From a virus, in UHGV virus genome UHGV-0074814: a DNA stretch of 52,958 nt; one strand, written 5' to 3'. Numbering within the stretch: the first letter of the stretch is position 1; each line of letters begins with the position of its first letter. The position numbers and the translations under genes were made by a program. Shown in pieces: positions 1 through 52,958 of the stretch. The notes beneath the pieces were generated by a model that was not told the origin of the DNA, ran no database searches, and was given only the letters and a program-made list of their open reading frames with translations.

Positions 1-405
1 ATGGATCAGGTCGTTGTTTTTCAAAAGATGTTTGAGCAAGTGAGAAAAGAGCAAAACTTCTCCTGGTTTTATTCAGAATTAAAACATCACCGTATTGCAC
101 ATTACATTTATTATCTGGCTACGGATAACATCAGAATTATTACTCACGATGACACGGTTTTGTTATTAAGAGGAACCAGGAGCCTGTTAAAAGTTAGTAC
201 GATCAAGAACCCAACTAAAATAAAAGAGGCCGCATTGCTTCATATTCGCGGAAAATCTACATTTCGGGAATACTGTTCAACACTGGCAGGCGCAGGCGTT
301 TTCCGGTGGGTTACTGATGTTAATCATAACAAACGCAGTTACTACGCCATTGATAATACGCTTTTATATATTGAAGATGTAGAAAATAATAAACCATTAA
401 TATAA
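1..405 (+). CDS. hypothetical protein in left flank (134 aa); possibly DUF1398-like
   Basis: Complete ORF outside the icd repeat; no motif recognised with certainty; family guess from memory only. Confidence 0.3.
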   Translation: MDQVVVFQKMFEQVRKEQNFSWFYSELKHHRIAHYIYYLATDNIRIITHDDTVLLLRGTRSLLKVSTIKNPTKIKEAALLHIRGKSTFREYCSTLAGAGVFRWVTDVNHNKRSYYAIDNTLLYIEDVENNKPLI

Positions 406-620
406 CTAAAGTTGGGAGCTTAAGAAATGCTTCATAATTCAGTAAGGCATTAGCATAATGGAAATAAAAGTGCAGAGACCATCCCTATGGATGATTAATA
501 CTGTCTTTTTATTGCCCCCCATAATTAATCACCAGACCAATACGATCAAATTGATATTTGAAATGTGTTCACTTGACTTTTGATACGTTATTTTATAACG
601 GTTAACATATTTATAAAAAC

Positions 621-643
621 AACGGGCGTGTTATACGCCCGTT
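621..643 (-). terminator. rho-independent terminator hairpin downstream of icd 3' fragment
   Basis: 9-bp perfect stem aacgggcgt/acgcccgtt with 5-nt loop; on minus strand followed by GTTTTTAT; lies just past the icd stop. Confidence 0.45.
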
Positions 644-666
644 TCAATATTTAACACATATAGAGA

Positions 667-831
667 TTACATATTCTTGATGATCGCGTCACCAAACTCT
701 GAACATTTCAGCAGTTTAGCGCCCTCCATCAGACGTTCGAAGTCATAGGTTACGGTCTTGGCGTTGATTGCGCCTTCCATACCTTTAACAATCAGGTCAG
801 CCGCTTCAGTCCAACCCATATGGCGCAGCAT
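667..831 (-). pseudogene. icd: icd 3'-terminal fragment (copy 1, att-associated; last ~54 codons only)
   Basis: Minus-strand translation [54 protein letters not shown]-stop matches isocitrate dehydrogenase C-terminus; no upstream icd body. Confidence 0.8.
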
Positions 832-1368
832 TAGATTTAGAAAATTATTATATCCAATTGAATTAAAACAATTTTATACTTAACGAACATCTAAACTTGT
901 TTTTTTACCTTCACCATAACTCGCTGATTTTGTATAGTTTACGTAGCGTTTTGATAACCACTTTATGGCAAAATGGAGGTTCGCTTGAAAACTTCTGTTC
1001 TTATCCAGAAATTAATGGAAATTGACAAAACTGTACTATTCGATGCGGACGTAGTGACCGGTGAGGAATGGTGGCCAACCCCGATTTCTCGTGTTTATCA
1101 CAATCCGCCACATACTTATGTAGAATTTTAAACAGGTGAACAATCTCAAAATGAATCTGACGAGCTAAGTGTTTATAGCGAATTACAAATTTGTGCACAT
1201 CGAATGATGCAAATTAGAGATTTTGTGCAATCTAACGAGGGACTGAAACCTGAAAAAATTGTTTCGGAAATAAACATTCAAATTGAACGTATTAAAAAGT
1301 GATGGCTGAAGCAATTCTGAAACACTAATTCATATTCTATGTTATTCATACCAATGTGGATTTAACTC

Positions 1369-1432
1369 CCACCAACCCACCAACCCACCAACCCACCAAC
1401 CCACCAACCCACCAACCCACCAACCCACCAAC
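1369..1432. repeat. perfect tandem simple sequence repeat, 8 copies of CCACCAAC
   Basis: Counted directly: 8 identical contiguous 8-bp units from 1369 to 1432. Confidence 0.95.
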
Positions 1433-1689
1433 CATGATTGGGCGGCGCAAGAAACTAATATCAATTAAAACAGCAAGTTATCAGTCTAAACAGAACACCA
1501 ACGGGATGGAGGAGAGACAAAAAATATCCAATGAAACCGTAGCGCGTCAGCATTCAAAAGCGGGGTTTCTTATTTTTACTTCACCAGTAACAAATACACT
1601 GTATCATAACTACATAAAAATGATTGTTCTGACTCAGATGAATTTCTTACTCTTGTGGAATGTCACTTAATGTTATTTATAGGTAAACA

Positions 1690-3579
1690 ATGAAATCCGA
1701 AACGCTAACCATCCAGCAAATTTTCCAAAATCAACGACAATATCGTGTTCCATTCTATCAACGTGCCTACGTATGGACGCAACGAAACCAATGGTCAGCT
1801 TTGTTGGAGGATATCTTCGAAAAAGCACAGAGCCGACTTTCGGGAACAAAACCAACCCCTCATTTCCTCGGCGCGGTGGTGCTGGAACCTCAACTCAAAA
1901 ACAGCTTGTTAGGTGTAGATACCATACATATTATTGACGGCCAGCAACGTTTAACCACTCTTCAATATATTCTGGCATCCATTCGATTATCATTGCGTGC
2001 TACAGGCCTTTCTGAACTGGAAGGGTTAGTATTGACTTGCTTGAAAAATACAAACGAAGCAACGATGAGAAATAAAAAGGTAGAATGCTTCAAACTGTGG
2101 CCAACTTTTCGAGATCAAACTCATTTTATTCAAAGTCTTAATGTTGATAATATTGACGATCTCCGTAATGTATTTTCTGATAGCTTCACGCAACATGGTA
2201 CGTTACGTAAACATTTCAACCACCCGCCGTCACTAGAGGCATTATGGTTTTTTACTGAAGCCTTTATAAAATGGATTAAAATAGAAAACCACTCACCACA
2301 AGAAAATGCTGTAGCACTAATTGAGGCTGTCTTGACGGATCTGAAACTGGTAAGCATATTTCTCGAAGCTGAAGATGATGCCCAAATAATTTTTGAAACA
2401 TTAAATGGGCGAGGAGCGGAACTTCATGCAACGGATCTTATTCGCAACTATATCTTTATGTGCGCTGAGCATGAAAATATTAATGCTATTGAATTATATG
2501 AAAATGAGTGGAAGATCTTTGAAGATAAATACTGGTCGGAAAAGCAACGCCGTGGACGTATTAATAAACCACGCATGGAGTGGCTTGTACATGCGACATT
2601 GCAATCAGAAAGGCAGCGTGAAATTGATCTGTCTCGCCTTTACAATGAGTATCGTGATTATGTAAGTAAGGACTTGCCTTCACAACGAGCAGATCTGCAA
2701 GTAAAGCGCCTCAAACAATATGCATCACAATATAAAGAATTGGTTGGTGGTTTTGGCACAACCCCCATCTCACACTTTGGACATCGCATCGCAGCCTATG
2801 ATGTGACGACACTCTATCCGCTTGCTTTGTTCATTTCGATAGCTAACATCGCCGATGATGAGAAAGCAGCCATGTATAATGATCTTGTCTCCTACGTAGT
2901 ACGAAGATCCGTATGTGGCCTGACGCCAAAGAATTACAACAATGTATTTATGAATGTATTGCGACACTTGTCTAAAACGGAAATTTCCAGTGTTGAGTTA
3001 CGTAATATCCTCAATAGCTTAAATGGCGAAGCCTCACGTTGGCCTGGGGACTCAGAATTTCTCAACGCTTGCATCAATGCTCCACTTTATCCTGGCAGGC
3101 TCGACGCACCGAAAATGCGCTCAATGTTAACGGAACTTGAAAGAGAACTTTGTCGCCAAGTGAAGACAGAAAAGCCTGATGTTCCAAATCTTTCTAATCT
3201 CGATATCGATCATCTTATGCCTCAAAGTTGGTATTCCTGTTGGCCTCTCGAAAATGGTCATATGGTGACAAATTCAGATGCTACGGTAATGAACCAAATT
3301 GTTCTGTCTGGAACCGATCTTACCCCTGAACAGCTACTGGTAAGGAAACGGCAACAAGCGATAGCTACGTTGGGAAATCTAACTTTGCTTAACCTTAGCG
3401 TAAACCGTTCCGTTCAGAATGCTGTATTTCTGAAAAAACGTGATGCTCTCATCGTCCACACCAATCTACGACTGAACATACCACTTATACTTAAGGATAA
3501 ATGGGATGAGAGTGAAATACAGGAGCGAGGTAAAAAGTTGGGGGAAATTGCATTGAAAGTATGGCCAAAATACGATTAA
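1690..3579 (+). CDS. DUF262/DUF1524 family protein, GmrSD-like type IV (modification-dependent) restriction endonuclease candidate
   Basis: N-terminal FYQRAYVW and IIDGQQRLTT (DUF262/ParB-like DGQQR motif); C-terminal DIDHLMPQS His-Me/HNH-like motif (DUF1524); SD AGGTAA 5 nt before ATG. Confidence 0.6.
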   Translation: MKSETLTIQQIFQNQRQYRVPFYQRAYVWTQRNQWSALLEDIFEKAQSRLSGTKPTPHFLGAVVLEPQLKNSLLGVDTIHIIDGQQRLTTLQYILASIRLSLRATGLSELEGLVLTCLKNTNEATMRNKKVECFKLWPTFRDQTHFIQSLNVDNIDDLRNVFSDSFTQHGTLRKHFNHPPSLEALWFFTEAFIKWIKIENHSPQENAVALIEAVLTDLKLVSIFLEAEDDAQIIFETLNGRGAELHATDLIRNYIFMCAEHENINAIELYENEWKIFEDKYWSEKQRRGRINKPRMEWLVHATLQSERQREIDLSRLYNEYRDYVSKDLPSQRADLQVKRLKQYASQYKELVGGFGTTPISHFGHRIAAYDVTTLYPLALFISIANIADDEKAAMYNDLVSYVVRRSVCGLTPKNYNNVFMNVLRHLSKTEISSVELRNILNSLNGEASRWPGDSEFLNACINAPLYPGRLDAPKMRSMLTELERELCRQVKTEKPDVPNLSNLDIDHLMPQSWYSCWPLENGHMVTNSDATVMNQIVLSGTDLTPEQLLVRKRQQAIATLGNLTLLNLSVNRSVQNAVFLKKRDALIVHTNLRLNIPLILKDKWDESEIQERGKKLGEIALKVWPKYD

Positions 3580-3601
3580 TGCAATTAATAAAATGATTAT
3601 A

Positions 3602-3625
3602 GCGGCCTTACATTAGTAAGGCCGC
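3602..3625. terminator. hairpin between convergent DUF262 gene and pin remnant (possible bidirectional terminator)
   Basis: Perfect 10-bp stem gcggccttac/gtaaggccgc with 4-nt loop; A/T-rich flanks. Confidence 0.4.
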
Positions 3626-3804
3626 AACTCACTATTAAATCCTTTAATTTGCATCAAGAACAGCACTGTCAGCCCTAGGCTCTCGGACTTTGTACCGCTT
3701 ATCTTGTCTTCAAAAATCAGCTCGCATCCTGCACAGTTCAACGCATTACGTTGTAGATCGATTTTCTGGTCATTTGTTGATACGCAAACATAGCCAATAA
3801 GCAT
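3613..3804 (-). pseudogene. truncated serine invertase (Pin/Gin/Hin family), N-terminal ~45 residues conserved then divergent
   Basis: MLIGYVCVSTNDQKIDLQRNAL matches invertase catalytic N-terminus (Ser in VSTNDQ); ORF only 64 aa versus ~185-190 aa; SD GAGGGAG before ATG at 3804. Confidence 0.65.
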
Positions 3805-3830
3805 GGTAGCTCCCTCTGACAAAAGCAGGA

Positions 3831-4220
3831 ATGATGCCATTTTCTCGTTATTTCTGCATTTTCATAAACGTTGGTTTGGGAGAATTATCTCTGGCTGGCA
3901 CTGCATCGGGTGTCATTGGTCTGAATGGGTATGTAACGATTCCGTTAATTATTTCAGGTTCCCGGAGAACACTGATTATTCAGTGGGGGCAGGCGAGATT
4001 TGGTGGGTCTGGTGGTGAAGATGCCGGATATCTTAATGATTTTCCTTTTGCCTTTCCGTCAGCATGTTATGGAATGATAGTTAGTCATGTGGGGCATACA
4101 CCTTCAGGCGCAGGAATCCTGTCGGCTTCTGCAATTACATCAAATCAGTTCCGCGGTTTTTCAAGCATAGCGACTGCTGCAAATGCTGTATTAGGTCGTT
4201 ATATCGCTATAGGGGGTTAA
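3831..4220 (+). CDS. alternative tail-fibre C-terminal variable segment (silent orientation)
   Basis: Gly/Ser-rich fibre-like sequence inside the invertible segment, opposite strand to the expressed fibre gene; true reading frame entry is at the crossover site. Confidence 0.4.
   Translation: MMPFSRYFCIFINVGLGELSLAGTASGVIGLNGYVTIPLIISGSRRTLIIQWGQARFGGSGGEDAGYLNDFPFAFPSACYGMIVSHVGHTPSGAGILSASAITSNQFRGFSSIATAANAVLGRYIAIGG
3859..3884. repeat. invertase crossover site (gix/pix-like), left arm of invertible tail-fibre segment
   Basis: ttttcataaacgttggtttgggagaa; its reverse complement resembles site at 5389-5414 and the Mu gix core pattern AAACC-N-GTTT. Confidence 0.5.
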
Positions 4221-4221
4221 T

Positions 4222-4659
4222 ATGTTTTATAGTCCATCATTAAACATTTTTGTGAATCCTGCGCTTAAGGATGATTACATTAATGCAAATTCATGGCCAG
4301 ATGATGCTCTGGCTGTCAGTGATGATGTTTATAATGAATTTGCAATCAATACGCCCCCATATGACAAAATTCGTGTTGCAGGAAAAAATGGATTACCCAC
4401 ATGGGCACTAATACCTCCACCATCGCATGAAGAACTTATTCAACAGGCAGAATCAGAAAGGCAATTATTGCTTAATCAGGCCAACGAATACATGAACAGT
4501 AAACAATGGCCCGGTAAAGCCGCTATTGGTCGTCTGAAAGACGAGGAACTGGCACTATATAATTTGTGGCTGGATTACCTGGACGCACTGGAACTGGTGG
4601 ATACCTCCAGTGCTCCAGATATTGAATGGCCTACACCTCCGGTAACTCAGGCCAGCTAA
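4222..4659 (+). CDS. tail fibre assembly protein (alternative copy, silent orientation)
   Basis: C-terminus LVDTSSAPDIEWPTPPV matches conserved Tfa C-terminal motif VDTSTAPDIEWP. Confidence 0.6.
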   Translation: MFYSPSLNIFVNPALKDDYINANSWPDDALAVSDDVYNEFAINTPPYDKIRVAGKNGLPTWALIPPPSHEELIQQAESERQLLLNQANEYMNSKQWPGKAAIGRLKDEELALYNLWLDYLDALELVDTSSAPDIEWPTPPVTQAS

Positions 4660-5026
4660 TCTCAGGAGCCGTCGAAGTGTCGACGGCTTTTACTTCTTTT
4701 TTGTAGTCCATCCAGGCGGATAGTTTTTCTTTATCTGTACTGCTGATATCACCAAGCATTAATTCCACTCGCCAGTCAGCTGTGACATTATCGGCATGAG
4801 CAAGTAACTGCATTCGCTGATTTTCAGCACGTGCGACATAATCAATCGCCGGAGATTTCAGTACCGGTAAACCATTTTCATCTGACGTGATTAATTTACC
4901 CCCTTCCTGCTGTCCGGCAATTAATTCATTGTATAAGTCTGTACTTATCTCAACAATGTCAGCAGGCATGTCGCTGTTTATACCATCAAAGAAAAAACCA
5001 TTAGTCGATTTTGAGAAATAAATCAT
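4631..5026 (-). CDS. tail fibre assembly protein (expressed orientation)
   Basis: C-terminus AVDTSTAPEISWPELPEV matches Tfa motif; follows the tail fibre gene; start taken at the ATG (MIYFSK) at 5026 instead of the upstream non-ATG start of the ORF track. Confidence 0.6.
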   Translation of the reverse strand: MIYFSKSTNGFFFDGINSDMPADIVEISTDLYNELIAGQQEGGKLITSDENGLPVLKSPAIDYVARAENQRMQLLAHADNVTADWRVELMLGDISSTDKEKLSAWMDYKKEVKAVDTSTAPEISWPELPEV

Positions 5027-5034
5027 AGATATAC

Positions 5035-5691
5035 CTATACACCGATTGCTACCCAAAAACAGGACCTTTCATATTTGACAATTTCTCCCTGAGATATACC
5101 GCCAACAATTATATAGAACTGTGATTTGGTGATATCAGAACAGTTCGCAATGCCCATTGCAGATATACCCGCCACCGACGTTGTATGTGGTACAGCCAAC
5201 AGCGCAAGTGAACGACTTGGGAATGTTACCGGGTAAGTCACCGTATAGTTTGATGCTCCACTGACTATACCCCACTGAATAATCAGACCTGAAGGGAGTT
5301 TTTGAAAACCCGTTGATGAAAGTGAACTGGCAAACGCCGCCATATCCGGAATTTGGTTTTGCTCGTTACCCACATTTCGTTTTGCCGCTTCTCTCAAACC
5401 AAGGTTTTGAAGAGCCGTTTTCACCGTGCCGTCCGATTTGATATCGCCAAACGGATTTTTGCGACTTAACAGCAGCGCACGAAGCGCGGTAAGCAGCTGG
5501 TCATGCCGCCCCTTCTCCAGGCTGGCACCGGATGCCTCCACCACGCTGCAGAGCTCTTCCTGCAACATGTCAAAGTAGTCATCATCCAGATCGGTGGCAG
5601 GCGTGCCGGTCTGGGGGTTACCACGGGTAAAACCGTTCTTACCCGCGCCGAACTTATCCTTCTGCGCGGTTTTCGTGTCTATACGATGCAT
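5035..5691 (-). CDS. tail fibre protein (Mu S / e14 Stf-like) with constant N-terminus and invertible C-terminus
   Basis: Position after baseplate genes; crossover site at 5389-5414 lies inside the gene; followed by Tfa. Confidence 0.55.
5389..5414. repeat. invertase crossover site, right arm, inside tail fibre gene
   Basis: ttctctcaaaccaaggttttgaagag is an inverted near-copy of 3859-3884. Confidence 0.5.
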
Positions 5692-5694
5692 GGA

Positions 5695-6279
5695 TTACTC
5701 CGGATATTTAAAAATTACGTAGGTATGCGACGGGCAGAGTTTGTTAAGCACACATTCGACAACTGTGTCGCCCCAGATACGCAGTGCGGAATCACAGGGA
5801 TCGCCACATGTCATCCAGGTGGTGTTGGTGGCGGCTGGCATGTTGACCTGCCAGTAATACCGCCATTCAGGCGCGTTCACAGCGTCAGTACAGGCCGATG
5901 AGCAGGTGAACGTGCTTTTGTCGTATCGCGTGATAGTGGCATCTGGTCTGCCCAGGGCAGCAAGCTGTGCAAGATAAAAATCCTCGTTGATGCCGCCCGC
6001 CAGGTTAACCTTCGCATCCAGCCGTTGCTGACGCTGGCGAAGGGTCTGTGTCCCTGCGGGAATACATTCATCCGGCAGACCGCACAGACGCTCCCAGCGG
6101 TTTATCAGTTCAGTGGTGGTGCGCGGATCCAGCTCCCGCATCAGGGCATCCGCACGCTGATGAACGCGGGATAATGACGGTGCCGCACCGGCAATCGCCG
6201 GATCGCTGGCTGACCACGCCGGACCGGGGGGCAACAGTGCCGACAACAGACGGATGTAATCATCGTTTGTCACGTCCAT
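5695..6279 (-). CDS. Mu gp48-like tail protein (DUF2313; YmfQ-like)
   Basis: 194 aa, position after baseplate J gene; length and order match Mu-type baseplate module. Confidence 0.5.
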
Positions 6280-7328
6280 GAAATCGTCCCCAGTACCGCC
6301 AGTTCATTTTTTGCAATGGAGATATTGTCTGCCGGTGCAAGCAACTGATGGCTGTATTCCCCGTTCGCACCGGAAATCGCCTCACTGATACGCGATACCT
6401 TCAGTTCTCCCTGCGGATAACCATCACGCAGCAGGAACGAACGCAACTCCGCGGTGATGGCAGCCCGTATTTCCGGTGTGTCCGGCGTCACACGGATATG
6501 AAAATCCACCGTATGTGCCACCGGCCTGAACACATACAAATCAGAGCCTGCCACCGGGGCCAGTGGCCCGATATGTTGTCTTGCTGCCGTTTCCGTTGAT
6601 TCTTCCGGAATGGGATTAATCAGGTCACTGCTGGCAATCATCACACCGACAGTCCCCGTTCCCATCCAGTGACGGTATGTCCATGCGCGGGTAATGCCGG
6701 GCACTTCTTTAGCCCAGACGACATAGTCCCTGTCAGCCCCGCCCTGCGGCGTCCAGTAATACCGCTCAATGACGCGGGCTCGCCACGTTTCCAGCTCTTC
6801 AGTATCAAATCCACCTGTCAGGGTATCTGCCACGCCGGAAGACGGCAGACCATTAACCGGCGTGACCAGGATTAATGACGTACCGTCGTCAGCGTTACCG
6901 ACCGCGCCTGCACTTGAGCAGGCGATCGGCACGCGCAGGACACCACCGGAGCTGGTTGCATCGGCAGTTGCCGTGTACTGAACCAGGTCATCGCGCTGAA
7001 TAACACTCCCGGCGGTCACCTTCAGGCCATCGCTGACACCTTCCCAGCGCATATACCCGCTGGCAGCAGTGGCCCCCTTGCGCGGACACCGTTTCATCGC
7101 AGCATGTCGCGCCAGCCAGGACTCATCGCACAGGTCAGGCAGCATGTTCATCGCCAGATAATCGATGTACCCGTAAACCGTATGCAGCGCCGCCGCATAC
7201 ACCTTTGCCCGCACGTCTTCATCCATGCGCCGGAGCGTGTCGCTGACGTCCAGCCTGGCGAATAAATCGTTACGGAGCATACTGATATTTTCTGCCAGCG
7301 TCGGGCGCTGAAATTCACTGTCCGCCAT
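6270..7328 (-). CDS. baseplate J-like protein (Mu gp47-like)
   Basis: 352 aa; order and size in Mu-like baseplate block. Confidence 0.6.
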
Positions 7329-7743
7329 GCGTTATCGCACTCCACAGATCATCAAAAGAAATCATTACCGGTCCGTCACGACGCCAGAGAGTGATACTGT
7401 TACCCAGTTCATTAATCCCAGTGCGGCGGATATCCAGATCAATACGGGACACCACGCCGTCATCAATCATCCATTGCAGGCATTCGCGGATATACCCCCT
7501 TACCGTCTGCACCAGCTGATTGGTCAGTTTGCTGCGCTGAAGCAGCCACAGTCGGGAGCCGTAACGGTCATTCTGTACCGCAGGCCAGGTATCCCCCCAC
7601 CATCCCATCGGGACGTCGGCGTTGTCATCAGGCTCCGCCCGCCGCCAGGTAAACAGGGAAATCACCACGGCGCGGGTCAGCGGATCCAGCGGTGCGCTGG
7701 CGCAGGTGCGTTTACCGTTCACCGTCAGCCACAGTTCCATCAT
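7315..7743 (-). CDS. baseplate protein, phage GP46 family (Mu gp46-like)
   Basis: 142 aa; synteny in Mu-like baseplate block. Confidence 0.5.
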   Translation of the reverse strand: MMELWLTVNGKRTCASAPLDPLTRAVVISLFTWRRAEPDDNADVPMGWWGDTWPAVQNDRYGSRLWLLQRSKLTNQLVQTVRGYIRECLQWMIDDGVVSRIDLDIRRTGINELGNSITLWRRDGPVMISFDDLWSAITHGGQ

Positions 7744-8288
7744 GCCTCCATCGCTTTATCAGGTTTGTCGGTGTTACTGCCCTGACCGTTCTCTCTGTGA
7801 CGATGCCCGTTATAGGCAAGCCGCATCGCTGACATGGTAGTGCCGCTGGAGTCGCACAGGTCTTTCACCTGTCCTGTCACTTCCAGGTCCATTTCAAAAC
7901 GTGCTTTAGGTGAATTGCGAAACGTGATCGTTTTACCTGCACCGTCCACCACGATCCCCTCCCGGGTCAGCGTCACGGACTGCCCCTGATCGTCATAGAC
8001 AGCCACCTCACCCGTCTGCAGCCCTTTCAGGCGGTAGCGCCGGTCCGACACCGTAACAACCACCGCATGAGAACGGTCGCCATCCGGAAACAACACCACC
8101 GCTTCCGCACCGCTGTTTGCCCTTGCGGTAAAACCGTAGGGTTCAAGATGCTCAACCCCGGCTTTGGGTTCACCGGCAATCAGGGACACATCCACGGTCT
8201 GACATTTCGTGGCGGCACTGATGCTTTTCACCACGGCCCGCCCAATCAGGCCGAGGAGTTGTCGCTGCATGGCTTCAATCGTCCTCAT
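7740..8288 (-). CDS. baseplate assembly/spike protein (Mu gp45-like)
   Basis: 182 aa; synteny. Confidence 0.5.
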   Translation of the reverse strand: MRTIEAMQRQLLGLIGRAVVKSISAATKCQTVDVSLIAGEPKAGVEHLEPYGFTARANSGAEAVVLFPDGDRSHAVVVTVSDRRYRLKGLQTGEVAVYDDQGQSVTLTREGIVVDGAGKTITFRNSPKARFEMDLEVTGQVKDLCDSSGTTMSAMRLAYNGHRHRENGQGSNTDKPDKAMEA

Positions 8289-9367
8289 CAGAACGGGTCC
8301 TCCTGTACTCTGGCTTTTTTCTTTTTCCGCGCGCCGGGGGCTTCGGGTTCAGGCAGATAAGCATCAGACGGGCCGACACGGATTTCCGTCAGGGTGCCGT
8401 TCTGGTCCTGAGTAAACGTGACTTCCGAAACAAGCAGTTCGGTATTATCGAAACCACAGACCGGATCGAAGACAATCACCCGCTGGTTAGGCTGCCACAG
8501 CGTACCGTTACCCTGTCGCCAGCCCTGCACCACATAGGTGGTTTCATCCGTCCGCGCCGCCCGTTGTCGGGCTTCAAAGTCAGCACGGGCAATACAGCCT
8601 GCCCCCGTAGCCTGCCCTGTCTGCCTGATATACATCGGACGGTAACGGGCAATAAATGCGTCCTCTGTGCGGGCCCGCAGCGCGGTGGTGGTAGCCTCAC
8701 CGAAATCATCGTCGTTTCCGGCACGCTGCCCCGCCACCTGGTAAACTGAAAACCGCTCCCGGATACTCTTCTCCGTATCGCAGGAAAGGATGTTTTCCCC
8801 GAGTACCAGCGCGGTATGTGCCCGCGTTGAGCCAATACCGCCAATCACCAGCCTGCCGTGCGGGTCGTCGTAAGCCAGTGCCTGCTGCTGACCGAGTATT
8901 TTGTTGATCACCTCAATCACCGTTTCGCCGTGATCAGGCTGGACATCAGGAATAACACCCGACGGCGCACCGCTGTTCACCACCTCAATGCCGAAAGGCG
9001 CAGCAAGCGCCTGCGCAATCTGAACCAGCGATCGTCCGTTAAACGGTGTCGGTTCGGCTGCACAGTCAATCAGGTCAGCGGTCAGACTACGCCCGGCAAT
9101 ACCGGTGCTGACCGAACGGGCATCGTAACGAACGGGGGTCGCTTCCACCCAGCCAGTGATCACCAGCTCATCACCAATCAGCACTTCCACTTTTGAACCG
9201 TTTTTAATACGCGGCTGAAGCGTGGTGATACCCTCATCTCCCGGCCACTGGCGGGTGATCTCCACACTGAAATCCCGCGCCAGCCGTTCAATACCGGCAC
9301 CGATGCGCACCGATGTCCAGCCATTCCACTCCCGGCCATTTACCCGTAGCGTGACGTTATCGTTCAT
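8288..9367 (-). CDS. Mu gpP-like tail/baseplate hub protein
   Basis: 359 aa; synteny between gpN-like and gp45-like genes. Confidence 0.5.
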   Translation of the reverse strand: MNDNVTLRVNGREWNGWTSVRIGAGIERLARDFSVEITRQWPGDEGITTLQPRIKNGSKVEVLIGDELVITGWVEATPVRYDARSVSTGIAGRSLTADLIDCAAEPTPFNGRSLVQIAQALAAPFGIEVVNSGAPSGVIPDVQPDHGETVIEVINKILGQQQALAYDDPHGRLVIGGIGSTRAHTALVLGENILSCDTEKSIRERFSVYQVAGQRAGNDDDFGEATTTALRARTEDAFIARYRPMYIRQTGQATGAGCIARADFEARQRAARTDETTYVVQGWRQGNGTLWQPNQRVIVFDPVCGFDNTELLVSEVTFTQDQNGTLTEIRVGPSDAYLPEPEAPGARKKKKARVQEDPF

Positions 9368-10734
9368 TGCACTGGCACCTTCAGAGGGATCACCGGCACA
9401 AAGCCGGGATGCGTAATGGCATTACGCCGGATAATGTCCGCGTCACGCGCCGCGTTATCAAACCAGGTCGCCGCCAGCACCAGCGCGGGTAAAACCTCAT
9501 CCGGCGTGCGCTGAATGATCCGTGCAGACTGTTCAAGGCGCGTGTTGATATCCGCATTCAGATCTGCTTTCACCCGGCGCAGCGCCAGAAACAGCGCATC
9601 ACTGGTTGTACGGGACAACTCCTTATCAATTGCCGTATTCAGTGTGTCGCGAATGTCAGTCAGTTCTTCCCACGTCGGCAGGTCAACCGTGCTTTTCACC
9701 GCCGGTGCATTGTTCAGTGCCGGATGCGTGACGGAAGGCCAGCCAGTGCTCTGCGCGGGTGTTGTTGCCTGCCCCACTGCGGCATTCTGCATCACCGCGG
9801 AAGTTGTTGGCGCAGGCAATCGGGTAACGGCATACGCCGCTTCGCTGATTGCAGTCGTACGAAGGGTGCTGGCAACCACGTTACGCTGCTGCGTCGCCGT
9901 GGCGGTGGTTTTACTGTCCGTTTTCCAGACGCCGCGCGGTTGCAGATCGCTGCCAAGGCTGACACCAGAAAGCGTTTTGATCATGGTGACCAGGTCGCTG
10001 GCGTTACCGTAAAGGCGTTTCCCGGTACGCCACATTTTCTGCACCTGCTCAACGAAATTTTTGCCTGACGATGGTGGCGGCAGAAGTACCGAGATATCCC
10101 CCTGCAACAGCCTGGCCGCATCCGATACGGCAGAATCCACCACTTTCATCGCATCAGAAACATACCCAAGCATTGTGCTGACATTACCAACGACGTCGTT
10201 CTGCACAAAATCCGCCACGCCATCGATACTGAAACCGCTGAAGCTGTCACTGATGCAGTCATCCAGTGCAGAACAGGATGACATCAGCGTCTGCGCCGTC
10301 GCCGCACCTGATATGGGGTAAGAGAGCTCTCCTGCTTCGACAAACTTTAGGTCAAAGCGGACAATACGCCCTTCACTTTTCGATGTGCTGACCCGAACTT
10401 CCCCGTCAACACAGACTTTCAGCTCACCGTATGTCGGATGGACAAGCGTGCCGGGACCGGGTTTATTCAGCGCGTCAATCAGGCGATCGCGCTGGTCAAA
10501 GCAGTCATCTCCCACCACATAAGCCGTGATGGACGGGCGGAAAGTGATTTTCCCCAGGTCTTCGGTATAGGGTTTGTCGCGGTTCGGGTATTCGTGCGTT
10601 TCCACACGACGACCGGTTCCCGCACTTTCTTCTTCAACCTTAAACGGCACACCGCGAAATGACGCGTCCTGAAGTCTGTCTTTCCACGTCATATAAACTC
10701 CGTACATAAAAAATCCCACCGGAGTGGGACTCAT
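9364..10734 (-). CDS. Mu gpN-like DNA circulation protein (start may be internal, near MTWKDRL)
   Basis: 456 aa; follows tape measure gene; ASFRGVPF motif near N-terminus. Confidence 0.5.
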   Translation of the reverse strand: MSPTPVGFFMYGVYMTWKDRLQDASFRGVPFKVEEESAGTGRRVETHEYPNRDKPYTEDLGKITFRPSITAYVVGDDCFDQRDRLIDALNKPGPGTLVHPTYGELKVCVDGEVRVSTSKSEGRIVRFDLKFVEAGELSYPISGAATAQTLMSSCSALDDCISDSFSGFSIDGVADFVQNDVVGNVSTMLGYVSDAMKVVDSAVSDAARLLQGDISVLLPPPSSGKNFVEQVQKMWRTGKRLYGNASDLVTMIKTLSGVSLGSDLQPRGVWKTDSKTTATATQQRNVVASTLRTTAISEAAYAVTRLPAPTTSAVMQNAAVGQATTPAQSTGWPSVTHPALNNAPAVKSTVDLPTWEELTDIRDTLNTAIDKELSRTTSDALFLALRRVKADLNADINTRLEQSARIIQRTPDEVLPALVLAATWFDNAARDADIIRRNAITHPGFVPVIPLKVPVQ

Positions 10735-10752
10735 TAACAGATTAATTTTTCA

Positions 10753-12588
10753 TTACCTGCCAAAGCGCGTATAGCCAACATCATGGCTGACATCAAAACC
10801 GCTGGATCGCGTTTCCATAACCCGCATACCCGGAGGCGAATTCACAAAAGAGACCTTGATCTCACCATCAACTTTTGGCGCAGAAGCTTTGTTAATCATG
10901 AAGGGATTCGGGCCTGTGGCATCGGAGGCGTTGTTTGACTGAGCCAGATCTACCGCCGGATAAGGTGTGTATCCCCGCGCCGGTATTCCCGTCCCATAAG
11001 CATCATAAGCACCCGCGCCCCACTGCGCAGAGTTAATGGCATCGACCGTGTCACCGGAACTGTCGGTAAACCACTCAATAATTGGCTTCAGCTTGTCCCA
11101 CATATCCTGAAACCACTTAACAACCGGCCCCCAGTTATTGATCACCATACCCAGCGGCGACCAGGCAAAAACTTTCTTAAGGAGTTCCCAGCCAGCCTCA
11201 AAATAAGGACCAATGGTTTCCCAGAGTTTCTTAAAATAAGGTCCGACAACATCCCAGTTAGTGATAATTAATCCCGCAGCCAGGGCTATCGCCGTCGCAA
11301 TCATGCCAATCGGCGTCATCGACATAATCCTGCTGACAATACTGATGGCACCGCCAACGCCCATCAATCCCAGTTTCAGAATCGCAAGACCGGCAGCAAG
11401 CCCGACGACGCCGCGAATAACCCGGGGATTTTCATCCGCAAACTTCGTGAATTTTTCCCCCAACTCCCCCAGCCACTGCGTGATGTTTTTAGCGTCATCA
11501 GAAAATGCGCCACCAATAGCCGCAAGGCCGTTAGTTGCGGTCCCCGTCATTGCCTCCCACAGGTTGGACAGCGTACCAAGCTGTGCCTGAACACGTTTAT
11601 TCAGGCTGGCCTGTTTATTCATCTTTTGCTGGATCTGATCGTAACCATCCTTTCCTTTATCGATCAGCGCATTGACCACCTGAAGGGTTTCGGCATCATC
11701 ACCAAATATTGCCTTAAGTACACCTGTTCGCTTAACGTCGGTCAGTTTTCGCAGCTTTGTCAGTTGCTTAAACATGTTATCAAGACCGCCAAAACTTCCT
11801 TTGCTGTCAGTAAAATCGAGCTGTACCCCGAGTTTCTGGCGGGCCATGACTTTATTGACGTCCCTGATTTTCTTAACGCTTAATCCAGACTGAATAACTT
11901 TTCGCAGGGCATTACCTGCCGACTCCCCGTTCATCCCCATCTGATCCATCATGACGCTGATGGGGGCAAGGCTCTGGGCAGCCTGAAGACCGTCCTTATT
12001 CACCATCTTCAGAATAGAACTGGTTTTAGTGAAAAAGGACAACATGTTGGTATCGTCAACGCCCAGATAAAACGCCTTCTGAATTGTGTCGAACAGCCCC
12101 ATCATGTCTTCTGATGCCGTTCCGGTAGCATCCTGCATCTTTGCGGCAAACTCAGCAGCCGCTTCCGGTGTTTTTTTCAGTTGTATCGCAAGATAAGCCG
12201 TCGCTTTACCCACACCGCCAAGAATGTTTTCTGCCGGGATCCCCTGACGCACCAGCATCTGCATCATATTCTGAAAATCAGCCGTTGTGCCGGGTAGCTG
12301 GTTACCCAGGCCAATAGCCAGTTTATTGATGTCCTGAAAGCTCTTTCCGACCTCACCGTTCGCATCCATCATGGCAACTTTCAGCCCGGTGGCGGCGTTT
12401 TCCTGATCGGCATAAGATTTCAGGGAAAGCGTCAGACCCGCTGCCAGCCCGCCACCAAGCGCCAGCCCACCCTGTGACGCTTCTTCCGCCTGACGTTTAA
12501 ATCCCCGGATTTTCTTTTGCATTTTCGACAGTGCGGGAGAAAGCCTGTCGACACCGGTGATCAACGCCTTAAGCTCAAATTCAGCCAT
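10753..12588 (-). CDS. tail tape measure protein
   Basis: 611 aa, Gly/Ala-rich with C-terminal hydrophobic segments; located after tube and chaperone genes. Confidence 0.7.
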   Translation of the reverse strand: MAEFELKALITGVDRLSPALSKMQKKIRGFKRQAEEASQGGLALGGGLAAGLTLSLKSYADQENAATGLKVAMMDANGEVGKSFQDINKLAIGLGNQLPGTTADFQNMMQMLVRQGIPAENILGGVGKATAYLAIQLKKTPEAAAEFAAKMQDATGTASEDMMGLFDTIQKAFYLGVDDTNMLSFFTKTSSILKMVNKDGLQAAQSLAPISVMMDQMGMNGESAGNALRKVIQSGLSVKKIRDVNKVMARQKLGVQLDFTDSKGSFGGLDNMFKQLTKLRKLTDVKRTGVLKAIFGDDAETLQVVNALIDKGKDGYDQIQQKMNKQASLNKRVQAQLGTLSNLWEAMTGTATNGLAAIGGAFSDDAKNITQWLGELGEKFTKFADENPRVIRGVVGLAAGLAILKLGLMGVGGAISIVSRIMSMTPIGMIATAIALAAGLIITNWDVVGPYFKKLWETIGPYFEAGWELLKKVFAWSPLGMVINNWGPVVKWFQDMWDKLKPIIEWFTDSSGDTVDAINSAQWGAGAYDAYGTGIPARGYTPYPAVDLAQSNNASDATGPNPFMINKASAPKVDGEIKVSFVNSPPGMRVMETRSSGFDVSHDVGYTRFGR

Positions 12589-12729
12589 GTGTGCGTTTCT
12601 CCTGCTCTATCCTGTTTGCCTGACTGACCAGTAAGGGAATTTCACTGATCGGCATATTCAGCAATTCGAAGGGATTAATGCGCCAGTAGCTGGCGCAGTC
12701 AAAGAAGCGATCAGTGAGGTATTCAGCCG

Positions 12730-12999
12730 TCAGGCCTGGAGGAAAAAACCGGCCACAAGCCACGCCGCCGCATTCAGATCTGCGGGAGACATCTGGTCGA
12801 CAGAGCTTTGCGGCACTTTCGCCAGCCGCACAATGTATTTCGACACCACATGCGCCAGAAGTCTGACGGACTCATCCTGATTCATCTGGTAGGGATACCC
12901 CAGCTCGCGGACATCCTTCCCGGTGGGCTCATCAAACTCCAGTACGGAGAGTGTCTCGCCATGAGCAGTAATCGATTTCTTTAACTCAAGCTCTTTCAT
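12730..12999 (-). CDS. tail assembly chaperone (Mu gp41-like)
   Basis: 89 aa ORF between tube and tape measure genes. Confidence 0.4.
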   Translation of the reverse strand: MKELELKKSITAHGETLSVLEFDEPTGKDVRELGYPYQMNQDESVRLLAHVVSKYIVRLAKVPQSSVDQMSPADLNAAAWLVAGFFLQA

Positions 13000-13355
13000 T
13001 ACTGGTAATCCCCTTCTTCACCGTGGAACTCAATATCGACCGTGCCTTCTTCGGCATTATGGTTCGCTTCGCCGTGCAGCCAGGCAGACGACAGTACATA
13101 GACCTGACCGTTCGCCAGCTCGGCAGTGATGGTCATCTCATCAGACGAGGTGATTTTGCTCACCGGAAAATTCTTCGGCACCTTGAAGGTCCCTTTAACA
13201 TAAGGCGCACGGTGAGTTTCCTTGCGGTCCACTGAACCATCCAGGCCGATGATGTCATCATTGACCGTCCTGTTCATGGGCACCTCAATGCCGCCGGTCA
13301 GCGATAGCTGCTGACCGTCAATTTTGAAATAACAGGTTCCCCCGATACGGGCCAT
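12999..13355 (-). CDS. tail tube protein
   Basis: 118 aa, immediately downstream of sheath gene. Confidence 0.6.
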   Translation of the reverse strand: MARIGGTCYFKIDGQQLSLTGGIEVPMNRTVNDDIIGLDGSVDRKETHRAPYVKGTFKVPKNFPVSKITSSDEMTITAELANGQVYVLSSAWLHGEANHNAEEGTVDIEFHGEEGDYQ

Positions 13356-14851
13356 TATGCAGACTCCTCTGAATACTGAAGACGGAACTGATTAACCACG
13401 GCAAAGACACGCAACTGGTTAACATAGTCAGGCGGGAACAGCGTATTCAGGCGGTTCGGATCGCTGGCATCACGCTCCACAACCAGGTACTGCTTAAAAA
13501 GTTCGTAGTTTTCCACGATCCCCGCACGCTCAAGCTGACGGTAGGTTGCCAGCAGTTCCCCTTTGATCACCGCCGGGGTGACAATCGCCTGACCGGGACC
13601 AAAGCGGGTACCGTCGCTGGCAAGCTTGTGACGCCCGTACTTACTGGTAATGACGGATTTCAGTTTGCGCAGTACATACGCACTGGTATGCAGCGTCTCG
13701 CTGTCGAGGTAGCTGTTATCCGCAACCCCGTAAGCGTTTTTCCTGTACGTGGTGACATCACGCTGAATGCGCAGCACCCCGCTTTCGACATACGCCGTTG
13801 CCACGCCATGAGACAGCAGGGTCTGCTGCTCGGTCATCGTGAACCGTTTCCCCTTCGGCGCAGGCAGCATACCCACCAGCTCACCGGTCTGCGTGGGACG
13901 TGCAGGATCGTTGCGAATAAACACCGCTGCGCGGGCGGTACGGCTTGCCGCCAGCTCGTCGGCAGGCGTCTGGGTGTCTTTTTCGTACCCCGCCAGGGTA
14001 ATGTGCTGCTGGTTAAACTGGTCACCTGCGGTCACCAGTTCTGACAGCGTGCCGATCTTTGCCGTATACACATGACCATACAGCTGACGCGCATAGCTCC
14101 AGCGACCGCTGGTATCGTTCATCTCGGTCACCAGCGTGTTAACGGAGCCCGTGTCGTTGAACGGCAGGCCGATATAATCAAACGGCTCATCCGCCATTGC
14201 AGCCACCGCGCCGGTGAGAACCGGAGCGCCCGTTCCGGCGGTCCCCGTCGCCACGGCAATCTGTACGCCCGCTGGCAGCACTTCGCCCCCACCAAAGCCG
14301 TAGTAATTGAGGCTGACAGGAATTTCATTCCCGCAAAGCCCCTTATGACGCGCGGTCAGTGTGACCACGCCAGCCGAAGATGAGGCCGTAAACGGCAGGG
14401 CCGGAACGGCATTGATGGCATCCTGGATACTGCTGGCAATCGTCGCGACGTTATCGCCGTTGGTCACCGATGCCTGCACGCGGGTACGTCCCACATAAAC
14501 ATTCACCGTGCCGGTTTCGGTTGCCGCCCCGGTCACCGTCAGCGTAACCGTTGCCGCCGCGCCTGTGGCTTCCGGAACGGCAATCACATACAGCTCGCCA
14601 AACGGGTCAGTCTGGCGATAAGCCTCGACCATACGCGCCAGCTGACTTCCCGCACCACAAATCTGGCGTGCATAGTCTGCCGACGGCATCAGCACCAGAC
14701 TGTTGGCAACAATCTCTGTACCGTTATTGGCGTGACCAATCAGCAACGATGCCCCGCTGTCCTGTGCAGTATTCGCCGCCTGGTTATCCATTTCCGCATA
14801 AAACAGCGGAACCAGCGTATTCGACGGAATGGTGTTAAAGCTTATCGTCAT
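13355..14851 (-). CDS. contractile tail sheath protein
   Basis: 498 aa; position and size typical of Mu L-type sheath. Confidence 0.7.
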   Translation of the reverse strand: MTISFNTIPSNTLVPLFYAEMDNQAANTAQDSGASLLIGHANNGTEIVANSLVLMPSADYARQICGAGSQLARMVEAYRQTDPFGELYVIAVPEATGAAATVTLTVTGAATETGTVNVYVGRTRVQASVTNGDNVATIASSIQDAINAVPALPFTASSSAGVVTLTARHKGLCGNEIPVSLNYYGFGGGEVLPAGVQIAVATGTAGTGAPVLTGAVAAMADEPFDYIGLPFNDTGSVNTLVTEMNDTSGRWSYARQLYGHVYTAKIGTLSELVTAGDQFNQQHITLAGYEKDTQTPADELAASRTARAAVFIRNDPARPTQTGELVGMLPAPKGKRFTMTEQQTLLSHGVATAYVESGVLRIQRDVTTYRKNAYGVADNSYLDSETLHTSAYVLRKLKSVITSKYGRHKLASDGTRFGPGQAIVTPAVIKGELLATYRQLERAGIVENYELFKQYLVVERDASDPNRLNTLFPPDYVNQLRVFAVVNQFRLQYSEESA

Positions 14852-15013
14852 CGGTGTTCACCTTTTTATTCACGCGCCGGATATCACCCGCGGCTTCACG
14901 GCGCAGCCAGTAGTTGTTCTCATCAACATTTCGCCCCTCGGCGGGCAAAAGGTCGCCGCGGGCAGGGTCAGGAACTGACCGCCCTTTAACAGGTTTCACA
15001 AACATGAAGATTC

Positions 15014-15574
15014 TCAGGAAGGAAGGGTTATTTCGGTGTGATATTCGATATCGCCGTCAGGCCCGTTACCGGGATCGAGATAATCAACATCAATCGCCAG
15101 CGTTCGCAGTTCATCCAGACTGTTCAGATCATCCTGCTGGCGGGTATCGTCTTCGGTCAGCTCGCTGATGACCGAAAAATCGAACTGATAAATCAGCTCA
15201 TGACGATTCAGATCCAGCAGCGTGCCGCCGTCATAGGTAATCGGGTTACCGCACGCCTCCGGGTTCCAGCCCAGCAGGGCCTTAAAGAGCATCTGCCGGA
15301 CATCGTCCACCACATCATACGAGGCAAACTGACCGCGCTCATCACGCCCGTTACTCAGTATGACAACCACGGAGAAACCCTCTTTCAGCTCCTGCCAGTA
15401 GTCGGTCTGGCTTTTGTTTTCTCCCGGAGAATCATCACCCGGTACAACATATGCCGCCGGGAGTTTCAGCTTTCCGACCTCCGGCAGATTTTTGAACTGG
15501 GCCGCGCCTGCAACCCGGTTTTCAAAATACGGACAGCGGGCACGCAGTGCAGCAATAACAGGCGTCAGTTTCAT
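15014..15574 (-). CDS. hypothetical virion protein (tail completion / neck candidate)
   Basis: 186 aa ORF between head-tail joining genes and sheath. Confidence 0.35.
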   Translation of the reverse strand: MKLTPVIAALRARCPYFENRVAGAAQFKNLPEVGKLKLPAAYVVPGDDSPGENKSQTDYWQELKEGFSVVVILSNGRDERGQFASYDVVDDVRQMLFKALLGWNPEACGNPITYDGGTLLDLNRHELIYQFDFSVISELTEDDTRQQDDLNSLDELRTLAIDVDYLDPGNGPDGDIEYHTEITLPS

Positions 15575-16077
15575 CTGTGTCGTCGCTCCGGCTTCAGTGA
15601 TTTACGCAATTCCCGCGCCAGAAAATAGCGTGTCCAGCTGCGGTTCTTTTCAAGCGTTTCCACCATGAAGTTATTACGTGGAGCCAGTCGCCAGCCGCTG
15701 CCACCGGATGCACCACGATGATGGCTGCGACGACGCTTTGCCCCTCGCCTCACACCATAGAACAAAAAAGCCGGATAAAAATCACCGCTGATACGGCGGT
15801 TTCCCTCTCCATTACGCTGGTTAGGGGCTATACGTGCCATAAAACCAGGGCGATGTTTACTGGCTCTGGGTACCATGTAACCAATCGAACGAGCCAGGCG
15901 TCCGGTCTGATAACCGGGGTTTTCACCCGGTGCCGACCGCGCACGGCGCATCACCAGCCGACGGGCATCACGCATATGACGCTGACCAATCGTGACAAAC
16001 GCCCGCCGGACACGGGCGCGGTTAAAGCGCATCTCCGCGGGCTGCTGAAAATCAACGTGCAAAAAGGAAGTCGTCAT
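15571..16077 (-). CDS. hypothetical head-tail joining protein (HK97 gp10-like candidate)
   Basis: 168 aa, Arg-rich; synteny. Confidence 0.35.
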   Translation of the reverse strand: MTTSFLHVDFQQPAEMRFNRARVRRAFVTIGQRHMRDARRLVMRRARSAPGENPGYQTGRLARSIGYMVPRASKHRPGFMARIAPNQRNGEGNRRISGDFYPAFLFYGVRRGAKRRRSHHRGASGGSGWRLAPRNNFMVETLEKNRSWTRYFLARELRKSLKPERRHR

Positions 16078-16462
16078 TGTTGCCTCCGTGACTCTGCCTA
16101 CATTCGCCCAGCTCCGTACACTCCAGCAGCAGAAAGCGCCGCGCCCCGTTCAGATCGCGCTGACGTTTCACCCGGTACACACTGTCACCGCAGACCACCT
16201 CATAATCAGCGGTGATCCCCCGGCGATAACGAATGGTGATGTAATGGGTGATGGCGTCCCCTGTCTGCGCGGTTTCCTGCCAGGTGGTGGCACTGGTCTG
16301 GATAACCTTCGCCCATGTCCGGAACGTAACCGGGTATTGAGGCTCCACGCCAAAGTTATCCGCGGGCATATCCACCCGCAGGCGGATCAGGACGCGTTTA
16401 TTCAGTTCACCGGGGTCCGGCAGAATGTAGGTTGCGCTGGTCTGCGCCTGACGAATTTTCAT
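16052..16462 (-). CDS. head closure / head-tail adaptor protein
   Basis: 136 aa; synteny after connector gene. Confidence 0.45.
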   Translation of the reverse strand: MKIRQAQTSATYILPDPGELNKRVLIRLRVDMPADNFGVEPQYPVTFRTWAKVIQTSATTWQETAQTGDAITHYITIRYRRGITADYEVVCGDSVYRVKRQRDLNGARRFLLLECTELGECRQSHGGNNDDFLFAR

Positions 16463-16782
16463 TGCGGAAAGTACCTGTACGGGCCGACAAGCCAGCCAAA
16501 ACTCTGCGGCATGTCGAGTTTCTCCACTTCCGTAACCGACGAGCGGTTTTCGTAAAAATGGCTGATAAGCATCAGCATCCCCAGACGAATATCATCCGGC
16601 AGGTGCAGCCCGTCCGGATCGCTGTCCGGAATGGTTTCATCCGGTGCATAGAGCTTCCGGTTCAGATACGTTTCCGTCCGCTTTTGTGCCGCACAGGCCA
16701 GCAGTTGCAGATGGCGGTCATCAGCATCGAAATCCTCATCCAGCCGGAGTTGGGCTTTAATCTCTTCCATTGTCAGAAGCAT
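16459..16782 (-). CDS. head-tail connector protein (gp6-like)
   Basis: 107 aa; synteny after capsid gene. Confidence 0.5.
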   Translation of the reverse strand: MLLTMEEIKAQLRLDEDFDADDRHLQLLACAAQKRTETYLNRKLYAPDETIPDSDPDGLHLPDDIRLGMLMLISHFYENRSSVTEVEKLDMPQSFGWLVGPYRYFPQ

Positions 16783-16784
16783 AC

Positions 16785-16985
16785 TCAGCCCTCTTTACTG
16801 GTCGTGGCTTTTTTCTCTTTTGCCGCTTTACTGCTTTTTGCACTGGTTCCGCGCTCTGCTAACCCGGCCTGAAGTGCAATCTCCTGCACCCGGGCAGGAA
16901 GCGCCCCGTCGTCATACTCACCGGCCCGAATGACCTCAACACGCATACCGTCCGGTGACCATTTCAGATCTTGTTTCAGGATCAT
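16785..16985 (-). CDS. small hypothetical protein downstream of capsid gene
   Basis: 66 aa ORF, translationally adjacent to connector gene. Confidence 0.3.
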   Translation of the reverse strand: MILKQDLKWSPDGMRVEVIRAGEYDDGALPARVQEIALQAGLAERGTSAKSSKAAKEKKATTSKEG

Positions 16986-17034
16986 GATTCTTCACCCGCC
17001 AGAACAGGGGGCGCGGTTCCGCGCCCCTGAGTGA

Positions 17035-18240
17035 TTACGCCGCTGCAATCTTCAGCAGTTTGATGGCCTGCGAATCGACCAGCATCCCGCCGGTGCGCTT
17101 GGTGGTATAAAAACCGACAAACGGTTTATTGGTGTACGGGTCACGCAGAATGCGGGTGCCGATACGGTCAACGATGGTGTAACCCCGTTTGAAGTTACCA
17201 AATGCAATGGCTTTCGCATCAGCGGCGATATCCGGCATCTGTTCGTTTTCAGCGATACCGTAACCCGCCAGAGAGGACGGCTGCCCCAGTTCCAGCCCCG
17301 GACGCCACAGATAGTTACCCTCGGTGTCTTTCAGCAGACGGATGGCAAACAGGCTGTTGTTGTTCATCATGAACTTCGCGCCGGTGCGGTGTGCCTTACG
17401 CAGCGTGTAAATCAGTTTGATAATGGCGTCTGCGGTCACCGCAGTCGCGTCGCCGGATACAATATGCTGAAGTTTGCCGAACGCCCGGACCTTATCGGTT
17501 TCATCCGTGGATTCATACGCCAGGAACCCTTTCGGCTTCTTGGTACCATCGCCGGTGGTAAAGGCAATTTCTTCCTGTTCGGCAAATTCGGTTGCCAGCT
17601 CGCTGTTGATCCATGCTTCCACGTTGAAAAAGGCATCATCCAGCATTTTCTGGGTGGCCTGCGGGTTACCGTAGATTTCCCCCATGAAAGGTTCAATCAG
17701 GCCCAGTTTTGAGGTGGCAGTCTGGGAGCGCGCGTCAGTCTCGCCAACCCATCCGGAAGCCGTGCCGCCCAGATTCACCAGTTTTTTGTAGTCGGAACCA
17801 CCAACGGTGATCACCGTGGCTTCCTGGCGCATCACCACTTCATCTTTCAGCAGGGTCAGAATGTTGCGATCCAGCGCTTCCGGCACGGCATAGCCGCCGT
17901 CTTCATCGGTGCCCACCTGTAATGCCTTGCGCTCCAGATCGCGCAGACCATCTTCACGGCCTTTACGCAGGAAGCCCACAAACGCTTCTTTATGCTCGGT
18001 GGTCAGTTTATTTTGCGCACCACCTGCCGGACGTTTCAGCTCAAGCAGCTCTTTTTCAAGATCGCTTTTGAGGTTTTCCAGCTCGCTGAGTTTTCCGTTC
18101 AGGGTTTCCACCTGCCCGGCAAGCTTGCCTTTTTCCTGCTCAATCGCATCCACGCGCTTGTCGTTCTTTGCTTTGAAGTCGTCAAACTTCTGCTGCAGCT
18201 CCTGCGCGACCTGTTCGACATCTTTAATATCAACCGCCAT
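17035..18240 (-). CDS. major capsid protein, HK97 fold with N-terminal coiled-coil delta (scaffold) domain
   Basis: 401 aa; N-terminal ~100 aa charged coiled coil then capsid domain; preceded by prohead protease and portal. Confidence 0.8.
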   Translation of the reverse strand: MAVDIKDVEQVAQELQQKFDDFKAKNDKRVDAIEQEKGKLAGQVETLNGKLSELENLKSDLEKELLELKRPAGGAQNKLTTEHKEAFVGFLRKGREDGLRDLERKALQVGTDEDGGYAVPEALDRNILTLLKDEVVMRQEATVITVGGSDYKKLVNLGGTASGWVGETDARSQTATSKLGLIEPFMGEIYGNPQATQKMLDDAFFNVEAWINSELATEFAEQEEIAFTTGDGTKKPKGFLAYESTDETDKVRAFGKLQHIVSGDATAVTADAIIKLIYTLRKAHRTGAKFMMNNNSLFAIRLLKDTEGNYLWRPGLELGQPSSLAGYGIAENEQMPDIAADAKAIAFGNFKRGYTIVDRIGTRILRDPYTNKPFVGFYTTKRTGGMLVDSQAIKLLKIAAA

Positions 18241-18254
18241 CGTATTTCTCCTGA

Positions 18255-18941
18255 TTAGAAGTTCAGATTTTTCAGTGCATTCAGTGCAGAGCCCACATCC
18301 TCAGCGTCGCGCAGGGACAGTGCGCCATAGCCCCCGGCCATGAATGCTTTGGCCTGGGTACGGGAGAGTCCGACATCACGCAGGACTCTTTCGATTTTTT
18401 TCTGTTCGGGGATTTCCCCGCGGGCCAGTGCGTTCTTGACGTCGCTGATCCGCGCCTCGTCGTTAGACGGGAACGTCACCAGGCTGACTTCCCAGAGGTC
18501 GATTTCTTTCAGCAGAAAGGCTTCTTTGCTCCGGTCGTATTCCCAGTCTTTCAGGACGTACCCAATAGAAAGGCCGGTTAACGAACCGGCCTTCATGTGT
18601 GCATGTGCGCGTTTTGCGAGGGGATCATCATCAATAAGCAACCGTCCCCTGACGTAAAGCCCGACATCGTCTTCCTTCATTTCGGTGTAAACACCGATGG
18701 GTTCATCCATGCGGTGCTGCCAGAGCAGCGCAGGTAACGCTTTTCTGTCACTCCACGCCCGCAGGGAAGCAGCAAATGCCCCGGACATCACCACATCATC
18801 GTGGCTGTCCTTTACACCAAAGACGGAGCCATACCCTTCAAACTCACCGGAGTCACTGACAGATTTCAGACTCAGCGGTACATCAAGACGTTGTTTCGTC
18901 TGCATTGGCGTTATCCTTCTGCTTACCGGCTTTACTGCCAT
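18255..18941 (-). CDS. prohead protease (HK97 family)
   Basis: 228 aa between portal and capsid genes. Confidence 0.7.
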   Translation of the reverse strand: MAVKPVSRRITPMQTKQRLDVPLSLKSVSDSGEFEGYGSVFGVKDSHDDVVMSGAFAASLRAWSDRKALPALLWQHRMDEPIGVYTEMKEDDVGLYVRGRLLIDDDPLAKRAHAHMKAGSLTGLSIGYVLKDWEYDRSKEAFLLKEIDLWEVSLVTFPSNDEARISDVKNALARGEIPEQKKIERVLRDVGLSRTQAKAFMAGGYGALSLRDAEDVGSALNALKNLNF

Positions 18942-20124
18942 CGGAGGGTTTCGTGGTCATGTTCATCGGTGTGAGATAGACATCCCCACCGGGACGCGGA
19001 TTCATATCTTCCAGGTCGCGGCAGTCATTGGGAGAGTAAATTCCCCAGTTAATCCCGGTGGCGTAGGCTTCAAAACGGGACTTCATATCCCCGCGCAGTA
19101 ACGCCCCGGCGTTAAATTTGGCGTAATAAACGCCCTGCTTACTTTTTCGTACCAGTCCGGTGTTGATCCGCTGTTCGATGCGGGTCAGATACGGCACCAG
19201 TGAATAGTTGATAAATCCCAGCCCCAGCTCTTCGATATTGTTGAAGGTGGCGCGATCGGTGTTCTGCACCATGTGCAACGGCACCCGGAACAGACGACAG
19301 ATTTCTTCAAGCTGAAACTTGCGGGTTTCCAGGAACTGGCTGTCCTCGGCGTTCAGCGCCATCGACTTCCAGTCCAGCCCCATCTCAAGGATCATCGGGC
19401 GGTGAGCATTGCCAAGCCCGGTGTGACGCTCCTCAAAATCTTTCTTCAGGCGCTCATAAGCCTGATCTGACAGCGTCTGCTCTGTACGCAACACACCCGA
19501 CGTCACCGCGCCATTGCTGAACAGTCTGGCCCCGTGCTCTTCGGTCGCTGCCGCCAGCGATATTGCCTCGCGGGCATAGGCGATGGGATTCAGCCCCACC
19601 AGTCCGTCCAGCGTCAGCGTGCGCACATGCCAGATATCCTCCTGGCTCAGTACATCCGTGGAGCCATCCGGGAATGTGACCTGATAGACCGGCTCCCAGC
19701 TACTGTTAAGCTTCGGTACCACACAGCCGGGATCGACGGGCAGCAGTTCAGCCACTTCGCCAAATGCTTTCACTTTGTAGGCGTAAAAGTTTCCCCGCAG
19801 GCACAGACAGGTGACCACCAGCTCCCAGAACTCCTGCGGCGTCATATAGCCATTGGGATGCGTGGAGATCAGCTTATGCAGACGTTCGCCAGTGGCTCTC
19901 TGCTTCAGGCTGCCGTTCAGGTGATACAGGTTGCAGGGCAACATCCCGACCGACTCCGCCAGCACCCTGACACAGGAAAAAACCGCCGTCAGTCGCATGG
20001 CCCGCTGGCTGCTGATCTGCTTTCCGGTATAGGTGTCGTAGGACAACCCGATAGCATCCGCCAGCTCTGCTGGCGTGGTCACCGGTGCGTCACTTTTTTG
20101 TTGAAATAATCCCGAAAAGAACAC
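18883..20124 (-). CDS. portal protein
   Basis: 413 aa following terminase large subunit. Confidence 0.75.
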   Translation of the reverse strand: MFFSGLFQQKSDAPVTTPAELADAIGLSYDTYTGKQISSQRAMRLTAVFSCVRVLAESVGMLPCNLYHLNGSLKQRATGERLHKLISTHPNGYMTPQEFWELVVTCLCLRGNFYAYKVKAFGEVAELLPVDPGCVVPKLNSSWEPVYQVTFPDGSTDVLSQEDIWHVRTLTLDGLVGLNPIAYAREAISLAAATEEHGARLFSNGAVTSGVLRTEQTLSDQAYERLKKDFEERHTGLGNAHRPMILEMGLDWKSMALNAEDSQFLETRKFQLEEICRLFRVPLHMVQNTDRATFNNIEELGLGFINYSLVPYLTRIEQRINTGLVRKSKQGVYYAKFNAGALLRGDMKSRFEAYATGINWGIYSPNDCRDLEDMNPRPGGDVYLTPMNMTTKPSDGSKAGKQKDNANADETTS

Positions 20125-20306
20125 TATTTACCTCCGCCGACAGACGACTGTGTACGGTCGAGATATCGCGCCACCAGCCACGACCAGAACAGGCACAACG
20201 CCCCGGCAACAACAAACCCCGCCGGGGGATAAATCAGCCAGGCACCATACGCCAGCAAAAGCGCCCCCAGCACGCCCACCAGAGGCGCGAGAATCAGCAT
20301 GATCAT
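20124..20306 (-). CDS. small membrane protein (hypothetical)
   Basis: 60 aa, strongly hydrophobic, wedged between terminase and portal. Confidence 0.3.
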
Positions 20307-20317
20307 AATTACCTCAG

Positions 20318-22051
20318 TTAAAGCGAGCGGATCCCATAGGACTCAATGTGGTCAGACAGCGTGTCTTCTTTCTCGTACAGCATGGCTCTGCCAACCGCCA
20401 TAATCAGCGCAACTGCACCATCGATTTTGTTTTCCGCCTGCTCTTTGACGGGCTTCACCACATCATCGTTACCCGGAATGGTTTTGCCGACCACGTTGCC
20501 GATACACCAGGTCATGATGGGATTGCCATCATGATGAAAGCGCCCCGATTCAATTGCCGCTTCCAGCTCTTTCATCGGGTCGGACATGTTGGTGTAGTTC
20601 TGAATGATAGTGATGGGGTTCAGGTCTTCATCAGCAAGGTCATGTGACAACCCGGTCGCCCCGAAGGGGTCGATGGGTGACTCACTGACCGGGCTGATTT
20701 TGTTCGCCGCTTTGGCCTCCTCGAGGATGTAGCGATAATCCACCTCCGCACCATCGGTAACGGTCAGAACGCCCATTTCCACCCATTTCTGAAAGCGTTC
20801 GGCTGTCCGTCGATCTTCATTTTTCTCGACGCTGTACACCGTGTCATACGGTACCCAGAAACGCGGGGCCACACTGTAGTAATGCGTTTTACCGTCAATC
20901 TCGCGGGTATAAAGTCGCGCCATGCTGTTCATATCCAGCTTACGCGCCAGGTCAAAGGCCAGAATGCACGGCTGCCCCTCGAACTGCTCAAGGGTCAGTG
21001 ATTTATCCTCGCAGCTCTGCCAGCTCACCAGGTTGAAATACGCCGAACGCGCCGACACCCAGATATTGAGGTGTTTTGTTTTAAAGACGTTTGCCAGACG
21101 GGCGTTATTTTTCGCACGCTGCTGCTGACTTAACAAAAATTCGCGATAAACCGACACGCCAATATTCGGGTTAGCTTTTTCCAGCACCTGCGGGTCAGTC
21201 CAGTCATCGCCTTCGTCAACGGTATAGATGATCCCGAACAGTTCATCGTTGGGTACCGACCCGTTGAGCATCTCGATAACTTCCCGTCGCTTGTCGTAGC
21301 ACGGCCCCTCAATGTTGTACCCGGCAGTAGTAATGGCCCACATCAGTGGCTGACGTCGCGCCCCCATCCCGGTAAGCATCGTGGTGTAAAGCGCATCGGT
21401 GGCGTGCTCGTGATATTCATCCACCACCGCACAGTGGGGTGATGAACCATCACCGGGGTTACCGATCAGCGGTTCAAACCGCGCGCCATCCTCCGGACGA
21501 TTCATGTTTGAGGCGTTAACCTCAATCCCGAACGCTTCCGTCAGCATGGGTGTGCGTTTACACATCAGTCTTGCCGGACGAAAGACTTCCCATGCCTGTT
21601 TCTCCGTCGTGGCACCGGAATACACTTCCGCGCCGAACTCGTTATCACAGGCAAAACAATACAGGGCGACACCGGCAGAGATTGCTGATTTGCCGTTCTT
21701 ACGGGGGATTTCGGTATACACCTCCCGGAAGCGGCGCAGCCGGGAGCCTTTATTGACCCAGCCAAACGCGCAGCAGATCACAAAGAGCTGCCACGGCTCC
21801 AGCGTGATGGGCATCCTCTTGAATGCCCACTCACCCTTGGTGTGCGGCAACAGCTGAATAAATTTGGCGGCCCGTTCAGCCAGGTCCTTGTCGAAGCGGT
21901 AACGAAACGACTTACTTTTTTCCGCCATCAGGTCATCAAGATGGCGCTGGCAGGCCTGAATCACAAACTGGCAGGCCACAATCTTTCCGCGCACGACATC
22001 CCGGGCATACTGATTGGCAGCATTTACGTTGGGGTAAGATTTCCGGCTCAT
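20318..22051 (-). CDS. terminase large subunit
   Basis: 577 aa; position downstream of small subunit and HNH gene, upstream of portal. Confidence 0.8.
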
Positions 22052-22551
22052 GATTCGATGATTTTCAGAAACGGGTTAGTGGCTTTCTTCTGCCCCGCCA
22101 GGCCAATCAGACGCTGGCGGCTGCTGGGGTCGAGTCCGAGCATTGCCCCCGTGCTGCTCATCTCGGACTCCTGTTCTTTTTTGGCTGTCAGCTCCGGATT
22201 TTTGACCCTGCCGCCCATTGCGCCGGTGATGGTGTTGCCCTGTATGGCAATATTTTTCACAGCACGTCGCCAGAACTCATAGGCCACGCACCACCGCTCA
22301 AGCACCGCGAGGTCAGTCACGCACAGCAGGCCCTGACCGCAGAGTTCTTTGGTTGTCAGTTGCCACATGATCGTGGCGAGAGGGAGATCTTCTTCAGCGA
22401 ACCACTCCGGTGGCTCAACACCTTTGATGGGCGTAAAAACAGGTTCATCTTTGTTCAGGGCTCGCTTGCCGGGATTTCCGGCCAGCGCCTTGCGCGCCGT
22501 TGGCTTGGGGCGACGCCCGGAACGCCCCGCCGTTCCAGCCATATGCGGCAC
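22048..22551 (-). CDS. terminase small subunit
   Basis: 167 aa overlapping start of large subunit gene. Confidence 0.6.
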
Positions 22552-22667
22552 TCCTGGTTAAATTTCATTTTTCGCGGGTATAAAAAAACGATGGGGCGGG
22601 CAGTCCGGAAGACGTCAGGCCGCAGGGATTTGACCCGCCCCTCCCCTCAGGCAGTTGAGAATCATTA

Positions 22668-23018
22668 TCACTTCAACCGTTCACGGGCCGTCTTCGCCTT
22701 ATGACACGGCCAGCACAGACTCTGCAGATTACAGTCGGCATCAGTGCCGCCATGCGATTTAGGGATGATGTGGTCAACGGTCTTCGCCTCACGCACCACA
22801 CCAGCACGCAGACATAACTGACACAGGCCTTTGTCACGCTTCAGGACACGCGCGCGGATACTGTCCCACTTCGAACCGTAGCCGCGCTGATGACGGGATT
22901 GTCCAGGTTTGTATTGCTTCCAGCCTTCGCTTTTGTGGCTTTCGCAGTAGCCTGAAGGGTCCGTGGTTGTAGAGCGGCAGCCGCGAACACGGCAGGCTTT
23001 TGGGGTTCGTGGGGGCAT
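22668..23018 (-). CDS. HNH endonuclease (terminase-associated)
   Basis: Cys-rich with TVDHIIPKSHGG and CxxCH motifs typical of HNH; immediately upstream of terminase genes. Confidence 0.7.
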   Translation of the reverse strand: MPPRTPKACRVRGCRSTTTDPSGYCESHKSEGWKQYKPGQSRHQRGYGSKWDSIRARVLKRDKGLCQLCLRAGVVREAKTVDHIIPKSHGGTDADCNLQSLCWPCHKAKTARERLK

Positions 23019-23542
23019 ATGTACTCCAATGAAGAAACCAGCGAAATAGCTGCCTTCATTCGTAGTAAACCTTTTTCATCAACGCAGTAATGGATTCTTT
23101 GAAGAGTCGCAATCAATACAACTCACTAATGGAGAGACTTGTCTCACGCATGAGACAAATTTCCCGTTTGAATTAATGGACACTATAGAGGGACAGAATG
23201 CCTTCCTCACTCGAATCACATCAATTAAGGAAGTTCAACATGTTTCATTCCACAAGTCATCAGGCTGTAATTATGGCAGCATCAGTTTGTGCCACAGACC
23301 TTTTCCGCTTCACTTTGAGCCTGATTCATTTCTACCTGACCGGCTCGCTTCTATCTTTTTAATCCCCGCTTTATCCAAATTGCATTGCCAGAATGCCGAC
23401 AACAGACTGACATTCAAATCCTGACTACCTCCAATAGTCTGACCGTACACCTATATAGTTTTAATTTTCATCAATCCATTTAACTATCGTTTAATTGTTG
23501 TCACATAGGATTCTGCCGTTTTTAACAATGCAGGATAATAAG

Positions 23543-23836
23543 ATGAAAAAAATGTTGTTTTCTGCCGCTCTGGCAATGCTTATTACAGGATGTGCTCAAC
23601 AGACGTTTACTGTTGGAAACAAACCTACAGCAGTAACACCAAAGGAAACCATCACCCATCATTTCTTCGTTTCGGGAATTGGGCAGAAGAAAACTGTCGA
23701 TGCAGCAAAAATTTGTGGTGGTGCAGAAAATGTTGTTAAAACAGAAACCCAGCAAACATTCGTAAATGGATTGCTCGGTTTTATTACTTTAGGCATTTAT
23801 ACTCCGCTGGAAGCGCGTGTGTATTGCTCACAATAA
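23543..23836 (+). CDS. bor: Bor-family lipoprotein (serum resistance protein)
   Basis: MKKMLFSAALAMLITGCAQ lipobox signal and near-identity to lambda Bor as recalled; opposite strand to lysis genes as in lambda; SD AGGA. Confidence 0.8.
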   Translation: MKKMLFSAALAMLITGCAQQTFTVGNKPTAVTPKETITHHFFVSGIGQKKTVDAAKICGGAENVVKTETQQTFVNGLLGFITLGIYTPLEARVYCSQ

Positions 23837-23867
23837 TTGCATGAGTTGCCCATCGATATGGGCAGCT

Positions 23868-24329
23868 CTATCTGCACTGCTCATTAATATACTTCTGGGT
23901 TCCTTCCAGTTGTTTTTGCATAGTGATCAGCCTCTCTCTGAGGGTGAAATAATCCCGTTCAGCGGTGTCTGCCAGTCGGGGGGAGGCTGCATTATCCACG
24001 CCGGAGGCGGTGGTGGCTTCACGCACTGACTGACAGACTGCTTTGATGTGCAACCGACGACGACCAGCGGCAACATCATCACGCAGAGCATCATTTTCAG
24101 CTTTCGCATCAGCTAACTCCTTCGTGTATTTTGCATCGAGCGCAGCGACATCACGTTGGCGCACCTGCATGTCAGTAATTGTCGAGTTCGCCAGCTTCAG
24201 TTCTCTGGCATTTTTGTCGCGCTGGGCTTTGTAGGTAATGGCGTTATCACGGTAATGATTAACCGCCCATGACAGACAGACGATGATGCAGATAACCAGA
24301 GCGGAGATAATCGCGGTTAATCTGTTCAT
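23868..24329 (-). CDS. spanin inner-membrane subunit Rz
   Basis: Near-identical to lambda Rz as recalled; follows endolysin gene. Confidence 0.85.
23927..24109 (-). CDS. spanin outer-membrane lipoprotein Rz1 (embedded in Rz, alternative frame)
   Basis: Embedded ORF with lipobox VVVGCTS and proline-rich C-terminus, as in lambda Rz1. Confidence 0.75.
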
Positions 24330-24802
24330 ACCTCAATCTCTCTGACCATTCCGCCCGCTTCTTTGAATTTTGCAATCAGGCTGTCAGCCTTATGCTCGAA
24401 CTGACCATAACCAGCGCCCGGCAGTGAAGCCCAGATATTGCTGCAACGGTCGATAGCCTGACGAATATCACCGCGATCAATCATCGGTAAAGCGCCACGC
24501 TCTTTAATCTGTTGCAGTGCCACAGCGTCCTGGCTTTTCGGAGAGAAGTCTTTCAGGCCAAGCTGCTTGCGGTAAGCATCCCACCAGCGTGAAAGAAGTT
24601 GATAACGGCCTGCAGCTGTTGATTTGAGTTTCGGGTTTAGCGTGACAAGTTTGCGAGGGTGATCGGAGTAATCAGTGAAGAGTTCTCCACCGACAATAAC
24701 GTCATAACCGTGGTTACGTGTCGGTTGTCGCCCGTTATCCGTTCCCTCTGACCATGCCACCATATCCAGGAAAGCTTTACGCTGGGAATTTAGTACCTGC
24801 AT
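24326..24802 (-). CDS. endolysin (lambda R-type lytic transglycosylase)
   Basis: Sequence nearly identical to lambda R as recalled ([20 protein letters not shown] ...). Confidence 0.85.
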
Positions 24803-24805
24803 AAA

Positions 24806-25132
24806 TTACTCCTTAGAGCCACCAAACTTGTTACCGATTACTCTCATTGCAGCCCCACGAATAGCATCAACACCGATCAGCCCCACCCCACCACCAATGG
24901 CAACAGATAGTGATTTAGGCCATCCGACATACTCAAGAGCGGATGCAAAAGTCAGCGTCAGAGCGCCACAGAGTAGAATTTCGAGTGTTTTTCGCTTCCA
25001 GCCGCCACCACCGCCAAAATAGGCAATACGTAAACCAGCCATAACAATCGACATAATCACTGCGCCCAGCGGTGTGTCTCCACGCCACCAGCTCTGGACC
25101 AACTCCAGCCATGTATTTGGGTTATGAGGCAT
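24806..25132 (-). CDS. holin (putative)
   Basis: 108 aa with hydrophobic helices and charged C-terminus, immediately upstream of endolysin. Confidence 0.6.
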   Translation of the reverse strand: MPHNPNTWLELVQSWWRGDTPLGAVIMSIVMAGLRIAYFGGGGGWKRKTLEILLCGALTLTFASALEYVGWPKSLSVAIGGGVGLIGVDAIRGAAMRVIGNKFGGSKE

Positions 25133-25283
25133 TTGTAGTTATCTCTCACCTCGCTGATACAGCAGGTGCAAATTGAGGAAACATCATGTACCGCAAATCA
25201 GAAGCGGAAACGTCAAAGAAGCCGAGTCAATGGATAACTGCGGGATAGGCTAGGACCAAGGAATCCCCAGACCCAGAAACGAC

Positions 25284-25306
25284 AAAACCCGCTCGATGGC
25301 GGGTTT
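25284..25306 (-). terminator. hairpin terminator upstream of holin (tR'-like candidate of the late operon)
   Basis: Stem aaacccgc/gcgggttt with 6-nt loop; on minus strand followed by TTTTGTCGTTT. Confidence 0.4.
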
Positions 25307-25350
25307 AAGCTGTGTGGCGAAGTGAGCACACTTAACAGATTACGATATTT

Positions 25351-25379
25351 TTTGCGTACGCGTTAGTGTTTTGATAGAA
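25351..25379 (+). promoter_or_regulatory. candidate sigma70 promoter for the cargo cassette
   Basis: TTGCGT (25351-25356), 17-bp spacer, TAGAAT (25374-25379), 44 bp upstream of the ATG at 25424. Confidence 0.3.
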
Positions 25380-25423
25380 TTTTCAGCCACATAAAAATTC
25401 ATTCTTATAATTCGGGATATATA

Positions 25424-26599
25424 ATGGATATAACTTGTTTAGAATGTGGCAATGTTCTTGACGACCCAACTGTAGCTTGCGATAAATGCGGTGCCACGCC
25501 TCATGTTGTAGTGCTGGGCAAACAATCGTACTTTCCTATTGGTGCTGTAACAGCAAATCTTGAAAAAAATGATTCAAGAGCATTTGATTATCGATTAGGT
25601 GAAGTTTGGGATCTAAAAAATGAAGTCACATCTGAATTCATAACCAGAATTGAGAAAAAATTTAGCCGAAAAAACAAATTTCATAACTTCCTAGACTCAG
25701 ATCACAACCCTTCATCCATTCCTACGATCCTAAAAAAATACATTAATAAAAATAATGAATTCATTGATTTATCTAGAGCTATAATAGAGAAGCTTAAACA
25801 TAATGCTAATAACGAATCGAGAGTTGCCCAACTTCAGGGGGGGAGCGTTGTTTTCATCCACTATAAGTCTACCGAACCAGAGGATTTGGGGAAACTTCTA
25901 ATCGTAATGGTTGATAAACAAAGCGCCTATGACTTTGATTCGGATAAGTTGACCCCAACAAGATTAAATCCAATTAATACCGATGCCTTACGGCAGGCTG
26001 CGATGTTCGATTTAACTTTATTCGAAGCCAGTTATCCAGAAAACAAGGGTGACTCATATGTACATTTCTTGCAAGGTAAATCTAAAAGCGATTTTTTCAA
26101 AGACTCATTAGGTTGCCGACATGATTCGGACAATAAAAGAAGCATTCAGCAATTATTCAGTGCTATAGATATTTTTGCTAGTAAAAACTCACTCGGTCGT
26201 GTACTGCGTGATACTATTGACAATGAAGTTAAATCCTTACTGGAAAAAAAATCAAAAGATAAACACGGAAATAAGTCCGTTAAGATAGAGGATATTTCAA
26301 AAATAATTGACTCATGCCTGACTGATTCACACAAATGTAAGGGAACGTTTGTCGATTTTGTTAATCTTAATGGTTTCCAGATTGACCCTCAATTTGAACC
26401 AACTCCTAAAGCAGCTGAAAGCGCGCTTACAATTGAAGTGGCAGATAACGACAATAATTTTAAGTTGAAAATAATGCGTGGAGCTATTGGAGACGAAAAG
26501 TCAAATAAGCCTGTAATTCTCACTGACAACAAATGCGAAATTGTGATAAAATTGAGTCAGGCAAATTATGATGAACTCAAAAGATATAGAGACAGCTAA
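25424..26599 (+). CDS. zinc-ribbon protein with NdpA/YejK-like (NA37 nucleoid-associated) domain; candidate defence component A
   Basis: N-terminal CLECG-N10-CDKCG zinc ribbon; central GGSVVFIHY...YVHFLQGKSKSDFFKDSLGC resembles YejK GGIVLFCHY...[23 protein letters not shown]; AT-rich relative to flanks. Confidence 0.5.
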   Translation: MDITCLECGNVLDDPTVACDKCGATPHVVVLGKQSYFPIGAVTANLEKNDSRAFDYRLGEVWDLKNEVTSEFITRIEKKFSRKNKFHNFLDSDHNPSSIPTILKKYINKNNEFIDLSRAIIEKLKHNANNESRVAQLQGGSVVFIHYKSTEPEDLGKLLIVMVDKQSAYDFDSDKLTPTRLNPINTDALRQAAMFDLTLFEASYPENKGDSYVHFLQGKSKSDFFKDSLGCRHDSDNKRSIQQLFSAIDIFASKNSLGRVLRDTIDNEVKSLLEKKSKDKHGNKSVKIEDISKIIDSCLTDSHKCKGTFVDFVNLNGFQIDPQFEPTPKAAESALTIEVADNDNNFKLKIMRGAIGDEKSNKPVILTDNKCEIVIKLSQANYDELKRYRDS

Positions 26600-26601
26600 T
26601 A

Positions 26602-27816
26602 ATGACAATTGCTGATGACTTATCAAGATTAGCGCAGATTATTAACGGAGCCTCAAGCAGAGTTGAGGGCTACTACACTGTCATAAGTCTTGAAGAAAGC
26701 ATTGTTATTGTAAATAGTTCTGAAATAATTAGACTGTTACAATCTATAGGTTATAAAAAGGCAACAACCTGCATCGAAAATAATGAAATTTGGCTAGATC
26801 GCCAAGCTTCATCTTGGGATGATGCTATAATTTATGAGAATGTTGAGTCTTTTTGGTCTAGAGTAAACACCCAAAACGCTCTTCCGAAAAATTATATCAT
26901 CGGAACGCCGTTAATACTCCCTACTTCTAAGAATGAAAGCATCGAAAAAATCCATATTTTCTTTATGTGGAAAGATATCCTTTCATTAATTTCTGATCAT
27001 CATAACAGTGACTGCTCTGTCTTATTTTTCACCAATGAAGACAAAAGTTATACAGTCGAACTCACGCATTTTTTACAATATAGCGAGATTAATCGCTTAT
27101 CGAACTCGTCTCTTAAATATGAAATTATAAAGGAGCTTCTCGACACAATAAAAATCAATGATTTACACAAAAGCGAGCGCAAGCTCGTTATACGCTCAGC
27201 CATAAACGAAGTATTTAAAGCAAATGGTACGTTCAATTTCTTTGACTTGCTTAACTCTACTGAACTCGTCAGGAAAAAATATGATGAACTATATGAGATT
27301 TACACAAAGAGGTTTTCTGTAAATAAAATTCTTAACGAACTCGATGAGAAAAATCTTGAGTTCACGAGTAAAATTAACGAATTCATATCATCTAATCAGA
27401 CAAAAGCATTGACTATTCCCGGTGCATTAATAGCAGCTGGTGGCTTAGTGAAGGCTAATGAAACAACCGAAGCAATATTGATTATCGCAGGACTTTGGAT
27501 GATAAAAAAAGTCAATTACATTTCTATTGAGATATTCAATGAAACATTCGACAACTTACGTTCTCGAGTGGAGTCCGCTTTCGATAAGTATTTAAAGTTT
27601 GAAGAAAATAAAGAAATCAAAGATAATGCAGATAGTATTAAGAGTAGCATTACAGGTTTGATTGATAAAGCTAAAAAAAGGATGAGAACTGTTAAATATC
27701 TCGCATCAGCCATGTTTTATGGAGGCCTTATTTACGTTGGATATAAACAGTTCCCAGTCTTTTTTGAAAAATCGGCAGTAAATCTATTTTATTTTTTATG
27801 CCATACTATAAGCTAA
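26602..27816 (+). CDS. membrane protein with two C-terminal TM helices; candidate defence component B (effector?)
   Basis: Starts 3 nt after the stop of the upstream gene; hydrophobic segments ALTIPGALIAAGGLV...AILIIAGLWMI and YLASAMFYGGLIYVGY. Confidence 0.5.
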   Translation: MTIADDLSRLAQIINGASSRVEGYYTVISLEESIVIVNSSEIIRLLQSIGYKKATTCIENNEIWLDRQASSWDDAIIYENVESFWSRVNTQNALPKNYIIGTPLILPTSKNESIEKIHIFFMWKDILSLISDHHNSDCSVLFFTNEDKSYTVELTHFLQYSEINRLSNSSLKYEIIKELLDTIKINDLHKSERKLVIRSAINEVFKANGTFNFFDLLNSTELVRKKYDELYEIYTKRFSVNKILNELDEKNLEFTSKINEFISSNQTKALTIPGALIAAGGLVKANETTEAILIIAGLWMIKKVNYISIEIFNETFDNLRSRVESAFDKYLKFEENKEIKDNADSIKSSITGLIDKAKKRMRTVKYLASAMFYGGLIYVGYKQFPVFFEKSAVNLFYFLCHTIS

Positions 27817-28167
27817 CATTGCTAAACAGCCATCAACAAACCCCATTGCAGTTTGCAGTTCCTTCCTAATTGTGCCATCAGAGCATTTTCTCTTCTTCGC
27901 AATAGTGCGTAATGAGATACCGATAACAAAGTGGGCGATGATGAGCTCATATTCCTCTGGTTTATACCTTCTCAACCGAGCCACACAACTGTCTATCATG
28001 ATGCCTTCGTCATCATCACACTGAATCCGTGACTTTTTGCCATGAGGTAAAAGTCCCTTGAAACCAGCCGCTATCGGCTGCCAGTCCACTCCGCTATTGT
28101 CTGAAGCAGCCCAAGCTCCCCAACGATCCATTACTTCATACATATCACGCATCAACTTTCTCCACAA
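27796..28167 (-). CDS. late-gene antiterminator Q-like protein (small Q family)
   Basis: 123 aa; position upstream of lysis region after DUF968 gene; family assignment from memory of small Q proteins (QuuD-like). Confidence 0.5.
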   Translation of the reverse strand: MWRKLMRDMYEVMDRWGAWAASDNSGVDWQPIAAGFKGLLPHGKKSRIQCDDDEGIMIDSCVARLRRYKPEEYELIIAHFVIGISLRTIAKKRKCSDGTIRKELQTAMGFVDGCLAMLAYSMA

Positions 28168-28169
28168 AA

Positions 28170-29165
28170 TCAGGCCAACACACCAATTGCCAGCGCACGA
28201 TCGATAAAACGAAATATCAACTCCAGCTGGGAGCCATACTTCTCTTCAAATGCCACGGTATCCGCATGCAGCTCGTCGTGATGCTTTCTGCACAAAGGCA
28301 ACACAAAGAGGTCATGCGCTTTTGTTCCCATTCCACCCTGACCGTGACCTATCAGGTGGTGGGGATCATCAGCAGGCTTTCCACAACATGCACACGGCTG
28401 TGTCTTAACCCAGCGCGTGTACTTTTCATTAACCCAGCGGCGACGTTTTGGGCGTAACATAAAAGACTCCGGCGACTCCGGATCCACTTTCAGCGCCAGC
28501 ACCTTTTTTGCCTTATCCTGGATGATGCTGGTGGCAGGAACCGAAGGCACAAGGTCACTTTCCCGGGTGACAGACGGCACAACAGGCTTTGGTAATCTCA
28601 GTGCCTTACGGGCTGCACTTTCCGGTAAGGCATCCGCCAGGTCATTACGAATCAGCCACCAGCACAGTTCCGGCATTGTCACAACGTGACTATCATCAAA
28701 ACCGAGATCCCGACGCACAACAGACAACACCCAGCGGGCACAGTTATCCGTTGCCATTGATTCCAGCCGTTCCGTGAACTGATCGCGCAGCTGGTTATCG
28801 CAGTGCCAGCACAGACGGATTGCGCCCGTAGCGTGTCGCATTGTTGTCATATTCTCGCTGTGCCAGTCGGAATGAGGCCACTGGCAGCCTTTTTCACGAA
28901 GTAACCAGCTTTCAAGACATTCCACGCCACCAGCACGACGGATCACTGCCTCATTGCGGAACACGGCCCGAACGGCAGGATCATCCGCCAGCGGTTGTGA
29001 TGCCGCCGGAACGGCACCACTGGCGAAAGATGAATAACGTTCCGGCTCAGGCTCCAGCAGGACACGCCCCTGCATAAACAAGGGCATCAGCTCTGAACCT
29101 GGTCTGAACAATACGATCCCCATACGCGGGGCAATTTCAGGGGTCAGTAGTGCTCTCACGGTCAC
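28170..29165 (-). CDS. DUF968 domain phage protein (HNH-like C-terminus)
   Basis: 331 aa; C-terminal CACCGKPADDPHHLIGHG...CRKHHDELH motif typical of DUF968. Confidence 0.55.
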   Translation of the reverse strand: MTVRALLTPEIAPRMGIVLFRPGSELMPLFMQGRVLLEPEPERYSSFASGAVPAASQPLADDPAVRAVFRNEAVIRRAGGVECLESWLLREKGCQWPHSDWHSENMTTMRHATGAIRLCWHCDNQLRDQFTERLESMATDNCARWVLSVVRRDLGFDDSHVVTMPELCWWLIRNDLADALPESAARKALRLPKPVVPSVTRESDLVPSVPATSIIQDKAKKVLALKVDPESPESFMLRPKRRRWVNEKYTRWVKTQPCACCGKPADDPHHLIGHGQGGMGTKAHDLFVLPLCRKHHDELHADTVAFEEKYGSQLELIFRFIDRALAIGVLA

Positions 29166-29166
29166 C

Positions 29167-29964
29167 TCAATGAACGGTATCGAGCAGCTTTAACAGCTCA
29201 GGGAATCGGGATTCGAAGAAATGCGGCTGCGTCTCGCGCGGATTTGCGGGACTGGTGATGTTCTTGCCGAACATGCAGCCTTTCGCCGTCAGCGACCAGA
29301 ATTTTTTGATGTTGTTAATCGCGGTACGGCTGTATCGTTCGCGCTGCTCGACGATCCCCAGCTTCACCATCTGGTGATATGCCTGATTAGCTGTCAGGCG
29401 GATACCATACTGCTTCAGCAGTGCACTCAGTGACAGCGTGGGGCGGCTTGAGCCATCAGGCGCGTCAGCAGGAGCATCAATGGCATAGCGCGGTGCCAGA
29501 TTCGGTAAGCCAACAGCCTCCTGGAGTTTCTGACAGGCTCCAAGCACTGAAGAGTTAGACAGATTTAACTCCCGGCGCATAAAGTCCAGCAGAATCACGC
29601 CAGCCTGCATCTTGTCAGCAGCCTGTCCGGATAATTTTTCAGGTGCGCTGGTTACCATGTCGAAAGTACGGATCACCTTCAGATGGAATGACGGGCTGAT
29701 CCACATTGCATAGGCATACACCAGTTCTTTGCAGACATACGTCCCCTGGTTATTTCCGCCACGAATAACGTTAACTGGCTCTATATTGACCGAGTTGCAA
29801 ATCTGCAACTCGCTTATTAAACGTTCAGTTTGCTCATTGCGGAGCCAGAATGCAGGCTTATGCTTATCCAGAGAATCGGCAGCCCTGTGCAGATCGTTCA
29901 GGCTGTAACGACCATAAGCATCACGACGAACTTCAATACCATCAATGACCATCAGATTATTCAT
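29167..29964 (-). CDS. KilA-N domain protein / antirepressor-like
   Basis: N-terminal MVIDGIEVRRDAYGRYSLNDLHRAA resembles KilA-N; position in nin-like region. Confidence 0.55.
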   Translation of the reverse strand: MNNLMVIDGIEVRRDAYGRYSLNDLHRAADSLDKHKPAFWLRNEQTERLISELQICNSVNIEPVNVIRGGNNQGTYVCKELVYAYAMWISPSFHLKVIRTFDMVTSAPEKLSGQAADKMQAGVILLDFMRRELNLSNSSVLGACQKLQEAVGLPNLAPRYAIDAPADAPDGSSRPTLSLSALLKQYGIRLTANQAYHQMVKLGIVEQRERYSRTAINNIKKFWSLTAKGCMFGKNITSPANPRETQPHFFESRFPELLKLLDTVH

Positions 29965-29983
29965 ACTTCGTTTCTCCTCTTAA

Positions 29984-30373
29984 TCAGGCGGCTGCACCCG
30001 CCGGTTTCTCGTACTTACTGATAGTGATCTCAACCTTCCCTTCCGGGATAACCGGTCCCCACTCCACCAGCATTCTTTTCACCTGACTGTCGTCTTCCCA
30101 CACCCCCGCGTGGGTCAGGGCGTCAAACAGCGCCTTGTTATAGTTGTCCAGATCGCGGATCCGGTTATCCGGAGGAAACAACACGATCTCCACTGAAGCA
30201 GGTGCCGACGTTGGTTTCGGCAGACGACGTAACTGCTCAACTATTGCTGCGCACGCCGCGCTCTGAAATTTTCGCCCCGCCTCGCTTATCAGGCTCTTAC
30301 CAGCAAATGCCCCTTTGTTGGGGTGTCGCCAGTACGTGTTCACACTGGGCGGGAAAGGAAGGATCAACTTCAT
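29984..30373 (-). CDS. rusA: Holliday junction resolvase RusA
   Basis: 129 aa with PPSVNTYWRH and RDLDNYNKALFDALTHAGVWEDDSQV motifs matching RusA. Confidence 0.8.
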   Translation of the reverse strand: MKLILPFPPSVNTYWRHPNKGAFAGKSLISEAGRKFQSAACAAIVEQLRRLPKPTSAPASVEIVLFPPDNRIRDLDNYNKALFDALTHAGVWEDDSQVKRMLVEWGPVIPEGKVEITISKYEKPAGAAA

Positions 30374-30696
30374 ACTTTCAGGCCCCTCTCATGTAACCAG
30401 TGGGCTGCACGCAACCTAGCGTTCTCCTCAGCGGCAAGCAGTGCGCGGATGATACCGACCGCTTCGCTGTCGTCGTCCTTCACTGCGGTATGAAGCGTGA
30501 TCCCCCGGGCCACGCCACGCTTTATCGTGATGACGCCTTTTTTCTCCAGTGCGCGAAGATGCTCCACCGCTGCATTCACTGAACGGTATCCCAGCATGGT
30601 TGCCACCTCCTGATTGGTTGGCGGGAAGCCACGTTCTTTCTGATAAGAAATCAGCATATCCAGCACCTGCTGCTGGCATTGAGTTAACGTCGTCAT
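30370..30696 (-). CDS. LexA DNA-binding-domain-only protein (no peptidase domain)
   Basis: LTQCQQQVLDMLISYQKERGFPPTNQEVATMLGYRSVNAAVEHLRALEKKGVI closely parallels LexA N-terminal winged helix. Confidence 0.55.
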   Translation of the reverse strand: MTTLTQCQQQVLDMLISYQKERGFPPTNQEVATMLGYRSVNAAVEHLRALEKKGVITIKRGVARGITLHTAVKDDDSEAVGIIRALLAAEENARLRAAHWLHERGLKV

Positions 30697-31346
30697 GCCG
30701 CCATCTCCCTGACCAGTTTTTCCGCCTGCTGGCGAACCTGCGCCAGAAACGCCTCACCACATGCCTCAAGTTCATCGCGCCCGATGTAGCTGATTGCCGG
30801 TCCCTTCCAGGTCTTGTCGAAAACAGCAATAGCACCAGCGAAGAAAGCGCCTGTCGGCACCTGCTTCTCATCTTTCGGGATAAACCAGGCAGGCAGTTCA
30901 AAACCAATACGCCCGCGAATAAAAGCAATATGATCTGCATCTTCCGGCCACCACACTTCGCTGGTGGCAGCTTTGATCAGGAAAACATAGCGCCCGCCTT
31001 TATCACGCATGGCACTGGCATGTTTCATGATGTAACGCATGCCGGTGATGTATTGCCCCTCATGCTGACTGGCGCGGCTGTATGGGGGATTACCAAAGGC
31101 AGCACCTTTAAGCTCCGCAAGACGTTCTGACCAGTCATGCGCCAGCGCGTTGTCTTCCGCAGTGTAATAAGCGGCACATTTGGCGTTATCACCATCAGTG
31201 AACAGATCCAGAACAAACGGGCCAAACAGGGTGTTAATTCCCCAGAAAATGTTATCCGGCGTGCGCCACTGATCGCCCACTTCCTTCAGTTCATGGGCTG
31301 GTTTGTTCCGCAGTTCCACCAGCGCCTGGCAATATTTATTACTCAT
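30693..31346 (-). CDS. phage DNA N6-adenine methyltransferase (Dam-like)
   Basis: GNPPYSRA catalytic motif; start set at the ATG overlapping the upstream stop (TAATG). Confidence 0.7.
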   Translation of the reverse strand: MSNKYCQALVELRNKPAHELKEVGDQWRTPDNIFWGINTLFGPFVLDLFTDGDNAKCAAYYTAEDNALAHDWSERLAELKGAAFGNPPYSRASQHEGQYITGMRYIMKHASAMRDKGGRYVFLIKAATSEVWWPEDADHIAFIRGRIGFELPAWFIPKDEKQVPTGAFFAGAIAVFDKTWKGPAISYIGRDELEACGEAFLAQVRQQAEKLVREMAA

Positions 31347-31840
31347 TAAGCCCCCACGAAATTCCCTGACAGATACCACTCTTCACCCGATGCAGCGCGC
31401 TTGCTGCTTTTCCGTAAGCACCGCTCACGACGTGCCAGAAAATTGTTTCGTTCTGGCTGGGAGTGGCTTTCACGGAATGCCGCCATCCACACGGTTGCAG
31501 CACGACGGTATAAGCCCCTTGACTCCAGTTCTTCAGCCTGGCGGGTCAGGCACAAAATCACCCGGGGATCGTTAGTGCCGACATAGAAATTGCGCACAGG
31601 TCTGGTTTCACGAACTGGTTGTGGTTCCGGCTCCTGCGCTCTCTCAGTCAGGCGTGGGAAATGTCTGCGTGTATCTCCTTCACAACGGTGAGCCACACGC
31701 CCACTCTGACGTAACTTGCTTGCTGACTGCAGAACGCGCTGCCGTGAGTAACCTGCAAAAGCATCCGCAATGTCTCCGGAAGTACAGCCCGGATGGGCTT
31801 CAATGAATTTCTGAACGTCATTCAAAAGACTCATGCTCAC
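31346..31840 (-). CDS. hypothetical replication-region protein
   Basis: 164 aa, translationally coupled between O-like gene and Dam gene. Confidence 0.4.
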   Translation of the reverse strand: MSMSLLNDVQKFIEAHPGCTSGDIADAFAGYSRQRVLQSASKLRQSGRVAHRCEGDTRRHFPRLTERAQEPEPQPVRETRPVRNFYVGTNDPRVILCLTRQAEELESRGLYRRAATVWMAAFRESHSQPERNNFLARRERCLRKSSKRAASGEEWYLSGNFVGA

Positions 31841-32778
31841 CCCCTGAATCCTGCCGGGATCTGGCTGTAGTCCACATTGTCGTAACTGGCTTTGAAGTAC
31901 GGGTCTTCGCGTTTTTCTGTGTACGTGCTGACGGACGGCGATAAGCGCAGGGAAAGCTCATCCCATTTTTCCCGCAGCTTCGACGGGCTGAGCACGTTAC
32001 GGCACCAGAACGGATCGCGGCTGACGCGGCTGTACATCTCGCAGATTTGTTTGTGAGTACGACCATCCTGCACACACATCAGGCGAATTTCGTTTGCCCA
32101 GGCTGTCCAGTTCGGTTCTTTGGGACGAACCACCTCGCCGTCACATTCGGCAGCCTGCTCGTACAGGGCGATGATTTTTTTCCAGAGCCACTGTGCGCAG
32201 GTCAAATCATCCTGCGTCCCCCACTGGCGCTTTTTAGGGCTGAATACAACCGCATCAGGATGGCGAGTTAAAAAATCCTGTTCAGCCGTCTGCGTGTCCG
32301 GTTGCGAAGCGTCCGGACGAGAAGTTTTTTTATCTGACGGATCATGTTTTGATTTTACTGACGGATCCCCGCCAGATTCTGACGGGTGAAAACCCGCTTT
32401 TTTGCCAGATTTCGACGCATCAAATTTTGACGGGTCAGATTTTGATGCGTCAGATTTTGACGGGTCAGAATCTGACAGTTGAGAAAATGCCGCTGCCTGA
32501 AGCTTCGCAACGTTAAGCTGATAAACATTCGACGCATTGCGGTTACCCTGGCGACGCGCCTTACGCGTTAACCAGCCTTCTGCTTCCAGCCGTGCGATAG
32601 CCGTTCTGACGGTACTCATCCCCGCGCCAATCTGACGGGCAATGGTTTTAATTGATGGCCAGCACACACCTTCGTCATTACTGAAATCAGCCAGGCGGGC
32701 CATAATTGCCACGCTGGATAACTTCATGCCTGATGCAGCGCAACCATCCCATACATAGCCGGTTAATTTAGTGCTCAT
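31837..32778 (-). CDS. replication initiation protein (O-like, N-terminal winged HTH) containing ori iterons
   Basis: N-terminal HTH SIKTIARQIGAGMSTVRTAIARLEAEGWL; internal peptide repeats encoded by 15-bp DNA iterons. Confidence 0.6.
   Translation of the reverse strand: MSTKLTGYVWDGCAASGMKLSSVAIMARLADFSNDEGVCWPSIKTIARQIGAGMSTVRTAIARLEAEGWLTRKARRQGNRNASNVYQLNVAKLQAAAFSQLSDSDPSKSDASKSDPSKFDASKSGKKAGFHPSESGGDPSVKSKHDPSDKKTSRPDASQPDTQTAEQDFLTRHPDAVVFSPKKRQWGTQDDLTCAQWLWKKIIALYEQAAECDGEVVRPKEPNWTAWANEIRLMCVQDGRTHKQICEMYSRVSRDPFWCRNVLSPSKLREKWDELSLRLSPSVSTYTEKREDPYFKASYDNVDYSQIPAGFRG
32351..32481. repeat. tandem iterons (~7 copies of 15-bp unit AGATTTTGACGGGTC and variants); putative origin of replication
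   Basis: Read directly: gattttactgacgg / agattctgacgggtg / agatttcgacgcatc / aaattttgacgggtc / agattttgatgcgtc / agattttgacgggtc / agaatctgacagttg. Confidence 0.6.
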
Positions 32779-32787
32779 GACCGACCT

Positions 32788-33126
32788 CTATTTCCCTGAA
32801 TTTACGACGAAACTGTTCGAGCGGACTGAAGCATTCATGCTCATAACCTTCGCGGAGGTAGATAACCCGTTGTGTTTCCGGCTCCCAACGAATGACTCTG
32901 ACGGGCACTCCGTAGTGATCTTTGAACCAGCGGTTAACTTGTCGCAAAGGACTGTCTCCTTCTGCCGGTTGAAATCACCCACAGCCCACTCTGCAAAGCT
33001 GTGGGTTACAATTTCCCTGTCACCTGGTACATTCACTGCATAGCAATATTCCACCTTCGCTTTTCCACCCGGTACCGGAAGCGCAATCAGTTGCGAGCGA
33101 CGGTAGTGTGTTGTTAAACTGTTCAT
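32788..33126 (-). CDS. hypothetical early protein (YmfM-like position)
   Basis: 112 aa, start overlaps stop of upstream gene. Confidence 0.35.
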
Positions 33127-33680
33127 GCGTTAGTTTCTCCACAACCAGAAGCAATCGACGCCACGACGCCCGGAGCTGCACACTCGCGGGCGTCATTACT
33201 TTCTGAAATGCAAAAAATTTTGTAGACAAGTGCTGCATGCTCCTGCAGCTTCGAAATTGAGAGATACAGCTCGTCGTTAATTGCTGTCTTCTCATGCGGT
33301 TCCACTACACCGTCTTCGATTGCTGAACGAATCTGTTTTGAATAACTGCCGATCTGTTCAATGACTTCCAGCAGACGCTGGTTAATATCGGCGTTGTCCA
33401 CATCCTCGACGTCAGGAAGAGACACAAAGACGCCATTTGCAGACTGCGCCACAGCATCAGCAATGAAGTGAGTGCCACCAGCACGCTGTAAAACCATTGC
33501 CCATCCCAGCGGGAAAATCTGATCGCCATCTGCACGAAGGCGGTTGAATAAAGCGTTTTCTGTTACATCGAGCCAGTCAGCCGCTTCAGCGTAACCACCC
33601 GGCAACGCCGCGATAGTTTTTCTGACAGCTTTCACGTACCACTCAGGCTGTTTTTCTATTTTCCAGTGATGCTTACCCAC
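33123..33680 (-). CDS. hypothetical early regulatory protein (CII/YdaT-like position)
   Basis: 185 aa immediately downstream of cro-like gene. Confidence 0.35.
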
Positions 33681-33933
33681 GGTTCACCTCCTGTTCCTGT
33701 GGTTTAAACCCATTCTGATTTTGGCTAGATTGAAAACGTGCCGGATAAAGAATCTGCATTTCGCTGACTTCACCCTTAAAAAAATTGGCTAAACGTTCTG
33801 CAAGCTCGATAGATGGAATCTGCTCCAGCCTCTCAATACGACTCAACGTCGCTGGATTGACTTGAACACCCGCAGCAACATGCTGCAAAGTGAAACCATG
33901 CGCCTTACGCACATTTCGTAATGGTGATTGCAT
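33673..33933 (-). CDS. Cro-like HTH (XRE family) repressor
   Basis: 86 aa; HTH VAAGVQVNPATLSRIERLEQIP; divergent from CI gene. Confidence 0.7.
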   Translation of the reverse strand: MQSPLRNVRKAHGFTLQHVAAGVQVNPATLSRIERLEQIPSIELAERLANFFKGEVSEMQILYPARFQSSQNQNGFKPQEQEVNRG

Positions 33934-34030
33934 ATACCCTCCAAATATTGCGCGTTATGCATGTTATTTCACGCAATTATTTTGCGCAAGTTGATTTGCT
34001 TATCACGCAATAAAGAAATGTAATAAACGC
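33934..34030. promoter_or_regulatory. OR-like divergent promoter/operator region between cro-like and cI-like genes
   Basis: Four TTGCGC/CACGCAAT motifs at 33948, 33970, 33982, 34004 including palindromic TTGCGCAA. Confidence 0.5.
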
Positions 34031-34723
34031 ATGAACATAGGAAACCGAGTCAGACAACTTCGCCAAGCGAAGAACATGAAAATCGCCGATCTCGCTGAAG
34101 CAATAGGAGTAGATGCGGCGAACATCTCGCGCTTAGAAACGGGTAAGCAAAAACAATTTACCGAACAAACACTGAGTAATATTGCCAAGAGCTTAGGTGT
34201 TGATATTGCTGATCTCTTTACCTCTGCCCTCAAAAGTAATACTGTATATAAAAACAGTAATAATGAGGATGTTGCGCAGGTGAAGGATGTGTTCCGTATT
34301 GAAATGCTGGATATCAGTGCCAGTGCGGGAAATGGCCTTATCCAGGGCGGTGATGTCATTGATGTGATTCATGCCATCGAATACAGAACTGATAATGCTG
34401 TATCAATGTTCGGCGGACGACCAGCCAATCACATCAAAGTTATCAACGTTCGTGGGGACAGTATGTGTCCAACCATTGAGCCAGGAGATCTCATCTTCGT
34501 TGATGTCAGCATCAATCAGTTTGATGGTGATGGTATATATGTCTTTGGTTTTGATGACAAAATATACGTTAAAAGACTTCAAATGATTCCTGACAAACTG
34601 CTGGTGATTTCTGATAACCAGATTTACCGTGAATGGGGAATTACTAGCGAAAACGAACACCGATTCATGGTCTTTGGAAAGGTCTTAATCAGTCAGTCGC
34701 AAACCCTTAAGAGACATAATTAA
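34031..34723 (+). CDS. CI-like repressor (HTH plus S24 LexA-like peptidase domain)
   Basis: N-terminal HTH IADLAEAIGVDAANISRLETGKQ; C-terminal VRGDSMCPTIEPGDLIFVD and K in KRLQ (Ser/Lys dyad). Confidence 0.8.
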   Translation: MNIGNRVRQLRQAKNMKIADLAEAIGVDAANISRLETGKQKQFTEQTLSNIAKSLGVDIADLFTSALKSNTVYKNSNNEDVAQVKDVFRIEMLDISASAGNGLIQGGDVIDVIHAIEYRTDNAVSMFGGRPANHIKVINVRGDSMCPTIEPGDLIFVDVSINQFDGDGIYVFGFDDKIYVKRLQMIPDKLLVISDNQIYREWGITSENEHRFMVFGKVLISQSQTLKRHN

Positions 34724-34742
34724 CCTCAATATCCCATCCATC

Positions 34743-34765
34743 GGCCACCGAAAGGTGGCTTTTTA
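34743..34765 (+). terminator. rho-independent terminator after cI-like gene
   Basis: Stem gccacc/ggtggc with gaaa loop followed by TTTTTA. Confidence 0.55.
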
Positions 34766-34777
34766 TTACCCATCATT

Positions 34778-34814
34778 TTGCATATATCGCAATATTACTT
34801 GCATATCTCGCAAT
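34778..34814. promoter_or_regulatory. OL-like operator repeats (two 16-bp direct repeats TTGCATAT(A/C)TCGCAAT, 21 bp apart)
   Basis: Repeats at 34778-34793 and 34799-34814; share CGCAAT core with OR motifs. Confidence 0.4.
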
Positions 34815-35000
34815 TTAATTTTATCTTTTGTTCCAGACCAACTACAGGATTACAACAAAATCTGGTTGCAAAACGGTGCATGTGTCGTAAGCGGTCAGTA
34901 AATGTCAAAAACGAACAGGCAGGACGCCCACGAAGTAGCAGCCTGGGGCATATGAAGTCCAGGATGATTCGTTAGCGGATGATTTCAGTGGAGAGAATAG

Positions 35001-35309
35001 ATGAATGAGCAGGATTTGAAGCATGTGATCGCATTGTTGCTGGAAGACGCTAAACGTTTGCAGCAGATAGAGCCAAATGCAGGCACTGAGGCCCGTATTT
35101 TGTTAGCAAAACAGGCATTAAAGACTTGCGAGGCGCAAGACCCTGATCGAACCAAGTTCATGAATTTCATGGCTAACACGATCACCCCACTGCCATGCAA
35201 TGGAGAGAGGGTGAGCCGTGTTTATCACGACACAATGGTTAAGGCATTAAGAATCGAGCTTGATGGGCTTAGGCGTAAGATCGTGATGAACAAAATCGTT
35301 GCCAACTAA
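35001..35309 (+). CDS. hypothetical early-left protein
   Basis: 102 aa with SD GGAGAG 8 nt upstream. Confidence 0.35.
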   Translation: MNEQDLKHVIALLLEDAKRLQQIEPNAGTEARILLAKQALKTCEAQDPDRTKFMNFMANTITPLPCNGERVSRVYHDTMVKALRIELDGLRRKIVMNKIVAN

Positions 35310-35588
35310 GGAAGCAGACGGAAGTAAGCATGCGCTTTGTTCAAATTTGCAGACAAATATATTTGCGTCAACACCAGCACTGTTAGCAATGGAAAAAGTT
35401 TGATCAAGGATTTGTTGGCAGTTCATTGTGCTTTTGAGGATATATCCCTCTGGAATCAGTCTGCAGCAGCTATCGTCAGACTCTTTGATTGTTTTCTGGT
35501 ACAGAAAGTTAAGCATTAATTCTTCAAATTTTTTGGTCTGTTCGGCTGTTGCTTCAAACAGACGAACGTGAACATAAAACTGGTTCAT
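35247..35588 (-). CDS. hypothetical protein, opposite orientation to early-left operon
   Basis: 113 aa from ATG preceded by AAGGAAA; Cys-containing; no family recognised. Confidence 0.35.
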   Translation of the reverse strand: MNQFYVHVRLFEATAEQTKKFEELMLNFLYQKTIKESDDSCCRLIPEGYILKSTMNCQQILDQTFSIANSAGVDANIFVCKFEQSACLLPSASLVGNDFVHHDLTPKPIKLDS

Positions 35589-35867
35589 TAGGTTTCCTTG
35601 CTGGCTGTGTGAGAACTCCAGCATACCACCGAGCCTGAAGTGGTGAAAAGACAGGCAATAGTTTCATTGCTGTGTGTAGTCCTGGCGGTACCAGTTTGTA
35701 CCCTTGCTTCCGGCTGGTACCGCTCTTTTTACAAAACAGAGAAGAGCATCACCGGACGACGGGCTCATAACCCAATCCATCCGGGCGGCTGCCACCGCAG
35801 GTGTTCTTCTCTGTTTTGTGGAGAAACCAACCGACCTTGCAGGGTCGATATGATGAGGAGCAGCAAA

Positions 35868-36230
35868 ATGGCTAGCGAACGCGGTACTGATGTGCAGGCA
35901 TTTATCGGGGAGCTGGACGGCGGCGTATTTGAAACCAAAATCGGCGCAGTTCTCAGTGAAGTCGCTTCCGGTGTGATGAACACGAAAACCAAAGGTAAGG
36001 TCTCGCTCAACCTGGAAATCGAACCGTTTGATGAGAACCGTGTGAAAATCAAACACAAACTCTCATATGTTCGCCCGACTAACCGCGGGAAAATTTCCGA
36101 AGAAGACACCACCGAAACGCCGATGTATGTCAATCGCGGTGGTCGCCTGACTATTCTGCAGGAAGACCAGGGACAATTACTGACTCTTGCCGGTGAACCT
36201 GACGGAAAACTCCGCGCAGCAGGTCGTTAA
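35868..36230 (+). CDS. YfdP-like hypothetical phage protein
   Basis: 120 aa from ATG with SD GAGGAG; synteny with YfdQ/YfdR-like genes as in CPS-53. Confidence 0.45.
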   Translation: MASERGTDVQAFIGELDGGVFETKIGAVLSEVASGVMNTKTKGKVSLNLEIEPFDENRVKIKHKLSYVRPTNRGKISEEDTTETPMYVNRGGRLTILQEDQGQLLTLAGEPDGKLRAAGR

Positions 36231-36295
36231 TATCGTTCTTAATTAACCGATTATTTATCTCATCACTGAATATCTTTATATAGTGAGGACTTATT

Positions 36296-37120
36296 ATGTC
36301 TCAGAACTTAGACGCAACCGCAATTAATCAAATCCATGCCCTTATTTCTGCTCAGGGTGTTAATGAAATTATCAGTAAGATTGGTGCCGATGCTGTGGCA
36401 TTGCCTGAGAATTTCCGCATTCATGATCTGGAAAAATTTAATTTAAATCGCTTCCGTTTCCGTGGTGCGCTTTCCACTGCCAGCATCGATGACTTTACCC
36501 GTTATTCTAAAGATCTTGCAGATGAAGGCACCCGCTGCTTTATCGATGCTGATAATATGCGTGCCGTCAGTGTGCTTAACCTGGGTACTATTGATGAACC
36601 AGGTCACGCAGATAACACCGCCACTCTCAAACTGAAAAAGACAGCACCGTTCTCTGCCCTGTTGTCTGTTAACGGCGAGCGTAACTCCCAGAAGTCACTG
36701 GCAGAATGGATTGAAGACTGGGCCGACTACCTTGTGGGCTTTGATGCTAATGGTGACGCTATTCAGGCAACAAAAGCGGCTGCGGCAGTCCGTAAAATCA
36801 CGATTGAAGCAAACCAGACCGCTGATTTTGAAGATAATGACTTCAGCGGCAAACGCTCCCTGATGGAGTCTGTCGAAGCGAAGACCAAAGACATTATGCC
36901 AGTGGCATTTGAATTTAAATGCGTTCCGTTTGAAGGCCTTAAAGAACGTCCGTTTAAATTACGCCTCAGCATTATCACTGGCGATCGTCCTGTACTGGTA
37001 CTACGCATTATTCAGCTGGAAGCAGTGCAGGAGGAAATGGCTAACGAATTTCGTGATCTGCTTGTTGATAAATTCAAAGACAGCAAAGTAGAAACCTTTA
37101 TTGGTACTTTCACCGCCTGA
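36296..37120 (+). CDS. YfdQ-like protein (DUF2303)
   Basis: 274 aa, length and synteny as CPS-53 yfdQ; family call from memory. Confidence 0.5.
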
Positions 37121-37247
37121 TTTCATTACTGCAAATGCCCCTGCGGGGGCATTTATGGAAACATAATTTACTCAATAATCGCCGGATGGTGATGGCTTCC
37201 TTTTACCAGAATTCAGCGCGGTGCAGCGCATATACGTGGAGAACAAA

Positions 37248-37784
37248 ATGTCATTTATTAAAACTTTTTCCGGGAAGCATTTTTATTATGACAGGATAAA
37301 TAAAGACGACATCGTTATTAACGATATCGCGGTTTCCCTTTCAAATATCTGTCGCTTTGCAGGACATCTTTCACACTTCTACAGCGTCGCCCAACATGCG
37401 GTGCTTTGCAGCCAGCTGGTACCGCAGGAATTTGCTTTTGAAGCGTTAATGCATGATGCAACAGAAGCATATTGCCAGGACATCCCCGCACCACTGAAAC
37501 GCCTTCTTCCTGACTATAAACGGATGGAAGAAAAAATAGACGCCGTAATCCGTGAGAAATACGGGTTACCTCAGGCTATGAGCACGCCCGTGAAATATGC
37601 CGATCTCATCATGCTGGCAACCGAACGCCGCGATCTCGGGCTTGATGATGGCTCTTTCTGGCCAGTATTGGAAGGTATCCCGGCAACAGAGATGTTCGAA
37701 GTTGTTCCTCTGGCTCCTGGCCATGCCTACGAGATATTTATGGAACGTTTTAAAGAGCTGCATAAGATACATAAGCAATCCTGA
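37248..37784 (+). CDS. HD-domain 5'-deoxynucleotidase YfdR-like
   Basis: 178 aa from ATG with SD GGAGAA; HD motif ALMHDATEAY. Confidence 0.55.
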   Translation: MSFIKTFSGKHFYYDRINKDDIVINDIAVSLSNICRFAGHLSHFYSVAQHAVLCSQLVPQEFAFEALMHDATEAYCQDIPAPLKRLLPDYKRMEEKIDAVIREKYGLPQAMSTPVKYADLIMLATERRDLGLDDGSFWPVLEGIPATEMFEVVPLAPGHAYEIFMERFKELHKIHKQS

Positions 37785-37824
37785 CAGCGAAATTAACTAG
37801 TGAAATAGTTTTGTAGCAAAAGAA

Positions 37825-38085
37825 ATGAGGTTATCAAAAATGCTTCAAATGCTGACACTTGAGGAATGGGCTGCGGAAAAATTTAGGAGTAATCCTCCAA
37901 GTGTGTCCACATTGCGTCGTTATGCTAAGCAGAATTTATTTTGTCCACCAGCAATGAAACAAGGTCGACTCTGGCGAGTACGTGAGGACGCAGAGTTAGT
38001 TGGGGAATTAGTTACTCCAGTAATCAAGAAAAGTGATTCTATTATTCTGCAAAGGATTTTAAGCAATGGCAGCCAGACCACGTAA
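37825..38085 (+). CDS. excisionase (lambda Xis-like); start may be one of two downstream ATGs
   Basis: MLTLEEW...STLRRYAKQNLFCPP resembles lambda Xis; overlaps integrase start. Confidence 0.6.
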   Translation: MRLSKMLQMLTLEEWAAEKFRSNPPSVSTLRRYAKQNLFCPPAMKQGRLWRVREDAELVGELVTPVIKKSDSIILQRILSNGSQTT

Positions 38086-39193
38086 AAATAATGTTTCAGT
38101 ACCTAACTTGTATCCGCTTTATAGTAGAAAAGTAAATAAAGTCTATTGGCGATATAAGCATCCAGTGACCGGGAAATTTCATTCGTTGGGCACAAATGAA
38201 GCTGAAGCTATTGCTATTGCCACTGAAGCTAACACTCGTCTGGCTGAGCAAAGAACCCGGCAGATTCTAGCTATCAGTGATAGGATCGCAACCAGCAAAG
38301 GAAAAGCGATCACAACGTCAACCTGGTTAGATCGCTATCAAGCGATCCAGGATGACAGGCTCAAAAGTGGTGATATAAGACTCAACACCTATAAGCAAAA
38401 AGCTAAACCAGTATCCTTGCTCAGAGAACGAGCAGGAATGAAGTTGATCTCATCCGTTGATGTTAGAGATATAGCACAATTGCTTGATGAGTATATTGCA
38501 GCTGGACAGCCTAGAATGGCCCAAGTCGTTAGGTCTGTATTGATCGATGTGTTTAAGGAAGCACAGCATTATGGCGAAGTTCCGCCAGGGTATAACCCTG
38601 CTCTTGCGACGAAGCAACCCAAAAGAAAAATTACCCGTCAACGCCTCAGCCTGGAAGAATGGCAAAAAATATTCGATATAGCAGACGCCAGTCATCGTTA
38701 CATGGGAAATGCCATGCTCCTAGCTTTGGTCACTGGGCAGCGTTTGGGAGATATATCCAAAATGAAATTTAGTGATATTTGGGAAGATCATCTTCACGTC
38801 ATTCAGGAAAAGACTGGAAGCAAAATCGCTATCCCTCTTTCTCTTCGCCTCAATGCGATTAACTGGAGTTTACGCGATGTAATAGCCCGCTGCCGTGACT
38901 ATGCAGTCAGCCCATACCTAGTGCATTTTTTCCGTTCAACTTCACAAGCAGAACGTGGGGCACAGGTTAAATCCAATACATTGACGATGAACTTTAGTAA
39001 AGCGAGAGATTTAGCAGGAATTGACTGGGGTGATGGCTCACCCGCAACATTCCATGAACAAAGATCGTTATCTGAACGCCTGTACAAGGAGCAAGGGATA
39101 GATACCAGAAAGCTACTTGGGCATAAAACACAACAACAAACCGATCGTTACCATGATGACCGAGGGAAAGGTTGGAGCAAAGTAGCTTTGTGA
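38066..39193 (+). CDS. tyrosine integrase (lambda Int family, e14 IntE-like)
   Basis: 375 aa; C-terminal catalytic region with R...HxxR...Y (HKTQQQTDRYHDD); adjacent to Xis and att-side icd repeat. Confidence 0.85.
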   Translation: MAARPRKNNVSVPNLYPLYSRKVNKVYWRYKHPVTGKFHSLGTNEAEAIAIATEANTRLAEQRTRQILAISDRIATSKGKAITTSTWLDRYQAIQDDRLKSGDIRLNTYKQKAKPVSLLRERAGMKLISSVDVRDIAQLLDEYIAAGQPRMAQVVRSVLIDVFKEAQHYGEVPPGYNPALATKQPKRKITRQRLSLEEWQKIFDIADASHRYMGNAMLLALVTGQRLGDISKMKFSDIWEDHLHVIQEKTGSKIAIPLSLRLNAINWSLRDVIARCRDYAVSPYLVHFFRSTSQAERGAQVKSNTLTMNFSKARDLAGIDWGDGSPATFHEQRSLSERLYKEQGIDTRKLLGHKTQQQTDRYHDDRGKGWSKVAL

Positions 39194-39403
39194 GCGTTTA
39201 AGTTTCTCAATCCCACATTAATTATCTCATCACACATGTAACAGGCCAAACAGACTGCTCTGAGCGACGAACCGTTGTTGACCAGTAACGCCATAGAGTA
39301 TATTCAGTAAGTGTTCCAATGTATATAAGAAATGCGCTGTGTATATTTTTAATTCAAAATAGTTTGAAGCACAATCATGAAACAGATTCTTATGAATACA
39401 AAA

Positions 39404-40519
39404 TTAAATTAAATCAAATAGCCCATGTTCATCTATAGCCTTTGAACTAATTAAGTTCGCGGCTTCTATGTCATTGTCACTTGCCTCAGAAATAAGGAAA
39501 AATGAATCAACATGATTTTGCAAAATAATTTCCTTATACTTCTTGAGCCATTGTAATTTACCTGTAGTGAACAATACTTTACGCGGTAGCAAAATACGGC
39601 TAAAAACTGATGGAAGATACTCACTTCTATTAAATGGAATAAAAGGGTCGCCTAAAGAAAGAATAGTTAGACGATTAAATTCACCGTGCGAATTCAATTT
39701 TTCAGCTGATTTGGCTATACCACTTGGTAAAAAAACACCTGTCTTGATACCGTTGCGTAAAGCAACAACAGCCATCATTTTATCAAAGGCAGTACCTCCA
39801 AATAATAAGGAATATCCTTTTTTAACAGAAAGATCAATAGTATCAAGAACAACTTGTTTTTCTATATCACTTGGTGACGTGCTCGAAATTATCGAAAGAT
39901 CAAAATCAGTAAATAACTGCCCAGTATAATAAAGATTTTTGCCGGTGAAAGTTGACAACTTTAAAGGAAACATTTTATCATCATGCTTAATTTCAGATAC
40001 ATTAAGATCTGTTAAGGATGGATAGTTAAAGTTTGGTGAGGCTTTTCCGTGTTTATTATTTTTTGATGCCTGCGGACTAAAAACTAGAATTTCATTTTTA
40101 TTATTACACAGGTAATCCTGTATCATTTTTTTTACAATATCCCAATCAAGACCACCGTGACCACAACCTAAAGCTGGCAGGGTGATTGTTTTTCCATGTT
40201 TATTATCCAAATATTTCGAGAGCCAATGCAGTCCTTTTTCGATATATTCGTACTTAGACTTATTTCTCCAATGATCCTTGGTGGGAAAGTTTATGATTTC
40301 TATTTCCTTACCATACGTATCATTACCTTTCCAAACAGCTGGTCTTCCTGGAGATATTTCTCCTTTTTTACACAGCAATACGTATTCATTATACATTTCA
40401 GGAAACTTATTCTTAAAAGCAAAAGCAACCCCTGCCCCCATTACACCAACACAATTAACTGTATTAATTCTAATGTCAGCAGCATAATCGAAAAAATCAC
40501 CATCAACATATCTAATCAT
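39404..40519 (-). CDS. macro-domain protein (DarG/TARG1-like) with C-terminal Rossmann-like domain; candidate antitoxin
   Basis: GDFFDYAADIRINTVNCVGVMGAGVAFAFKNKFPEMY and ALGCGHGGLDW macro motifs; start set at ATG with SD AAGGAGG (ORF track extends to 40645); AT-rich. Confidence 0.55.
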   Translation of the reverse strand: MIRYVDGDFFDYAADIRINTVNCVGVMGAGVAFAFKNKFPEMYNEYVLLCKKGEISPGRPAVWKGNDTYGKEIEIINFPTKDHWRNKSKYEYIEKGLHWLSKYLDNKHGKTITLPALGCGHGGLDWDIVKKMIQDYLCNNKNEILVFSPQASKNNKHGKASPNFNYPSLTDLNVSEIKHDDKMFPLKLSTFTGKNLYYTGQLFTDFDLSIISSTSPSDIEKQVVLDTIDLSVKKGYSLLFGGTAFDKMMAVVALRNGIKTGVFLPSGIAKSAEKLNSHGEFNRLTILSLGDPFIPFNRSEYLPSVFSRILLPRKVLFTTGKLQWLKKYKEIILQNHVDSFFLISEASDNDIEAANLISSKAIDEHGLFDLI

Positions 40520-40991
40520 AAAACCTCCTTTGGTCAGAGTATACATCCTTATTTCTGGCTCTTCAATTCTATTGTCAAAAACTTTTACAAAGTCTGCATC
40601 AGTAAAACTGATGGCGCATTTTAAAATTAAAATCAATATGTCCATATCAAACGTTATATTTGTTATTTTTTGTATTTATTATTCATATCCATCATGTGCT
40701 ATTAAATCGCCCAAAAGAACATAATAAATTATGTGCACCACTTTCTTCTTATTGAATTTTGGATTACATTACGATCTAAATTAGATCTTTTGCCAATATC
40801 ATAAACATATGCAGCAAACGTTGCAACAAGCTGTTCTCATTCTAACAGTTAGTAGAATATAAACTCTGTAATTAGCACACTGAATTCCCTTCATCTATGA
40901 GTTACAACATCCTTTAAGTGAATAGTATTGTTAGTTTAAATCTATTAATATCATTCATAAAACTATTTTATATAGTTAAAGTCATTATAAA

Positions 40992-41015
40992 TCCATCTGA
41001 ATATATACAGATGGA
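40992..41015. promoter_or_regulatory. perfect palindrome TCCATCTG-N8-CAGATGGA in intergenic spacer (candidate operator)
   Basis: 8-bp inverted arms with 8-bp AT spacer, read directly. Confidence 0.3.
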
Positions 41016-41226
41016 TTCTGCCAATAGTCTTTGCAGGTGAAGTGCATGTTATATATTTTTTAGGGAATATATTTTCTAATTATTTCTCAGATAAAAATTT
41101 GCAGAACGAAATTACTTTACATAATACCGAATGTTACAGATTATTTTATTGCATATAAGCATTGAACTAACCACTATCACAGTGACTATGTTAATCATAA
41201 AATCTGCATCAAATTCAAAAAGCTCC

Positions 41227-42573
41227 TCATAAACTGTTCCCCTGCAATCTTTGGAGAACTTCATCCCGGAGATCATCGATCCCGTCAGAAACCTGAGCTA
41301 ACCAAACTTGACTTAATGAGCCAATATCAGCCTTACTTAGGGCTACTAACATATTGATATCTTCAGAAGATGTAACTATATCGAACAACTGATTTTTATT
41401 CCTCCCTTTAGCTACTATTTCCCCCAATAAATCATCATACGTAACTAACATCATTATTTTTCTAACTAGATCGGTTTGTATGACTGGCAGATCTTCTGTC
41501 AAAATTCGTTGTAGCATCGCAAGTGACTTCCTAGGATGCTCTCCATCTGCCTCATGCATGTAATTATTATTCCAACGTGTTTTAGGCCCTTTGCCTATAT
41601 CATGCAAATAAGCGGCCAACTCCAAAACTTCCTGATGAATAGAGTCTAATTGATAAAACTCTGGTGAATTAACTACAAGACTAGCCACTCGTCGACTATG
41701 AGAGCCAACATCTTCATTATGAGGCCCGTAGCTCGTCCCCAATCCATCGATATCTTCAAGCTCTTGGATGGAGGAGAAATTACCACGAATTGCACTTAGA
41801 GCATCACTAATACTTTGAAATTTTGGCCTCGTTTCTCGTTGAAATGAAGTTACATATTCAATAGCTTCATCAAAAAGCATTTTTAACACTACCGGTCCCG
41901 TGACTAAGGATGAGGACCAGTTTCCAGGTTGATAATAATAATGTTGAAAATCACCCTCAACAATATTTGGTGGAACAATACCTTTGTTCTGGAAAATACT
42001 CCTCACAATATCAGACATAGAACGATTCCATGTAATTATCTGATTTATTTCGCTTAAAGAGACATGATCTGGCAGCAAAAGTTCTGCCATCTTTTTATGC
42101 CTCTGAGTCTCGTCAGCATAACCCCATGCATTATTATCTATGGTAGCCCAATCTAATACATCAAGCTGGTCAGCTTGAGTATTACCAGAATAAAAGTTCG
42201 GTGGATTAACTGTATTTGCGGAAGCATCTGTAAAATATGACCCATTCCTTGTTTCGAGTGATAATATAGAAACTGAAAGATAGATAATAAATTGCTGATC
42301 TACATTTTTTTTATGAAGAACAGACAATTGCATGGGCGTTTTTTTTGCAAAATAAAAAGGAACATAATCATGAACACAACGACCATTCGTATTAGGCACC
42401 TGCATCACTGCCCTACGCCCCTGTATTCCTTCATCAGCAACATTCACATGTGATATACGACGTGCAATTTTCTGATTAGTCGAAAACAGCCCAGTTTCAA
42501 TTATTGATTCAAGATTATCTACTGACGTAAAGTGATATGCATTTCGGTGTCTATGGTGAACAGGAACTGTCAT
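41227..42573 (-). CDS. DarT-like (DUF4433) ADP-ribosyltransferase domain fused to HD phosphohydrolase domain; candidate toxin
   Basis: N-terminal YHFTSVDNLESIIETGL, HDYVPFYF and YFTDASA resemble DarT; C-terminal HSRRVASLVV...LAAYLHDIGK is an HD motif; SD GGGGGA; AT-rich. Confidence 0.5.
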   Translation of the reverse strand: MTVPVHHRHRNAYHFTSVDNLESIIETGLFSTNQKIARRISHVNVADEGIQGRRAVMQVPNTNGRCVHDYVPFYFAKKTPMQLSVLHKKNVDQQFIIYLSVSILSLETRNGSYFTDASANTVNPPNFYSGNTQADQLDVLDWATIDNNAWGYADETQRHKKMAELLLPDHVSLSEINQIITWNRSMSDIVRSIFQNKGIVPPNIVEGDFQHYYYQPGNWSSSLVTGPVVLKMLFDEAIEYVTSFQRETRPKFQSISDALSAIRGNFSSIQELEDIDGLGTSYGPHNEDVGSHSRRVASLVVNSPEFYQLDSIHQEVLELAAYLHDIGKGPKTRWNNNYMHEADGEHPRKSLAMLQRILTEDLPVIQTDLVRKIMMLVTYDDLLGEIVAKGRNKNQLFDIVTSSEDINMLVALSKADIGSLSQVWLAQVSDGIDDLRDEVLQRLQGNSL

Positions 42574-42928
42574 GTATCCCCCATGAAAAACTATAAAAAT
42601 TTAGGTAGTGTGCTTTATATTATTACAGTAATTGTAAATTACCGATATAGGATATCAACCTTCCTGTGATCTAGGTCACTCAGGATGAGCAACTTCCTAT
42701 TGATTAGGATTCAAAATGTTTGAAATGTGCGCTTACAGAACCACAGGCCACTTTGAGCGAAGAACAGACCTAAATATAAACGAGGGTTAATCAGCAATAA
42801 TTATAATAAACTGAGGTATGCCTAATTGGAACTTGACAATATAACTACCATCTCTCCCTAAACAACTAGGAGTTTTGATAACTTATTTTGATAAAATTTT
42901 GATAACCGTTAGCAGACTAACAAAAAAC

Positions 42929-42951
42929 AACGGGAGCGTTACACTCCCGTT
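42929..42951 (-). terminator. rho-independent terminator hairpin downstream of icd 3' copy 2
   Basis: Stem aacgggag/ctcccgtt, 7-nt loop; on minus strand followed by GTTTTTTGTT. Confidence 0.45.
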
Positions 42952-42974
42952 AATAGATTTAACAAATCACGATA

Positions 42975-43139
42975 TTACATATTCTTGATGATCGCATCAC
43001 CAAATTCTGAACATTTCAGCAGTTTAGCACCTTCCATCAGACGTTCGAAGTCATAGGTTACGGTCTTCGCGTTGATTGCGCCTTCCATACCTTTAACAAT
43101 CAGGTCTGCGGCTTCAGTCCAACCCATATGGCGCAGCAG
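42975..43139 (-). pseudogene. icd: icd 3'-terminal fragment (copy 2, attL-side)
   Basis: Translation [54 protein letters not shown]-stop; ~9 mismatches vs copy 1 over 165 bp. Confidence 0.8.
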
Positions 43140-43598
43140 TATATAAAAATTATGTATTCAACTCGCTGATATTTAATCATAAATATTATTTTCTTGTCTT
43201 TGTATTAGCCAAAATCAACTTTATTCAACCGTTTGATTTCATTGACGTTCGTTTTTATTTTGGGGAAAGATTTTCTCTACCATTTATATCAAAATTACAA
43301 GTCTACATTTTATTAACATCTCAATACATGTGTGGCCTTGCAAGCCATTGCGAGGCCTTATGTGTCTCAGTTTTGTCCCGCCTTGTATTACGACTTGCAT
43401 AGCCAATGAAGATAAACGTGACGACAAACAAAGCAGCTGTCTTCTTTTCTTTCACACTTTCCCCACTCAGCAGCATGCATACCTTCTACTATAACTGTAG
43501 TGAATGTCTATTATGAGCGAACTGCGGACATCGTGGAGACAACATGCTGCTGGGTGCGGATATCCCATGGCACGTCATATCGCTCGCCGTATTACTTG

Positions 43599-44369
43599 TT
43601 ATTTTTTTGAAACGAGAAGTTGATACAATTCCTTCAGGGATAAGGCTAATAACTCATTCTTCCTGATGAGATCTTTATCAGCGTCTATACCCTCTGCGCA
43701 TGATTCATTTAAATAGTTCAGTGTTTCCTGATCATCATCCAAGCATTCATAGCTGCCTGAATAAAATTCATCGCAACTTGCTTTGTTATTTTTGTCAATG
43801 TAACCAATGCATTGAATCACGCCTTTAACAACTTTAGCAGCAGAAAAAACAAAGTAACTGCAGTCATTTATATAGCGTTCAATATCAAAAATCATATAAA
43901 AATAGTGCATAGAGTGTTTTTCAATTTCAAACTCACTTGAAATCATAGCTATTTCACATTCAAGGTCTTTCAGACCATCTAACATTATGGAAAGTTTACA
44001 TTGTTTTTCTTGCACAGTTTCATACTTAAATGACTCTCTCCCCTTTGCCCTGACATTTATTCTTTCTTCAATTGCATAAATATAAGCAGGATATACACGC
44101 GACCACACTTGGTTTATTTTTAGGATTAACCGGCCTCTTTTCAGCCTTTCTTTTGTAGCTATAAATTCTGCATATAGCGCAGCATCCTCTTCGCACCATA
44201 CATCAACTTTTCGTTTATAACCCAACTTTAATTCTTTCCCTACGCATTCAGGAAACAAAGGATCAAAGTCCTTTAAGTATTCAAACTCACTTAGATAGAA
44301 TCCTGTCTCATAACGATTAAATAATTTCCTAAACTCTTTCCCACTTAAGGTTTTCATTGTATCAATCAC
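43599..44369 (-). CDS. hypothetical AT-rich cargo protein (256 aa)
   Basis: Clean ORF with strongly AT-biased codon usage; no motif recognised. Confidence 0.4.
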   Translation of the reverse strand: MIDTMKTLSGKEFRKLFNRYETGFYLSEFEYLKDFDPLFPECVGKELKLGYKRKVDVWCEEDAALYAEFIATKERLKRGRLILKINQVWSRVYPAYIYAIEERINVRAKGRESFKYETVQEKQCKLSIMLDGLKDLECEIAMISSEFEIEKHSMHYFYMIFDIERYINDCSYFVFSAAKVVKGVIQCIGYIDKNNKASCDEFYSGSYECLDDDQETLNYLNESCAEGIDADKDLIRKNELLALSLKELYQLLVSKK

Positions 44370-44963
44370 TCTGTTTTCATAAAAGCAAAGTCAACAAGAT
44401 AAAACAATAAAAACTCTTACACAACCAGCTGATGTTTTTAAAATAGAGGATAATATAAGACAAGCATAACCTCGTTCACTTCAATGCTACTCCTATCGTT
44501 CTTTTGCGTCACAGAGCGCCTGCCGGACAACTGCATCATAGACCAAACGGAACTGCTTCCGTCGATTAATCAGATGGCAGCGCATAAACACGCTCAACAA
44601 CCCGTTTGACTGCTTCAATTTTAAGCTCTTCGGAATAACGCTTACCGTGTAAGTCTCCCTGCAAAACGAGCTATCAACTTTTAAGGAGTCTCTGGCCCCC
44701 CTGCTTCCGCTCCTGGCACACAGCAGCCCTAGAGACAGTGGAGTAAAGTCATGGAGGCTCGGTGGGGGGAGGTGCAAATCCTCCCATACAAAAAATACGA
44801 AAATCAGTAACGGCTAGAAATCATTCAATACATGCACTCTCGAAATTGCATCAGCCAACCGCAAAACGTTATTTCAAAGCCTACTAGCTGCCTTACTTTT
44901 TTCCTCAATAACGCGTCGCCAGCAGGAAACAACCTAATCCCTGTTTTGGGCCTCAAAGCTGCT

Positions 44964-44982
44964 AATGATAATCATTTTCATT
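44964..44982 (+). promoter_or_regulatory. Fur box upstream of sitA
   Basis: AATGATAATCATTTTCATT matches Fur consensus GATAATGATAATCATTATC at about 15 of 19 positions. Confidence 0.5.
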
Positions 44983-45001
44983 TTGTATAGGCTGTGCTAT
45001 A

Positions 45002-45023
45002 AAACATAGCCGTTGCTATGTTT
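45002..45023 (+). promoter_or_regulatory. MntR operator palindrome upstream of sitA
   Basis: AAACATAGC-cgtt-GCTATGTTT perfect inverted repeat, the known MntR box pattern. Confidence 0.55.
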
Positions 45024-45055
45024 GTTCTAATTTTGCTCACTATAGGTACTAAATT

Positions 45056-45970
45056 ATGCACTCGATAAAAAAAGTAACCATGCTCTTGGGGGGGCTCGCA
45101 CTCACCTGCTCGATCGCATTTCAGGCAAGTGCAACTGAAAAATTCAAGGTCATTACAACATTTACCATCATCGCGGATATGGCCAAAAACGTGGCGGGAG
45201 ATGCTGCAGAAGTCTCATCCATAACCAAGCCTGGTGCAGAAATTCATGAGTATCAGCCTACCCCTGGCGATATTAAACGTGCGCAGGGGGCACAACTGAT
45301 TCTCGCCAATGGTATGAATCTGGAATTGTGGTTCCAACGCTTTTACCAGCATCTCAATGGGGTTCCAGAAGTAATTGTCTCTTCGGGTGTGACGCCTGTA
45401 GGGATCACCGAAGGACCCTATGAGGGCAAACCTAACCCCCATGCATGGATGTCGCCAGATAATGCTCTGATTTACGTCGATAATATTCGTGATGCGTTGA
45501 TAAAATACGATCCGGCAAATGCACAAACCTACCAACGCAATGCCGATACTTATAAAGCCAAGATTACCCAAACCCTTGCCCCCCTGCGTAAGCAGATTAC
45601 GGAACTCCCTGAGAATCAGCGATGGATGGTCACCAGTGAAGGGGCTTTTTCTTATCTCGCACGCGATTTGGGGCTAAAAGAGCTTTATCTGTGGCCGATT
45701 AATGCCGATCAACAAGGAACACCGCAGCAGGTACGTAAGGTTGTTGATATAGTTAAGAAAAATCATATCCCGGCAGTCTTTAGCGAGAGTACGATTTCCG
45801 ATAAACCAGCGCGTCAGGTTGCGCGTGAAACCGGCGCACACTACGGCGGTGTGCTCTATGTCGATTCCCTGAGCACAGAAAACGGCCCGGTACCGACGTA
45901 TATCGACCTTCTTAAGGTTACTACCAGTACGCTGGTACAGGGAATTAAAGCTGGGAAAAGGGAGAAATAA
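45056..45970 (+). CDS. sitA: Mn/Fe ABC transporter periplasmic binding protein SitA
   Basis: Signal peptide, 304 aa, first gene of four-gene ABC operon with Fur and MntR boxes. Confidence 0.8.
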
Positions 45971-46797
45971 TGATGCAATCTGCAGGCATTGTCGTTAATG
46001 ATGTTACTGTCACCTGGCGTAACGGGCACACAGCACTGCGCGATGCATCCTTCACAGTACCAAGTGGATCTATTGCCGCTCTGGTTGGGGTAAACGGTTC
46101 CGGAAAATCGACGTTGTTTAAAGCGATTATGGGATTTGTGCGTCTGACCAGCGGAAAGATATCTGTTCTGGGTATTCCCACGCGACAGGCGTTACAGAAA
46201 AACCTGGTTGCCTACGTCCCTCAGTCAGAAGATGTTGACTGGTCATTTCCTGTACTGGTGGAAGATGTGGTGATGATGGGCCGCTATGGGCATATGGGTA
46301 TGTTGCGTATCGCCAAAAAGAGGGATCGTCAAATTGTCACCGATGCGCTGGAACGTGTCGATATGGTGAATTTTCGCCATCGACAAATCGGCGAGCTTTC
46401 CGGTGGACAAAAGAAACGCGTCTTTCTGGCGAGAGCGATTGCACAGCAGGGTGATGTGATCCTGCTGGATGAACCTTTTACTGGCGTTGATGTGAAAACC
46501 GAAGCCAAAATCATCAGCCTGTTGAGGGAGTTACGCGCGGAAGGCAAAACGATGCTTGTCTCAACACACAATCTCGGATCCGTCACGACATTTTGCGATT
46601 ATACGGTCATGGTCAAAGGCACCGTCCTGGCAAGCGGGCCGACAGACACCACTTTTACAGCCGAGAACCTAGAGCTGGCTTTTAGCGGCGTACTGCGCCA
46701 TGTCACACTTAACGGCTCGGAAGAAAGCATTATTACTGACGATGAACGCCCTTTTGTGGCTCATCGACCGTCAGCGGTGCAGAGGGAAGAAAGATGA
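45970..46797 (+). CDS. sitB: Mn/Fe ABC transporter ATP-binding protein SitB
   Basis: Walker [10 protein letters not shown], signature LSGGQKKR, Walker B ILLDEP. Confidence 0.85.
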
Positions 46798-47651
46798 ACG
46801 TGCTACTGGAACCCTTCAGCTATGAATATATGCTCAATGCGATGTGGGTCTCGGCGATGGTCGGCGGTCTCTGCGCTTTCCTGTCATGCTATCTGATGCT
46901 AAAAGGCTGGTCGCTGATTGGCGATGCGTTGTCGCACTCTATTGTCCCGGGTGTTGCGGGGGCATATATGCTGGGGCTTCCGTTTTCTCTGGGAGCCTTC
47001 TTTTCCGGCGGACTGGCTGCGGGCAGCATGCTGTTTCTTAACCAACGCACCCGCTTAAAAGAAGATGCCATCATCGGTCTGATCTTCTCGTCCTTTTTTG
47101 GCCTGGGGCTGTTTATGGTGTCATTGAACCCGACATCTGTGAACATTCAGACCATCGTCCTGGGCAATATTCTGGCAATCGATCCGGCGGATATCCTGCA
47201 ACTCACTATCATTGGCATTCTCTCGATCATCGTGCTTTTTTTCAAATGGAAAGATCTTATGGTGACCTTTTTCGACGAGAATCACGCCCGTGCTATTGGA
47301 TTGCATCCGGGCAGATTAAAACTCCTCTTCTTCACCCTGCTGTCGGTTTCGACCGTTGCGGCGCTGCAAACGGTTGGTGCCTTTCTGGTGATCTGTCTGG
47401 TGGTGACTCCCGGTGCAACAGCATGGTTGTTAACCGATCGTTTTCCCCGCCTGCTCATGATTGCTGTAACTATTGGCAGTGTAACCAGTTTCCTCGGCGC
47501 GTGGGTCAGTTACTTTCTGGACGGCGCGACAGGTGGAATCATCGTGGTGGCGCAGACACTGCTGTTTCTTTTAGCATTTGTCTTTGCGCCCACCCATGGG
47601 CTTTTGGCAAATCGTCGGCGTGCGCATAAGGCGCTGGAGGATCGCTCATGA
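46794..47651 (+). CDS. sitC: Mn/Fe ABC transporter permease SitC
   Basis: 285 aa polytopic membrane protein, overlapping starts in operon. Confidence 0.8.
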
Positions 47652-48505
47652 TGGCATTATTACTGGAGCCACTGCAGTTCACCTTTATGAGTCACGCACT
47701 GCTGATTTCACTGGTAGTTTCCATACCCTGTGCGCTGCTGTCGGTCTTTCTGGTCCTGAAAGGTTGGGCACTGATGGGTGACGCGATGAGTCATGCGGTT
47801 TTTCCTGGCATCGTGCTTGCCTGGATTCTGGGGTTACCTTTGGCTACAGGGGCATTCGTCGCCGGAGTATTCTGCGCGGTGGCGACGGGATACCTGAAAG
47901 ACAACAGCCGAATCAAGCAAGATACAGTGATGGGGATTGTTTTTTCTGGCATGTTTGCCGCAGGTCTGATCTTGTATATTGCAGTCAAACCAGACGTACA
48001 TCTTGACCATATTCTTTTCGGCGACATGCTCGGGATAACCATCGGCGATATAATCCAGACGATGATTATTGCCGGGCTGGTTACACTTGTTATTAGCGTA
48101 AAATGGCGGGATTTTTTGCTGTTCAGCTTTGATTATCAACAGGCGCAGGTAAGCGGTTTGCATACGAGATGGCTGCATTATGGGCTGCTGTGCATGGTCT
48201 CTCTGACCATTGTGGCGACGCTGAAAGCGGTAGGTATCATTCTCTCCATTTCTCTGCTCATTGCGCCTGGCGCCATTGCGGTACTCCTGACACAACGCTT
48301 TCATATTGCGCTCCTACTGGCGACTGGCATATCGGTAATAGTGTCAATGACTGGTGTCTGGTTGTCCTTTTTTATCGACAGCGCACCAGCTCCGACGATT
48401 GTCGTCTTATTCGCGGTTTTGTTCATCATGACGTTTGCCGTTACCAGCATCAACGCACGCAAAAAGGGAAACTCCCATACACAGGATCTGTTATCACCCA
48501 ATTAG
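47648..48505 (+). CDS. sitD: Mn/Fe ABC transporter permease SitD
   Basis: 285 aa polytopic membrane protein paralogous to SitC. Confidence 0.8.
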   Translation: MMALLLEPLQFTFMSHALLISLVVSIPCALLSVFLVLKGWALMGDAMSHAVFPGIVLAWILGLPLATGAFVAGVFCAVATGYLKDNSRIKQDTVMGIVFSGMFAAGLILYIAVKPDVHLDHILFGDMLGITIGDIIQTMIIAGLVTLVISVKWRDFLLFSFDYQQAQVSGLHTRWLHYGLLCMVSLTIVATLKAVGIILSISLLIAPGAIAVLLTQRFHIALLLATGISVIVSMTGVWLSFFIDSAPAPTIVVLFAVLFIMTFAVTSINARKKGNSHTQDLLSPN

Positions 48506-48596
48506 CACAACATCCGAGGACAGCAACACCCGATACTTTTTCCTGGCTTCCAGCAACGGGGTTTCTTCCTCCGTTGCATATACAGCTCACCTTTTT

Positions 48597-48890
48597 TCAC
48601 CCACGATTAACCAACAGCCAGACCAGCAGACACGCCACCACCGGCACAGCAAAATCCATCAGGCTTGCCACATCCCAAGCTCGCGGATCAAAACCGCCCC
48701 ACCACGGCATATTCATTCGCTTGCCATGCCCGAACATTTCAATCCAGCGATATTCTGCCTGGGTATGTTCACGCGCAATGAAGAACGTACAACCGGCTAT
48801 CGCTCCGTAAGCCCAGTTTCCGGTAAAAAGACCAACCAGTATCTGCGCAGCCACAGCACAAAGTGCATGAAGTAAGGGGCTTATATCCAT
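48597..48890 (-). CDS. hypothetical membrane protein
   Basis: 97 aa with two hydrophobic segments. Confidence 0.3.
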   Translation of the reverse strand: MDISPLLHALCAVAAQILVGLFTGNWAYGAIAGCTFFIAREHTQAEYRWIEMFGHGKRMNMPWWGGFDPRAWDVASLMDFAVPVVACLLVWLLVNRG

Positions 48891-48902
48891 TATTTCCTCC
48901 TT

Positions 48903-49181
48903 TCAGCTCCATTCCCGAAGCGGTGTTTCCAGCTCCACGACATAATCAGAGAATACAGAAACATCAAACAAGTCATCAAGAATGCGAATGTTGACAAAAT
49001 AACCATCATTCCGGATACAGACAGGTTCTCCCTCTTCTGTTACCCCTGTTTCTGTGTAGGTGAAACCAATTTCATCAACTAACAGTTTATTCTGGAGGTC
49101 TTCATCTTCCGCCCAGCCAAGAGATGACAGGAAGGCCTTAAACTGCAGTTTGTCATGAAACTTCAAAGTTAAATCTTTCAT
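48903..49181 (-). CDS. hypothetical protein translationally coupled to side tail fibre gene
   Basis: 92 aa; start overlaps Stf stop. Confidence 0.3.
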   Translation of the reverse strand: MKDLTLKFHDKLQFKAFLSSLGWAEDEDLQNKLLVDEIGFTYTETGVTEEGEPVCIRNDGYFVNIRILDDLFDVSVFSDYVVELETPLREWS

Positions 49182-51244
49182 ACGACCTCTTTTAATTGCC
49201 TGTCATTTAATTCTTTATGCCATATGCGGAAATTGCGAATATGGCCAAACAGATGTCGTTCTCCAGTATTCGTCTGCCCTCCAAATCGGATATTTTTATC
49301 AGCGGTCACGCCATTATATTCACAATAAACTTCATTAACCGCTTTACCATTTGTCACCACATGAAAGTGACCATCAGCTTTTGCAATACATCCAAATGTG
49401 GTTTTCTCTGCAAATACATCTGTCGCTGCGCTATTAACATACGAGCCTGAAGGGTTTGACAGACTCATATATAACTTACCACTACCTCTGTTGATTGCTG
49501 CAATTGCTGATTGCCCGGTATTGGCTGCTGCTATATCCCACACGCGGGGTGCGGCGTTTGGTGCAATATCCCAGTTTTTATGAATCTCAAGTAAAAAAGT
49601 AAATGGTAACTTATAAAGATTATTTCTGGTGGGGATACTAACCAAATCACTGGCTCTTGTCGTTGCGCTGCCTCCTGAAATAATAAATGATGATACACAC
49701 GGCCCATTCTCTACTTGTGGGGTGGCAAGATAAATATAGTCACCAGATACTGTTGCCCCACCCTGCCCAGGAGAATACTGTATCTGAGAGCCTATTTTTA
49801 ACTCACCATCAATTGCCTGAATCGTTGCCTCTGCAAAAATCCAGCCCGTGGTCTTATCCTTCCTGACTCGTGCCGTAATTCTGCCGGCAGCACCACCTGT
49901 CATACTAATTTCAAGCGTTTGCGTATCAATGTACGCATCGCCAAGAAAAGTTGTTGCACTACCATCATACTTATCAAACCGTATACGTAACCTTACCTGT
50001 CGTTCTGTTTTAAAACGGCATGAGGTTGTCACGTACTTGTTATCGCCTGAGACATCAACTGACTTTGTTGCAGCAATTGATGCCATATTAATAGCCGAAG
50101 TTTGCCCAACCAGAGAATCGTTGCAGACAAACTTTCCATAAGTAAAACCAAAACTATCCGTCCCGGTTTCGGGCACATCCATGTTTGATGACTTCCCCCA
50201 GCTGGCTGGACTTTCCGAATTGAGCATGTAGTTCGTTCTTTGTCCCTCAATAAGCAGGCCATCACACTCAAATCGCGGCTCATTAATTTCCGCCGTTTTC
50301 AGTTCGCCAGATTTGTTGATATATGTTGCCGTTGATGCGCGACTGAAATTAACCTGTTTATCACTGGCGACCTGAACCACATCGTCACCAATAGCTATTT
50401 TTTTATAGCCCGGAGAAAAACCCGCAATCATATCCAGTGAATCGTTAAACGGTATCCACACATCAGGCAGCGGCGGCACTATATTCGCACAGGGCTCTGC
50501 AGTCACTTCCGCTGCGGCTTCTGCGCGGTCTGCCGCCTTTTCAGCTCGTGTCGCTGCCGACAGAGCCTCATCCTTTTTCTGCCCGGCCTTTGTTGCGTCT
50601 GCTGCGGCCTCCCGCGCTTTTGTGGTGGCGACTCCGGCATTTTCAGCGGCTGACTCTGCATTACGGCGGGAAGCCTCTTCACTGTCTGCGGAGGCTTCTT
50701 CTGACGCACGGGCATTTGTCTCTGAACGTTCTGCCGCTGTTGCTGCGTTTTGTGCGGCTGTTTTTGAAGAAGCTGCCGCTTTCGCGCTGTTACCTGCATT
50801 CGTCTCTGATGTTTTCGCCGCGTTCCTGGACGATGCCGCTGCTGTTTCTGATTTCTTTGCTGCCGCTGCGCTCTGAGAGGCGGCTTCAGCGTTGCGTGCC
50901 GCCTCTTCCACCATCTTTTCAAAACGATACAGTGCCTCCGGACAAACATCATCTTCTGTTGCAGCGCCCAGAAAATCATTCAATGTCCCCGGCTTAGAAT
51001 CCTCATACACGGTGATGGTCCCGGCATGTGAAGGCGGAAAACCTTCAACCAGCAGGGCGACGCTGTACTGGCCATACTCAACATCCATGCTGTAACGTCC
51101 GGCTTCATCCGGATTTTCTGAGGCCACCGTGTTCACCACAACTGTGGTGCTGTTACGTTTTGCTTTGAGCTGAATGGTGCAGTTCTGTATCGGTTTTCCT
51201 GCACCGTCTTTCAGCACACCTGAAATCTGTACTGCCATATTCAC
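49178..51244 (-). CDS. side tail fibre protein (lambda Stf-like N-terminus, Ala-rich stalk, distinct C-terminal domain)
   Basis: N-terminus MAVQISGVLKDGAGKPIQNCTIQLKAKRNSTTVVVNTV...GRYSMDVEYGQYSV nearly identical to lambda Stf as recalled. Confidence 0.7.
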   Translation of the reverse strand: MNMAVQISGVLKDGAGKPIQNCTIQLKAKRNSTTVVVNTVASENPDEAGRYSMDVEYGQYSVALLVEGFPPSHAGTITVYEDSKPGTLNDFLGAATEDDVCPEALYRFEKMVEEAARNAEAASQSAAAAKKSETAAASSRNAAKTSETNAGNSAKAAASSKTAAQNAATAAERSETNARASEEASADSEEASRRNAESAAENAGVATTKAREAAADATKAGQKKDEALSAATRAEKAADRAEAAAEVTAEPCANIVPPLPDVWIPFNDSLDMIAGFSPGYKKIAIGDDVVQVASDKQVNFSRASTATYINKSGELKTAEINEPRFECDGLLIEGQRTNYMLNSESPASWGKSSNMDVPETGTDSFGFTYGKFVCNDSLVGQTSAINMASIAATKSVDVSGDNKYVTTSCRFKTERQVRLRIRFDKYDGSATTFLGDAYIDTQTLEISMTGGAAGRITARVRKDKTTGWIFAEATIQAIDGELKIGSQIQYSPGQGGATVSGDYIYLATPQVENGPCVSSFIISGGSATTRASDLVSIPTRNNLYKLPFTFLLEIHKNWDIAPNAAPRVWDIAAANTGQSAIAAINRGSGKLYMSLSNPSGSYVNSAATDVFAEKTTFGCIAKADGHFHVVTNGKAVNEVYCEYNGVTADKNIRFGGQTNTGERHLFGHIRNFRIWHKELNDRQLKEVV

Positions 51245-51296
51245 TCCACAAATAAAAAAGGCACCATTTCTGGTGCCCGAATTTGGGTTTTAAAAT

Positions 51297-52958
51297 TCAA
51301 CTGATACTGATGCCGGCTGTTGATTTCTTCATCACGACAACAAGAAGGTCGCTGATACTGGTCGTTGGCGTCCAGTTATTTGCACCATATGAAGAAACAT
51401 TGAAAGTCAGGGTGACATGGCCGTGTCCGGCAGGCATATCAATGACTGATGAAAATACCCTGCTGACATCCGTCGCGGGTTGCTGAAAGATTTCCTGTCC
51501 GTTCTTCAGCACCTGCAGCTTACAGGTTGAATACCAGTATGACTGTTGGTTGTTGCTGTTGAAGTTTTCATGCTTACCACCGCGAAACAGAACGGGGGGG
51601 ACGACTATCTGACGGTCAAAAGCCTGGTCATCGTACACAGTGACCGTTATTGTACCGCTGGCATAACTGCCATTTCTCGGAAAGGCTTTTCCCACCGTTT
51701 TGACAATATCACCTTCAATCTGGTTAGCTGACAGTTTTCCCAGAATCCGACAGTTCTGGTTAATCGTGACATTATTGAGCGTCCCGGAGTTCGCATTCAC
51801 GTTACCGCTGATATCCGCATTTCTCGCAGAAAGTCGACCATCAGGTGTCAGTGAAAACGTTGGGGGATTGCCACCGCTGGTAATGGTGGGAGCCGTCAGA
51901 TATTTCAGGAACACTTCGTTCATGAATATCTGATCGCCCTGACCAACAAACATCGGCTTTGTGTTGCCATTCGCAGGATTAACCATCGCAATCCTGTCCG
52001 CCGCCAGCAGCACCTGACTCTGCATGCCGTCAGGGGTGTTCTCAATACCGGCACCAATACCCGCGATATAAAGGCGTCCGTCCTGCATCTGCTGCAGCTT
52101 CACAGCCCACATGCTGTTCAGGTTATTATTTGTATCAACCTGAACCTTCTGTATCTGCTGAATTGCCGCACTCTGGTCTTCCAGTTTCTTATTGACGGTC
52201 TGCGTGATTTCATTGCTGACATCCGTAATGGACGTCCTGATTTCAGCCAGGTCAGGCGCAAGCTGACCGTTATCAATCTGCGTCCACAGCTCCTGAGCCA
52301 GATGGCTTTTCCCTATCTCGCCTTTGAAAAAATCCAGATAGCCGGATGCATCATCACTCGGCTGGCCAACAGCCTCCACAAATGCCGATTTGCCAACGGT
52401 GTTCACACTGCGAATGTAAAAATAATAATCATGGCCCGGTTTGATATTGATACTGGCGGCTATCCAGTACAGCGCCGTACCAAGATAACGCGCGCTGGCT
52501 TCAACCTGCCTGATATCCGCAATCCGCTTTTCCGAGAACCAGAACTCAAACTGTACCGTCGGATCATAAACGGCAAGATGCGGCGTTGCGGTTATCTGAA
52601 AATAGCCCGGCGTCAGCTCAATCCTCGACGGTGCTGCCGGTGCGGCAATCCGGAACGATACCGACGCCGGATCGCCCTGCTGCCCCCACGCATTTACCGC
52701 CCGGACTGTCAGCCTGTAGTTCCCCAGCGCCAGTTGCCTGAAGCGGTATGTGGTTTCCGTCGTCCGGGCCGTGCTGACCAGCCGCTCACTGCCGTCATCC
52801 GCTGTTACGGTCAGACGGAGCAGGAAGCTCACGCCCTTCACCACCTTCGGCGTGTCCCAGCGCGCCAGCACCTGATATTCCCCGCTGTCTGCGGTGACTT
52901 CGGCGGTCAGGTGCTGCACCGCTGGCGGCGTGACACCATTCACCGTGCCGCTCTGGTC
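51297..52958 (-). CDS. tail tip host-specificity protein J-like, C-terminal part (5' end lies beyond window)
   Basis: Open reading frame continues to window edge; position immediately upstream of Stf. Confidence 0.6.

Follow-up and report, generated by a model that had tools for sequence, protein, structure and literature searches.

SitABCD systems are ABC transporters for which uptake of both Mn2+ and Fe2+ has been reported in APEC, Shigella and Salmonella; their affinities for the two metals, and their virulence phenotypes, are given in a review (PMC3852070). Iron- and manganese-dependent repression, acting through fur and mntR, is stated for the sitABCD operons of Salmonella and Shigella (PMC3852070, PMC8970401). 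MntR–Mn represses SitABCD, and Yersinia, which is without MntR, uses Fur alone (PMC3852070). The same genes are known from temperate phages. Sit is termed a ‘moron’ of lambda-like phages from the infant gut and of Perceval, a prophage of the AIEC strain LF82 (PMC6969025, PMC9928086). Among the infant-gut lambda phages that were sequenced, 70% (not all) are reported to carry sitABCD, always with a fur box upstream (PMC6969025), and sit is reported among the morons expressed from the Perceval prophage in LF82 transcriptomes (PMC9928086). The closest described relative of the locus examined here is classical Escherichia phage 21 (PMC9119081), to which we return below.

In this report, we describe a sit locus in a stretch of viral DNA of 52,958 nucleotides (UHGV virus genome UHGV-0074814), referred to throughout as ‘the window’. 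We conclude, with a probability of roughly 0.9, that these genes are a sitABCD moron, a self-contained block of passenger genes, belonging to a phage-21-like lambdoid prophage inserted at the icd gene of Escherichia coli. The arrangement is real and already described, in classical phage 21 and in many gut coliphages, and we claim no new biology beyond the published phage 21, the infant-gut lambda phages and prophage Perceval. Coordinates of the features discussed are collected in Table 1.

Table 1. Features of the sit locus and its surroundings (positions in the window; ORF, open reading frame)
Feature	Position	Strand	Remarks
e14-like prophage	about 849-43138		carries GmrSD and DarTG defence genes
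Terminator, hairpin and T-run	42928-42952	-	just downstream of the icd 3' fragment; 11-bp stem with 6 GC pairs, then TTTTTTG
icd 3' fragment	42977-43138	-	~164 nt, last ~53 codons and stop; junction of the two prophages
Phage-21-like prophage	from 43139 rightwards		owner of sit; mostly beyond the window
Small ORF, 51 aa	43321-43476	-	counterpart of phage 21 putative membrane protein CPT_21_32
Protein of unknown function, 256 aa	43599-44369	-	low-GC stretch between sit and the prophage end; phage 21 CPT_21_31
Possible scrap of IS3-family transposase N-terminus, 32-aa ORF	44566-44664	-	~200 bp to the left of the cassette
sit cassette	44859-48532	+	sole stretch common to the ColV-plasmid copy
Fur box GCTAATGATAATCATTTTC	44961-44979	+	17/19 consensus positions
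Putative -35 hexamer TTTTCA	44975-44980	+	overlapped by the Fur box; our reading of the sequence, the evidence being cross-genus conservation
Core repeat ATAGG-ctgt-GCTAT	44987-45003	+	upstream of the MntR box; overlaps the putative extended -10
Putative extended -10 TGcTATAAA	44995-45003	+	our reading, the evidence for it being cross-genus conservation
MntR operator AAACATAGC-cgtt-GCTATGTTT	45002-45023	+	perfect inverted repeat
sitA	45056-45970	+	304 aa; signal peptide; predicted periplasmic Mn2+/Fe2+-binding protein
sitB	45970-46797	+	ABC ATPase, 275 aa
sitC	46794-47651	+	permease, 285 aa; matches metal ABC permease families; multiple hydrophobic segments
sitD	47648-48505	+	permease, 285 aa
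Hairpin GCAACGG...CCGTTGC	48553-48577		91-bp gap where sitD (+) and late-strand phage ORFs (-) converge
Two small phage ORFs, 97 aa and 92 aa	48597-49181	-	downstream of the side tail fibre gene; phage 21 CPT_21_24, CPT_21_23
Side tail fibre protein, 688 aa	49178-51244	-	Pfam phage_tail_N, E = 3e-67; PHROG tail-fibre families
Tail tip protein J, C-terminal part	51297-52958	-	gene continues past the window end

The transporter

The four sit genes are intact, co-oriented ORFs, tightly coupled in that successive stops and starts overlap or abut. In many E. coli chromosomes, the match to 44400-48900 is 100% identical and carries the annotations sitA, sitB, sitC and sitD; the complete four-gene ABC transporter of the initial annotation is borne out in full. 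SitB passes the NCBIfam equivalog model NF011630 (‘manganese/iron ABC transporter ATP-binding protein’), with 592.8 bits for a cut-off of 393, and its catalytic motifs are intact: Walker A at residue 40, LSGGQ at 143 and Walker B (VILLDE) at 163. SitA matches Pfam ZnuA (E = 9e-86), as expected of a ZnuA/TroA-family substrate-binding protein, and aligns end-to-end with the solved YfeA of Yersinia pestis (E = 4e-125); its residues H64, H129, E195 and D270 fall opposite identical residues of YfeA 5uxs. The YfeA residues at these four positions are, we take it, the metal ligands (His-His-Glu-Asp). PHROGs, a collection of phage protein families, includes families for SitA and for SitC/SitD. Judged by architecture, families and motifs, the operon is predicted to encode an Mn2+/Fe2+ ABC importer of the SitABCD/YfeABCD type.

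Operators and promoter

Both of the metal-responsive operators reported earlier upstream of sitA are present and intact. The Fur box, with two mismatches to the 19-bp consensus, is the sole site in the window with three or fewer (chance expectation 0.03). The MntR palindrome has no mismatches, is likewise unique in the window (chance expectation 0.03), and has arms identical to those of the box upstream of mntH in E. coli K-12, AAACATAGC-cttt-GCTATGTTT. Fur box, extended -10 and MntR core keep their order and spacing upstream of sitA in other genera, namely Salmonella, Citrobacter, Erwinia, Pantoea, Phytobacter, Shimwellia and Atlantibacter. When sit promoters are aligned, the ATAGC/GCTA columns of the MntR box are invariant across genera, and so, in nine Enterobacterales promoters, are the GCTAT columns of the core repeat that precedes it. 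This repeat may be a -10 element, a second MntR site, or both. The proposed promoter was not called by a consensus promoter scan, because its -10 hexamer ends in A.

Borders of the cassette and its neighbours

The borders of the cassette are set by comparison with the ColV plasmid pAPEC-O2-ColV: the two sequences are 97.3% identical over 3,675 nt (blastn), and homology ends abruptly on both sides. The shared stretch begins 197 bp upstream of sitA, and so includes the promoter and the operators, and ends 27 bp beyond the sitD stop. Its GC content is 49.7%, versus 38% in the flanking sequence at 43139-44858. The initial annotation had drawn the locus more tightly, from 44964, inside the Fur box, to 48505, the stop codon of sitD.

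To the left lie three ORFs. The 51-aa ORF was placed by mapping phage 21 positions 6422-6577 through the gap-free alignment described below. The 256-aa protein is 100% identical to translations in phage 21 and in strain PSUO2, and matches phrog_20520 (‘unknown function’) with E = 1e-177; searches of Pfam, NCBIfam, PADLOC and PDB sequences returned no match, and a single-sequence AlphaFold model was discarded (mean pLDDT 32.6). The 32-aa ORF resembles Pfam HTH_Tnp_1 (E = 0.0045; 17.6 bits, under the cut-off of 24.1 bits). With this Pfam match sub-threshold only, we dropped the ORF as evidence of a capture mechanism. Similarity to IS3 at the same spot was called ‘unconvincing’ by the annotators of phage 21.

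To the right, the two small ORFs have matches in phrog_1443 and phrog_1361, families of unknown function, and their identity to the phage 21 counterparts is 97-100%. The side tail fibre protein shares 98.5% identity with the ‘side tail fiber’ of phage 21, and the J fragment covers profile positions 612-1163 of 1163 of NCBIfam lambda_TipJ (E = 2e-293). The sit operon, which has operators of its own and a plausible promoter, runs on the strand opposite these late genes. A terminator scan found no clear intrinsic terminator after sitD; the hairpin that follows the gene has no adjacent T-run. Folding of 48500-48600 gives -20.4 kcal/mol (z = -2.6), and the hairpin may be a candidate bidirectional stop. 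Rfam and tRNA scans found nothing across the whole window.

Two tandem prophages at icd

At the icd site, the window holds two prophages one after the other: on the left an e14-like element, and on the right a phage-21-like element, of which about 9.8 kb is visible before the window stops at 52958, inside gene J. The 3' end of icd is duplicated at the prophage boundary, as for phage-21-like integration at icd. One copy, about 1.9 kb from sitA, separates the two elements; a second, at about 578-848, is more diverged (86% identity) and translates to the C-terminus of Icd. In the annotation of phage 21, the piece corresponding to the first copy is an ICDH-like pseudogene beside attP. The terminator next to it lies in att-region sequence common to e14-like and phage-21-like elements, and is annotated in phage 21 too. 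The junction span, 42300-43900, reached at least 80% coverage in no complete E. coli genome of the collection.

These observations refine one part of the earlier description, which set sit between the side tail fibre gene and ‘the prophage end’. The position was right: the cassette is flanked by the tail-fibre arm on one side and by the icd 3' fragment on the other, collinear with phage 21. The ‘end’ is the junction between the e14-like and the phage-21-like prophage. One long run of phage genes could suggest a single prophage, and the e14-like element does bear cargo of its own beside its att site (DarTG), but that sit belongs to this large left-hand element is a reading we reject: in strain S87, the match to the window runs to 43138, where the same e14-like prophage ends, and the sequence continues straight into intact icd without sit; here, the icd 3' fragment separates the elements and everything right of 43139 matches phage 21.

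Sit as phage cargo

That sit is carried by a phage is supported by collinearity. From 42921 to 52958, the window aligns with the virion genome of phage 21 (OL657228.1) as one gap-free segment of 10,038 nt at 98.8% identity, and the order of genes is that of phage 21: J, side tail fibre, two small ORFs, sitDCBA, the 256-aa protein, icd', and attP/int. With phage 21 matched on both flanks, the cassette lies inside phage DNA, in a region that phage 21 packages in its virions. Sit is also carried by 27 deposited phage genome records, at 95-100% identity. Phage-mediated carriage, as the initial annotation proposed, is therefore supported; it is also already established, by the genome of phage 21 (PMC9119081) and by PMC6969025 and PMC9928086.

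A more serious alternative is that sit has become a fixed chromosomal island, the phage-21-like element being defective and carriage historical rather than current. We regard this as a real, if minority, possibility. The phage-21-like copy could be a decayed remnant, because the window ends in J and the head, lysis, immunity and integrase genes lie beyond it, leaving some 9.8 kb of the sit-bearing element in view. Decay is plain to see in strain PSUO2, where a sit prophage at the same site has a frameshifted integrase gene (intE), a frameshifted replication gene and IS insertions, and the ‘PAI sit’ of Shigella and E. coli is described as variable in size, rearranged and unstable (review PMC7545054). 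Set against this, all of the phage-21-like ORFs in view (the C-terminus of J, the side tail fibre, the small ORFs and the 256-aa ORF) are full-length and 97-100% identical to those of phage 21, which is viable, and functional sit-carrying phages are common.

It is far less credible that sit belongs to no prophage and forms an island of its own that merely abuts phage tail genes. The cassette does occur on ColV-type plasmids without phage flanks, and the left junction differs in many chromosomal copies, being shared by 741 of about 2,400 sit-positive genomes; but the locus does not fall outside the prophage boundaries, since both of its flanks are collinear with packaged phage 21, with icd' beside attP on the left and J on the right. 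To count copies in a phage context, we used queries that span the junctions. A count by coverage of at least 80% of 44400-48900 was dropped because the plasmid-shared cassette alone makes up 81.6% of that query.

How the cassette might work

The model that follows takes transport specificity, repression by Fur and MntR, expression in the lysogen and fitness benefit from the literature, and takes gene content, intactness, operator sequences, position in phage DNA and the prophage boundary from the analysis above. By analogy with related importers, SitA would bind Mn2+ or Fe2+ in the periplasm and pass the ion to a membrane channel formed by SitC and SitD, with import powered by the SitB ATPase. 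The operon would be read from its own promoter towards the phage late genes, which occupy the opposite strand. Fur–Fe2+ would occupy the box over the -35 region, and MntR–Mn2+ the palindrome just past the -10 region; from the placement of the two sites, each probably represses by occlusion. With two host repressors in control, sit would be on only when iron and manganese are both short in the lysogen, as might be the case in host tissue or during oxidative stress. The block is placed between the tail-fibre genes and attP, in what would be a non-essential arm, and so would be packaged and transferred with the phage.

A further mode of expression can be imagined, though we consider it a long shot. 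On the circular, vegetative map of phage 21, xis-int is followed, across attP, by sitABCD, which shares its strand with the early-leftward (pL-type) operon. Because of this shared strand, N-antiterminated read-through might conceivably transcribe sit during lytic growth, which would make sit both a lysogenic-conversion gene controlled by the Fur and MntR of the host and an auxiliary metabolic gene. If this were so, lytic expression would boost the supply of Mn and Fe during phage replication.

Virulence-linked metal uptake, associated with extraintestinal and invasive E. coli and with Shigella, thus has a temperate phage among its vehicles, besides ColV plasmids, and the cassette arrives pre-wired to the iron and manganese sensors of the recipient. 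For genome annotation and virulence-gene calls, the sit genes here are prophage-borne, not plasmid-borne.

Comparison with known systems

Two of the systems compared are the chromosomal loci of Salmonella enterica (SitABCD, in SPI-1) and Yersinia pestis (YfeABCD). These have the same four-gene architecture and encode the same transporter family; SitA here is 74% identical to a protein of S. enterica subsp. arizonae, and the Salmonella promoter has its elements in the same order, Fur box, -10, MntR box. The Salmonella and Yersinia loci lack the flanking phage genes of the present locus. ColV and ColBM plasmids (e.g. pAPEC-O2-ColV, NC_007675.1) carry this 3.67-kb cassette as well: the promoter, the Fur box, an MntR box identical to ours and all four genes, with the 97.3% identity given above. 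The flanks are wholly different—a toxin-antitoxin pair, IS elements and aerobactin genes on the plasmid—and the vehicle is conjugative.

Closer still are the infant-gut lambda-like phages and Perceval, whose sit genes are 99.8-100% identical to this copy; LF82 also shares the icd'/256-aa left arm, at 97.4% identity. The sections of PMC6969025 and PMC9928086 drawn on here mention the Fur box and do not discuss the MntR palindrome, whereas both operators were found in our sequence. The other morons of these phages (bor, emrE, etc.) belong to regions beyond the window.

Escherichia phage 21 (genus Jouyvirus) is the nearest match. Over the visible 10 kb, to which this comparison is limited (the integrase, immunity and head regions of the present element lie outside the window), the two share every feature in the same order: icd' and its terminator, the membrane ORF, the 256-aa ORF, sitABCD with its operators, the two small ORFs, the side tail fibre gene and J. 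They also share the same target, icd. They differ in that identity is 98.8% rather than 100%, and in that the element described here is integrated, in tandem with an e14-like prophage.

Organization of the tandem prophages

The window comprises two prophages, integrated in tandem at icd. Its first 848 nt correspond to the ycgX side of icd in E. coli PSUO2, displaced icd 3' fragment included, and are followed by an e14-like prophage (approximately 849–43138) bracketed by diverged copies of the icd 3' end (578–848 and 42886–43153; 86% identical). This prophage encodes a GmrSD-type restriction enzyme, tail, head, lysis and early genes and, up to 39193, xisE/intE. In E. coli S87, an element 99.4% identical to it extends to exactly 43138 and is followed by intact icd; the DNA beyond the terminal 164 nt of icd (42977–43138) differs in the window, and there a phage-21-like prophage begins directly. 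The order at the junction is DarTG-bearing e14-like prophage, icd fragment, sit phage. None of 5,426 complete E. coli genomes covers at least 80% of 42300–43900, which spans this exact junction; a comparable tandem, with other cargo, is present in strains MS1657 and VTB96929v.

From 42921 to 52958 the window aligns collinearly with the packaged DNA of the classical lambdoid phage 21 (OL657228.1), over a single segment of 10,038 nt that has no gaps and is 98.8% identical. In the same orientation, phage 21 carries xis, int, attP arm sites, a terminator, an 'ICDH-like' pseudogene (the last 53 aa), genes for a small membrane protein and a hypothetical protein, sitA–D, two small ORFs, the side tail fibre gene and J; the window shares every feature between the terminator and J, both included. 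The sit operon therefore lies 1.9 kb inside the left end of the phage-21-like prophage, in the presumably non-essential arm between side tail fibre and attP. The initial annotation had described sitABCD as phage cargo between the side tail fibre gene and the prophage end. The observation is confirmed and the interpretation supported, since the flanks match a packaged phage genome and the locus falls within a prophage rather than outside it; as a refinement, the window holds two prophages, of which the phage-21-like one owns sit.

The operon occupies the strand opposite to the late genes; sitD and the late-strand ORFs point towards each other across a gap of 91 bp, which contains a hairpin. All phage ORFs visible in the window, which stops inside J, are full-length. 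A sit-bearing element at icd can be decayed, as in PSUO2 (locus L086, 3679000–3708000), where the integrase and one replication gene are frameshifted and IS3 and IS110 elements disrupt the prophage. This prophage of an APEC strain also encodes iss (serum survival), a large inverse autotransporter and a TonB-family gene. Beside attP in phage 21 and its relatives, sit is accompanied by the gene for a 256-aa protein (Table), for which Pfam, NCBIfam, PADLOC and PDB sequences gave no match and single-sequence AlphaFold gave only a low-confidence model (pLDDT 32.6).

Table. Coordinates of selected genes and predicted regulatory sites
Feature	Position	Strand	Length	Remarks
GmrSD-type type IV (modification-dependent) restriction enzyme	1690–3579	+		PADLOC mREase_IV full-length match, E = 0
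Two convergent tail-fibre sets	3831–5691			Gp53-like_C C-terminus and assembly ORFs in each
Two-gene insert	25424–27816	+		Low GC (~35%)
DarG	39404–40645	−	413 aa	Macro domain
DarT	41227–42573	−	448 aa	Extra HD domain
phrog_20520 protein	43599–44369	−	256 aa	Function not assigned; low GC
IS3-like ORF	44566–44664	−	32 aa	Transposase N-terminus (HTH domain) match, sub-threshold, E = 0.0045
Predicted Fur box	44961–44979			GCTAATGATAATCATTTTC
Putative weak −35	44975–44980			TTTTCA
Second core	44987–45000			ATAGG-ctgt-GCTAT
Putative extended −10	44995–45003			TGcTATAAA
Predicted MntR-type inverted repeat	45002–45023			AAACATAGC-N4-GCTATGTTT
sitA	45056–45970	+	304 aa
sitB	45970–46797	+	275 aa
sitC	46794–47651	+	285 aa
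sitD	47648–48505	+	285 aa

The transporter and its control region

The four sit ORFs are arranged head to tail on one strand, and the operon is complete, as originally proposed: 44400–48900 is 100% identical to chromosomal DNA of many E. coli strains, in which the matching genes bear the names sitA, sitB, sitC and sitD and are annotated as encoding an iron/manganese ABC transporter. The encoded proteins look functional from their sequences. Against the NCBIfam equivalog model for the manganese/iron ABC ATPase, SitB scores 592.8 bits, above the cut-off of 393, and it has Walker A, LSGGQ and Walker B motifs. SitA has an N-terminal signal sequence and belongs to the ZnuA family of binding proteins (Pfam E = 9e-86); YfeA of Yersinia pestis, whose structure is solved, aligns along its length (E = 4e-125), with the same residues at the positions of H64, H129, E195 and D270. 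In YfeA these residues are the metal ligands. SitC and SitD both contain several hydrophobic segments and fall into metal ABC permease families.

The two operators predicted upstream of sitA are also borne out at the sequence level. The Fur box agrees with the 19-bp consensus at 17 positions, and is the sole site with three or fewer mismatches in the 53 kb scanned (0.03 expected by chance). The MntR-type repeat is perfect and occurs once (0.03 expected); both arms are those of the box upstream of mntH in E. coli K-12, and the spacer differs by one base. We compared the regions upstream of sitA in loci from other genera. Salmonella, Citrobacter, Erwinia, Pantoea, Phytobacter, Shimwellia and Atlantibacter have the same order of elements, with a Fur-like box ~90–105 bp, and an ATAGC-N4-GCTAT core 43–82 bp, 5' of the sitA ATG. 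In an alignment of nine Enterobacterales sit promoters, the GCTAT, ATAGC and GCTA columns are invariant, GCTAT being part of a second core directly 5' of the MntR palindrome. This second core could be another MntR half-operator or simply an extended −10 element, a putative example of which overlaps it; a putative weak −35 lies within the Fur box. A consensus promoter scan did not call the proposed −35/−10 pair, because the −10 hexamer ends in A. In Salmonella and Shigella, MntR-Mn represses SitABCD, and Fur also acts on sit and mntH (reviewed in PMC3852070; primary paper PMC8970401).

Cassette borders

Only 44859–48532 is common to the window and plasmid pAPEC-O2-ColV (97.3% identity). This cassette runs from 197 bp 5' of sitA, both operators included, to 27 bp beyond sitD; homology stops abruptly at both ends, and the plasmid flanks are unrelated to those in the window. 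Its GC content is 49.7%, versus 38% in the phage DNA on its left. About 200 bp outside the left edge lies the 32-aa IS3-like ORF, which may, as a hint, mark a scar of the event that captured sit.

Other features of the e14-like prophage

The GmrSD-type gene sits at the far end of the prophage, in the mcrA slot of K-12 e14. Between intE and the att site is a DarT/DarG pair (toxin–antitoxin or anti-phage; 34% GC across 39404–42573) with an unusually long gap of ~580 bp; other strains have a P-loop ATPase (Sll1717 family) or a TPR protein in this place. The convergent tail-fibre sets resemble an invertible segment that sets host range; none of the genes close by was identified as an invertase. 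The two-gene insert lies on the strand opposite to its neighbours; one product, of 391 aa, has an NA37 nucleoid-associated domain, and the other, of 404 aa, has no family match in Pfam or PADLOC.

Distribution and comparison with known systems

Sit sequences occur, on chromosomes and plasmids, in about 2,400–2,770 of the 5,426 complete E. coli genomes; 741 have the phage-type left junction and 1,187 the right one (sitD with the small phage ORFs). The operon is also present, at 95–100% identity, in 27 phage genome records, among them phage 21, Perceval, a series of lambda phages from the infant gut and phages with hosts listed as ECOR13 or E. coli C. Dedicated PHROGs families exist for SitA and for SitC/SitD. 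Among 80 loci with SitA relatives from species-representative genomes (L005–L084; none Escherichia), the closest SitA is from Phytobacter (86%), followed by Izhakiella and Buttiauxella (82%) and Shimwellia (80%); Salmonella arizonae reaches only 74%, and Rhizobium-group alphaproteobacteria 70–76%. The phage flanking genes were found at none of these 80.

Prophage-borne sitABCD is an already known kind of element. Mathieu et al. report it on 70% of lambda phages sequenced from infant-gut E. coli cultures, with a fur box upstream every time, and count it as a moron (PMC6969025); Misson et al. likewise describe it among the expressed morons of the Perceval prophage of strain LF82 (PMC9928086). 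A 'PAI sit' of Shigella and E. coli has been reviewed (PMC7545054). The passages on phage-borne sit in PMC6969025 and PMC9928086 name only the Fur box, so relative to these the perfect MntR palindrome, which has the arms of the host mntH site, adds something minor, as does this particular junction of tandem prophages.
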